Shown: one piece after another, positions 1 through 43,085 of the stretch
Numbering within the stretch: position 1 is the first letter of the stretch
Layout of the letters: each line of letters begins with the position of its first letter
Virus record (IMG/VR): IMGVR_UViG_3300028072_000010
Span: 1 to 43,085 of that record
Strand: one strand, 5' to 3'
Origin: a virus
Lineage: Duplodnaviria > Caudoviricetes
Length of the DNA: 43,085 bases
The notes under the pieces: generated by a model
What the model saw: only the letters and a program-made list of their open reading frames with translations
What the model was told of the DNA's origin: nothing
Database searches by the model: none
Position numbers and translations under genes: made by a program

Positions 1-416
1 GATGCCCCACCGCTTCGGAGAATTTTGAGAACTCCGCCTCGGCATCGATTCTAGCGGCATGTTCATGATAGATTCACGATTTGTTCACATATGTTGCCAT
101 TATGATCACGATTTGTTCTGTAGATACGGTCGTGTTGACGATTGTAAATACGGGGGTCGGCGTGGTATGCGACAGTGACACCCTCTCGGCTCGCAGAGAC
201 CTCTCAGACCGCCATATCCGAGACCCACGCCGACACCTTTTCCGTCTGGAATTCCGTCCTATGCCTATCCTAGACCCCGAAACCACTTGGCATGTACTTT
301 GCTACTACCGGACGCTGGGCTATGACGTGGTCACGGTGTCGCAGTTCGGCGAGGTGTGTCCCGGCTATACGACCGAGGGGTTGTTACGAGTTCTAAATAC
401 GGCAAAAGGATCAAAC

Positions 417-782
417 ATGACGATTCGTAAAGATCGTGGCGGCCTTGCCGTCCAAGCCAGCCGACCATTCTCCACGCAGAACGTGACCATTGGACCGACC
501 AGTAATGCCTCGACCGCCTTCACCGTCGCGGCTTCACAGCCCTATCCCAACGCCGGCGGTCAGATGTTCAATGCCTCGCAGACCACTCTGCATGTGCGCG
601 TGGTGTCGTCCTCGAATTGCTGGCTGGCGTTCGGGGCGGCGCCGACCGCAACGATGGGGGCGGGATCGACCTATCTGCCAGCCAATCTGCCGGAGTACTT
701 CTTCGTCAACGCCGGGGAAAAGATCGCTGTTATCCAAGACACTGTGGCTGGTACCTTGAATATCGCGGAATTGGGCAGTTAA
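417..782 (+). CDS. small beta-rich virion protein, possible head decoration/spike base
   Basis: Start refined to ATG 417: TAAATA at 394-399, AAGGA SD. Motif VRVVSSSNCWLAFG..PTAT...LPAN.PEYF..GEKIAVIQ resembles small phage jelly-roll proteins. Stop overlaps the next start (TAATG). Confidence 0.55.
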   Translation: MTIRKDRGGLAVQASRPFSTQNVTIGPTSNASTAFTVAASQPYPNAGGQMFNASQTTLHVRVVSSSNCWLAFGAAPTATMGAGSTYLPANLPEYFFVNAGEKIAVIQDTVAGTLNIAELGS

Positions 783-1846
783 TGCTTGGCCGCCAGCCCG
801 CTTTCACGGTCTCAGGGAAGCCCGGTCTCTCGAAGATAGCGGCGCCGTTGATCGCGCTGGACTTCCAAGCCAATCAAACGATTCCTGCCGGCTGGACCTT
901 TACCCGCGCTTCGGTCGCCACCGACACCCTCGCCAGCGATCCCGCAGCACGCGCCATCACCGATTTTGCCATCAATGCGCCGCGTTTTCGGCCAGAGGGA
1001 TTGCTCCTTGGATTACTACGCAGCAACTTCCTGCCAAATTCGGCCAACCCCGGTGCGGTGCAGGTCAATAGCATCGGCAATCTGGGGCAACGCGCCTATA
1101 TGTGCTGGATGCTTGGCACCGGCAGTGTGACCTTGGCCAATAACACGGCGACTTCGACCGATCTGCCACTGACGGTCACCCAAGGCACGCCCAGAGTCTT
1201 CACCACACAGACATCGACCGGCAATATCAAGGCGACGCCTTCTGGACAGGTCTTATGCTGGCAAATGGAACAGGCGGACGCAGCGACATTCCCCGCTGCC
1301 CCGTCATCGCTGATCAAGACCGTAGCGGCCTTGGTCAGTCGTTCACCCGATGCCCTGATGTACAACAGCGCCAGTTGGCTGAACGCGACGGCTGGCACCT
1401 ATGTCGTCGAACTGGTGCCACTGAATCTCAATCTCTCCTGCGTCGTCTGTGCAGCATTCCTGACCGCCAACGCGGCCGGCGATCGCGAGCAAATCTTCAC
1501 TAATTTCACGCCATCCTTCGGCACGATGTCGGCCAACAGCATCACACAGGCCGGCGTGAATAATTTGGGGCGCATAGATGCCAGTCTGGTGATGTCGCCG
1601 GGTAGCGTCTATCGGGTCGGCTATACGGCAGGCCCCAATCGCCGATTGATTTCTATGAACGGCAGCGATCCAGTGACCGGCGGTCTGTTGGGGCCGCGAT
1701 CATCGGCCTTCGATCTGTTCGCTCTGATGGCGACCAATGTGCAGGGACAAGTTCAGCCGGGCTTTCTTCGCAAGTTCTACTATTGGCCCAATGAATTGTC
1801 GCGCCCGCACCTTCAATCAGTCACACAACTGGCGTGGTCGCCTTAG
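782..1846 (+). CDS. head-spike/fibre-like virion protein with ConA/LamG-like C-terminal domain
   Basis: Start refined to ATG 782, coupled to the upstream stop. N-terminal LDF...FTRAS.AT...PRF..EGLLL..RSN motif is typical of phage spike/fibre proteins; C-terminus ends ...LRKFYYWP.ELS..LQ. Confidence 0.6.
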   Translation: MLGRQPAFTVSGKPGLSKIAAPLIALDFQANQTIPAGWTFTRASVATDTLASDPAARAITDFAINAPRFRPEGLLLGLLRSNFLPNSANPGAVQVNSIGNLGQRAYMCWMLGTGSVTLANNTATSTDLPLTVTQGTPRVFTTQTSTGNIKATPSGQVLCWQMEQADAATFPAAPSSLIKTVAALVSRSPDALMYNSASWLNATAGTYVVELVPLNLNLSCVVCAAFLTANAAGDREQIFTNFTPSFGTMSANSITQAGVNNLGRIDASLVMSPGSVYRVGYTAGPNRRLISMNGSDPVTGGLLGPRSSAFDLFALMATNVQGQVQPGFLRKFYYWPNELSRPHLQSVTQLAWSP

Positions 1847-1868
1847 ACCGACCGCGATTTCAGCCCGT

Positions 1869-1989
1869 CGATCATGGATGGTAGATGCCGTCGGTCCATG
1901 ATCGTCCCAGAGGGGGCTTAGGAATAAGCAGCCGGGGCGCATCCCCCTCCCCTACCATAAATAGTCGGCGGCGAGGATAGACCTCGCCG
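1869..1989. terminator. hairpins between convergent genes
   Basis: CGATCATGGA/TCCATGATCG (1869-1878/1895-1904) and CGGCGAGG/CCTCGCCG (1969-1976/1982-1989). No clear U tract. Confidence 0.35.
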
Positions 1990-1990
1990 T

Positions 1991-2773
1991 CTAGACTCCA
2001 ACGCTGATCCACCAGAATTGCGCCGGTCCCGGACTAGGAAATAATGGCGAGGTGGTCAACACGTTGAACGCCGTGTTGGTCGTCCCACTTACCGAAGCCC
2101 ACGATCCCACCGGATCGTTGCCAGTGTTCGCCAAGACGATCGGCACGTTGACGTAAGGTCGGGCGAAATTCACCGTCAGAAAGCCGCCCGTGCCAAAGGT
2201 TGATGCAAAACCGAATTGGATTAAAAATCCCGTCGTATTATCAACCCACCATCCCGGATTGGCCCATAGAACGGCAGTAGTGCCACCACCTCCGCCACCT
2301 CCTCCTCCAGCGGGACCCGTTGGCCCAGTGGCCCCCTGAATTCCAGTAGGGCCAGTGGCGCCCAGAGGGCCGGTGGGGCCGGGCATCAGTTGAATAGCAC
2401 TGATCGCTGTGCTGATCGCCGATGTGATACCGGCGAGATCGCGAAATTGCTGCAAAGTCAGCGCACCAAGAATCGGTAAGACCACCGCCGAAATCGCCGA
2501 GGCCGGCAACGGCTCCGAAGCCAACAGGTCGAAGATGCCGACCCCGTTGGAATCTGATAGAATCAGCCGTACGTCGCCGTCAGCATAGACCTCACATGCC
2601 CCGCGATCGTCGAGAGTTATTGGATTTGTGTTGAAAATTGTTTCGGCGGCATCCTGCCATGTATTTTTCGGCGTCGAGGTCCCCGGAACATAGGTCCCCA
2701 ACGTGCCACCGGCCAATGGAGCGCCGTTTTCGTCAATGAAGAATAGCTGAGGTGGTACGAGTAAACCGGCCAT
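1991..2773 (-). CDS. short tail fibre (paralog 2): tailspike head-binding-like N-domain, collagen-like linker, small C-terminal fibre domain
   Basis: Start refined to ATG 2773, coupled to the upstream stop. FIDENGAPLAGG..TY.PGT.TPK.T.QD...NTNPI.LD motif; GPT/GAT triplets; GFLIQFG...VNFARPY C-terminus. Confidence 0.75.
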   Translation of the reverse strand: MAGLLVPPQLFFIDENGAPLAGGTLGTYVPGTSTPKNTWQDAAETIFNTNPITLDDRGACEVYADGDVRLILSDSNGVGIFDLLASEPLPASAISAVVLPILGALTLQQFRDLAGITSAISTAISAIQLMPGPTGPLGATGPTGIQGATGPTGPAGGGGGGGGGTTAVLWANPGWWVDNTTGFLIQFGFASTFGTGGFLTVNFARPYVNVPIVLANTGNDPVGSWASVSGTTNTAFNVLTTSPLFPSPGPAQFWWISVGV

Positions 2774-3537
2774 CAGGCGAATCCATATGCTGACCACATG
2801 GCGACACACGGAACGCCGATGGAATTGTTCGTATCTTCGACAAAAACGTCGAATCCGCCGCCAATTGGGTTGACCAGACGCAAAACGGCATTGATCGGGT
2901 TGTTTGAGGTGACCGCCGTGACCGAAATCAAGTTAGAATAGGGCTTGGCGAAGACGATATGCGCCGTTCCGGTGCTATTTGTCGTCGTTTGGCCGAAATT
3001 GATCAAAAATCCCGTCGATGGATCGAACCAATAGCCGGGATTTGCCGATGAAAACGTCGCCCCACTGCCTCCGGGGCCTGTAGGGCCAGTGGCGCCCGTC
3101 GGCCCTACAGGCCCCGCGACACCTTGGGGGCCAGTGGGACCCGGCATTAAGTCGATCGCCGAGACCGCGTCGGAAATAGCCTGTGTTACGCCTAATAAAT
3201 CTCTGGCTTGTTGCAAACTGGTAGCCGCAACGATCGGTGCCATGACATCGCTGATCGCGTCGCCGGGCAATGGTGCCGAGGTCGGACGATCCCATATCTC
3301 ATTCCCTGCACTATCGTAGAGAATCTGTCGATAATCCCCTTTCCCGAGGATAATCGCTCGACCAGCCGAGTCCAAAACGACTGGATTGACATTAACGATA
3401 TTGCCGGCCGGGTCTTGATAGGTGGCCTTCAAGTTGAGCGTACCGGGCACACACATCAGGACTTGGCCGCCCGCATAGGGGACGCCATTTTCATCGACGA
3501 ACTGCTCTTCGGCGTTCGGAACAAGGGAATTGGTCAT
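2773..3537 (-). CDS. short tail fibre (paralog 1)
   Basis: Start refined to ATG 3537, 4 nt after a minus-strand TAAATA (3547-3542). Same three-part architecture as 1991..2773, with clear sequence similarity throughout. Confidence 0.75.
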   Translation of the reverse strand: MTNSLVPNAEEQFVDENGVPYAGGQVLMCVPGTLNLKATYQDPAGNIVNVNPVVLDSAGRAIILGKGDYRQILYDSAGNEIWDRPTSAPLPGDAISDVMAPIVAATSLQQARDLLGVTQAISDAVSAIDLMPGPTGPQGVAGPVGPTGATGPTGPGGSGATFSSANPGYWFDPSTGFLINFGQTTTNSTGTAHIVFAKPYSNLISVTAVTSNNPINAVLRLVNPIGGGFDVFVEDTNNSIGVPCVAMWSAYGFA

Positions 3538-3705
3538 CTGGTATTTATGGGGATAGGGCACCCCATACACAGCCATAGCTTGCCGGCCGGTCTGTGTATG
3601 GGGTGATAGGCCCCCGGCGCTCCAGCCAATCGAGCAAGCAAGCTTGCCAATCCACAGACGATCCCGATTCGGCGGATTGGCACGCACGCCAATCTGTGGA
3701 TCGCC

Positions 3706-3724
3706 TATTTAGATTTCGTAAATA
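3706..3724. promoter_or_regulatory. back-to-back divergent TAAATA promoter-like elements
   Basis: TATTTA at 3706-3711 (TAAATA on minus) and TAAATA at 3719-3724, between the divergent fibre and terS genes. Confidence 0.6.
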
Positions 3725-3730
3725 TGAGCT

Positions 3731-4003
3731 ATGACCGATGATACAACCACTAAACGAGTCCGTCGAAACGGACGGATGCCGGAAGCCGAAGAATTACGTG
3801 ACGCCGCCCGCAGCGTCAGTATGATCCTGCTGCAATCGCTCGCCGAGATTGTCAAATCCGGCAAGAATGAAGCCGCCCGCGTCTCCGCCGCCAAGGAACT
3901 CCTCGATAGAGGATGGGGTCGCAGTCATATCATCCCGTCCGGTGAATTGCGGCCACAGGCGAAGATCGAGGTGAGCTTCCCGGACGAAGATAAGAATGCC
4001 TAA
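3731..4003 (+). CDS. terS: terminase small subunit (putative)
   Basis: Small helical protein directly upstream of, and overlapping, terL. ARVSAAKELLDRGWG motif is common in this position. Confidence 0.65.
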   Translation: MTDDTTTKRVRRNGRMPEAEELRDAARSVSMILLQSLAEIVKSGKNEAARVSAAKELLDRGWGRSHIIPSGELRPQAKIEVSFPDEDKNA

Positions 4004-5426
4004 AGGCTATTCCAGCTACGATCGTGAACGCGACGACCTCACTCAAGCGAAACCGAAGCTGATCGATGTCGCCGCGACCTTTCCACCGAAATTCAAGCCT
4101 TTCCTGACGGAAAGAGCCCGATGGAAGGTGACCTACGGCGGGAGAGGTGGCGCTAAGACCGAATCCTGCGCCAAAGCCTTGCTATTGATGGGTAAGAAAC
4201 AACCGCTCAGAATTCTGTGCTGTCGCGAGATCATGCAGTCGATCAAACAGTCAAGCCATCAGGTCCTCGCCACGATGATCGAGGAACTCGGTCTCGGCTC
4301 GTACTACACCGTTGAGAAAGGCATGATCTACGGTCCGTTCGTCGATTGGGTCGATGCTAACGGTCAGCGGAAGAAACGGCGTACCGAGTTCCTATTCGCT
4401 GGACTAAGAGAGATGTCGGTCGCTCAGATCAAGTCATTCCACGACGTGCAAATCGCGTGGATCGATGAAGCTCAAGCCATCAGTAAGCGATCTATGCAAG
4501 TACTTGCGCCGACTATACGTCGTGCCGGTGGGTCAGACCCAAGTTTTCCATGCGAGATATGGCTGTCGTACAATCCAACGTACGAGCACGATTGGGTGCA
4601 TGAGACGTTCGTCAACAATGACCCGCCGGACGACAGCATCGTCATCCCGATGTCGTTCGAAGATAATCCGTGGTTCGACCGCTCTGGTTTGAGGCCACTG
4701 ATGGAGGAGATGCGCCGGCGGAATTATGAGGAGTACCTCCACGTCTGGGCGGGCGAATGCCTCAAATTCTGGGAAGGCCAAATCTATCTCAATGAGCTAA
4801 AAGAGGCCGATGAAGAAGGGCGGATCGGCGAGGTGCCCTATCGTTCCGACGCACCCTGTCAAGCAGCGTTCGATATCGGCGGCGGCAACGATGCCACCAG
4901 TATTTGGATATTCCAGCCAGTCGGCGACATGCTCCACCTGATCGACTACTACGAGGCGGTGCAATCGACCGTGGATGCCCATCTGCGTTGGATCGAATCC
5001 CGCCCGTACGTGGTTGACAAATACTGGCTACCCCAAGATGCCAAGCAAAAACACGCTGGTATGGCGCATTCCTACGAACAGCTAGTCAGGATGAAGGGCA
5101 AAAAGGTCCAAATCGTCCCTACTGGCGCCGGATCGGTCGAAGAAGGCATCAACGCGGTCAGAACTTTGTTTCCACGTATGAAATTCGATAGAAAACGCTG
5201 TGCTAAGGGTCTGATTGCGATCAGAAACTATCGGTATGAACTGGCCGGCGATGAAGAAGGTGTGTTCAAGAGTCTGCCAGTGCATGACAAATACTCCCAT
5301 GCCAACGATTCACTAAGATATTTGTGTATGGCCTACCGCACGGCGAAAGACGCCAAGTCGGATATGTCTAAGTATCGCAACGCTAATCCCTTCCGGGGGC
5401 AATCGGACGGCTGGATGACGCTTTAG
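3996..5426 (+). CDS. terL: terminase large subunit (PBSX/P22-like)
   Basis: Walker A YGGRGGAKT, Walker B AWIDEA, coupling motif SYNP, nuclease AFDIG and H..DSLRY. Confidence 0.95.
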   Translation: MPKGYSSYDRERDDLTQAKPKLIDVAATFPPKFKPFLTERARWKVTYGGRGGAKTESCAKALLLMGKKQPLRILCCREIMQSIKQSSHQVLATMIEELGLGSYYTVEKGMIYGPFVDWVDANGQRKKRRTEFLFAGLREMSVAQIKSFHDVQIAWIDEAQAISKRSMQVLAPTIRRAGGSDPSFPCEIWLSYNPTYEHDWVHETFVNNDPPDDSIVIPMSFEDNPWFDRSGLRPLMEEMRRRNYEEYLHVWAGECLKFWEGQIYLNELKEADEEGRIGEVPYRSDAPCQAAFDIGGGNDATSIWIFQPVGDMLHLIDYYEAVQSTVDAHLRWIESRPYVVDKYWLPQDAKQKHAGMAHSYEQLVRMKGKKVQIVPTGAGSVEEGINAVRTLFPRMKFDRKRCAKGLIAIRNYRYELAGDEEGVFKSLPVHDKYSHANDSLRYLCMAYRTAKDAKSDMSKYRNANPFRGQSDGWMTL

Positions 5427-6010
5427 TGGTTATCAAATCTATTGCGAGTGACGAAGATGACATTTTACTCGGCATTATGCAGCTTCACAATGATGGTCAG
5501 CCATTCGATCTCGATCCGACGTTTTCGCGGGGAGCTTTCTATCGTAGCGGACGAGTGCCAATGCCGGTCCATCGCTTCGATCTCAATCCGGTCAGGGAAG
5601 ATGTGCTTGCGGCTGGAGTGACTAACCTTCCGCTGGCTGATTGCTCAATCGGCAGCGTGATTTTCGACCCACCATTCATCTTCAATCCACATGGACGCTT
5701 TAGCAATGCACAGATTCGTTTCAGTAGTTTCCCCACATGGGATGATATGGAACGAACTTATCGCGGTGCATTGGACGAATTCAAGCGCATTCTGCGTCCC
5801 AAGGGGATTGTCGCCTTCAAGTGTCAAGACAACACTGATTCAAAGTCGGTGATGACCCATTGTCATGTTTGGCAATGGGCTACTATGGCCGGATTCTACG
5901 CCAAAGATGTGTTCATTAGATATCGGTATAACGGTCCCGTGTACAATCCCTATGTGCACCAACGTCATGCCAGAAAGTTCCACAGCTATTGGTGGGTTTT
6001 CGTTCGATGA
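5426..6010 (+). CDS. DNA amino-methyltransferase (m6A/m4C)
   Basis: DLDPTFSRGAFY SAM-binding-like motif, FDPPF catalytic motif, RILRPKG, HARKFHSYW. Confidence 0.75.
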   Translation: MVIKSIASDEDDILLGIMQLHNDGQPFDLDPTFSRGAFYRSGRVPMPVHRFDLNPVREDVLAAGVTNLPLADCSIGSVIFDPPFIFNPHGRFSNAQIRFSSFPTWDDMERTYRGALDEFKRILRPKGIVAFKCQDNTDSKSVMTHCHVWQWATMAGFYAKDVFIRYRYNGPVYNPYVHQRHARKFHSYWWVFVR

Positions 6011-6033
6011 CGCTATAATCTCTAAATATCGCC

Positions 6034-8154
6034 ATGACTAATGAAAAAATCCTCGCCGAGGCACGCGATCGATTTCGTAAATGCCAAACGCATGAATCTC
6101 AGGCTCGTAACAACTGGCGAGCCGATATGCGCTTCGCCTACGGGGATTCAGTCAACCTCTATCAGTGGCAATCGGACATCATCGACTCCCGTACCGCCAG
6201 TGGAAAACCTTGTTTCACCGTCAACCGGACAAAAAACTACTGCATGCAAATCGTCAACGACGCCAAGCAGAATAAAGCAGCGGTCGAGGTCCGGGCGGTC
6301 GGTGGAGGTGCCAGCTTCAAGGCCGCCGAGGTACTGGAAGGCATCGTAAGGCATATCGAATACATTTCCAATGCCGAAGCGGCCTATGAACAGGCATCCC
6401 ATGACCAAGTGTTCGGTGGCATCGGCTACTGGCGGATCATCACCGACTATAGTCACGACGATAGCTTCGATCAGGAAATCTATATCCGGCCGATTAAAGA
6501 CGCGCTGTCCGTCTATCTCGATCCCTATATCCAGCAAGCTGACGGATCGGACGCGATGTTCGGCTTCGTGTTCACCACGATGGATAAGAAGGATTTCGAG
6601 AAGGCTTTTCCTCGCCATAAGGATGCTATCGGCGACCTGCCATTCAGCATGGAGAACGACGCCGACGATCTGAAACTGCGGGAAGATCGCGTCAGGGTAT
6701 GTGAGTACTTCCGGAAAACATTTGAGCCCGACACCTTGCACTATCTACAAGACGGCTCAACGGTGAAGGAGTCAGTCATCGAGGAGATGGGGCTGAAAGA
6801 CAAACTCGACGAATTGAGTGTCAAACAACGGGACATCTCGGTCGCCAAGGTCGAATGGTATCTGATCGCCGGTGATAAGATCGTCAATCAGTCCACCTTC
6901 CCGTCCCAATACATCCCCATCGTGCGGTGTGTCGGTCAAGAGACGCTGATCGACGGTGTGCTCGACCGTATCGGCCATGTTCGTTCCCTGATCGATCCGC
7001 AACGCTCTTATAATTATTACACAAGCGCAGGAATCGAGTTCGTTGCGACTCAGACAAAATCCCCGTGGTTGGCAGATGTCGCCAGTATTGAGGGAATGGA
7101 AGAGTACTGGCGCGACGCAAACCTAAAGAATTATGCCGTACTTCCTTACAAAGGTCGAGGGGATGACGGCAATGAGATCGAGCCACCACATCGCGCCGAC
7201 CCGCCGACCTATGCCAGTGCCTTTTTGGACGGCATGAAGGTCAGTGCCAGCGAGATGGAATTGACCAGCGCCCAGCCGCCCGCGAGCATGGGTGACACAT
7301 CGAATGAACGGTCGGGTAAGGCCGTTCTAGAGCGTCAACGGGCCGCTGCCAATTCGACCTACCATTTCGTCAACAACCTATCGTCAGCGATTCGTCACAC
7401 CGGCAAGATATTGATCGACATGATTCCGCGTGTTTATGACACCGAGCGGACGATGAAAATCCTCGCTCAGGATGGATCGATGCAGACGGTGAAGCTCGAT
7501 CCGACCGTCCAGCAGGCGCATACGCCGATGCCGGCGCTCGATCCGGAATCAATCGATCCGCAACAAATCGCCGCCGTGCTCAATCCCTCGGTCGGCGAAT
7601 ATGATGTTGTCGCTGAGGTCGGACCCCAGTATGCCACCCGCCGACAGGAATTCGTCGCCGCCACGATGGACATCCTCGCCCAGAATGAGTCCCTTACGCC
7701 GCTGATCGGCGACTTGGTGTTCGCCAATATGGATTTCCCCGGCGCCCAAGAGATCGCCGAGCGGATGCGTCGAATGGTGCCACCACAGGCGACCGGCGTG
7801 GTCGATCCCCAGGTGGAGCAACTGCAAAAGCTGCTGGCACAACAACATCAGTTGCTGCAACAGATGGCGCAGGAATTGCAACATGCCAAGTGGCGCACCG
7901 AGTCTATTGGTTATCAGAAATCGATTGATGCCTATGAAGCAGAGACTAAGAGGATGGAAGCTGTTGGTAAAATAGACCCAATGAGTTTAAGGCCACTAAT
8001 TCGAGAAATGGTCAGCGAGATGCTTGGGCTTCCAGCTAATGCTGCGATTGCTATGCACATGCGAGAAGATGCGCAGATGCAGAAAGAAACCGAACTCATT
8101 GATCGACAGATTGAAGAAGCAATGCAGCCTCAGCAGCCTCCCACACCTCAGTAG
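6034..8154 (+). CDS. portal protein (P22 gp1-like)
   Basis: 706 aa after terL. F..G..QW, P.FTVNR, L.DPQR.YNY, SG.A...RQ, GEYDV..GP.Y.TRRQE motifs and a Q-rich C-terminal barrel. Confidence 0.92.
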   Translation: MTNEKILAEARDRFRKCQTHESQARNNWRADMRFAYGDSVNLYQWQSDIIDSRTASGKPCFTVNRTKNYCMQIVNDAKQNKAAVEVRAVGGGASFKAAEVLEGIVRHIEYISNAEAAYEQASHDQVFGGIGYWRIITDYSHDDSFDQEIYIRPIKDALSVYLDPYIQQADGSDAMFGFVFTTMDKKDFEKAFPRHKDAIGDLPFSMENDADDLKLREDRVRVCEYFRKTFEPDTLHYLQDGSTVKESVIEEMGLKDKLDELSVKQRDISVAKVEWYLIAGDKIVNQSTFPSQYIPIVRCVGQETLIDGVLDRIGHVRSLIDPQRSYNYYTSAGIEFVATQTKSPWLADVASIEGMEEYWRDANLKNYAVLPYKGRGDDGNEIEPPHRADPPTYASAFLDGMKVSASEMELTSAQPPASMGDTSNERSGKAVLERQRAAANSTYHFVNNLSSAIRHTGKILIDMIPRVYDTERTMKILAQDGSMQTVKLDPTVQQAHTPMPALDPESIDPQQIAAVLNPSVGEYDVVAEVGPQYATRRQEFVAATMDILAQNESLTPLIGDLVFANMDFPGAQEIAERMRRMVPPQATGVVDPQVEQLQKLLAQQHQLLQQMAQELQHAKWRTESIGYQKSIDAYEAETKRMEAVGKIDPMSLRPLIREMVSEMLGLPANAAIAMHMREDAQMQKETELIDRQIEEAMQPQQPPTPQ

Positions 8155-8680
8155 GCACGAATTCACCACGATGTTCGTTCGCTGCTTTCCTATAAGCCTC
8201 GATCGCCTCCTCCATCGTGTCGTAATGTCCGATGCAGATGTTTTTGCCGTTGATGTTCACAGTGGCACGCCATTGCCGCCTCTTGTTGGCGGTTATGAAA
8301 TACACACCGGGATGCCCGGATGTGTTATTTCGCGACATTTTCGAGTTCCATCGATTAGAAGCAGGGGTAGCCAATCTGAGATTGGCTATTCGATTATCGA
8401 CCGTGTTACGGTTTTTATGGTCGATTTCGCTTGTAGGGTCTTCGCCATAATACAACAACCACGCGATACGATGTGCCAGAAATGTTCGTGGATAGAATGT
8501 CACCTTGATGTATCCGCTGCGATGTAATGATCCGGCTATTTTTCCGGCATATTTCTTGTTCCAAGTCTTCAGATGGGGACTGGTCTCCTCACGGTGTTTC
8601 CATATCAATTTACCACTCTCAGGATCATAAGATAGAAAAGATGCAAAGAACTCATATGTCGGAAGGGGATTGGCTTGCAT
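8096..8680 (-). CDS. HNH-AP2 homing endonuclease
   Basis: YDPESG.L.W, AHRIAW, IDHKNRNTVDNRIANLR, AP2 domain GV....WRA.....G.YDT.EEA..AY. Antisense; overlaps the portal 3' end. Confidence 0.9.
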   Translation of the reverse strand: MQANPLPTYEFFASFLSYDPESGKLIWKHREETSPHLKTWNKKYAGKIAGSLHRSGYIKVTFYPRTFLAHRIAWLLYYGEDPTSEIDHKNRNTVDNRIANLRLATPASNRWNSKMSRNNTSGHPGVYFITANKRRQWRATVNINGKNICIGHYDTMEEAIEAYRKAANEHRGEFVPTEVWEAAEAALLLQSVDQ

Positions 8681-8713
8681 GATTGATTATACCTTTCTAG
8701 GATATATAATGCA

Positions 8714-9025
8714 ATGAAGCGTTGGAATAAAGACTCATACGCCCATGAGATGGTCGCCCACATCCAAGTCGAAATGGCGCAATCCATCTACGAAGAACTC
8801 GCGAAGAACGACATCTTCTATCGAGATAATCCCGACCGCAATGTTTTTGTCAAGGCATGTGCGCCGACTCTCAGAGATCATGCCCGTGGCGTGTTGAGCG
8901 AAATGCTCGCCCGGCACGACGTATCGCAGGTCGAGAAAGAGCAAATCTATCAGGCCCTCTTGCTCGACAAGGTGATCCCCAACGAGGATCGCTTCTTTCA
9001 GCCAGCCGTGCCGATTCTGCATTAG
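8714..9025 (+). CDS. hypothetical protein (head module)
   Basis: Clean 103 aa helical ORF between portal and scaffold. Confidence 0.65.
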   Translation: MKRWNKDSYAHEMVAHIQVEMAQSIYEELAKNDIFYRDNPDRNVFVKACAPTLRDHARGVLSEMLARHDVSQVEKEQIYQALLLDKVIPNEDRFFQPAVPILH

Positions 9026-9055
9026 TAAATAGCCGAACATTAAATCAGAGGTACC

Positions 9056-9814
9056 ATGTCAGAGACTATCACTCCCGAAACTGATTATCCACCGCTTAGT
9101 GAAGCGACGGACAACGACGTTCGGGACGATGCTGTTCAACCCGAGGCACCGGTCGAAGAAACTCCCCCAGAGCCGGTCGCTGACTCCCAGGCACCGCCGG
9201 AGGTCGAGGCCGAACCCGAGGACGACCTTGCCGCTCGTAACGCCCGTCTAGCCCGGCAACTACGCGAACAGAAGCGTTTGGCCCGACAGTTGTCCGAACA
9301 GGCGGCGACCTTACAGGGTCAGCGGCAGGAACAGCCCAATGAGGCGATGGAGCGGGAGATCAACCTCCGTGCCCAACAACTTGCCCAAGCGCAAGTGGTC
9401 AACACGCGGGCCAACGAGGTCTACACCGAGGGGGTCAAGGCATTCGGCCGGGCGGAATTCGATGAATCGGTCAAGACGATGAACGAAGCGTTTGGTCCAC
9501 AAGTGATCCCCATCGTGATCGACACGCTGATCGACATCCCGAACGCCCCGCAACTGATCCAGTATCTCGCGGACAATCCCGACATCGCCGACGATCTGGC
9601 GAATCTGCCACCTCACAAGCTCGGCGCCGCTCTGGCAAGGGAATCCAACAAGATCGCCACGCCGAAGCCCAAGCCGGTGTCCAAGGCACCACCTCCAATT
9701 CGTCCAATCGCCGTGCAGCCATCGAACGAGGGCGATGAGAATTTGGAGAATTTGCCGATGGAGAAACTGGCGGCATTGTGGGATAAACGCGATTTTGATC
9801 GGAGATTTCGATGA
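9056..9814 (+). CDS. capsid scaffolding protein
   Basis: Acidic Pro-rich N-terminus, coiled coil, LIQYLADNPD, SKAPPPI; upstream of the coat gene; TAAATA at 9026 and GAGG SD. Confidence 0.8.
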   Translation: MSETITPETDYPPLSEATDNDVRDDAVQPEAPVEETPPEPVADSQAPPEVEAEPEDDLAARNARLARQLREQKRLARQLSEQAATLQGQRQEQPNEAMEREINLRAQQLAQAQVVNTRANEVYTEGVKAFGRAEFDESVKTMNEAFGPQVIPIVIDTLIDIPNAPQLIQYLADNPDIADDLANLPPHKLGAALARESNKIATPKPKPVSKAPPPIRPIAVQPSNEGDENLENLPMEKLAALWDKRDFDRRFR

Positions 9815-10005
9815 GTACACCGATGCAGTGGATTTTCCCGCCGAAGCCTAAGATTGTGAACACGCCGCTTCATCCACACAAACCCGACGTGGTGATCACG
9901 CCACTCACGCCGAAGATCGATCCATTGGATGTAGCGGTGATCGAGCCGAAGAAGCGTGGTCGCCCCCCATTCCCGATTCCCGACGATGATCCCGCATCTG
10001 TATGA
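9811..10005 (+). CDS. small Pro-rich protein with AT-hook-like KKRGRP
   Basis: ATGA coupling to the scaffold stop; 64 aa. Confidence 0.45.
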   Translation: MSTPMQWIFPPKPKIVNTPLHPHKPDVVITPLTPKIDPLDVAVIEPKKRGRPPFPIPDDDPASV

Positions 10006-10273
10006 CATAGCGACCGACGATGATCGTCCAGTCACGCAGGATGATGTCGATCGGTTGCAACGTACCGCCCGAGCGTTTGGCGAATTGGTCAAACGGATCA
10101 AGTTCTACGCCGCCGAGGTCAGGAATGGCCTCGTGTTGCCCGGTGCGGCGATCGAGGAGATCGTCACGTCGGTAAAGATCGCCGAGCGGGTGGCGGTCAG
10201 TCTCGACCTCGATAAGCTGACGCAGGAACTCGGACAGGTGCATGGGAAGCATGTGTTAGTGGTCGAACGCTAG
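9986..10273 (+). CDS. hypothetical protein
   Basis: ATG 9986 is in frame with the tracked ORF; fills the gap before the MTase. Confidence 0.55.
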   Translation: MIPHLYDIATDDDRPVTQDDVDRLQRTARAFGELVKRIKFYAAEVRNGLVLPGAAIEEIVTSVKIAERVAVSLDLDKLTQELGQVHGKHVLVVER

Positions 10274-10278
10274 CCTGC

Positions 10279-10812
10279 ATGTATCAGGTCATCTGCGCCG
10301 ACCCGCCGTGGCGAATTCATGCGCCCGGTGATCCCCTCCGTTCTCCGCGTTCGCAAGGCCGGTATTATCAGACGATGCCGTTGTCTGAAATCAAGGCGCT
10401 CGACGCGGGATCGTTGGCGGCGAAGAATTGTGCGCTGTTCCTCTGGACCATCGACACCCATCTACCGCAGGCATTGGACGTGATCGAAGCGTGGGGATTT
10501 TCGTTCCGCACGATCGGGTTCACTTGGGTAAAGACCACGATCACTGGCAAATTCCATGTCGGGTGTGGTTGGTGGACGCGGGCGAATACCGAATTGTGTC
10601 TGTTGGCGTGTCGCGGTAAGCCCAGTCCGCAGGCCAAAGATGTGCGCCGCTTGGTTGTCAGTGAGCGACGTGAGCACAGTCGCAAGCCGGACGAGGTGTA
10701 CCAGCGCATCGAACGTTTATGCCAAGGTCCTTACGTTGAATTATTCGCCCGATGTCGGCGGCCGGGATGGGATGTTGCGTTTAGTGATCAGGCTGATCGT
10801 TTTCCAAGTTAG
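10279..10812 (+). CDS. MT-A70 family adenine methyltransferase
   Basis: YQVICADPPW, Y.TM...EI..L, LFLW, AWGF, WVK, G.W.R.NTE.CL, HSRKP, ELFAR. Confidence 0.9.
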   Translation: MYQVICADPPWRIHAPGDPLRSPRSQGRYYQTMPLSEIKALDAGSLAAKNCALFLWTIDTHLPQALDVIEAWGFSFRTIGFTWVKTTITGKFHVGCGWWTRANTELCLLACRGKPSPQAKDVRRLVVSERREHSRKPDEVYQRIERLCQGPYVELFARCRRPGWDVAFSDQADRFPS

Positions 10813-10944
10813 CTGCTAAATAGCCCCACGGCGATCCCGATGGTTTACCGGATACCTTAACAACCGAGGCGCACCCTCTGCGCTCCCACCAATGCGTTGT
10901 GGAAAACTGAGGACAAACCTCAACTCTTTCACAAGGTGCATAAA

Positions 10945-12168
10945 ATGCCCAATACACTCCTCACGGTCAGTATGATCACGAAGAGGGCAGTAACGATGTT
11001 CCGTAATACGAATGCGTTCCTGCAACTCATCGATCGTCAATACGACGAACAGTACAGAAACCGCGAATTCAAGATCGGTAGCACGCTGCAACTGCGTCTG
11101 CCCACCGACTACGTCGTTACAGTCGGTCAGACAGTAACGCCGCAGACCACCACCGAATTTCAGCGCCCATTGGTCGTGGGAACGCAGGCCAATGTCGCCG
11201 CGTCGTTCACCTCTGCCGACTTTGCACTGAAAATCGACGACTTTGCCGACCGTTTTCTGCTCAAGATGACCAACGACCTCGCCGCCTATGTGGCACAGGA
11301 TGTCATGTCGGCGGTCAATGGCTGCCCGAATATCGTCGCCAATTTCGACGGATCGGGTAATGTCATCAGTCCGACGATGGACACGTGGCTCGCCGCCGGT
11401 GCCGTGCTCGATAACCTGTCGGCGCTGCGTAATGAGAAGCGGTGCGCTATTATGAGCCCGATCACAAGCGCTCGCACAGCGTCCAGCATGTCTGGATTGT
11501 TTAACCCGGCGCCACAAATCTCCGACAATTTCCGCGTCGGTGCATTTGGCGGTATTGCGTTGGGCATTCAAGATTGGAGGGTGGATCAAACAGTATTGAA
11601 TCACACGACTGGTACCGCAACGACCGGCGCTGTCAGTGGTGCTGGCCAGACTGGCACGACCCTCACGATCTCGGCTCTGTCGGGTACACTCAAGGCCGGT
11701 GACATCATCACCATCGCGGGTGTCAATGCGGTCAACCGCTTGACCAAGCAGGACCTTGGCTCATTGGCGCAGTTTGTCGTCACGGCAAATGCGAGCAATG
11801 GTGCGACGAGCCTGAGCATCTACCCGGCGATCACTCCAGTATCTGGCACACCGAATACTGTTCAATACGCGACGGTGACGGCGTCTCCGGGTGCGACGGC
11901 GGTGATTACTCCGGCGATCAAAGCGGCGGCGACTATTCGGGAGAATCTGGTTTTTCGCAAGGAAGCCTTTACTCTTTGCGTCGCAGATTTGCCACTGATT
12001 CGTAACGGTGTGGTCAAGTCGGCCCGCGAGTCTTACGATGGTGTGTCGCTGCGGATGGTTGAGGGATATCAGGTGCTCGACGACATATTTGTAGATCGCC
12101 TTGATATTTTATATGGGTACTGCATGCCAAGACCGGAGTGGTGTGTAATCGTAGCGGATGCACTCTAA
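10945..12168 (+). CDS. major capsid protein (P22 gp5-like coat)
   Basis: Start refined to ATG 10945 (AAGG SD). N.LLT..MIT, KIG.TL..RLP, DQ.V..HT.G, LKAGD.ITIAGV.AVN I-domain, RLDILYG...RPEW. Confidence 0.93.
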   Translation: MPNTLLTVSMITKRAVTMFRNTNAFLQLIDRQYDEQYRNREFKIGSTLQLRLPTDYVVTVGQTVTPQTTTEFQRPLVVGTQANVAASFTSADFALKIDDFADRFLLKMTNDLAAYVAQDVMSAVNGCPNIVANFDGSGNVISPTMDTWLAAGAVLDNLSALRNEKRCAIMSPITSARTASSMSGLFNPAPQISDNFRVGAFGGIALGIQDWRVDQTVLNHTTGTATTGAVSGAGQTGTTLTISALSGTLKAGDIITIAGVNAVNRLTKQDLGSLAQFVVTANASNGATSLSIYPAITPVSGTPNTVQYATVTASPGATAVITPAIKAAATIRENLVFRKEAFTLCVADLPLIRNGVVKSARESYDGVSLRMVEGYQVLDDIFVDRLDILYGYCMPRPEWCVIVADAL

Positions 12169-12231
12169 GATTAATCTTTACGCCTGAATGGCACTCTGTT
12201 ATACTTCGACTTTCAGTTGGAGAATAACAGA

Positions 12232-12894
12232 GTGCCTTCTTTTATAGACCTCACCGGACAGCAGTTTAATCGCTGGTTCACCATCGAACGGGCAGCAGAT
12301 CAAGGCAAACAAACCGCCTATTTGTGCCGGTGTTCGTGTGGAACACTGCGGGTCGTCGCCGCAAACAACCTCAAAACTGGTAAGTCGGAGAGTTGTGGAT
12401 GTCTTGCCGCTGAGCGAGCGGCGGAAGCCCACACTACACATGGAATGTCACGTCATCCAGCCTATGCCAGTTGGTGCAAGATGATCTCTCGCTGTGAGAA
12501 TGTGAATGACCAAAAATATCACATCTATGGGAAACGAGGTATCAAAGTCTGTCGACGTTGGCGCGAGTGTTTCGAGAATTTCTGGGAAGATATGGGCGCC
12601 ACGTGGCAAAAGGGTCTGACGCTCGATCGCATCGATCCGAATGGCGACTATGAACCGAGCAATTGTCGATGGGCAACAGCAAAAGTTCAAGGTAACAATA
12701 AATGCTATCATCGGATCGTGGACACTATCCACGGGCCAATGAATGTATCACAGGCAGCCGAACTGTCGGGTTTGGACCCGGAGACTATCAGGTCTCGCGA
12801 CGATGCCAAATGGCCTAAAGAAGACCTGCTCTCGCCGCCGATGGAAGCTGCTACGCGTGAACGCGATTCCACCGGCCGCTTCGTCTGCAAATAG
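12232..12894 (+). CDS. HNH-like homing endonuclease
   Basis: DLTG..F, C.C.CG, SCGC, W..M..RC, YG.RGI.VC.RW, TLDRID.NG.YEP.NCRWAT. GTG start after GGAG. Confidence 0.85.
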   Translation: MPSFIDLTGQQFNRWFTIERAADQGKQTAYLCRCSCGTLRVVAANNLKTGKSESCGCLAAERAAEAHTTHGMSRHPAYASWCKMISRCENVNDQKYHIYGKRGIKVCRRWRECFENFWEDMGATWQKGLTLDRIDPNGDYEPSNCRWATAKVQGNNKCYHRIVDTIHGPMNVSQAAELSGLDPETIRSRDDAKWPKEDLLSPPMEAATRERDSTGRFVCK

Positions 12895-12950
12895 TCTTGA
12901 CTTGATCCGGCAAATCGTTCATCTAATCCGCGTTCAGTGAAAGGGAATAC

Positions 12951-13274
12951 ATGAACTCTCGTCAGGTAGACAATGCAGTAAAGCTTGCGGCATTCATCAC
13001 TAATGCCGTCAAGCGCCCGCCGATCGGTCCGGCGACCAACAAGGCTCCCGAATTGGAAAAGGAACGCGCCTATGTTTGGTTTGAAGAGAACGATGACGGC
13101 GAGTCAAAGATTGCCGCGATCATCCGACTGGATGATGAGGCGACCACCGTTGACGTGAACTTTGATGTTGGAAACAATCCGGCGTATCTGACTATTCCGA
13201 CTTTCTGTCTGTTGGAAAATATCATGTGTGTGATCATCTATAATGGTGAACGTCAGTTGGTCACATCTAAATAA
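12951..13274 (+). CDS. hypothetical protein
   Basis: 107 aa ORF with AAGGGA SD. Confidence 0.55.
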   Translation: MNSRQVDNAVKLAAFITNAVKRPPIGPATNKAPELEKERAYVWFEENDDGESKIAAIIRLDDEATTVDVNFDVGNNPAYLTIPTFCLLENIMCVIIYNGERQLVTSK

Positions 13275-13279
13275 ACCTC

Positions 13280-13456
13280 ATGTCCACTTGTGTCTCCGAC
13301 ATCCAATATGACCAAGAGACACGCACTCTCACCGTGGCGTTCGTGAAAGGTGGCACATTCTCTTATCAGGATGTGCCACCTCACGTCGTCAAAGCCTTTA
13401 AGGCCGCCGGCTCACTCGGCCAATTCTTCAACGCCAACATCAAACATAATTATTAG
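13280..13456 (+). CDS. KTSC domain protein (not in ORF track)
   Basis: Manual translation MSTCVSDIQYDQETRTLTVAFVKGGTFSYQDVPPHVVKAFKAAGSLGQFFNANIKHNY*. TAAATA lies 6 nt upstream. Confidence 0.85.
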   Translation: MSTCVSDIQYDQETRTLTVAFVKGGTFSYQDVPPHVVKAFKAAGSLGQFFNANIKHNY

Positions 13457-13500
13457 GTCGCGTCCCTGATCGTAAATACAGCCATCAGAAAGGCGATTCG

Positions 13501-14250
13501 ATGGCTGGACAAATTACGACACCGGTGGACCTCATACACCTCTGCCTCAAGACCGCCGGAGTGGTCGGCGTGGGTCAGACACCCGATTTCGAGGATACCA
13601 ACGACTGCTTCAGCATCCTGAACAGCTTCCTCGGACAAATCACCCGCGAACGCTTTCTCGTCTATCATCTGGTCGATGTCGCCTTTCTCTCGAATGGCGC
13701 CATTTCCTACACCATCGGCGCAGGCGGCGACTTTAATGTCCCACGGCCCGATCGACTGGAAGCGGCATACGCCCGCCTGCTCCCCGTCTCGACCCAGCCA
13801 TTTGATTATCCCCTCACCTTGATCGATAGTCGCGAGGATTACTCGGCGATCACCCTCAAACATCTTACTACGTTTCCCAACAGCGTGTTTTACGATAGCG
13901 ACTGGCCGTTGGGTCATGTGTTTGTCTGGCCGGTGCCGCAGAATGAGCAATTCGAGGTGCATCTGGTGATCAAGGAAACCTTGACGCAATTCCCCACTCT
14001 CACCACACCGATCAATTTGCCGCCCGAGTACCTCGACATGCTGATCTGGAATTTGAGCGTCAGGATACGGCCGCTCTATCAGATGCCGCCCGATCCGACG
14101 ATCATCGCTCTTGCCAAGAACTCGCTCGCGGTGATCCGTCAATCCAATACGCAAATTCCGCAACTGCGGATGCCGTCATCCGTGATGAATGCGTCGAGCG
14201 GGCACGATCCGACATTAGGGAATCTGCAAGGATTGCCTTGGGCCTTTTAA
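13501..14250 (+). CDS. head-to-tail adaptor (P22 gp4-like)
   Basis: DLI..L...GV.G.GQTP, LN, YTIG.GGDF, LPPEY...L.WNL..R; lies before the gp10-like gene. Confidence 0.8.
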   Translation: MAGQITTPVDLIHLCLKTAGVVGVGQTPDFEDTNDCFSILNSFLGQITRERFLVYHLVDVAFLSNGAISYTIGAGGDFNVPRPDRLEAAYARLLPVSTQPFDYPLTLIDSREDYSAITLKHLTTFPNSVFYDSDWPLGHVFVWPVPQNEQFEVHLVIKETLTQFPTLTTPINLPPEYLDMLIWNLSVRIRPLYQMPPDPTIIALAKNSLAVIRQSNTQIPQLRMPSSVMNASSGHDPTLGNLQGLPWAF

Positions 14251-14262
14251 GGAATAGCCGAA

Positions 14263-17200
14263 TTGCCATTCATGCAGCTACAAGGCGGAGCCTATCAGTC
14301 CCGGTCATTGATCGCCGCCGCTCAGCGGTGTCTCAACCTCTACACTGAAGCCACCCCGCAATCGACCAGCGAGCCGTTCTCGGCGACCCACTATTGCACC
14401 CCCGGTCTCACGTTCGTGGGCGACGCTCAACAGGAACGTTGCAGAGGTCTCTACACGACCTTTGATGGCACGCTCTACGCCGTCTATAATCAAAAGGTCT
14501 ATCGGATCGACGACCAGCATCAATTCCATCTGCTGGGCACGTTTCAACCCTCGGCGCCGTCCGACGCTACCGCACGTGATACTCCGGTGTCGATGTGCGA
14601 TAATGGCCAAGTACTCCTCATCGCTGACGGATCAGTAGACGGCTGGTTTGTCGATCTCAGTCAGCCAGCCGCCAGCCAGACGCTCACGCGGATCGACCGC
14701 AATCTGAATCAGGGCTGGCAAGGCTCGGACTTCGTCACCTATCAGGACACGTTCTTCATCATGAACGCGCCGGGCACGGCGCAGTTCTACATCAGTCTCT
14801 CCAATATCAGTGCGCAGAACTTGTCTGCTGCGTTCGGGGTCTTCACCGCGACCATCAGCGCCGCCGGATCGGGCTATCAGGCGAATGACACCCTCACTCT
14901 CACCGGTACTGGTGGAGGTCAGATTACCGTCAATACGGTCGATACCAGTGGCGTGATCACCGGCTATGGTGTCACTAATAGCGGGGCTCTCTCCACTCAG
15001 CCGGCCAATCCTGTTCCAGTGACCGGTGGCAGTGGCACGGGCGCTACGTTCAACCTCACCTATACCGACAATATCGGCGCATTTGACGGACTGGACTTTG
15101 CCGCGATGGCCGCCCAAGCCAACAAGCTGGTCTGTGCGGTATCCGTCGCCCGTAATCTCTGGCTTATAGGTTCTAATTCTTTCGAGATTTGGCAGAATAC
15201 TGGCGGTGACGGGACTATTGCTGGGAGTTTTCCATTTTCCGTCTACGCCGAGGCGTATGGGAACTGGGGAGCGGCGGCGAAATACTCGGTCGCCAATATC
15301 GTCAATCAGGTCTATTGGCTGAGCCAAGACAAATTCGGCCACGGCATCATCATGCGAGGTGAATCCCTCGGCAGCAAGCGAATATCCACTCACGCCATCG
15401 AGTTCCAAATCTCGCAATATGATCGGATCGACGACGCGATCGGCATGCGGTATCAGCAACAGGGACATATCTTTTATCTGCTGACCTTCCCATCGGCCAA
15501 TGCCAGCCGGGGGGCGACGTGGGTGTATGATATCACCACCGGCGAATGGGCGGAACGGGCGTATATCGACAATAATGGACTGGAATATCGTCATCTCGCC
15601 AATGCGATGAGCATGGCGTATGGCGAGGTGTTTGTCGGCGATTGGCGCAATGGTTACCTTTATACCTTCGATCTCGACAACTACACGGACAATGCACAGC
15701 CGATAAAAAGATTGCGGAGTTTTCCGCATCAGATCGACCTCGAAGCCAGTCGAAGGATCATGTACAACCAACTGATCGCCCAGATGCAGGTCGGATCGGC
15801 CGCCCAGTCTGGCACGGGCACCAATGTGGTGGATGTCGGCTTTGATGCCGCCAATGGTACCTTGCTGGAAAACTACCACAATTTGAACTCGTTCGGCTCG
15901 ACCTTCACCAAATTGGGCGTGGTCGAGGGACAGATTATCGACGATGCGGTAGTCGCCGCATCGGCTGGCAACATGCTGTATTCCGTCAGTGGCACGCCGA
16001 CCTTGCCTGACTACACCGTCACCTATCAGATGCAGCCGACGAATTATGGCACGATTCCCGATGCCGGTGCGTCGATGTTCGTGATCGCCCGTGCCAATTC
16101 CTCAAATAATGGCTACATGGCGGCGATCCTCTCCGATGGCAGCCAGTATCTCGCCCGGCTGACCGTCATGGGCGGCATCTCGACCTTCGTGTCCCTAGGG
16201 ACCATTGCCACTGGCGTGTATGCGGTGACGTTGACCTTGCATGCCAGCAGCATCACCATGGCGGTGCAGCGCACCAGTGACGGCTATTGGGTAGATCGAC
16301 TGGGCAATTGGACACAGCCACCCGCCACGGCGATCCAGATAACCGACAATACCTATCAGACCGCCGGACAAATTCTACTGGGTGGCACGGCCGGCATTCC
16401 GACCGCTCTGCCCAGCATTTCTGGTGTGGCGATTGGTGCATCTCTCGGATCGATGACCACGGCGATCACTGGCCCGCCGGTGAATCTCGAATTGACCGGC
16501 ATCGAGACACCTCTGTCGGTCGGGTCGATCGTCGCTGCTCTTTCGAGTTCTCCGTCGATTGGAATCTTCGGCGTCGCCGGCAATGCCAACACCGGTCTCC
16601 CGTCGTTGTCGATCAGCGGAGCACCTTCATTCACGCCGGGCGGTGTTGCATCGTCGGTCGGCGTGGGATCGGTGGGACTCAGTATCAGTGGCTCGCCGTC
16701 GATCAGCGTCACCGGCGTCGCAATGACCACGGCGATCAGTGCTCCATCGGTTACCACCTCGCATACCGTCTCTGTCACTGGCGTGGGGATTACCGCCAGT
16801 CGCGGAATTCCAACAGTGTCGCTATCTCGTTCGGCATCGATCACCGGCGTCGGAATTACCGCCAGTCGCGGAACTCCATCGGTTGGCCAATCGCGGTCGC
16901 CATCTCTCACGGGGGTTGGGATCACGGCCAGTCGTGGGACGATAGGCACGACCGTGTCGATCGGACCGCCAGCACAAGCCAGTGCGGCGGGCTTTACGAA
17001 TTTGGTGTTCAACGACGACTTTATCACCACCTCGACCATCGCCACGACGCAGAACGCGACGACGGGTTTCAACTGGTACTGGGCACAGAGATTGGGCAGT
17101 GCGGTCGATCCGACGGTTGAGTGTCATGTTGGTACTGGACTGACGGCGGCGACGGTGTTCAACGGCAACACCGGAGGTGGAGCGAACGCGTCAGCGGCGG

Positions 17201-17808
17201 GCGGTATTCTCCAGATCAACACTGGAACTTTCCCGAACGCCAACATCATCTCGCTGCCGGGCTGGGCGATGAATTCGGGCCTGACGACCTTGCCGCCAAC
17301 AGGCACAGGTCACTGGGGTCACTGCTATATGGAAGCGTACATCCAGTTCGTTCCCAATCAGAATGCGAGTTTGCCATTTAATCCGACGAATTTCACGTCG
17401 ATTGGATGGCCGGCATTCTGGTCATGGGCGGCCGAGGGGCTGGCCGATTATGGATTCCCCGGCAGTGGCTTGACGTTGACCAATCCGACCGAGGTCGATT
17501 TCCTCGAAAGCTTTGGGAATGTGACCTTTGGAGGTCCAGCGACTCCCTCGACCATCGACGCGGGAATTATTCATCATGATACCGATGGATCGAATGCCTT
17601 GGGGCATGGCAGTATCGACTCCAATTGGCACACCTATGGCTTCCTATGGACCAGCAATCATGTGCGGATTTACTTTGACAATGCGCCGATGACGGCGGCA
17701 TTGGCACTGAGTCCGACCTATGCGTTGGACGCGCAGACGTTGTTTATCACGCTTGGTACTGGTCCATCGTGGCAAATGAACGTCGATTGGGTAAGGGTCT
17801 GGCAGTGA
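14263..17808 (+). CDS. tail hub gp10-like N-terminal part fused to a ConA-like domain, a repeat stalk and a GH16-like domain
   Basis: GGAYQSRS..AAQRC.NLY, TPGL, RISTHAIE, YQQ.GH.FY.LTFP.A..TWVYD..T.EW.ER, VGDWRNG, R.RSFPH up to ~15810. The canonical gp10 C-terminus is absent. GH16 motifs WPAFW, EVDFLE, WHTYG, VDWVRVWQ. Confidence 0.85.
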   Translation: MPFMQLQGGAYQSRSLIAAAQRCLNLYTEATPQSTSEPFSATHYCTPGLTFVGDAQQERCRGLYTTFDGTLYAVYNQKVYRIDDQHQFHLLGTFQPSAPSDATARDTPVSMCDNGQVLLIADGSVDGWFVDLSQPAASQTLTRIDRNLNQGWQGSDFVTYQDTFFIMNAPGTAQFYISLSNISAQNLSAAFGVFTATISAAGSGYQANDTLTLTGTGGGQITVNTVDTSGVITGYGVTNSGALSTQPANPVPVTGGSGTGATFNLTYTDNIGAFDGLDFAAMAAQANKLVCAVSVARNLWLIGSNSFEIWQNTGGDGTIAGSFPFSVYAEAYGNWGAAAKYSVANIVNQVYWLSQDKFGHGIIMRGESLGSKRISTHAIEFQISQYDRIDDAIGMRYQQQGHIFYLLTFPSANASRGATWVYDITTGEWAERAYIDNNGLEYRHLANAMSMAYGEVFVGDWRNGYLYTFDLDNYTDNAQPIKRLRSFPHQIDLEASRRIMYNQLIAQMQVGSAAQSGTGTNVVDVGFDAANGTLLENYHNLNSFGSTFTKLGVVEGQIIDDAVVAASAGNMLYSVSGTPTLPDYTVTYQMQPTNYGTIPDAGASMFVIARANSSNNGYMAAILSDGSQYLARLTVMGGISTFVSLGTIATGVYAVTLTLHASSITMAVQRTSDGYWVDRLGNWTQPPATAIQITDNTYQTAGQILLGGTAGIPTALPSISGVAIGASLGSMTTAITGPPVNLELTGIETPLSVGSIVAALSSSPSIGIFGVAGNANTGLPSLSISGAPSFTPGGVASSVGVGSVGLSISGSPSISVTGVAMTTAISAPSVTTSHTVSVTGVGITASRGIPTVSLSRSASITGVGITASRGTPSVGQSRSPSLTGVGITASRGTIGTTVSIGPPAQASAAGFTNLVFNDDFITTSTIATTQNATTGFNWYWAQRLGSAVDPTVECHVGTGLTAATVFNGNTGGGANASAAGGILQINTGTFPNANIISLPGWAMNSGLTTLPPTGTGHWGHCYMEAYIQFVPNQNASLPFNPTNFTSIGWPAFWSWAAEGLADYGFPGSGLTLTNPTEVDFLESFGNVTFGGPATPSTIDAGIIHHDTDGSNALGHGSIDSNWHTYGFLWTSNHVRIYFDNAPMTAALALSPTYALDAQTLFITLGTGPSWQMNVDWVRVWQ
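16775..16940 (+). repeat. three 66-nt-period coding repeats (TGVGITASRG)
   Basis: TCACNGGSGTNGGRATYACSGCCAGTCGYGGRA at 16775, 16841 and 16907. Confidence 0.85.
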
Positions 17809-19985
17809 GTTACGATGTCACTCTAGTCCAAGTCAATGCCAATATTGGCGGCATGGGTGTCGCCAACTCGAACATGGGATTCCCTACCATACCGTTTGAC
17901 ACTCTGCTGTTCAGCATGTGGACCTGTCTGCCGTCAGTGCCGCTGCATACGAGCAATGGTGGACCTGCGTATATCCGATTTTTTCAATTAGATAGTGGAA
18001 CCCATGGACATCTACAACTTGGTAATATGTCCACCGCCACGTTCTTCTTCGATGGCACGTTCGATACGCCGGTCAATGACCTGCGATCCCATCATTTGGT
18101 CTCGGTCGATTGTGCGAGTCAGACGGTGCAGTACTATCTCAATGATCAGCCGGTGTCCATCATATCCGGCGGCTGGACTGGAAGCGGACATTTTCAAGCT
18201 TCATCGAACGCCAATATCTGGGATTTTGATATTGGTAGTGGTTTCGGATTCACCTATCCAGCATTCGCTGATTTATGGTTAGCGAAGACATCTAGTTTTG
18301 TCGATCTTTCCATATCAGCGAATCGCCGCAAGTTCATCAACAGTGATTTAACACCGGTTGATCTCGGCGCGGATGGCTCTCTACCACTTGGCAGCGTGCC
18401 ACAGATATTCCAGACGATATTGCCCGGCGGCGTGCCGAATGATTTTCTGATCAATCGCGGTCTTGGCATAGATTTCGGTTTGACGAGTGACAGCACACTT
18501 AGCTTTCAAGAAGCTGGCAAATGTAGTTTGCCGCCTTGTGTAGTCGTAGACACCGGTCTGATCTGGCCGATCACCGGCGGTGTTTCACAACTCGGGCTAT
18601 TGGCTTACAATCATCCGACACGAGCATATTCAGTTTCTGGAGATGGGTCGATATTGGCTGGCACTGCTGATGGTTTTGACTCTGGCGGGCATCCGGCCAG
18701 ATGGGACGGTGGTACAGCAGCATTGACAGGATTGACTCCAGACGAAGGGGTTGATTCTTCTATCGCCGGTCTGGTTATGTCTCAAGATGGCAGCATTATC
18801 TATAGCAACACCAATACATCAATCGTTCGCTGGTCGCCATCCGGTGTTGACCTATTCCCACCTTTGGATGGATTTGACGGCTGCGCCATTGGCTTTAGCT
18901 CAGGTCCCTTAAAAGGCAGACAATGCTCTGATGATGGCAGCATTCTGTTTGGCTCTTCGACATTAGGTGGCAGCAATGTCACAATCACTCAATGGACCGA
19001 CGGTGTTCCGAGTGCCTTACCGTTGCCGATAGAAGCCGCTTCATCCAGTCCCAATGTATGTTCGCAAGATGGTTCAGTCGTTGTTGGTCAGGCCGAGTCC
19101 GAAGCATCCTTCTGGACCGGTGGAGAATATTTCAGACTCAATCCATACATCGGAGTGTCAAGTAATACAATCACCGCTATGGCCTGCAATAGCGATGCGA
19201 GCATCATCTACGGCAATACCGCATTTCATGTTCCGGTCTATTGGGATAATCTCGGCCATTCGATCATCGACCCTACTCTTGGCACGATTTGGGGCGACAT
19301 CCATGTCATGGATGAATTGCCCGGCACTACGCATTTCCGCGACACACGTGTCGAATACTCTGCTGATAGCGGCAACATCGCCGTGGGCTGGGGGTCGAAC
19401 AGCAGTAGCGTTGACACAGCGATTCGCTGGACAGGAACCACTGCCGAAGCATTAGAGACACCATTGGATTGGACTGGTGCCAGAGCACATGCTTGCAGCG
19501 GCGACGGCTCGATAGTAGTGGGCGAGGTCACCGATCCTGAATTCCGGACATGGGCGTGCTATTGGGATATCGACGGCGCGATCCATATCCTACCCGGAAT
19601 TGCCGATCCGGATGATACCTCACAAGGCATCGCTATGGGAATCAGTCGCGATGGGACGCTGATCTTCGGTGATGGCGATAATACCTGTACTATACCACCA
19701 CCGCCAGTTCCCGTTAGCGACCTCTCCATCACTGAGCTATCGGTCTCCACCGAGGTCCTGATCCTGCCAGATCACGACATCACCCTCAAATGGTCAGATG
19801 ACGCTGGTGCGTCATGGTCGAATGGCATCATCAAATCCGTCGGCGCCCACGGCGAATACCTCACCTCGCCGACTTTTTATAGATTGGGAATGGCTAGATC
19901 ACGAATCTTCGAGATCAGTTGGGCCGGACCTCAAGCCGAAGCGATGACCGGCGTGTTCGTGGGCTACAAACTCGCCGCGTCATAG
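17805..19985 (+). CDS. virion protein: LamG-like + beta-propeller repeats + gp10-like C-terminal module
   Basis: GTGA coupling to the upstream stop. Repeated (C)S.DGS...G / A.RW motifs. Ends ITLKWSDDAGASWSN...G..GEYLT..FYRLGMARSRIFEISW. Confidence 0.75.
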   Translation: MSYDVTLVQVNANIGGMGVANSNMGFPTIPFDTLLFSMWTCLPSVPLHTSNGGPAYIRFFQLDSGTHGHLQLGNMSTATFFFDGTFDTPVNDLRSHHLVSVDCASQTVQYYLNDQPVSIISGGWTGSGHFQASSNANIWDFDIGSGFGFTYPAFADLWLAKTSSFVDLSISANRRKFINSDLTPVDLGADGSLPLGSVPQIFQTILPGGVPNDFLINRGLGIDFGLTSDSTLSFQEAGKCSLPPCVVVDTGLIWPITGGVSQLGLLAYNHPTRAYSVSGDGSILAGTADGFDSGGHPARWDGGTAALTGLTPDEGVDSSIAGLVMSQDGSIIYSNTNTSIVRWSPSGVDLFPPLDGFDGCAIGFSSGPLKGRQCSDDGSILFGSSTLGGSNVTITQWTDGVPSALPLPIEAASSSPNVCSQDGSVVVGQAESEASFWTGGEYFRLNPYIGVSSNTITAMACNSDASIIYGNTAFHVPVYWDNLGHSIIDPTLGTIWGDIHVMDELPGTTHFRDTRVEYSADSGNIAVGWGSNSSSVDTAIRWTGTTAEALETPLDWTGARAHACSGDGSIVVGEVTDPEFRTWACYWDIDGAIHILPGIADPDDTSQGIAMGISRDGTLIFGDGDNTCTIPPPPVPVSDLSITELSVSTEVLILPDHDITLKWSDDAGASWSNGIIKSVGAHGEYLTSPTFYRLGMARSRIFEISWAGPQAEAMTGVFVGYKLAAS

Positions 19986-20002
19986 GCCGTGTAAATAGCC
20001 GC

Positions 20003-20452
20003 ATGACAATCGCACTCGCCACTGATAACGGCAATCATCCGCCCGCAAGTTGGGCACAGGCCACCGCGCAAACCATCATCGACCTCGGCAATGTCCCCGC
20101 CCAACGACAGGCCGCTGGACAAGAACTGCAAGCCAATATCGCCTATGCGCTGACCGGCTACTATTCAGCCGTGCTCGACCGCGAGAAGGATCATCTCGCC
20201 CTCTACCATGACCATTGCGACTCACCCTACGATGTCTCGAAATTCGTCAAGATGGCGGTGATCGAGATCACTGACCTCGCTCGCGACACGCCATGGGAAA
20301 CCCTGATCCTCAGCGAGCCGTGGCAGCAAACGGTGTATAGCACGATCGGCGACCATCTGGCCTCGGCGATCCACGTCGAGCGATTGCTGTATGGTGACGC
20401 TCATCCGGACAATTCATCAGCGATGGCCTATCGTCATCGGTTTCATAGATGA
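20003..20452 (+). CDS. hypothetical protein (tail region)
   Basis: Start refined to ATG 20003, 5 nt after TAAATA (19992-19997). Confidence 0.65.
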   Translation: MTIALATDNGNHPPASWAQATAQTIIDLGNVPAQRQAAGQELQANIAYALTGYYSAVLDREKDHLALYHDHCDSPYDVSKFVKMAVIEITDLARDTPWETLILSEPWQQTVYSTIGDHLASAIHVERLLYGDAHPDNSSAMAYRHRFHR

Positions 20453-20989
20453 TTAAAGAAGCGATGGATGAATGAACTCACCGTGCCTAGCTTGGGCTAT
20501 GCGTCGGTAGATTTCGGCCGCTTCCTCCGGCGTGTCGAAGTATCCTCTTTTAACTCTTCTACCTTCGATTACAATTTGAGCGAACCATTTTTGGTGGTCG
20601 TGTGACCAAGACACTCCGATATATCCAGATGTGTTATTCCGTCGCTTGCCTATGTTATGTCGTTGCTGACTGCGATTTGCCAAGCGAAGATTCTCCCACC
20701 GATTGTCGGCGTATTTTCCGTTTTTATGATCAATCTCTTCCGGTGGGGAATTGCCGGTCATCATGTACCAGATGATGCGGTGCGCGTAGTATTGCACACT
20801 ATCCAAATGTACTGTGCGATGGCCGAGTATATTAATTGATCCTGCTATCTTACCCGCGTGTTTCGCGTTCCACCGATTTGTCTCTCGATCACAACCTTGT
20901 TTGGCTTTCCAGCGCAGTTCTCCAGACGCGGGATCATAATCGAAACGCTGATATAAATACCCGAGATCAGGCAATGTAATAAACTGCAT
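20453..20989 (-). CDS. HNH-AP2 homing endonuclease
   Basis: YDPASG.L.W, AHRIIW, IDHKNG...DNR.ENLR, AP2 tail; paralog of 8096..8680. Confidence 0.9.
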   Translation of the reverse strand: MQFITLPDLGYLYQRFDYDPASGELRWKAKQGCDRETNRWNAKHAGKIAGSINILGHRTVHLDSVQYYAHRIIWYMMTGNSPPEEIDHKNGKYADNRWENLRLANRSQQRHNIGKRRNNTSGYIGVSWSHDHQKWFAQIVIEGRRVKRGYFDTPEEAAEIYRRIAQARHGEFIHPSLL

Positions 20990-21046
20990 ACTCGCAGCAT
21001 AGCAAAGTCCAATTCTGCTTTCAATTTCCCGATATAGGAATCCATC

Positions 21047-21727
21047 ATGGGGTCAATCTCAACCGCGTATTGCACCAGCGCCAAGGCTGAACACCTCTAT
21101 GGTGCACACAATTTCGGCGCCACGGTGACGCCGACCGGCAACACCACTTCCGGCGCCTTCACCGTCACATCGATGTCGAGCAATACCGGCGTGTGTGTCG
21201 GTATGGCGATTACCGGTGCGGGTATCCCCGGATCGACCGTGGTCGCCAGCATCGATTCAGCGACGCAAATTACATTGTCGAAGGCAGCGACTGCCACAGC
21301 CACCGGCGTATCGCTCAGCATTACGGGCGACGTGTTTAAGATCGCGCTCGTGAAAGCAGCCCCGACGGGCACCTATGGCGCGGCGACGGTGAATTACTCC
21401 GACATTGTATCGGACGAGGTCACGGGCACCGGCTATTCAGCGACGGGTGTTGCACTTACTAATGTGTCGCCAGTAACCAGCGGAACGACGGCGTACGTTA
21501 CGTATTCACCAAACCCCAGTTGGACATCGAGTACTTTTTCAACCGATGGTTGTCTCGTGTACAATACGAATGCCCGATTGGGTGGAACATCGGGCAGTAA
21601 TACCCAAGGCGCAGGTCGGGCGATGGGTGTGTTCTCATTCGGCGGAACTCAGACAGTGACGGCCGGGACTCTGACGATTCTCATGCCTTCGGCTTTGCCG
21701 GCCTCGGCCATTTTCCGTCTCGCTTGA
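21047..21727 (+). CDS. virion structural protein
   Basis: FKIAL...YS...EV.GTGY.A.G..L, W.SSTF...G.LVYN, V.SFGG motifs, with a small inserted beta-domain (VGM.ITG.GIP..T.V.SI.S.TQITLS). Confidence 0.7.
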   Translation: MGSISTAYCTSAKAEHLYGAHNFGATVTPTGNTTSGAFTVTSMSSNTGVCVGMAITGAGIPGSTVVASIDSATQITLSKAATATATGVSLSITGDVFKIALVKAAPTGTYGAATVNYSDIVSDEVTGTGYSATGVALTNVSPVTSGTTAYVTYSPNPSWTSSTFSTDGCLVYNTNARLGGTSGSNTQGAGRAMGVFSFGGTQTVTAGTLTILMPSALPASAIFRLA

Positions 21728-21746
21728 TTCATAAAGGATATCTGAC

Positions 21747-21998
21747 ATGACATTCCAATCTGGTTATCGCATGTGGTCGGGCGAGCAACTCAATGGTCAA
21801 CTCGCTGGCCCCACTGGTCCAACGGGTCCTACAGGATCAGCGGGTGCCACTGGGGCGGCAGGGGCGGGTGCTTCATCCAGTGCACCAGCGACCGCGTCCT
21901 CGACTGGCACAGCCGGCACGGTGGCGTATGACGCGACGCATATCTATGTCTGCATCGCGACCAATACCTGGGTGCGTGCAACACTAGCGACTTGGTAA
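21747..21998 (+). CDS. mini collagen-like fibre protein
   Basis: GPT/GAT triplets then APATASSTGTAG..AYD...IYVC.ATNTW.R; AAGGA SD. Confidence 0.7.
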   Translation: MTFQSGYRMWSGEQLNGQLAGPTGPTGPTGSAGATGAAGAGASSSAPATASSTGTAGTVAYDATHIYVCIATNTWVRATLATW

Positions 21999-21999
21999 G

Positions 22000-22185
22000 A
22001 TGCCCTTCCCGCTCCCAGAGGTTATCAAAATGTGGCATGGCCGGGAGATCAATGAGGCGATCTCCGACGCCATGAAACAATTGATGGAAGAAATGCTGAA
22101 TCAATTCGGCAATATCACCCAAGGCCCCACCGGGCCAACGGGTCCCCGAGGGCCTATGGGAGCGACCGGCCCCACAGGTCCGTGA
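22000..22185 (+). CDS. mini collagen-like protein
   Basis: 61 aa ending in (GPx)n; starts 1 nt after the upstream stop. Confidence 0.6.
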   Translation: MPFPLPEVIKMWHGREINEAISDAMKQLMEEMLNQFGNITQGPTGPTGPRGPMGATGPTGP

Positions 22186-22361
22186 CCAATAATCGATTAA
22201 TTCGCGAGTATTGTCTGCGAGTTCTGCGGATGGCGTCGAAGAAAGATGTGGAGGTCATCATCGGACAGGTGCTCGCCCAGTTGATCCATGAACAGCGATT
22301 GAAGGGATTATCCGGGGCGATCAACGAAATGATCAACGCGATCAACCATTACAACCGGTAA
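22182..22361 (+). CDS. small hypothetical protein (not in ORF track)
   Basis: GTGA coupling; 59 aa helical ORF (MTNNRLIREYCLRVLRMASKKDVEVIIG...) ending just before a terminator. Confidence 0.5.
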   Translation: MTNNRLIREYCLRVLRMASKKDVEVIIGQVLAQLIHEQRLKGLSGAINEMINAINHYNR

Positions 22362-22371
22362 ATCCTTAAAT

Positions 22372-22396
22372 AACCCTCGAAGATCGGGGGTTTTTT
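22372..22396 (+). terminator. intrinsic terminator
   Basis: AACCCTCGA-AGA-TCGGGGGTT stem running into a T tract. Confidence 0.6.
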
Positions 22397-22408
22397 ATGT
22401 GCGCTGTC

Positions 22409-23053
22409 TTATCTGCATCGTTCACATCGCTTGGCGCGATTTCCACCACGGAATTGAACGCCACAGGACATGCAGACGTGGATAAATCCTTTTTTGTCAT
22501 ATGTCGGGAATCCACGTTCAAGTCCGTGCAAGCGATGATGCTCAGTTTGTGGCAGGACCATAAGATTATCCAGCGCGTAATTCCATCTATCGCCGTCAAC
22601 ATGATGCACATGTTGGTCGGGGGCAAGTCGATATCCAAGATGTTCTTCCATCAAGTAGCGGTGGATCAAGGCTGTTCTTCCCGGAGCTATCGGCGTCATC
22701 ATGGGATAGCATTTTCGATTTCGTCGCCTTTTGATATTGCGTCGCACAGGAATATCAAGCTTTCGCAGATGCTCGATCACGGCTGCCGAATTGCATCCGA
22801 CTGTACGCGCGATTTCGTGCGACGTATGTACCGAATAGGCAGCTTCAAGCCATTCACGATCGTTCAACTTTTCCGATACGCGCGGCCGACCCGTCGGTCG
22901 AGTATCGATACCGTGGCGATGCAAAGCGTGAGTCACCCCAGTTGGCGAGCATTTAAGCCGTTCAGCAATCTGTCGAACCGTCTGAGTAGCATATGCTGCT
23001 CTCAGCCAATCCCCATTGTGCAGTTCTTTAATGTGTTTGGGCATAGTGGTCAT
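22409..23053 (-). CDS. HNH endonuclease with tandem N-terminal HTH repeats
   Basis: Two WL.AAY....IA..(L/V).C HTH units; HRYLME.HLG..L...HVHHVDGDR.N..LDNL..L...EH..LH; C-terminal CxxC..CxxC. Confidence 0.85.
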   Translation of the reverse strand: MTTMPKHIKELHNGDWLRAAYATQTVRQIAERLKCSPTGVTHALHRHGIDTRPTGRPRVSEKLNDREWLEAAYSVHTSHEIARTVGCNSAAVIEHLRKLDIPVRRNIKRRRNRKCYPMMTPIAPGRTALIHRYLMEEHLGYRLAPDQHVHHVDGDRWNYALDNLMVLPQTEHHRLHGLERGFPTYDKKGFIHVCMSCGVQFRGGNRAKRCERCR

Positions 23054-23083
23054 TATACCCTATTGGCGCAAAGGAGTCAGTAA

Positions 23084-24583
23084 ATGTCAACGCTTCTCGC
23101 TGAATCATTCGACCAGTACGCAGCAGCCGGCGGAGCGGCTGATATGGTCTCGGTCGGCTGGACTATTGGTAGTCTTACCATAACAAATTCCCCGAATACA
23201 CCGTTCAGTCAGGGACAAATTGCCAGCATTTTCAGCACCGGTGTCTCAAGCTACAACTGGGGAAGCAATGAGACGACGGTATACGGTTCGTTTTTCTATC
23301 TCAATCGAAGTGCCAGCAGTAGCACGAACTATGTCTATTTCTCATTCACCGATGCTGGAACTGCACAATGCACAATTCGACTGAATATGGATGGAAGTGT
23401 TGGACTTTATACTGGTGGTCCAACTGGAACTTTAATCAGTACCACTAGCTCAGTCTTTACTGGGGGTATTGTGACCACCCCTTGGACGAGTTTCCAATTC
23501 AAGATTGTCATTAATAACACCACGGGGTCGATAGAGATACGGCAGAACGGTGGACCGTCGAATATCATCACTCAGACCAGCGTGAATACCAGAGGCGGGA
23601 CATCCAATTCCTATATCAATGGAATATCAATAGCTACGACTGGCGTAACAGGTACTGGAGTTATTGACAATCTATTCTTGAACAACACATCAGGCAACGC
23701 GCCGACCAGTTGGCCGGGTGAGATGCGGGCATTGCAACAGACGCCGACAACGGTAGTGACGCCTAATTTCTCGGTGTCTCCTACGACAATATCGCAAACA
23801 ACACCGACGAACAGTCTAGGTATCACTGAAAGCGCCAACACAACTTATTATGCGCCGTTCATCGCAACAGATACTGGCACTGTTGGATCGCTGACGTTTG
23901 TAATGAATGCCAATCTGACTGGCAATTGCAAATTCGCCATCTATGATAATACTGGACCATCAGGAGCGCCGGGGACATCTCTGGCAACATCTAGTGCGGT
24001 AAACAATCCGACCACCACTGGACCAAACGTTGCGACTTTTTCAAGTCCTCCTAGTTTAGTGAAAGGTGCCAGCTATTACGTTGCATCGGTGCAGGATGCC
24101 TCAGCAAATTACAGAGGTGCAGCAAGCACATTAGCCTACACAAGCTCCACCTCGTACGCCAGTTTCCCAGTGAACAGTCCAACCTTTGCCAGTGGTCCTG
24201 TTAGCATCAATACGGTCGCGGCGACGCTAGTCAACACAATCAACAGTGCCGGTGCGGTCTATCAACTGACTGAAGATCAAGACACTACTTACATCTATAC
24301 GTCGTCGAATGTCGAGGACAAATACAATATGTCGGCTGCGGTCGCCTCGACCTATCAGGTCGTCTGCGTCCAATATTATGCCATGTGGAAGAAGGCCGAT
24401 GTTGGCACTCGCACTGCTGCACTATCGGTCACAGCAAATGGCAGCAGCGATACCAATCTGACATCAGTCACGCCGACCTTGGTATATGCCTATTCGATCA
24501 AAACCCTAGAACTCGATCCGACCGGTGCGACATGGACGCCGACCAATGTCAATGGTGCGGTCGTAGGGATCACGGCGTCGTAA
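23084..24583 (+). CDS. S/T/G-rich virion structural protein
   Basis: 499 aa, beta-rich; L..ESFD start, DPTGA.WT...VN end; AAGGAG SD. Confidence 0.7.
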   Translation: MSTLLAESFDQYAAAGGAADMVSVGWTIGSLTITNSPNTPFSQGQIASIFSTGVSSYNWGSNETTVYGSFFYLNRSASSSTNYVYFSFTDAGTAQCTIRLNMDGSVGLYTGGPTGTLISTTSSVFTGGIVTTPWTSFQFKIVINNTTGSIEIRQNGGPSNIITQTSVNTRGGTSNSYINGISIATTGVTGTGVIDNLFLNNTSGNAPTSWPGEMRALQQTPTTVVTPNFSVSPTTISQTTPTNSLGITESANTTYYAPFIATDTGTVGSLTFVMNANLTGNCKFAIYDNTGPSGAPGTSLATSSAVNNPTTTGPNVATFSSPPSLVKGASYYVASVQDASANYRGAASTLAYTSSTSYASFPVNSPTFASGPVSINTVAATLVNTINSAGAVYQLTEDQDTTYIYTSSNVEDKYNMSAAVASTYQVVCVQYYAMWKKADVGTRTAALSVTANGSSDTNLTSVTPTLVYAYSIKTLELDPTGATWTPTNVNGAVVGITAS

Positions 24584-26368
24584 ATGGCCTTTACTGTCTG
24601 GGATACCGTCCAAAAATCAGCCGGCCTAACGCTAAGCGGTGGTAATCTCACCGCCACTGGCAATATTTCTCTTAACGGCGTTCGTGCTGCCGATACACAG
24701 ACCTCGGGAAAATTCTACTTCGAGATTACGACTGGCGCGACCTATGGAACCAGTCAGAACAGCATAGGCATCTGCAATGGCAACGTATCTTCGTCGAACA
24801 TTGCCAACTCTATGGGCAGTACCCTTCTGAATGTTGCAATCACTGCTAAGGGCAGTGGTAACATCTTTGTCAATAACGTCAATTCCGGTTTGACGATTGG
24901 CGCAATTGCAATCAACACAGTCGTCTGCGTAGCCGTTGATTTGTCGGCCAAACTGATTTGGTTTCGCAAAGGTGCAGCAGGAAGCTGGAATGCAACCTCT
25001 GGAAGCACAAACGATCCAGCAACTGGCGTTGGCGGTGCATCTATCGCATCTATTGCTCCTGCTTACCAGAACTTCTATCCGGCAATTGGGCTTGCAAGCT
25101 CAGGTGACACAGTAACAGCCAATTTCGGTGCTACTGGTTTCACTGGTAGTGTGCCATCAGGCTATACGTCGGGGTGGACAACTGGCGTAACTGCACTCTC
25201 TGATGTCATAGCTACACAGATCGGTGCATCAGCATGGGTCACTAATACTCATGCGCCATTCAATGTCACGCAAATCGGTGCCTCGATCTGGATTGCAAAT
25301 CAAGTTGTCGCCGCCTATCCTCTCGGCGTTTCTGGTACTGGAGGCGCCGGTACAGTCACCACTCAGATCATAATTCCAGGATTAGATGTTCCAATCACTG
25401 GCGTTGCAGGTACTGGCGCTGCTGGTAGTCCAACAATCAGCATCTCTGCCAATCCAGCTATAACCGGCGTAGAAACTGATAGCGCGGTCGGAACCCCGAG
25501 CATCAGTCTTGGGGGCAGTGTCGCCATCAGCGGCGTCGAATCCACTGGCATTGCAGGATCGGTCATCGCCGAAGCCGATATTTCACTCATTGGCGTCGAG
25601 TCCGTCGGCCAAGTCGGAACGCCGACGATCTCAGCGACCGCCAACACCGCGCTCACCGGCGTGCCAATCACCACTGGCATCGGCGGTTTCACTTTCCAGA
25701 TCGACGCTGATCAGCCGATCACCGGCGTCCAATCATCCGGCCTAGCTGGATCACCCGTCCCCTCGATCGCCCCCATGATCGACGGCGTCGAACTCACCGC
25801 GAGTGTCGGTGATCCAACGGTCGAAATCACCTTCCTCAACGGCGTGGAAATCGTCTGCGGGATCGGACCGGTCACCCCGAGTATCGACGCCGTACGTCTC
25901 ACCGGTGTGCAGATAGCGGCCTCGATTGGCCATCCGCTGGCGCAGGTCGTCATCCCCAATCGCACCTTGGTCCAGATCAATACCGGAGTCCAAGCGACCG
26001 CGACCATCGGACATCCGATCCCGCGTATCAGCATTGGAATTGAAGGGGTCGAATCCACCGCCCAAGTCGGACAACTAACCACACTCAACTACTCAGGCGT
26101 CATGGCGATCACCGATCTCATGGTGATCCAAGACCAGTCGATCGACGAGGATACCATGTTGACACTCCGCTGGTCCGATACCGAAGGCCAGTCGTGGAAT
26201 ATGCCGGTCGATCGCCAGATGGGCAAGACCGGCGAATATCTTACCAATATCCAATGGCAGAGATTGGGGATGTCTCGGCGAGGTCGGGTGTTCGAGTTGT
26301 CGTGGAGTACTCCTAATCCGACCTGTCTGATCGGCGCCAGTCTCAAGATGACGGACGCTTCGACATGA
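24584..26368 (+). CDS. virion protein: SPRY-like + TGV repeat stalk + gp10-like C-terminal module
   Basis: LSGGNLTA, SGKFYFE, AVDL..KLIWF.K, ANFG..F...PSGY (SPRY-like); about ten (I/L)xGV..T...G repeats. Ends LRWSDTEGQSW...MGK.GEYLT..W.RLGMSR.GRVFELSW. Confidence 0.8.
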   Translation: MAFTVWDTVQKSAGLTLSGGNLTATGNISLNGVRAADTQTSGKFYFEITTGATYGTSQNSIGICNGNVSSSNIANSMGSTLLNVAITAKGSGNIFVNNVNSGLTIGAIAINTVVCVAVDLSAKLIWFRKGAAGSWNATSGSTNDPATGVGGASIASIAPAYQNFYPAIGLASSGDTVTANFGATGFTGSVPSGYTSGWTTGVTALSDVIATQIGASAWVTNTHAPFNVTQIGASIWIANQVVAAYPLGVSGTGGAGTVTTQIIIPGLDVPITGVAGTGAAGSPTISISANPAITGVETDSAVGTPSISLGGSVAISGVESTGIAGSVIAEADISLIGVESVGQVGTPTISATANTALTGVPITTGIGGFTFQIDADQPITGVQSSGLAGSPVPSIAPMIDGVELTASVGDPTVEITFLNGVEIVCGIGPVTPSIDAVRLTGVQIAASIGHPLAQVVIPNRTLVQINTGVQATATIGHPIPRISIGIEGVESTAQVGQLTTLNYSGVMAITDLMVIQDQSIDEDTMLTLRWSDTEGQSWNMPVDRQMGKTGEYLTNIQWQRLGMSRRGRVFELSWSTPNPTCLIGASLKMTDAST

Positions 26369-27105
26369 CCAATCCCATCTCGCAAATTCCTAATGCCCCC
26401 CTGCCGCCGATCAGCCAACAGATTGTCTCGGCCGATGGCCTCGCCACCTCGCAATTCTATCGCTTCCTGCTCGGTCTCTGGACCCGAACTGGCGGGGCTT
26501 TGGGGGTGAACACGTCCGACACCGTGCAGGTCGCCACCCAAGCGCTCCAGACGGCGAACACGGCGTCTCAGCAATCGCAGACCACGGCGGCGGGGTTGGC
26601 CGTGGTGCAACTCGAAATCGCCACCCTAAGCAACGAATTGGCGACCGTGTCCAACACCGCGAGTTCAGCGTCCACCACCGCCAACAACAATCAGTCACTC
26701 ATGTTGTTGAAGGTCGCCAACCTCAACGACGTGGGGTCGAAGGCCGCTGCCCGGCTGAACCTCGGAGTCGGCACCTATCCCGCCGTCTATAGCTTTGATA
26801 CCTTGCCAGTGGGACTTCGTCGTGGCATACCGCTGATCTTCCCCGTGGCGACCAGTGCCAATCTGGCGGGCACACAGGTGTGGTGGGATGCCGCTCCGAC
26901 TAGCGATGCGGTATTCCATGTGTCGTCGAAGAACTTGGGGGCGATTGGCACGATCACCATCGCCGCTGCGGGGACTGGTGTGGTATTCTCGTTACAGGCG
27001 GCGGTGGCGATGACGGTGGGGGACACGCTGATTGTCACGTGTCCTTCACCGGTCGATGGATCGTTGAGTAGGGTGGGGATCACGATCCCCTTGACGCTGT
27101 TATAG
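26365..27105 (+). CDS. tail needle-like protein (P22 gp26 position)
   Basis: N-terminal FYRFL..LW.RTGG, heptad coiled coil, NL.DV...AAR.NLG, C-terminal knob; ATGA-coupled to the gp10-C-bearing gene. Confidence 0.65.
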   Translation: MTNPISQIPNAPLPPISQQIVSADGLATSQFYRFLLGLWTRTGGALGVNTSDTVQVATQALQTANTASQQSQTTAAGLAVVQLEIATLSNELATVSNTASSASTTANNNQSLMLLKVANLNDVGSKAAARLNLGVGTYPAVYSFDTLPVGLRRGIPLIFPVATSANLAGTQVWWDAAPTSDAVFHVSSKNLGAIGTITIAAAGTGVVFSLQAAVAMTVGDTLIVTCPSPVDGSLSRVGITIPLTLL

Positions 27106-27239
27106 CCGTTATCGGCTTTAGGAGGCACGTCGTGCCCTTTTTTCGTCGTAGCCGGTGATCCGGCTGAGAATCTGCGCTATGCCCTATTTTCGTCGAGTCG
27201 GATATCCGACTGGTGAGGCGTGACGGGTCAATCGTGTTG

Positions 27240-27389
27240 TTATCGCAGCCCTTCGGCTTGGCGTATCTCTTGTATACGCTCGATCAGGCGAACGGCCATC
27301 ACTCGCAGTTCGTCCTCGGACATGTCATCTGTATAATCCCGTAGCACGTCCATGATTTCTTCGATCTTGCGTTGCAACAGCGTTATCAC
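27240..27389 (-). CDS. small hypothetical protein (not in ORF track)
   Basis: AAAGGAGA SD, GTG start, 49 aa helical MITLLQRKIEEIMDVLRDYTDDMSEDELRVMAVRLIERIQEIRQAEGLR*. Confidence 0.55.
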   Translation of the reverse strand: MITLLQRKIEEIMDVLRDYTDDMSEDELRVMAVRLIERIQEIRQAEGLR

Positions 27390-27446
27390 GTTATGTCTCC
27401 TTTCCACGTGAAACCTATCGGCAAGAATCGTCCGTGTAAATATCCC

Positions 27447-28499
27447 ATGCCGCCTTTTATCATCTATGCCTTACCTCGATCTCGAACTTATTGGTTGTCG
27501 CGTTACCTCACCTATGGCGAATGGCAGTGCGGCCACGACGAACTGCGGCATTGTCGGTCGATGGACGATGTCACCTCATGGCTCGCCCAGCCATGCACCG
27601 GATCGGTGGAGACCGCTGCCGCACCCTTCTGGCGACTGGTCAAGGACGTGAAGACCGTCACCATCCGGCGTCCAATCGATGAGGTGGTCGAAAGTTTTCT
27701 GCGATTGGGCTTTCCCGTCGATCGCGAGGTGTTCCGCCGCTATATGCTGCAATTCGACCGCAAACTCGACCAGATCGAACAGCGGGTGCCGAATGTGTTG
27801 TCCGTCACCTTCGATGATCTTCGTTACGAAGAAACATGCAAAAAAGTTTTTGAATTCTGTCTGCCATACCCACATGACCCTTCGTGGTGGAATCTGATGG
27901 CGCCGCTTAATCTACAAATTAATATGCACCATCTCGTTCGATATTACGCGGCGCATGAAACCCAACTCACGAAGCTGGCGAAGATCGCTAAACATCAGAC
28001 GATCGCCCAAATGAATCGCGATCTGGTCGCCGTGGATCAGGATGACGGCCTGACCATCCAAGAGGAAAGTTTATCCAGTGCTGTGGAGGCCAAGGCGCTG
28101 TTCGCCGAGCATTGTGTGCTGGTCGGTGAATCGCCCGATTCGTATGACACGAAGAACTGGCCGCTGATGCACAAATTGGAGGAATTGGGCGCCATTCAGG
28201 TGATGACCGCTCGGTGCAATGGCCGATTGTTTGGCTATTTGATGGCGTTGATCAGTCCGTCATTGGAATCCCCCGATATCCAGACGGCGATTCATACCAC
28301 GTTTTTCGCCTCGCCGGAGTTCAAGGGCTTGGGGATGAAGCTGCAACGGGCGTCGGTGGAGGCGTTGCGGGCGAAGGGGATCGACGAGGTGTATTTTCAT
28401 GCTGGGCCACGTGGCATGGGACCTCGGATGGGCACGGTGTATCGGCGATTGGGCGCGGTGGAGTTCGGCAATTTATGGAAACTTGAGTTAGAGCCATAA
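27447..28499 (+). CDS. P-loop/sulfotransferase-like domain fused to GNAT acetyltransferase
   Basis: Start refined to ATG 27447, 4 nt after TAAATA. LPRSRT.WLS..L and IRRP..EV..S motifs; C-terminal FFASPEFKGLGMKL...YRRLG GNAT motif. Confidence 0.7.
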   Translation: MPPFIIYALPRSRTYWLSRYLTYGEWQCGHDELRHCRSMDDVTSWLAQPCTGSVETAAAPFWRLVKDVKTVTIRRPIDEVVESFLRLGFPVDREVFRRYMLQFDRKLDQIEQRVPNVLSVTFDDLRYEETCKKVFEFCLPYPHDPSWWNLMAPLNLQINMHHLVRYYAAHETQLTKLAKIAKHQTIAQMNRDLVAVDQDDGLTIQEESLSSAVEAKALFAEHCVLVGESPDSYDTKNWPLMHKLEELGAIQVMTARCNGRLFGYLMALISPSLESPDIQTAIHTTFFASPEFKGLGMKLQRASVEALRAKGIDEVYFHAGPRGMGPRMGTVYRRLGAVEFGNLWKLELEP

Positions 28500-28526
28500 A
28501 TACCTGACAATCTAAGGTACAATATT

Positions 28527-29390
28527 ATGGGCTTGGCAGGGGCAGCAGTCGGAGGCGCCGCAATCAGTGGAGTGGCCGGACTAGGCGGATCGCTAATCAG
28601 TGGCAGTGCGGCCAAATCCGCAGCCGGTGTGCAGGCCGATGCCGCCCGTCAGGCAGCACAGCTTCAGGCGCAGCAATTCGAGACTACGCGAAACGACCTG
28701 CAACCATATAATCTGGCCGGTCAGGGCGTGCTCGATCCAATGACGGCGTATTTGAGAAAAAGCGCCGCCACTCTCGGCGGGGCGGCTGATCTGGCACAAG
28801 CCAATCTTCCCGGCAACATGACGCAAGCGCAATTATTACAGACTCCGGGATACCAATTTGCCGTCGATCAGGGCATGAAAGCAGTCCAGAATTCGCAAGC
28901 CTCAAAAGGCTTGGGCATGTCGGGCAGTGGTATCCGTGCTGGCACGAATTTCGCCACTGGACTCGCAAACCAAACATATAAAGACCAATTCGGCATCCAG
29001 CAACAAAGATACTTGGACTACGTGCAGAACTTCCAGAATCAGGCGGCGATCAATAGTCAGGTATTCGGCCAATATGGCACATTGGCGAACTTGGGCGAGA
29101 ACGCCGCCGCCAAATCAGGCGCCATTGGTCAAGCGGGTGCGGCTGCTGCTGGCACAAACATCGCGAATGCAGGCACTGCATTAGGTGCGGGTATCGCCGG
29201 TCAAGGTGGGGCGTTGGGCGCTGGGTTGTCGAATTTGGGCAATACGGCGAGCAGCGGACTCCAGAACTACGCGATGGCGCCGTATCTGCAATCCATTCTC
29301 ACTAAGTTGGGCGGAGGAGGCACCTCGCCGGTAGGTACATATAATGCACAAACCGGCATGCCGCAAACTGCCGATCCAATTAATAGTTAA
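28527..29390 (+). CDS. DNA ejection/pilot protein (P22 gp7-like)
   Basis: Gly/Ala-rich N-terminus, AA..QA.AA, L.PY..AG, TPGYQF..DQG..A..NS.A.KG...SG. Confidence 0.8.
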   Translation: MGLAGAAVGGAAISGVAGLGGSLISGSAAKSAAGVQADAARQAAQLQAQQFETTRNDLQPYNLAGQGVLDPMTAYLRKSAATLGGAADLAQANLPGNMTQAQLLQTPGYQFAVDQGMKAVQNSQASKGLGMSGSGIRAGTNFATGLANQTYKDQFGIQQQRYLDYVQNFQNQAAINSQVFGQYGTLANLGENAAAKSGAIGQAGAAAAGTNIANAGTALGAGIAGQGGALGAGLSNLGNTASSGLQNYAMAPYLQSILTKLGGGGTSPVGTYNAQTGMPQTADPINS

Positions 29391-29400
29391 GGAATAAGAA

Positions 29401-30870
29401 ATGGCCGAGGCATCCAATGCCGCCAATGTGAGTGGAATTGGCACCGCGACCAATTGGCTCACCCAATCCAGAGCCCCCCAGCAGCCTAGTCTGTTGGAGA
29501 CGGTCGGCAGCTTACAGTCGCTGGCCAATGCCTCGGCGCAGAATGACCTTCAGAAACAAGACCTGTTGAACAAGCAGCAGGAATTGGCAAACAGCCAGCT
29601 TGGTATTCTCGGACAGATTGCGACCGGTATTGCGTTGACCACGCCGCCTGAGCAACTGACGCCCGATTTCGTAAAAAACAAGATGGAAGAACTCAAAGTC
29701 CATATGCCGCTAATGGCTGGGCATTTGACCGATATGGAAGCGCATGTCACCAAGGACGATAACGCGACCACGCTCAAACAGAAATTGATGACCTATGGCC
29801 TAATGTCGGTGAAGCCGCCCGACGCTCAGTCGATGGCGGGGACTCGTGGCACGATGCAGACGTATGATAAGTCTGGGATGCCGGTGCAGGTCGGCACTGT
29901 GCAGCCCGGTATGGGAATGCCGGGCGAGGGACAGGTTGTCCCACAAGGTGCTGGCGTGCCGATGTCGATCAGTCCGGACACGGGCACGGACCTCGTCGAG
30001 GTGAAGAAGCCCGATGGCACATTGACTCAAGTTCCGCGTCAACAGGTCTTCCAGTATAATCTATTGCAACATGGCTGGACCCTAACTAAACCTCTAGCTG
30101 GGGCGGCTACAGGAGCCACGGTCACTCCACCTCCGACGGGTGGCACCACTACACCTCCGCCAGCGGCACCCGCTCAATCGACGTTGCCGCTGGGTCAAAC
30201 GTTGCCCAACGCCGAGCAGTTGAAACTACAAGCGGCCAGCCGTGCTCAAGATACCACCGACATGGCCTCGCTCTCATCGCGGAATTTCGCCGACCTCCAA
30301 GGGTCGTTGGCCAGCATCCGCAATCTATCGACCACGGTGTCGAGCGGCAAAGGCACGGAATACGCCAATACCGCCAAACAAATCCTCACCAATGCCCTGC
30401 CGAATGTCGCGGCGGCACTGGGTATCGATCCGAACAAGTCCTATGACCAACAGGATTTGTGGAAGGCATTGTCACGAGCGGCGTTGGCATCGGGCAATCG
30501 ATCTGACGCCGATCTGTTCACGCAAATCTCCGCCAATCCAAATCATGATATGTCGCCCGTGGCGATGCGCCGGGCGGCCGAATATGTGTTGGCCTTGAAC
30601 ACCCAAGAGTCGGTGTTGACCCAAGAAGCCCACGCTCAAGCGACTCACGATCCTCTGGATACCAATAAACAGAACGCCGCTACGCGGTTGCGTATCCAGA
30701 ACTCGACCGATCAGAACGCTTATCGATTGGCGTATGCGCCAGAGGAAGAACAGCGGGCCTACCTGTCGAAGCTCGGAAAAGATGAACGGAAGAAATACGC
30801 CTACACCATGAGTTTGATCGACAAATATGCTCAGCCAGCCGCTGGAATGCCGGCGACGGGGTCACGCTGA
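29401..30870 (+). CDS. DNA ejection protein (P22 gp20 position)
   Basis: Q/A/T-rich helical protein following the gp7-like gene; assigned by synteny. Confidence 0.65.
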   Translation: MAEASNAANVSGIGTATNWLTQSRAPQQPSLLETVGSLQSLANASAQNDLQKQDLLNKQQELANSQLGILGQIATGIALTTPPEQLTPDFVKNKMEELKVHMPLMAGHLTDMEAHVTKDDNATTLKQKLMTYGLMSVKPPDAQSMAGTRGTMQTYDKSGMPVQVGTVQPGMGMPGEGQVVPQGAGVPMSISPDTGTDLVEVKKPDGTLTQVPRQQVFQYNLLQHGWTLTKPLAGAATGATVTPPPTGGTTTPPPAAPAQSTLPLGQTLPNAEQLKLQAASRAQDTTDMASLSSRNFADLQGSLASIRNLSTTVSSGKGTEYANTAKQILTNALPNVAAALGIDPNKSYDQQDLWKALSRAALASGNRSDADLFTQISANPNHDMSPVAMRRAAEYVLALNTQESVLTQEAHAQATHDPLDTNKQNAATRLRIQNSTDQNAYRLAYAPEEEQRAYLSKLGKDERKKYAYTMSLIDKYAQPAAGMPATGSR

Positions 30871-31802
30871 TGGCAACGGATGACGAAGGCCCGAGCGTCG
30901 AACAACTAATCCGCCGCCAACCATCGCCTAACGCTAATCCGTCGAGCGGTACTCCGGACGATGGTCCGAGCGTGGATGACCTGATCAAGCAGCATCAGGC
31001 ACTGCAACAGAAAACGGGTATCGCTCCGGTCACCGAACCGCCGGCAGTCCAGACTCGCGGTCAGGCAACGACCAGCATAGGCAATGCCCTGATGGCGGGC
31101 TTCGTGCAGGGTCTGAATGATAGCCCAGAGATACAATCGCTGAAGAAATCCCCCCTCGGCCAGATGAAAAACACCAAGATCGATCTGGGCACGCCGGACC
31201 CGTTGACCGAGGAAGATTATCAAAAGCAATATGGTGACAACACCTCGGCGTCCACCGGGCGCTTTCTCGGGCACCTCTATGCTTCGCTGCCAGCGATGAT
31301 CGGCACCGGTGGGGCAACGAATATGCTAACCCGCCCGTCGATGTTTGCCGGCGGAAAGTTCTTCGCCAGTCCAGTGACTCAAGGTGTGGTGACCACGGCT
31401 CGCAATGCTGCTCAGGCCGCAGAGTTTTCCGGCGAAAGTGGCGGCACACCGACACAGAATGCCGAAGCAGCAGCGTTGGGTGCGGGTGGAGCAGGATTAG
31501 GCAAAGGAGCCCAATGGCTGGCCAGTAAAAATGTTCTCGCCAATCCATACGTTCAGAGCCTGCTTGCTCTTGTGGGCGGCGGCATGGGCCTAAGCCACGG
31601 CGGGCCGTTCGAGGCGGCGGCGGCATTGTTTGGAGTTGGGGGGGCGGCACATTATCTTGGCCGCATGTCGCCAATCGCCAACGCGCTAATCCGTCAAGCC
31701 GCCAATCTGGTCAGCGGACCAGCCGGGCCGGTGATCGCTGGGTCTGCCGCTCCGCTGGTTAATCCCCTGGCGAAAGACTTGTCGCTGATGACCGGGCAGT
31801 AA
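30870..31802 (+). CDS. DNA ejection protein (P22 gp16 position, short)
   Basis: Coupled start; duplicated N-terminal D.GPSV..LI; G/A-rich hydrophobic segments. Confidence 0.55.
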   Translation: MATDDEGPSVEQLIRRQPSPNANPSSGTPDDGPSVDDLIKQHQALQQKTGIAPVTEPPAVQTRGQATTSIGNALMAGFVQGLNDSPEIQSLKKSPLGQMKNTKIDLGTPDPLTEEDYQKQYGDNTSASTGRFLGHLYASLPAMIGTGGATNMLTRPSMFAGGKFFASPVTQGVVTTARNAAQAAEFSGESGGTPTQNAEAAALGAGGAGLGKGAQWLASKNVLANPYVQSLLALVGGGMGLSHGGPFEAAAALFGVGGAAHYLGRMSPIANALIRQAANLVSGPAGPVIAGSAAPLVNPLAKDLSLMTGQ

Positions 31803-32124
31803 AATTCAGCGTCTTGAGAAACGCTCGCTGCTGATCATAGCCGTCGTTCGGCGGTAGGCCAGCGCGTTGACGCCGCAGGTCGTCGGCAAACGCTTCATCA
31901 TCCAGCCGCTGTTGCCGCCGAATCGGAGCATTCCGGATATAGGTGCGGATTTCTCCGGGAATTTTCCCGATCTCGATCAGCATGTTCCAGATCAGCGTGA
32001 CGAAACTGATCAGGATGCCGATCACGAATGCCGCCGTGAAGACGAGCAGGATGTCGCCCAGCACCACGCTCAGCGACACGCCGCTCAGCACCATCAGGAC
32101 CAGGAACAGTAAGAAGGTTGCCAT
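31759..32124 (-). CDS. membrane protein, possible superinfection exclusion moron
   Basis: Two N-terminal hydrophobic helices; antisense, after the ejection genes; TTGACG-17-TACACA promoter-like sequence at 32161-32133. Confidence 0.55.
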   Translation of the reverse strand: MATFLLFLVLMVLSGVSLSVVLGDILLVFTAAFVIGILISFVTLIWNMLIEIGKIPGEIRTYIRNAPIRRQQRLDDEAFADDLRRQRAGLPPNDGYDQQRAFLKTLNFTARSSATSLSPGD

Positions 32125-32188
32125 AAGACCGTTGTGTACGCGAACTAGCTGTGAGCGTCAAGTCTAAATATGATCAAAGGAATCCTCG

Positions 32189-32965
32189 ATGCCCGATCCG
32201 ATCATCTCTCCGTCGATCAGTCCCTATTCCGCCCGTATCGGCTCGGTCGAGAGCAGCGGCGACATCACAGCGCAGAATCCCCTATATCCCGCCTCCAAGG
32301 GCGGTCCGCTCGGATTGCATCAATTTTTACGCTCTACATGGCTAGATTTCGCCAAAGCTCGACCTGACCTCTTCGCCGGTCAGACTCCAGAGGAAGTTCT
32401 CGCCGGGCGCACCAATCCAAGGTTGTCGGCCGCTGCCGCCGATTGGTATCGCGATTATAATTCGGGGATTTTGGCCAAGGCTGGTATTCTACCAACCCCC
32501 ACGAATTTGGCTCTTGCTCATACTCTTGGTGCCGGAGGGGCGATCGGTGCTCTAAAATATTCCGACGACACGCCGCTGACCAAGGTGTTCCAAGAGACCC
32601 AGCCGAAGATGGCCGACACCATTCTCAAATTAAATCCCGCGTATCAAAATATGACGGTGGGTGACCTCAAGGGCAAGTTTGCCAACGTCGATACGGCACC
32701 ACCGGCTCCTGCGCCAGCCCAAACCGCCCAAGCGACTCCCCCGCCGTTCTATCCCATGCAGCCCGCACAATCTGCCTTGGCCACAAAGGAGCCCGATCCC
32801 CTGCAACAATTGGCATTGGTCAATTCGCTGATGAAGCCCGTGGGACAGCCGATGAACAATAATATGAACACCGGAGTGTTGCAAGCCCTTGCCGCTGCCA
32901 ATGCCAATCGAAGCGGTCTGCCAGCCGGCTATGGACAAGGATTGGCCAATCCGTTACTGACCTGA
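32189..32965 (+). CDS. lytic transglycosylase-like muralytic protein
   Basis: ESSG...A.NP, GL.QF..STW, LAH.LGAGGA, NP motifs; low-complexity C-terminus; TAAATA at 32165 and AAGGA SD. Confidence 0.75.
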   Translation: MPDPIISPSISPYSARIGSVESSGDITAQNPLYPASKGGPLGLHQFLRSTWLDFAKARPDLFAGQTPEEVLAGRTNPRLSAAAADWYRDYNSGILAKAGILPTPTNLALAHTLGAGGAIGALKYSDDTPLTKVFQETQPKMADTILKLNPAYQNMTVGDLKGKFANVDTAPPAPAPAQTAQATPPPFYPMQPAQSALATKEPDPLQQLALVNSLMKPVGQPMNNNMNTGVLQALAAANANRSGLPAGYGQGLANPLLT

Positions 32966-32991
32966 TATGACCGCTTCGTTCGATTAGAGGG

Positions 32992-33047
32992 TTGACGCGG
33001 TCATCGAATCGTGTAGCGATTGCATCGCAAACCCTAATCATAGGAGG
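32992..33047 (+). promoter_or_regulatory. sigma70-like promoter and SD of the RAMP operon
   Basis: TTGACG 32992-32997, weak -10 near 33014, palindrome GCGAT-TGC-ATCGC 33016-33028, AGGAGG 33042-33047; no TAAATA. Confidence 0.45.
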
Positions 33048-33055
33048 AAGCGGCA

Positions 33056-33958
33056 ATGGCAAGAGCCCCTGTGGTCCCCGCAAAGTCGGGGCCGATCGAC
33101 GTTCCATTAATCAAAATCGGCGAAACCACGATGTGGGTCGTCGGTCGCACGCAATACGTGTTCAACTCGATGAGCGGTCGCGGCAGACGTGAACTCCTGT
33201 ATCCATCAGGCGGCCGGAGAAGCCGTGCGGATCGTGCCGGCGTGTTGAAACATGATCCCTATGCCGAATTTTGCGATTCGATCACCCGTGCGCCCGAAGG
33301 CTCTCCGACATTACTGGGCATCCCAGCCGCCGCGTTTCATCGCCTGATGCAAACCGCCGCGCTCGATCTGCCCAACACCCGCAAGAGCGAGATCGGCCGG
33401 ATGACCTGGATCGTTGCGGACGAAGGCGCTGCCCTGCCGGTCTGGGGGGTGCCCGAATTCGAGATCATCGGAGTCCGCACAGCCGATCTCGCCCGCACCC
33501 CCGATATGCGTAGCCACGCCGTGATGCGTGAATGGTGTTGCGAAGTGACTGTTCAGTATGTGGTTCCCCGCCTGACCGCCTCCGCCTGCTTCAACCTGAT
33601 GTTTGCCGGTGGCTGGACAGTGGGCGTGGGCGACGGGCGTCAGGAAAAAGGCATCCTCAATAATGGGCAGTTCGCCGTGGTGCCGGCGATCCCCCCGGAT
33701 GCCAAAGAGGCCGACCGTGCTCGCATTATTGCTTCTGATCCCCCGACCTACAGCAAGTTTTTCGATCTCCAAGCGAACGCCGGACGCGAAATGCAGGAAG
33801 CGGCGATGAGGGAGCCAACTTTTTATAACGAACAGAGCCGGCTCGACTTTGAGTGGTTCCAGGAACAACTGGCGGCACGCGGCAATGAGAATCTTGCCCG
33901 CCAGATGGGACTGGACGATCTCGAAGGCGTCGGCGATGATGATGTCGCCGTGGACTGA
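33056..33958 (+). CDS. Cas7/RAMP-like protein
   Basis: RAMP-ordered motifs: first strand WVVGRTQYVFN, GIPAAAFHRLMQTAA (cf. IPxSxxKG.LR), EWCCEVTVQY, and a G-rich loop AGGWTVGVGDGRQEKG..NGQF near the C-terminus. Confidence 0.7.
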   Translation: MARAPVVPAKSGPIDVPLIKIGETTMWVVGRTQYVFNSMSGRGRRELLYPSGGRRSRADRAGVLKHDPYAEFCDSITRAPEGSPTLLGIPAAAFHRLMQTAALDLPNTRKSEIGRMTWIVADEGAALPVWGVPEFEIIGVRTADLARTPDMRSHAVMREWCCEVTVQYVVPRLTASACFNLMFAGGWTVGVGDGRQEKGILNNGQFAVVPAIPPDAKEADRARIIASDPPTYSKFFDLQANAGREMQEAAMREPTFYNEQSRLDFEWFQEQLAARGNENLARQMGLDDLEGVGDDDVAVD

Positions 33959-33969
33959 AAGGAGCCTAA

Positions 33970-34485
33970 ATGCCGAAGCTATCGCAAACCGTTCTCCGCA
34001 CCGTGATGGAGGAATTCGAGCGACGCCATGACGGCGTGCTTGATGCCCGCCTTCTGGAAGCGGAGATACGTGCCGATCTAGCGCATCCGTGGCGCAAGGA
34101 GAACGGCGGCGAGATTGAGATGAATGACGCGACAGCGGCCATCGAACATCGCGTCGGCCAAATCTTCAAGTTGTTCCGCCGAGCACGGGTTGAGGTCAGC
34201 TATCACCACGTAATCCTTAACGCACCCCGCAATGTACCGATTATCGATCAGACGCCGAGGGCGTATGAGCATATCCTACGCGCACGGGAGGTTCGCTCCG
34301 AAGAAAACCGCCGGCAAATCGTCGCCGAGCGAGTGGAGAAACTGGCACGCGAAGTACGAACGGTACGCATTCTGGCGGCGGTGCTTGATGTCACCGATCA
34401 ATTAGGTGAGATCGAACGTCGTTTGACGGTGTTCGGCGAGACCTTACGCCCATCGGTCAACGACGCCCCCGCTGGAAATGCTTGA
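33970..34485 (+). CDS. RAMP-associated helical accessory protein
   Basis: AAGGAG SD; co-oriented between the RAMP-like gene and the array; G.L.A...HP....E.ND..AA..HR..Q pattern; C-terminal coiled coil. Confidence 0.65.
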   Translation: MPKLSQTVLRTVMEEFERRHDGVLDARLLEAEIRADLAHPWRKENGGEIEMNDATAAIEHRVGQIFKLFRRARVEVSYHHVILNAPRNVPIIDQTPRAYEHILRAREVRSEENRRQIVAERVEKLAREVRTVRILAAVLDVTDQLGEIERRLTVFGETLRPSVNDAPAGNA

Positions 34486-34495
34486 TCCTCGTCGC

Positions 34496-34756
34496 GACTT
34501 GACTAGACTTGACGCGACTAGACCAGACTCGACGTGATGCGACATGATGCGACCTGACAGGACCGGATGGGACTTGACATGACGGACGCGACTTGACAAG
34601 ACTGGCCCCAACACGACGTGGCATGACGTGAGTTGACTAGACAGACCGGACTAGACGCGATCGGACCTGATCGGACGAGTGGAGACTTGATTGGACGAGA
34701 CCGGACTGGATAAGACCGACCCGACAAGACCAGAAGGACAGGCCAAGACTTGACGG
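34496..34756 (+). repeat. GAY-NN pentamer array (putative guide-RNA locus)
   Basis: 49 pentamers counted by hand (36 GAC-NN, 7 GAT-NN, 6 degenerate) plus four 4-nt units; NN highly variable. Confidence 0.92.
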
Positions 34757-34764
34757 AGGTTATG

Positions 34765-34815
34765 CGGCGCCGACTGGAGTGTTCAGTCGGCGCCGTTGGC
34801 CTAACGGCGTTTTTT
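34765..34815 (+). terminator. 12-bp hairpin overlapping an intrinsic terminator
   Basis: CGGCGCCGACTG/CAGTCGGCGCCG (34765-34795); CGCCGTT-GGCCT-AACGGCG-TTTTTT (34791-34815). Confidence 0.75.
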
Positions 34816-35007
34816 AATCTCATCAAACTGTTTCTTAATTTTGTCAAACTGCTGGATCAACCGATCCAATCGCTGGATCAGCCGCTCAAATTGGGAATCG
34901 ACTCGGTCAAATCCATCGTTCATGAGCGTCATGAGGCGAGTCAAATCGTCGTCCACAGCGTGGAGAGTTTGTAACAAAAGACCAGCAGTAGCTTGCAGTT
35001 CGGCCAT
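34801..35007 (-). CDS. small coiled-coil protein
   Basis: Heptads FDRVDSQ/FERLIQR/LDRLIQQ; coupled to the upstream gene. Confidence 0.65.
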   Translation of the reverse strand: MAELQATAGLLLQTLHAVDDDLTRLMTLMNDGFDRVDSQFERLIQRLDRLIQQFDKIKKQFDEIKKRR

Positions 35008-35309
35008 CAGTGCCGGGTCTTATCCTTGCCGATCAAGTCCTTGATCTCATGGACCTCGGTTTCTAGGCGCGACATCCGCTGATCAAGCCGATCCATTCGC
35101 TCATCCATCCGATCGAACCGCTGATGGGTCGCGTCGAACCGCTGATGGGTCGCCGCGATGAATCCCGTCAGGATATCGCCAAAGCGGCGGCCGTCGGCGA
35201 TTAGCTGTTGCATGGCTTGCATCAAGGGACTCTCATCATCCTGTCGCAGATACCGTTCGTCAAGTTCTTCGAGCGTGTATTCGGGCATATCCCTATCTAG
35301 TCCCTTCAC
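35007..35309 (-). CDS. small coiled-coil protein with heptad repeats
   Basis: ATHQRFD x2 (21-nt tandem repeat 35113-35153), RMDERMDRLDQRMSRLE. Confidence 0.7.
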   Translation of the reverse strand: MKGLDRDMPEYTLEELDERYLRQDDESPLMQAMQQLIADGRRFGDILTGFIAATHQRFDATHQRFDRMDERMDRLDQRMSRLETEVHEIKDLIGKDKTRH

Positions 35310-35815
35310 CCATGCGCCGCAACCAATACCCGCACCTGTAGCACGTCCGTGATCATCGTGCCAAGATTGGGCACATGCTGCGGATCGGCCAAGAAGGTAT
35401 GGTTGCGCTGTGCTGGATCGGTGAACATGCCGGCCAACTCGCCCGATCGGTTGATCGCCGTGAGGAAGGTACTGCCCGCCCCTCGGACATCCACCTGCTC
35501 AACGATGCCGGTCCGCTCATTCGCCAGAAACCCGTGCGAGACCAGTCCGACGGTGAACGATCCGACGATCCAGCCACTGATATTTTCGTCATGGGCGACG
35601 ATCAGATTGTCCGCCACACCCGGTATGTGTGGCTTTGGTACCACAGGTGTGGCCGGAGCGGGGATGGAGGTGATCTGTCCGGCGGTGTCAGTCCACCAAC
35701 CGCCCCACAATCGTCCGGCGGAGAGGAAATAGGTGGCCGAGCCATTGTCGGCGAGGTGAGTGATGTCCGCCGTATAGCGGGCATTGGGGGTGAATTCCGT
35801 CAGGCGATAGACCAC
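35306..35815 (-). CDS. HAF-repeat/beta-propeller-like protein, possibly truncated
   Basis: N.SG.IVG.F.....HGFL, VDV.GA.ST...AIN.SG..AG.F.D....H.FL motifs. Confidence 0.55.
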   Translation of the reverse strand: MVYRLTEFTPNARYTADITHLADNGSATYFLSAGRLWGGWWTDTAGQITSIPAPATPVVPKPHIPGVADNLIVAHDENISGWIVGSFTVGLVSHGFLANERTGIVEQVDVRGAGSTFLTAINRSGELAGMFTDPAQRNHTFLADPQHVPNLGTMITDVLQVRVLVAAHG

Positions 35816-36077
35816 GGGGGTATCCTTGTGATGGTTCCCCCCGATGCCGGTGTGTTTAGATGGAGTTCAGTGTGGCGTCAAGTAGCCTTTCCACAGGCTG
35901 ATGTGCTGTTGAAAGCCGGTGGCGCGTATGCGTCGTCATAGCCTTTCACAGGCTCAGGTCGTCTCGGTCGGTATGGTAGTCGTCACAGGCTAGTTCGCCT
36001 CGTGGTCAAGTCGTCGCAGCCATTCGGCCAGCGATTATGAGCTTGGTCGCCGACGACATAGAGCCGGGGCTTAGGAT

Positions 36078-36140
36078 AAAAAAGGGAGAACCAGTGGTTC
36101 CCCCCGAGGGTCGTCTAGCAGGGCGATAGCGCCCTGTCAA
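36078..36140 (-). promoter_or_regulatory. sigma70-like promoter with operator-like palindrome, followed by an intrinsic terminator
   Basis: Minus strand TTGACA (36140-36135), 17 nt, TAGACG; palindrome CAGGGCG-N4-CGCCCTG 36119-36136; GGGGAACC-ACT-GGTTCTCC-C-TTTTTT ~36102-36078. Confidence 0.5.
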
Positions 36141-36203
36141 CAGGTTTCGGCGTCTTCGGTGTCGGCCACGGGCCGCACCATGGCCAGATCATCGGCCACG
36201 GAA

Positions 36204-36413
36204 TCAGGAATGAGCGCATTTCAATCTCTTTTGTTTGGGTTCATAGTCGATCGGCCGACGGAGCGGAATGGCTTCCAGTTGGTCGGCCAGATGCAGCAGA
36301 CGGGCACCATCCGGCGAGGTCGGCGCCAATTCTCGCCATGTGCTGATCGCGTCTTCGACGAACTTGCTATCGAAATTCCGCTTCATTCTGGCACGGCGAC
36401 CTTCGGCGATCAT
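36204..36413 (-). CDS. small basic protein
   Basis: ATG 36413 lies 5 nt after a minus-strand TAAATA (36424-36419); Arg-rich N-terminus GRRARMKR. Confidence 0.55.
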   Translation of the reverse strand: MIAEGRRARMKRNFDSKFVEDAISTWRELAPTSPDGARLLHLADQLEAIPLRRPIDYEPKQKRLKCAHS

Positions 36414-36700
36414 AGCCATATTTAGAAAACGGCGGAGTTGCAATCGCTGGCTCCGCCGTTCTCACTGATGGTTAATTTGGAAATGAATGAGTGCCGTACT
36501 GGAGGACGGCGACTCTATTTATAAAAGATTGTCACGCCCTCGGCGTGACGGCTGTCACATTCGCCTTTCGGCGGATGTGACGACCCGGCGTCAAGGAGTC
36601 AAACGCCGGGTCTCTTCACGGATGATTTCGCAATTACACGTCTGTCGGACGCCAACCCGACAAAATCATTTATCGCATATCCGCTGAGAAATTGCAACTA

Positions 36701-36955
36701 TTATTCGCGATAGGCGAAGCCTGGACGTTCGACCTCTAGCTCGAACGTCGCCACCCGCCGCACCTTGTCGGCGTTCACCACCCCGTCAATGATCAACCGC
36801 TCAAGGAAAAATAACACCACATCCTCGACCAACCCCACCGGCGCATCCAACTCACAGTTCAAGGCCGCATAACTCATGTCCCGCTCGTGATTCATCTGAT
36901 GCTCATCCACCAACATCCGTAAAATAGCAAAATCTGGCAACTCTATCCTTTTCAT
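36701..36955 (-). CDS. hypothetical protein
   Basis: 84 aa ORF with a purine-rich leader. Confidence 0.55.
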   Translation of the reverse strand: MKRIELPDFAILRMLVDEHQMNHERDMSYAALNCELDAPVGLVEDVVLFFLERLIIDGVVNADKVRRVATFELEVERPGFAYRE

Positions 36956-37030
36956 TGCTTTCTTCCGTTAACTCCATCCATTATAGCCCAAAAGATCGGG
37001 GTAAATAAAGTGAGATTGGGGGTATTGAGC

Positions 37031-37258
37031 ATGGAGGCACCGGAACGAGGATTGATGGACTATGACGCGGCCAGTCGTTATTGTGGGTTGCCTCGGCGGT
37101 ATTTTGTGCACCGCCACAAATATGGTACCGGACCGGCGTATATCACCCTATCGCCGCGTCGGGTGATGTTCAATCCCGACGATCTAGATCGTTGGATACA
37201 GACATGGACGCGGCACGATTGCGGATGTGGCGAAGGACCCGACAACGAAGCTAATTAA
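37031..37258 (+). CDS. AlpA/excisionase-like HTH protein
   Basis: LMDYDAASRYCGL...R..GTGP.Y....RV.F...DLD.W; TAAATA at 37002. Confidence 0.75.
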   Translation: MEAPERGLMDYDAASRYCGLPRRYFVHRHKYGTGPAYITLSPRRVMFNPDDLDRWIQTWTRHDCGCGEGPDNEAN

Positions 37259-37375
37259 ACAAAACCCCCACATCGGTGAGACGATGCAGGGGTCATTAGA
37301 AGGAAAACGTATTATGTGTATTAAGCGTATTTATAGCATATCCCTCAACGGAGCGCAAGCAGAGGGTCATGCGCC

Positions 37376-38107
37376 ATGAAGGTCGTTCATAACGCACCGT
37401 CGAGCAATGGCTACAATGCCTACTGCTTGTCCAAGGAAATCATCGACCTGTCGGTGGCGGACGTATGGGACGAGGCCAAGATGGAATGGGACCTTGACCA
37501 TATCGTGCAACTCGATCCGACGGAAGACGTCGGGCAGACCTGTCTCTGCTCGCACCATCCGATTTTCGAGTTGTGCTACATCCGCAATCGCCTGAACGGT
37601 GAGATCGCTTTGGTCGGTAATCACTGCATCGCGAAATTCATGGAACATTTGCGCTCACAGGCGATGTTCAACTGTCTGCGCAAGATCGCCTGCGATGATA
37701 CCCGCTCCATGAATATCGAACTGGCACAATATGCCGAGAAGCAGGGCTGGTTGACCACATGGGAATACAAATTCGTGGTGGACAATCTGCGCCGACGTGA
37801 TCTGTCGGTCAGTCAATTGGCCATCCGGCAGCGATTGAACGATCAGGTGTTGCGTAAGATCGGCTATCACCATAAGGCGTTGACCAAACGACGGGATCAG
37901 GCGATTGTAGACAACCTCCGTCAGATCAAACGCGAGCCGACCACCATGGTCACCGTCGATACCGCCCAATGGCTGTTCGATCAGCATCAGATCACCCGCT
38001 GGGAATACGATTTTCTGTTGAACATCCATGAGCGACCTCGGCTATCCTCAGCGCAACAGATGTCGAAGACCAAGGTGCACGCCAAAATCGCCAAGTTGTT
38101 CGCATGA
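37376..38107 (+). CDS. Cys/His metal-binding domain plus duplicated helical domain
   Basis: CLCSHHPI...C.I.N..NG...VGNHC; two ~60 aa repeats each with T.WEY.F...LS..Q. Confidence 0.7.
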   Translation: MKVVHNAPSSNGYNAYCLSKEIIDLSVADVWDEAKMEWDLDHIVQLDPTEDVGQTCLCSHHPIFELCYIRNRLNGEIALVGNHCIAKFMEHLRSQAMFNCLRKIACDDTRSMNIELAQYAEKQGWLTTWEYKFVVDNLRRRDLSVSQLAIRQRLNDQVLRKIGYHHKALTKRRDQAIVDNLRQIKREPTTMVTVDTAQWLFDQHQITRWEYDFLLNIHERPRLSSAQQMSKTKVHAKIAKLFA

Positions 38108-39069
38108 ACGGCCTGTGGGACCTGCGGAAACAACTTTACGGCAATGGCTATCGCCCGGTGTCGATCCAGACCTTTCCCGAATTGTTGAAATACCCCCTCA
38201 ATCCGGGCTGGACCGAATTGGCCCGCTGTGATCCTCCCATTCCGGCGGTGAGTGCCCCGCCGGACGCATGGCATCAATCGACCGGAGTGCTCGCCGACGG
38301 ATTGCAGATCGTTGACATCGATCTGGACAAACCCGACCATTGTCTCGACGTGGCACAATATTGCCTCGATCATCTGGGCGATGCGCCGATCCGCTTCCGG
38401 CCGAACGCCTGTCGCGTAGCGTTGCTGTATCGAGCGGCCGAAGGTTCACCCGGCAAGGCCAAGGCATGGAAACGCAACCCTGATCGAACGGGGGAAGGCG
38501 TCGAGGTGCTGGGCCATGGCAATCAATTGCATGCCTATGGCTATCATCCGTCCGGCGTCGAGATCGAATGGATGGATGATCGTGGGCCACACAATGTGTC
38601 GCGTGACGATCTTATTGCAGTGGATTTGCCACAAGTTCATAATCTGTTGGATTATACCCGTCAATTATTGGGAGTCCAAGAGACCGTGATCACCCGTTCT
38701 GTCGCTCCACCGGCCACCTTATCGGCCGGCTATGTCGGCACGCCGCAGCGATGGCATGACGCCGACATCTTGGATGTTCTGGGCTCGATTCCGAACACCA
38801 CGGTGGACTATGACTGGTGGCTGCGGATTTGCATGGCGACCTTCGTGGCGTCGCATGGCACCGCCTATGACGTATTTTCGGCATGGTCGGCGCTCAATGT
38901 CACGCATGACGAACAGATGTGTCGCAACACCTGGGCGGCGTTGTATCGCAATCCACCCAATCGAATCACCGGCAGTACCCTGTTGCGGTATGCCCGTGAC
39001 GCCAATGGCGGGAGTTATATCAAACCCTCCCGCCGATTGGTTAGACTGCCCTTTTTAACGGAGAGATGA
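38104..39069 (+). CDS. primase-polymerase (Prim-Pol) with PriCT-2 domain
   Basis: K.P...GW, TGV, VDID, EVLG.GNQ..AYG.HP.G; C-terminal YD.WLRI.MA...F..WS...IT..TL...A. Confidence 0.85.
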   Translation: MNGLWDLRKQLYGNGYRPVSIQTFPELLKYPLNPGWTELARCDPPIPAVSAPPDAWHQSTGVLADGLQIVDIDLDKPDHCLDVAQYCLDHLGDAPIRFRPNACRVALLYRAAEGSPGKAKAWKRNPDRTGEGVEVLGHGNQLHAYGYHPSGVEIEWMDDRGPHNVSRDDLIAVDLPQVHNLLDYTRQLLGVQETVITRSVAPPATLSAGYVGTPQRWHDADILDVLGSIPNTTVDYDWWLRICMATFVASHGTAYDVFSAWSALNVTHDEQMCRNTWAALYRNPPNRITGSTLLRYARDANGGSYIKPSRRLVRLPFLTER

Positions 39070-39073
39070 TAAT

Positions 39074-39700
39074 TTGAATCAGTTCACTATCGACCGGACC
39101 CGCATCACGCGGGTGCGGAATAATAATCTGACGGCCTATGCCAGCGGCGGACAGATCGTCATCCGTCGCTCGCGCCCCGACGGCAAGGGCGGCTGGATCG
39201 CCGATCCGGTTGTCGCCACCGACCTGTTCGGCGTGGATATCTGGCAATTGGAGGTCGGCTATGAGGTATGGGGTGAGACGAATGGTAAGAGGCATCGGGA
39301 GGTCGCCTTGGTGCCCTATGGTCAAACCCCGCCGGAGACGCCGATCGACGGGTCGCCGATTTATCAACTGCCGATCTATAGCAGTCAATGGGGCGGCCGG
39401 GCCGATTTGACGATTAATGATCGGGTGGGATCGGAGGCATTGGCCGATCTGTGCGATGATTTGGAGAATCATGCCGAATTTCATGCGGTCAACCCGCCGA
39501 TGATCCCCCATATCGAGGTCACTGGGGTCGAGGAAGGACCGTTCGGTATCAAGCCGATCTTCGCCATTGCCGAATGGGCCGAGCGTCCGGCAAGATGGGG
39601 TGATCTCAAGATCAAGCCGATCCCCGCAGTGATCGTCGCATCCGATCGGCCCGATATTATGCAGCGTCTGCATGAACGCAATCTGCGGCGAGTCGATTAA
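39074..39700 (+). CDS. hypothetical replication-module protein, possibly ssDNA-binding
   Basis: TTG start with GGAG SD; between primase and helicase; P.F.I..W..RP motif. Confidence 0.5.
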   Translation: MNQFTIDRTRITRVRNNNLTAYASGGQIVIRRSRPDGKGGWIADPVVATDLFGVDIWQLEVGYEVWGETNGKRHREVALVPYGQTPPETPIDGSPIYQLPIYSSQWGGRADLTINDRVGSEALADLCDDLENHAEFHAVNPPMIPHIEVTGVEEGPFGIKPIFAIAEWAERPARWGDLKIKPIPAVIVASDRPDIMQRLHERNLRRVD

Positions 39701-39808
39701 TCGAACAAATGGCGAACAACGATTACACGAACTAATACTATCAAGTTTTTGTTAATCACTAGCGAGGTGGGGAGCATTCCCGCCTCGTGCCATTTTATGG
39801 AGAATTTG

Positions 39809-40945
39809 ATGAAGTACGGTGATGAAGACGCAGTGCCGTCGGGCCTGTATGAACTGCTCGACGAAATTCAGATCATCAAACAGCCATTGCCGACGTATTT
39901 GGTGGACGGATTGATCCCCGAAGACAGCATCAATCTGTTGACCGGGCAGAAGGGCGTCTACAAATCGTTCATGGGACTCGACATGGCGTTGACCATGACC
40001 CATGGCAAAGGGAGTTTTCACGGGCGGGCGACTCAGGATGGCGGGGCAATCTATTTCGCCGGCGAAGGTGCCGGTGGCTTGGGCAAACGCATTGCGGCGT
40101 GGCGTCTGCACCATAAGATCGATCATGCCGACACATACGGTGTAAAATCACCGTTCTGGCTAGTTCGGACCCCTATCAATCTGTTGAACGAGGCCGATAT
40201 CGATCAGATCATCCGCTCGATCAAGGATACCGAACAGCGCTATGGCTGTATGATCAAAACCACCTGGGTCGATACCATCAGTCGCGCCATTCAGGGCGCC
40301 AAAGAGGATGAACAGACTTGGGGGGCGATCATCACCGCTGGAGAGCGGATTAAGAACGAGGTCGGCCATCGCATGGCGTTTATCGGCATCGCCCATCAGG
40401 GTAAGGATGCCTCACGTGGTACACGCGGATCGTCGGTTGCCGAATGCAATGCCGATGCCGTGCTCACCATGTATTCCGACAAGGAAAATGCCCCCGATGA
40501 ACTGCGGCTGCACGTCAGCAAATTGAAGGATGACGAGGACGGCAACACATATAATTTCGTCACCTGCCAGTACCAATGGACTGGCGAGCAAGGCAAAACC
40601 GATTCCTTGGTCCTGATCGAGGATTGGGAAGAAACCGATATGCAGCGCAATCTGCGGCTGGATCACCGCAGAGAACGGCAGAATGGCCGTGATCGACGGG
40701 CTCCCGACCTGCTAGAACGCATTGCCAATTTACCGCCTAACATCTATCTGCTGAGCGAGGCAATCACTTTGATCGGAAAGAAACCCGGTCGAATCAACGA
40801 AAAAGTCATAGCACTCGTGCCGATCCACCCGATCCGAGTCGAAGTCAGCAATGGATTGGCGATGAATGGGACCGGGTATCGTCTCGTGTCGCGGCGTGTC
40901 GATGCGCTAAGAGGTCAACTTATCCAAGTCGCCGACGTCAACTAA
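39809..40945 (+). CDS. RecA-like AAA_25/RepA-type replicative helicase
   Basis: YLVDGLIP, Walker A GQKGVYKS, Y.AGEG, Walker B WVDT, H.GKD..RG.RGSS, K.KD. Start refined using a GGAG SD. Confidence 0.88.
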   Translation: MKYGDEDAVPSGLYELLDEIQIIKQPLPTYLVDGLIPEDSINLLTGQKGVYKSFMGLDMALTMTHGKGSFHGRATQDGGAIYFAGEGAGGLGKRIAAWRLHHKIDHADTYGVKSPFWLVRTPINLLNEADIDQIIRSIKDTEQRYGCMIKTTWVDTISRAIQGAKEDEQTWGAIITAGERIKNEVGHRMAFIGIAHQGKDASRGTRGSSVAECNADAVLTMYSDKENAPDELRLHVSKLKDDEDGNTYNFVTCQYQWTGEQGKTDSLVLIEDWEETDMQRNLRLDHRRERQNGRDRRAPDLLERIANLPPNIYLLSEAITLIGKKPGRINEKVIALVPIHPIRVEVSNGLAMNGTGYRLVSRRVDALRGQLIQVADVN

Positions 40946-40953
40946 TATTGCCT

Positions 40954-41096
40954 TTCCGCCGACCGGAAAGCGGAACGGAAAGGCTTCCGTTCCGTTCCGG
41001 AGAGGAATGTTAGATAGCAGGATTTTCCGCTTCCTTATATATGGAAAAACGGAAAGGGGACTAGCTTGTACACCTACCCCTTTGGGGTAGGTGTAC
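40954..41096. other. putative replication origin (iterons plus palindromes)
   Basis: Nine TTCCG/CGGAA copies; 10-bp stem 40971-40994; 13-bp perfect stem GTACACCTACCCC-TTT-GGGGTAGGTGTAC 41068-41096; directly after the helicase. Confidence 0.55.
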
Positions 41097-41200
41097 CAAG
41101 CAAGGTATAGGCCGGGAGAAGAAGGGAATCAGCACGAGATTAGCAGGTACCAGTACCCGCTGGCGGAGATTTGCTGCCTGCTTCTGCGTACGTAGTACAC

Positions 41201-41220
41201 GACATGACACGACATGACAT
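41201..41220 (+). repeat. four GACAY pentamers
   Basis: GACAT GACAC GACAT GACAT, preceded by TACAC. Confidence 0.7.
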
Positions 41221-41285
41221 ATCTCTCGGTGCAAGCCGTCGGAATAGGCATGACTAAATACCCCGCACAAAATTGAATCGGACCC

Positions 41286-41465
41286 ATGCACCCCATCGAT
41301 CGCCTTGCCGCTATCCGCCACGAAATCCAGCAATTAGAAGCCGAGGCCAACGACATCCGCCGGTTGATCATCAGCGGCGAGGTCGATCCCCATGGCGAGT
41401 TCTATCACGCCAAGATCAGACGACAGGTCGTGTTGTTACATGAATCCCACTACCTTGACGACTAG
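41286..41465 (+). CDS. small hypothetical protein (not in ORF track)
   Basis: 59 aa MHPIDRLAAIRHEIQQLEAEANDIRRLII...; TAAATA at 41255-41260. Confidence 0.6.
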   Translation: MHPIDRLAAIRHEIQQLEAEANDIRRLIISGEVDPHGEFYHAKIRRQVVLLHESHYLDD

Positions 41466-41844
41466 GACGTGCAGCATCTGTGGCGAGACCAAGCCCGACG
41501 CCGAGTACTATCGCTATCCGACGGGCTATGTTCGGCCGGCCTGTCGCACCTGTCATATCGTGCGAGTTCGCCTGTCGCAGCGGGCGCATCCAGAGAAAAC
41601 CAGAGAAGCCAACAGACGGTATCGTGAGCGTCATAGGGAGGCGCTACGCGAACGGGAGCGCAGCTATCGAATCAAATATCGCTCCCGCAAGGCCGCCTCC
41701 CAGCGGGCGTATTATGCCGCTCATCGCGAGGCCGTGTTGGCGCGGATGAAAGCCACCCGCGACCTCCATAGGCAGATGCGGATTGCCGCCGGATTGCCGG
41801 TGCGGATGAGAGGTCGACCGAGGACCATCGAATGCGACTCCTAA
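41440..41844 (+). CDS. Zn-ribbon, Arg-rich DNA-binding protein
   Basis: CSICGETKP..EY...CRTC, charged helical repeats, RGRPR AT-hook. Resembles an HNH N-terminus without the nuclease domain. Confidence 0.6.
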   Translation: MNPTTLTTRTCSICGETKPDAEYYRYPTGYVRPACRTCHIVRVRLSQRAHPEKTREANRRYRERHREALRERERSYRIKYRSRKAASQRAYYAAHREAVLARMKATRDLHRQMRIAAGLPVRMRGRPRTIECDS

Positions 41845-42060
41845 ATGGATGATTTTATGACACCCGATCTCACCGAGTTCAATTACGACACCCTGCTGGA
41901 TATGAAACAGGCAGCGGCTTATTGCCGGCTTCCGTACAGCTATTTCCGCAGCCAAATGAAACGTGGCGCTGGACCACGTCATGTGATGCCGTCACCCCAA
42001 CAGCGATTCTTTGAAATCCGCGACCTCGATACGTGGATGGCGGGTTGGCGGCGCACGTGA
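41845..42060 (+). CDS. AlpA/excisionase-like HTH protein
   Basis: LLDMKQAAAYC.L...GAGP......F...DLD.W; paralog of 37031..37258. Confidence 0.75.
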   Translation: MDDFMTPDLTEFNYDTLLDMKQAAAYCRLPYSYFRSQMKRGAGPRHVMPSPQQRFFEIRDLDTWMAGWRRT

Positions 42061-42362
42061 ACCCCGGTCTCCTCGAAGATGGTATGAAAGCCGCCGGCGA
42101 ATTTGTCGGCACATTCAAACAGCAGCCCTTGGTGCTCATGCTTGGTCTCATGAACATCGTGCTGCTGATTTTCCTGTTCTATTATTTGTCGAGAATCACC
42201 AGCCGGACCGAGACCACGGTCGGCATGCTGTTCGCCGCACAGGACAAGTTGTACGGCCAATGGTCCGAGGTGATGAAGGATCAGAACGCGTTGACCGAGA
42301 AGGTGCTGCATTGCGTCATGCCCGAAGACGCGCTCAAATTGATGCAGGCGCCGCGACCATAA
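42057..42362 (+). CDS. single-pass membrane protein (holin candidate)
   Basis: GTGA coupling; TM segment PLVLMLGLMNIVLLIFLFYYL followed by a helical tail. Confidence 0.5.
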   Translation: MNPGLLEDGMKAAGEFVGTFKQQPLVLMLGLMNIVLLIFLFYYLSRITSRTETTVGMLFAAQDKLYGQWSEVMKDQNALTEKVLHCVMPEDALKLMQAPRP

Positions 42363-42381
42363 ATATCCGATGGAGGTCCCC

Positions 42382-42534
42382 ATGTCCGAATCTACTAGCA
42401 CCGCTGACGCCGATATCCAAGCCCAACTCGACACCCTCGCCATCGAGATCGCCGATTTGAAAGCCAGAGTGTCCCACCTCGAATTGGAGGGCGGGTTTTC
42501 CTATACCAAGACCACGACCGATGAGGCGGAATGA
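42382..42534 (+). CDS. small coiled-coil protein (not in ORF track)
   Basis: GGAGG SD, TAAATA at 42360; 50 aa, IQAQLDTLAIEIADLKARVSHLE. Confidence 0.55.
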   Translation: MSESTSTADADIQAQLDTLAIEIADLKARVSHLELEGGFSYTKTTTDEAE

Positions 42535-42842
42535 AATCTAACGCAGCCGCTGAATGGCAGTTCTCGCTTCACCGACTCAACCAGCGATGGACTGAGATCG
42601 GGCTGAGCGAGGACGCGCAGCAGGCGCCACGCAGCGATCTCCTGCCAGTCCTCCCCCTCTAGCTTCGTCGCATGCGCCTCCGCAATCAGCTTGAAGTACT
42701 GACCCTTGGACGGCGCTTCAACGAACTGCTGATACACCGCCTCGGGCACCTCACGGTAAGTGAAATTCCCGCCCTTCACGAACGCCACGATCAACAGCTT
42801 GGTGACCGGATCGTAATGGATATCGGCGATCGAGCTAGACAT
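42501..42842 (-). CDS. KTSC domain protein with C-terminal extension
   Basis: SSSIADIHYDP....L.V.F.KGG..Y..VP..VY..F..APSKGQYF; AAGGA SD. Confidence 0.8.
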   Translation of the reverse strand: MSSSIADIHYDPVTKLLIVAFVKGGNFTYREVPEAVYQQFVEAPSKGQYFKLIAEAHATKLEGEDWQEIAAWRLLRVLAQPDLSPSLVESVKRELPFSGCVRFHSASSVVVLV

Positions 42843-43085
42843 GTCCTTATTCCTTCATTGGCCACCATTGCATAGGCGCATGTGTGTTGGATGTCACGCA
42901 CAATGTCATTCATTGCTATGATAGTTCTGCATATCAGACATGCAAGTATGGGGGTTGATGGGAATATATTCCTAGTCGATAGGAATATAATCCTAGTATC
43001 GCCGGCCGGGTCCTCCGAGTCCGACCGGTCACCGCACCGCCCGCCGAAAGTAAAATGTCCTATGGGGCCTCCGAATCGGGCCATC

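Follow-up and report, generated by a model that had tools for sequence, protein, structure and literature searches.

The window analyzed here, a 43,085-nucleotide stretch of a Caudoviricetes virus genome (IMG/VR record IMGVR_UViG_3300028072_000010), carries a tail gene region centered on a nozzle gene, ORF-A (Table 1). The N-terminal part (N-part) of ORF-A comprises the propeller and the N-terminal half of the platform domain, with an insert of ~70 amino acids (aa) at about residues 180 to 250. PF11134 was found on all 91 homologs of this N-part, and its profile matches the Pam1 nozzle 7EEQ as well as 9VYG. The match of ORF-A to PHROG_578 (head closure Hc3, 486 positions) ends at profile position 401, residue 513 (QVG, ~15800), which agrees with the first-pass annotation, where gp10-like similarity had been read as stopping at QVG. 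ORF-A shares with P22 gp10-like hubs the sequence homology over the propeller and the position between the adaptor and the needle and ejection genes (a PHROG_598 DNA ejection gene begins at 28527; the needle is assigned by position only), but the two platform halves are not in one chain, with the C-terminal half sitting on ORF-B and ORF-C.

Downstream of QVG, the nearest named ESM Atlas clusters to the ConA-like region of ORF-A, taken as a lead, are GH43_C2, PelX_N, 3keto-disac_hyd, and SO2946-like_C, which are members of the ConA clan. Judging from the sequence, the actual cut site is within this ConA-like sandwich inserted after QVG, and the sandwich of ORF-A appears to be without its own last strand. 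The following repeats number about eight, six of which were caught by the motif scan, and the C-terminal domain matches PF00722 with an E value of 3.5e-4, under the curated cutoff.

Table 1. Features of the tail gene region in the window
Feature	Position	Strand	Basis or content
Head-tail adaptor, P22 gp4-like	13501..14250	+	PHROG_637 (E 4e-5); PF11650 weak (E 0.059)
ORF-A	14263-17808	+	Nozzle gene, P22 gp10/Pam1 type
ORF-A residues 1-513, nozzle N-part	14263..15801	+	PHROG_578, PF11134, 7EEQ, 9VYG
ConA-like beta-sandwich, ORF-A residues ~519-707	15817..16383	+	Homolog alignment, ESM Atlas lead
ORF-A 22-aa repeats, rope-like	16410..16950	+	66-nt spacing
ORF-A C-terminal GH16/LamG-like domain	16990..17808	+	PF00722; ends VDWVRVWQ-stop
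ORF-B, 726 aa	17805..19985	+	LamG-like N-domain, beta-propeller-like repeats, module 1 at C terminus
Module 1	19728..19985	+	Strand motif ITELSV + platform C-half (LKWSD...RLG...RIFEISW)
~150-aa conserved ORF, no known family	20004..20452	+	Also follows module 1 in G001
HNH/AP2 endonuclease, mobile	20453..20989	-	Profile match
226-aa PHROG_644 protein	21047..21727	+	AlphaFold2 model, fold comparison
Two short collagen-like tail ORFs	21747..22185	+	Profile match
HNH endonuclease	22409..23053	-	Profile match
Putative fiber head, 499 aa, PHROG_2448	23084..24583	+	Ortholog at same place in G001
ORF-C, 594 aa	24584..26368	+	SPRY-like domain, about 11 rope-like ~22-aa repeats, module 2 at C terminus
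Module 2	26108..26368	+	Strand motif ITDLMV + platform C-half (LRWSD...RLGMSRRGRVFELSW)
Putative tail needle	26365..27105	+	ATGA overlap with ORF-C; ortholog at same place in G001

ORF-B most likely starts at 17805, with a GTG overlapping the TGA of ORF-A; the GTGA overlap is also present in the relative L083, whose full-length ORF-B ortholog is 63% identical. The LamG-like domain and the beta-propeller-like repeats of ORF-B were read from the sequence by eye. The SPRY-like domain of ORF-C matches PF00622 with an E value of 1.2e-3, under the cutoff. ORF-A and ORF-C hold the same type of 22-aa repeat, alike at the protein level, and are therefore not entirely unrelated. The HNH/AP2 gene is missing from the contigs of runs X3 and X5 (joint 20447-21035). 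Regarding the proposed coupling of the module 2 gene to the needle gene, the coupling itself stands, whereas the identity of the needle comes from its position and from L014, in which the gene after an intact gp10 resembles the product of 26365-27105; profiles of this product matched tail fiber or unknown families only. No P22-type tailspike was identified.

The AlphaFold2 model of the 226-aa protein (pLDDT, 96) consists of a core and an insert of ~70 aa. Compared with 8JOU_a (GP4 gp80, fiber I), the model gave a VIA Z of 8.2 with 115 of 136 positions aligned and an rmsd of 3.0, a middling match that is not unique, since other phage proteins match the core as high or higher (9f4a_AY, Z 12.0; 9d93_Ra, Z 8.3). 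Apart from this VIA match, no fold link emerged for the 226-aa protein: Foldseek found nothing at an E value of 0.001, a sequence search of the PDB gave no fiber protein match, hhalign gave no link to GP4 gp80 or the KPP25 proteins, and none of the 70 alignment members matched PF23140 at an E value of 0.1. For its homolog P0181, PF23140 was an Atlas lead with a score of 0.86. Relatives of the 226-aa protein were not found in a scan of viral contigs. Among 104 loci, rope-like and gp80-like genes occurred together in 3, the core only in 2, the rope only in none, and neither in 99; the three loci with both are kin, and therefore, the count gives no independent support. On the basis of the model, the 226-aa protein is predicted to be a rope-binding fiber subunit, and ORF-C resembles in sequence a rope for chain-like fiber dimers.

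Two modules of the nozzle C terminus

Residues 644 to 722 of ORF-B match PHROG_578 positions 391 to 470 (E 5.5e-5), and residues 508 to 590 of ORF-C match positions 388 to 470 (E 1.8e-10), so that the coverage of the profile is complementary, with the front part on ORF-A and the tail part on ORF-B and ORF-C. The missing gp10 C-terminal module thus occurs twice, at the C termini of two proteins, as the first-pass annotation had claimed. In a 35-sequence module alignment that includes both, each retains all eight invariant columns, and the module profile matches the C-terminal ~70 residues of 7EEQ, the Pam1 nozzle (369 to 435 of 442, E 5e-9), and those of 9VYG. The missing piece is, however, ~90 aa rather than ~70 aa in length because a strand motif farther upstream (from 19728 in module 1 and 26108 in module 2) belongs to it. 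This tag has two separable parts connected by a linker of ~15 to 25 aa. The strand motif accompanies the ConA-like insert in intact homologs (6/6 with the insert, 0/59 without), a count that leaves aside three intact homologs that could not be placed and is not blind, as the motif was defined after these sequences were seen. By eye, the motif is present in all seven modules of the split clade described below. A stand-alone module, a 78-aa ORF, is found in L108.

Type 1 modules (window, L083, and G001) share 62 to 65% identity, and type 2 modules (window, G001, and P0095-97) share 49 to 65%, compared with 33 to 49% between the two types. The modules of L180 reach only 35 to 52% identity with either type, and the drawn tree, which is weak (69 columns), does not place L180_m2 within type 2. 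By rough estimates, dN/dS is 0.28 in module 2 and 0.29 and 0.45 in module 1. The N-core evolves more slowly than the modules (dN of 0.27 versus 0.43 to 0.53), and the end of module 1 is off the family consensus (GPQAEAMTGV versus S.P..TAL.GA), which could mean a changed role.

Distribution of the split

The module is present in the same chain in 68 of the 91 long homologs, with an insert of 0 to ~920 aa at this site, and absent from the other 23, of which 14 end within 5 residues of the end of the ConA-like domain. The split genes form a clade of 17 rows (SH-aLRT, 97), and four further splits are scattered among intact genes. Counted on the tree, the split requires five changes, at least three of them forced, at the same loop, which suggests that the platform domain tolerates splitting. 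All three clade genomes with enough downstream DNA (window, G001, and L180) have two modules, which in the window and G001 are distinct conserved types. None of 37 loci in named prokaryote genomes is split (33 intact, 1 cut off, and 3 without a core hit), and two degenerate-pattern scans revealed no further split genome. L256 has an intact divergent gene overlooked by the module HMM and was left out.

Proposed completion of the nozzle in trans

We read the locus as encoding a split nozzle, in which the ~90-residue tag of ORF-B or ORF-C likely completes each of the six subunits in trans and would thereby anchor two kinds of fiber (probability of about 0.6). Within this reading, completion in trans is very probable, the use of the same socket by both tags is rather probable, and the presence of both tags on one virion has slightly less than an even chance. 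Of the earlier proposal that the hub is completed in trans by either partner, the split is real, and completion in trans is the most likely outcome, given the clade-wide conservation, the conservation of both modules, and the cryo-electron microscopy (cryo-EM) precedent of phage A1002. That either partner may complete the hub is indirectly suggested by two maintained module types, each a full tag, in a genome with a single socket gene: searched in all six frames, the entire window contains one N-part, exactly two modules, and no second socket gene.

That the assembly is chimeric, or that the gene is broken and dead, has a negligible probability. The window is a metagenomic soil virus record without terminal repeats, but contigs of run X2, whose sample and study code differ from those of the probable source run, overlap across 13500-16721, 16692-16854, and 16825-28500, with a single contig (16825-28500) spanning both modules, and L001 matches 10944-20447 at 99.99%; misassembly is contradicted by both, and the same layout is found in G001 and L180. 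It is also quite improbable that ORF-A is joined to either module by DNA rearrangement, splicing, or recoding so as to give an intact nozzle chain. Such joining is favored by the HNH genes in the region, by the similarity of the A-type and C-type repeats, and by an in-frame CCCTTTA site in G001 that could join A to its own rope/GH16 ORF. However, the only joint in the contigs of four runs is the removal of the HNH gene, and none connects ORF-A to a module (contigs drop rare variants). Repeat-mediated DNA joining was rejected, as ORF-A (15780-16420) has no 9-mer in common with the sequence surrounding either module start, and so was an A-B frameshift fusion, as the sole in-frame slippery heptamer (17064) lies more than 600 nt upstream of the ORF-B open frame. 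The genes in between are complete ORFs and vary from one relative to another.

More serious, yet still unlikely, is the possibility that module 2, on the rope protein beside the needle gene, completes the nozzle alone and that module 1 serves a different purpose or is a duplicate in decay. Module 2 is nearer to the family profile (1.8e-10 versus 5.5e-5) and is located where intact genes end, A1002 has a single partner, and the motifs of module 1 have diverged; on the other hand, module 1 retains 62 to 65% identity across three genomes with nearly saturated synonymous sites and keeps 8/8 invariant columns and the strand motif, and no second socket was found in the genome. A division of labor, in which both tags sit on each subunit, one for the ConA-like strand and one for the platform half, would be in line with the separable tag parts and the two maintained types, but both types conserve both parts, and loss of the unused part would be expected of a specialized tag, making this reading improbable.

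Returning to the split nozzle completed by either tag, the loop after QVG may have been an insertion hotspot that the ConA-like domain entered; further cargo would have entered the last loop of that domain, and stop/start pairs would then have divided the nested cargo among separate genes. Each tag would donate one strand that completes the ConA-like sandwich, plus about five that complete the platform (lamin-B1-like) domain, and it likely docks twice, at the sandwich and the platform, because both modules carry the strand motif that tracks the sandwich. In Sf6, N- and C-terminal extensions of the hub form its lamin-B1-like domain, which binds the adaptor, with the hub hexamer on a dodecameric adaptor (PMC9728967); since the platform domain binds the adaptor ring there, a tagless subunit should not assemble. 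With one socket gene and two tags, competition for six sites per tail would follow. The repeats of ORF-C and ORF-A may serve as ropes on which dimers of the 226-aa gp80-like protein form a coat, in the manner of A1002 and GP4, and ORF-B would present the LamG/propeller head. A programmed hetero-assembly, in which six identical sockets receive two specialized tags, each locked in by a lectin strand and by half the platform and perhaps arranged in a set order (for example, 3+3 to match the trimeric needle), with rope-type chain fibers and propeller/lectin heads on one virion and a hub that cannot form without tags, is a tentative extension that we consider somewhat doubtful.

If the reading of a split nozzle with two partners holds, a podophage may vary or mix its fibers while the DNA-sealing hub remains unchanged, and tail completion would require fiber attachment. 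Under the programmed hetero-assembly, the tag would give any receptor-binding domain a natural, swappable coupling without covalent bonds, and the ~90-aa tag and its socket offer a small, testable protein-coupling pair. For annotation, "truncated gp10" genes of soil phages could then be functional.

Comparison with known systems

The closest precedent is the Pseudomonas phage A1002 (Kochitakasuvirus), which has a nozzle base (gp42), a nozzle rope (gp39), and fiber dimers (gp40/gp41) (PDB 26FB, 44NX, and 26GP) and whose nozzle, by cryo-EM, is completed by strand complementation from the rope protein (PMC13730344). As here, the A1002 nozzle lies on two nonadjacent genes, with the N-terminal and C-terminal parts apart; the C-terminal part of A1002 ends the rope protein, to which ORF-C with its 22-residue repeats, rather than ORF-B, may correspond; and fiber-dimer-fold genes, of which the 226-aa protein is a candidate according to its predicted model, lie between the two A1002 nozzle genes. 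Completion by beta-strand complementation would likewise be common to both. In contrast, A1002 has a single partner and is cut within the propeller, with partner residues 469 to 620 supplying propeller strands and the platform (PMC13730344), whereas here the propeller is whole, the cut is in the ConA-like platform insert, and there are two tag genes. In hhalign comparisons with KPP25 proteins of the same lengths as those of A1002, probabilities were under 1% (single-sequence templates, which are insensitive); judged on this lack of similarity, an independent origin is probable.

P22 gp10, Sf6 gp8, and Pam1 gp8 (PF11134 and PHROG_578) are homologous in sequence and share the order of adaptor, hub, needle, and ejection proteins, but they are single-chain hubs, whereas the hub here is split and has ConA-like, repeat, and GH16-like insertions. 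The chain-like fiber of GP4 (gp80 dimers on a rope; PDB 8JOU and PF23140) may resemble the window in the predicted core fold of the 226-aa protein and the adjacent repeat-rich, rope-like proteins; it differs in that there is no sequence profile match with the 226-aa protein and in that GP4 has its rope as a protein of its own, outside the nozzle (PMC13730344). The open-access literature searched contained no description of two alternative nozzle partners, and A1002 was the one split nozzle found in it. If our reading is true, the A1002-type split extends to the widespread P22 gp10/Pam1 family, with partner choice added. A split nozzle is thus already known from A1002; what is new here is the two partner genes and the different cut.

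Hub gene and modules in the window

The structural region of the window, whose sequence is contained in soil metagenomes (a 43 kb virus record), is P22-like by profile search, with terminase, portal, scaffold, capsid, adaptor, hub, and ejection protein genes. In agreement with the first-pass annotation, the gp10-like similarity of the hub (nozzle) gene ORF-A ends at QVG, and the missing module is present twice, at the C-termini of ORF-B (module 1) and ORF-C (module 2). The Pam1 nozzle entries 7EEQ and 9VYG are matched by the profile of the ORF-A N-part (the region before QVG) and by the module profile, which aligns to residues 369-435 of the 442 in 7EEQ. A six-frame search of the whole window detected one N-part and two modules. 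The ORF-B start overlaps the ORF-A stop as GTGA, as in the related locus L083, and the annotated coupling of the second module copy to the needle gene is borne out by an ATGA overlap between ORF-C and the putative needle gene.

Features of the window and their coordinates
Feature	Coordinates	Description
ORF-A, hub gene with the N-part	14263-17808	1181 aa; PHROG_578 match ends at position 401 of 486, residue 513 (QVG)
ORF-B, module at C-terminus	17805-19985	PHROG_578 positions ~390-470, E 5.5e-5
ORF-C, module at C-terminus	24584-26368	PHROG_578 positions ~390-470, E 1.8e-10
HNH endonuclease gene, structural region	12217-12894	Profile match
HNH endonuclease gene, structural region	20453-20989 (site 20447-21035)	Profile match
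HNH endonuclease gene, structural region	22409-23053	Profile match
226-aa protein	21047-21727	
~70-aa insert of 226-aa protein	21120-21330	Resembles Bridgette decoration protein 8ECI, Z 9.4
Divergent stretch of two short collagen-like ORFs	21788-22020	
DNA methyltransferase genes	5426-6010; 10279-10812	Profile matches; inserted among packaging/head genes
Imperfect inverted repeat pair	13333-13377; 42745-42789	45 nt, 78%, 29 kb apart
Degenerate array	34473-34715	11 overlapping copies of a repeat of about 10 nt (2 x 5 nt); lies downstream of ORF 33970-34485

A chimeric assembly was rejected as the origin of this arrangement. IMG/VR contig L001, from a possibly related sample, matches window positions 10944-20447 at 99.99%, and metagenome run X2, registered under another sample and another study code than X1, the probable source run, yielded overlapping contigs (13500-16721, 16692-16854, and 16825-28500), the last of which spans both modules with 118 differences from the window. 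Among the contigs of the 4 compared runs of 23 listed, in which rare variants are invisible, the sole joint was 20447-21035, skipping the HNH gene there, which contigs of two other samples lack. The collagen-like ORFs are markedly divergent in runs X2 and X3, with nearly identical flanking genes, and in P0094, an allele of ORF-C, the SPRY domain and repeats have diverged and the module is almost identical.

Occurrence of the split and conservation of the modules

In a set of 91 homologues (649-2067 aa, drawn from 2732 candidates), 68 end in the module within a single chain, and their inserts at the QVG site range from 0 to ~920 residues, which marks the QVG loop as an insertion hotspot. The other 23, namely P0001 (from the window) to P0019 plus P0041, P0043, P0060, and P0066, lack the module. 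Truncation at contig ends may explain single proteins of this kind, but their common end point argues against it, as 14 stop no more than 5 residues from where a ~190-aa domain located after QVG ends. In a tree built from 44 N-cores selected from split (21) and intact (23) genes, 17 split rows, including the window, G001 (L004), and L180, form one clade (SH-aLRT, 97), and the further splits L005, L108, P0043, and P0060 are placed among intact genes, giving five split/intact changes, at least three of them forced. The split is rare in locus scans: the 159 loci of one scan comprised 5 split ones, among them that of the window's own phage, 7 that were cut off, and 147 assigned to the intact class; a second scan found 1 of 17, and none was found among 37 loci of named prokaryote genomes. 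L014, a prophage homologue classed as intact, has an in-frame stop inside the module (11297-11299). The independent splits of L108 (4894-5130) and L005 (7629-8231) lie right after the QVG-equivalent strand, and the L108 module is a stand-alone 78-aa ORF downstream of fibre and propeller genes.

Two modules are present in each of the three clade loci whose downstream DNA is long enough; L083, L005, and L108, whose sequences end just past the first module, are left out of this count. G001 has both, with the hub-to-needle gene order of the window and an N-part 58% identical, and the early-branching L180 has one on each side of its homologue of the 226-aa gene. Over 69 columns (two rows skipped), identity is 62-65% among the type 1 modules (window, L083, and G001), 49-65% among those of type 2 (window, G001, and rope proteins P0095-97), and 33-49% from one type to the other; the L180 modules are 35-52% identical to all others, and their placement is not firm. 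Rough Nei-Gojobori dN/dS values of 0.29 and 0.45 for module 1 (third pair saturated) and 0.28 for module 2, versus 0.085 for the N-core, indicate that both modules are constrained, less so than the N-core.

Cut site and proposed completion in trans

An ESM Atlas lead places the ~190-aa domain near the GH43_C2, PelX_N, and 3keto-disac_hyd clusters, which we take to be ConA-like sandwiches. ConA-like folds often end in G.I.L...FDDL.V. Six intact homologues contain this domain, each with a nested insert of 93-432 aa followed by a motif such as MDDLV. The motif, defined post hoc from the same sequences in which it was counted, lies ~15-25 residues upstream of the module in 6/6 of these homologues, precedes 7/7 clade modules (ITELSV, ITDLMV, IDDLFV, FDDLQI, FDDLRI, MDDLEV, and MTDLEV), and was found in 0/59 intact homologues without the domain (3 more were unplaceable). 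It was also not found with the L005 and L108 modules, where the ConA-like domain is missing. We infer that the motif is the last strand of the sandwich, which would put the gene boundary in the last loop of the domain and predicts two docking sites for each tag (motif plus module).

In Sf6, the structural study (PMC9728967) describes hub monomers that assemble sequentially into a hexamer, with the N- and C-terminal extensions of the gp8 propeller building a lamin-B1-like domain inserted between two adaptor subunits. Since that platform uses both extensions, the ORF-A N-part would need a C-half for joining the tail. An ORF-A subunit would gain it from the tag of ORF-B or ORF-C, docking at the sandwich and at the platform, and then join the tail. 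As the window has a single socket gene (ORF-A) for two full tags, competition of both tags for six sites is the simplest model. Recoding, or DNA joining of ORF-A to a module, would instead yield a single chain; this is unlikely, because the window lacks a slippery site suited to it, ORF-A shares no 9-mer with the DNA around either module start through which the two could be joined, and in both G001 and L180 a number of full genes lie in between. The earlier proposal of a hub completed in trans by either partner is partly supported: the split is real, the two modules are conserved, and a precedent exists in phage A1002, while the docking itself remains predicted.

L004 has an in-frame CCCTTTA heptamer at 12166, after the ConA-like domain, whose -1 frame leads into a rope and GH16-like ORF that in the window forms one reading frame with ORF-A; the heptamer is a possible programmed frameshift site, and the unshifted protein, P0009, occurs on six contigs. 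L004 also has a second nested split (13635-17265), in which the LamG-like domain, whole in ORF-B, lies in two pieces (ORF-B residues 5-113 on one ORF and 156-219 on the module-1 ORF), separated by propeller and glycosidase-like sequences.

Probable rope repeats and comparison with known nozzles

Repeats spaced ~22 aa occur about 11 times in ORF-C and about 8 times in ORF-A, a spacing similar to the ~21-24 residues that each dimer would take up as calculated from A1002 ranges. The confident model (pLDDT, 96) of the 226-aa protein, which is encoded between the modules, has a structural match in GP4 fibre I (8JOU_a; Z 8.2, 115/136 residues, rmsd 3.0), but two other chains score as high or higher, one from the KP1 baseplate (Z 12.0) and one from the Bxb1 tail tip (Z 8.3). 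The nearest named Atlas cluster of a homologue is Gp80 (0.86), and sequence profiles gave no link to gp80 or known fibre proteins. The repeats are likely a rope coated by predicted dimers of the 226-aa protein. Its ~70-aa insert occurs as up to 14 repeats in other proteins.

The window hub is homologous to P22 gp10 and Pam1 gp8 but lacks their single-chain feature. No paper listed in the literature searches describes two alternative nozzle partners, GP4 being covered there by PMC13730344 and PDB/Pfam entries, and passages of bioRxiv 10.64898/2026.09.03.749273 held nothing further for the comparison. In phage A1002 (PMC13730344), the C-terminal domains of nozzle-rope gp39 complete nozzle-base gp42, and the gp39 rope carries 11 bound dimers of fibre proteins with the GP4 gp80 fold, whose genes lie between those of gp39 and gp42. 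A1002 is an already solved precedent for trans completion of a nozzle, which is predicted for the window. The window nozzle probably works like that of A1002 but appears to fall outside the A1002 type in the strict sense: it is cut at another site, has two partners rather than one, and showed no similarity to the KPP25 counterparts of gp39 and gp42 in a comparison with insensitive single-sequence templates.
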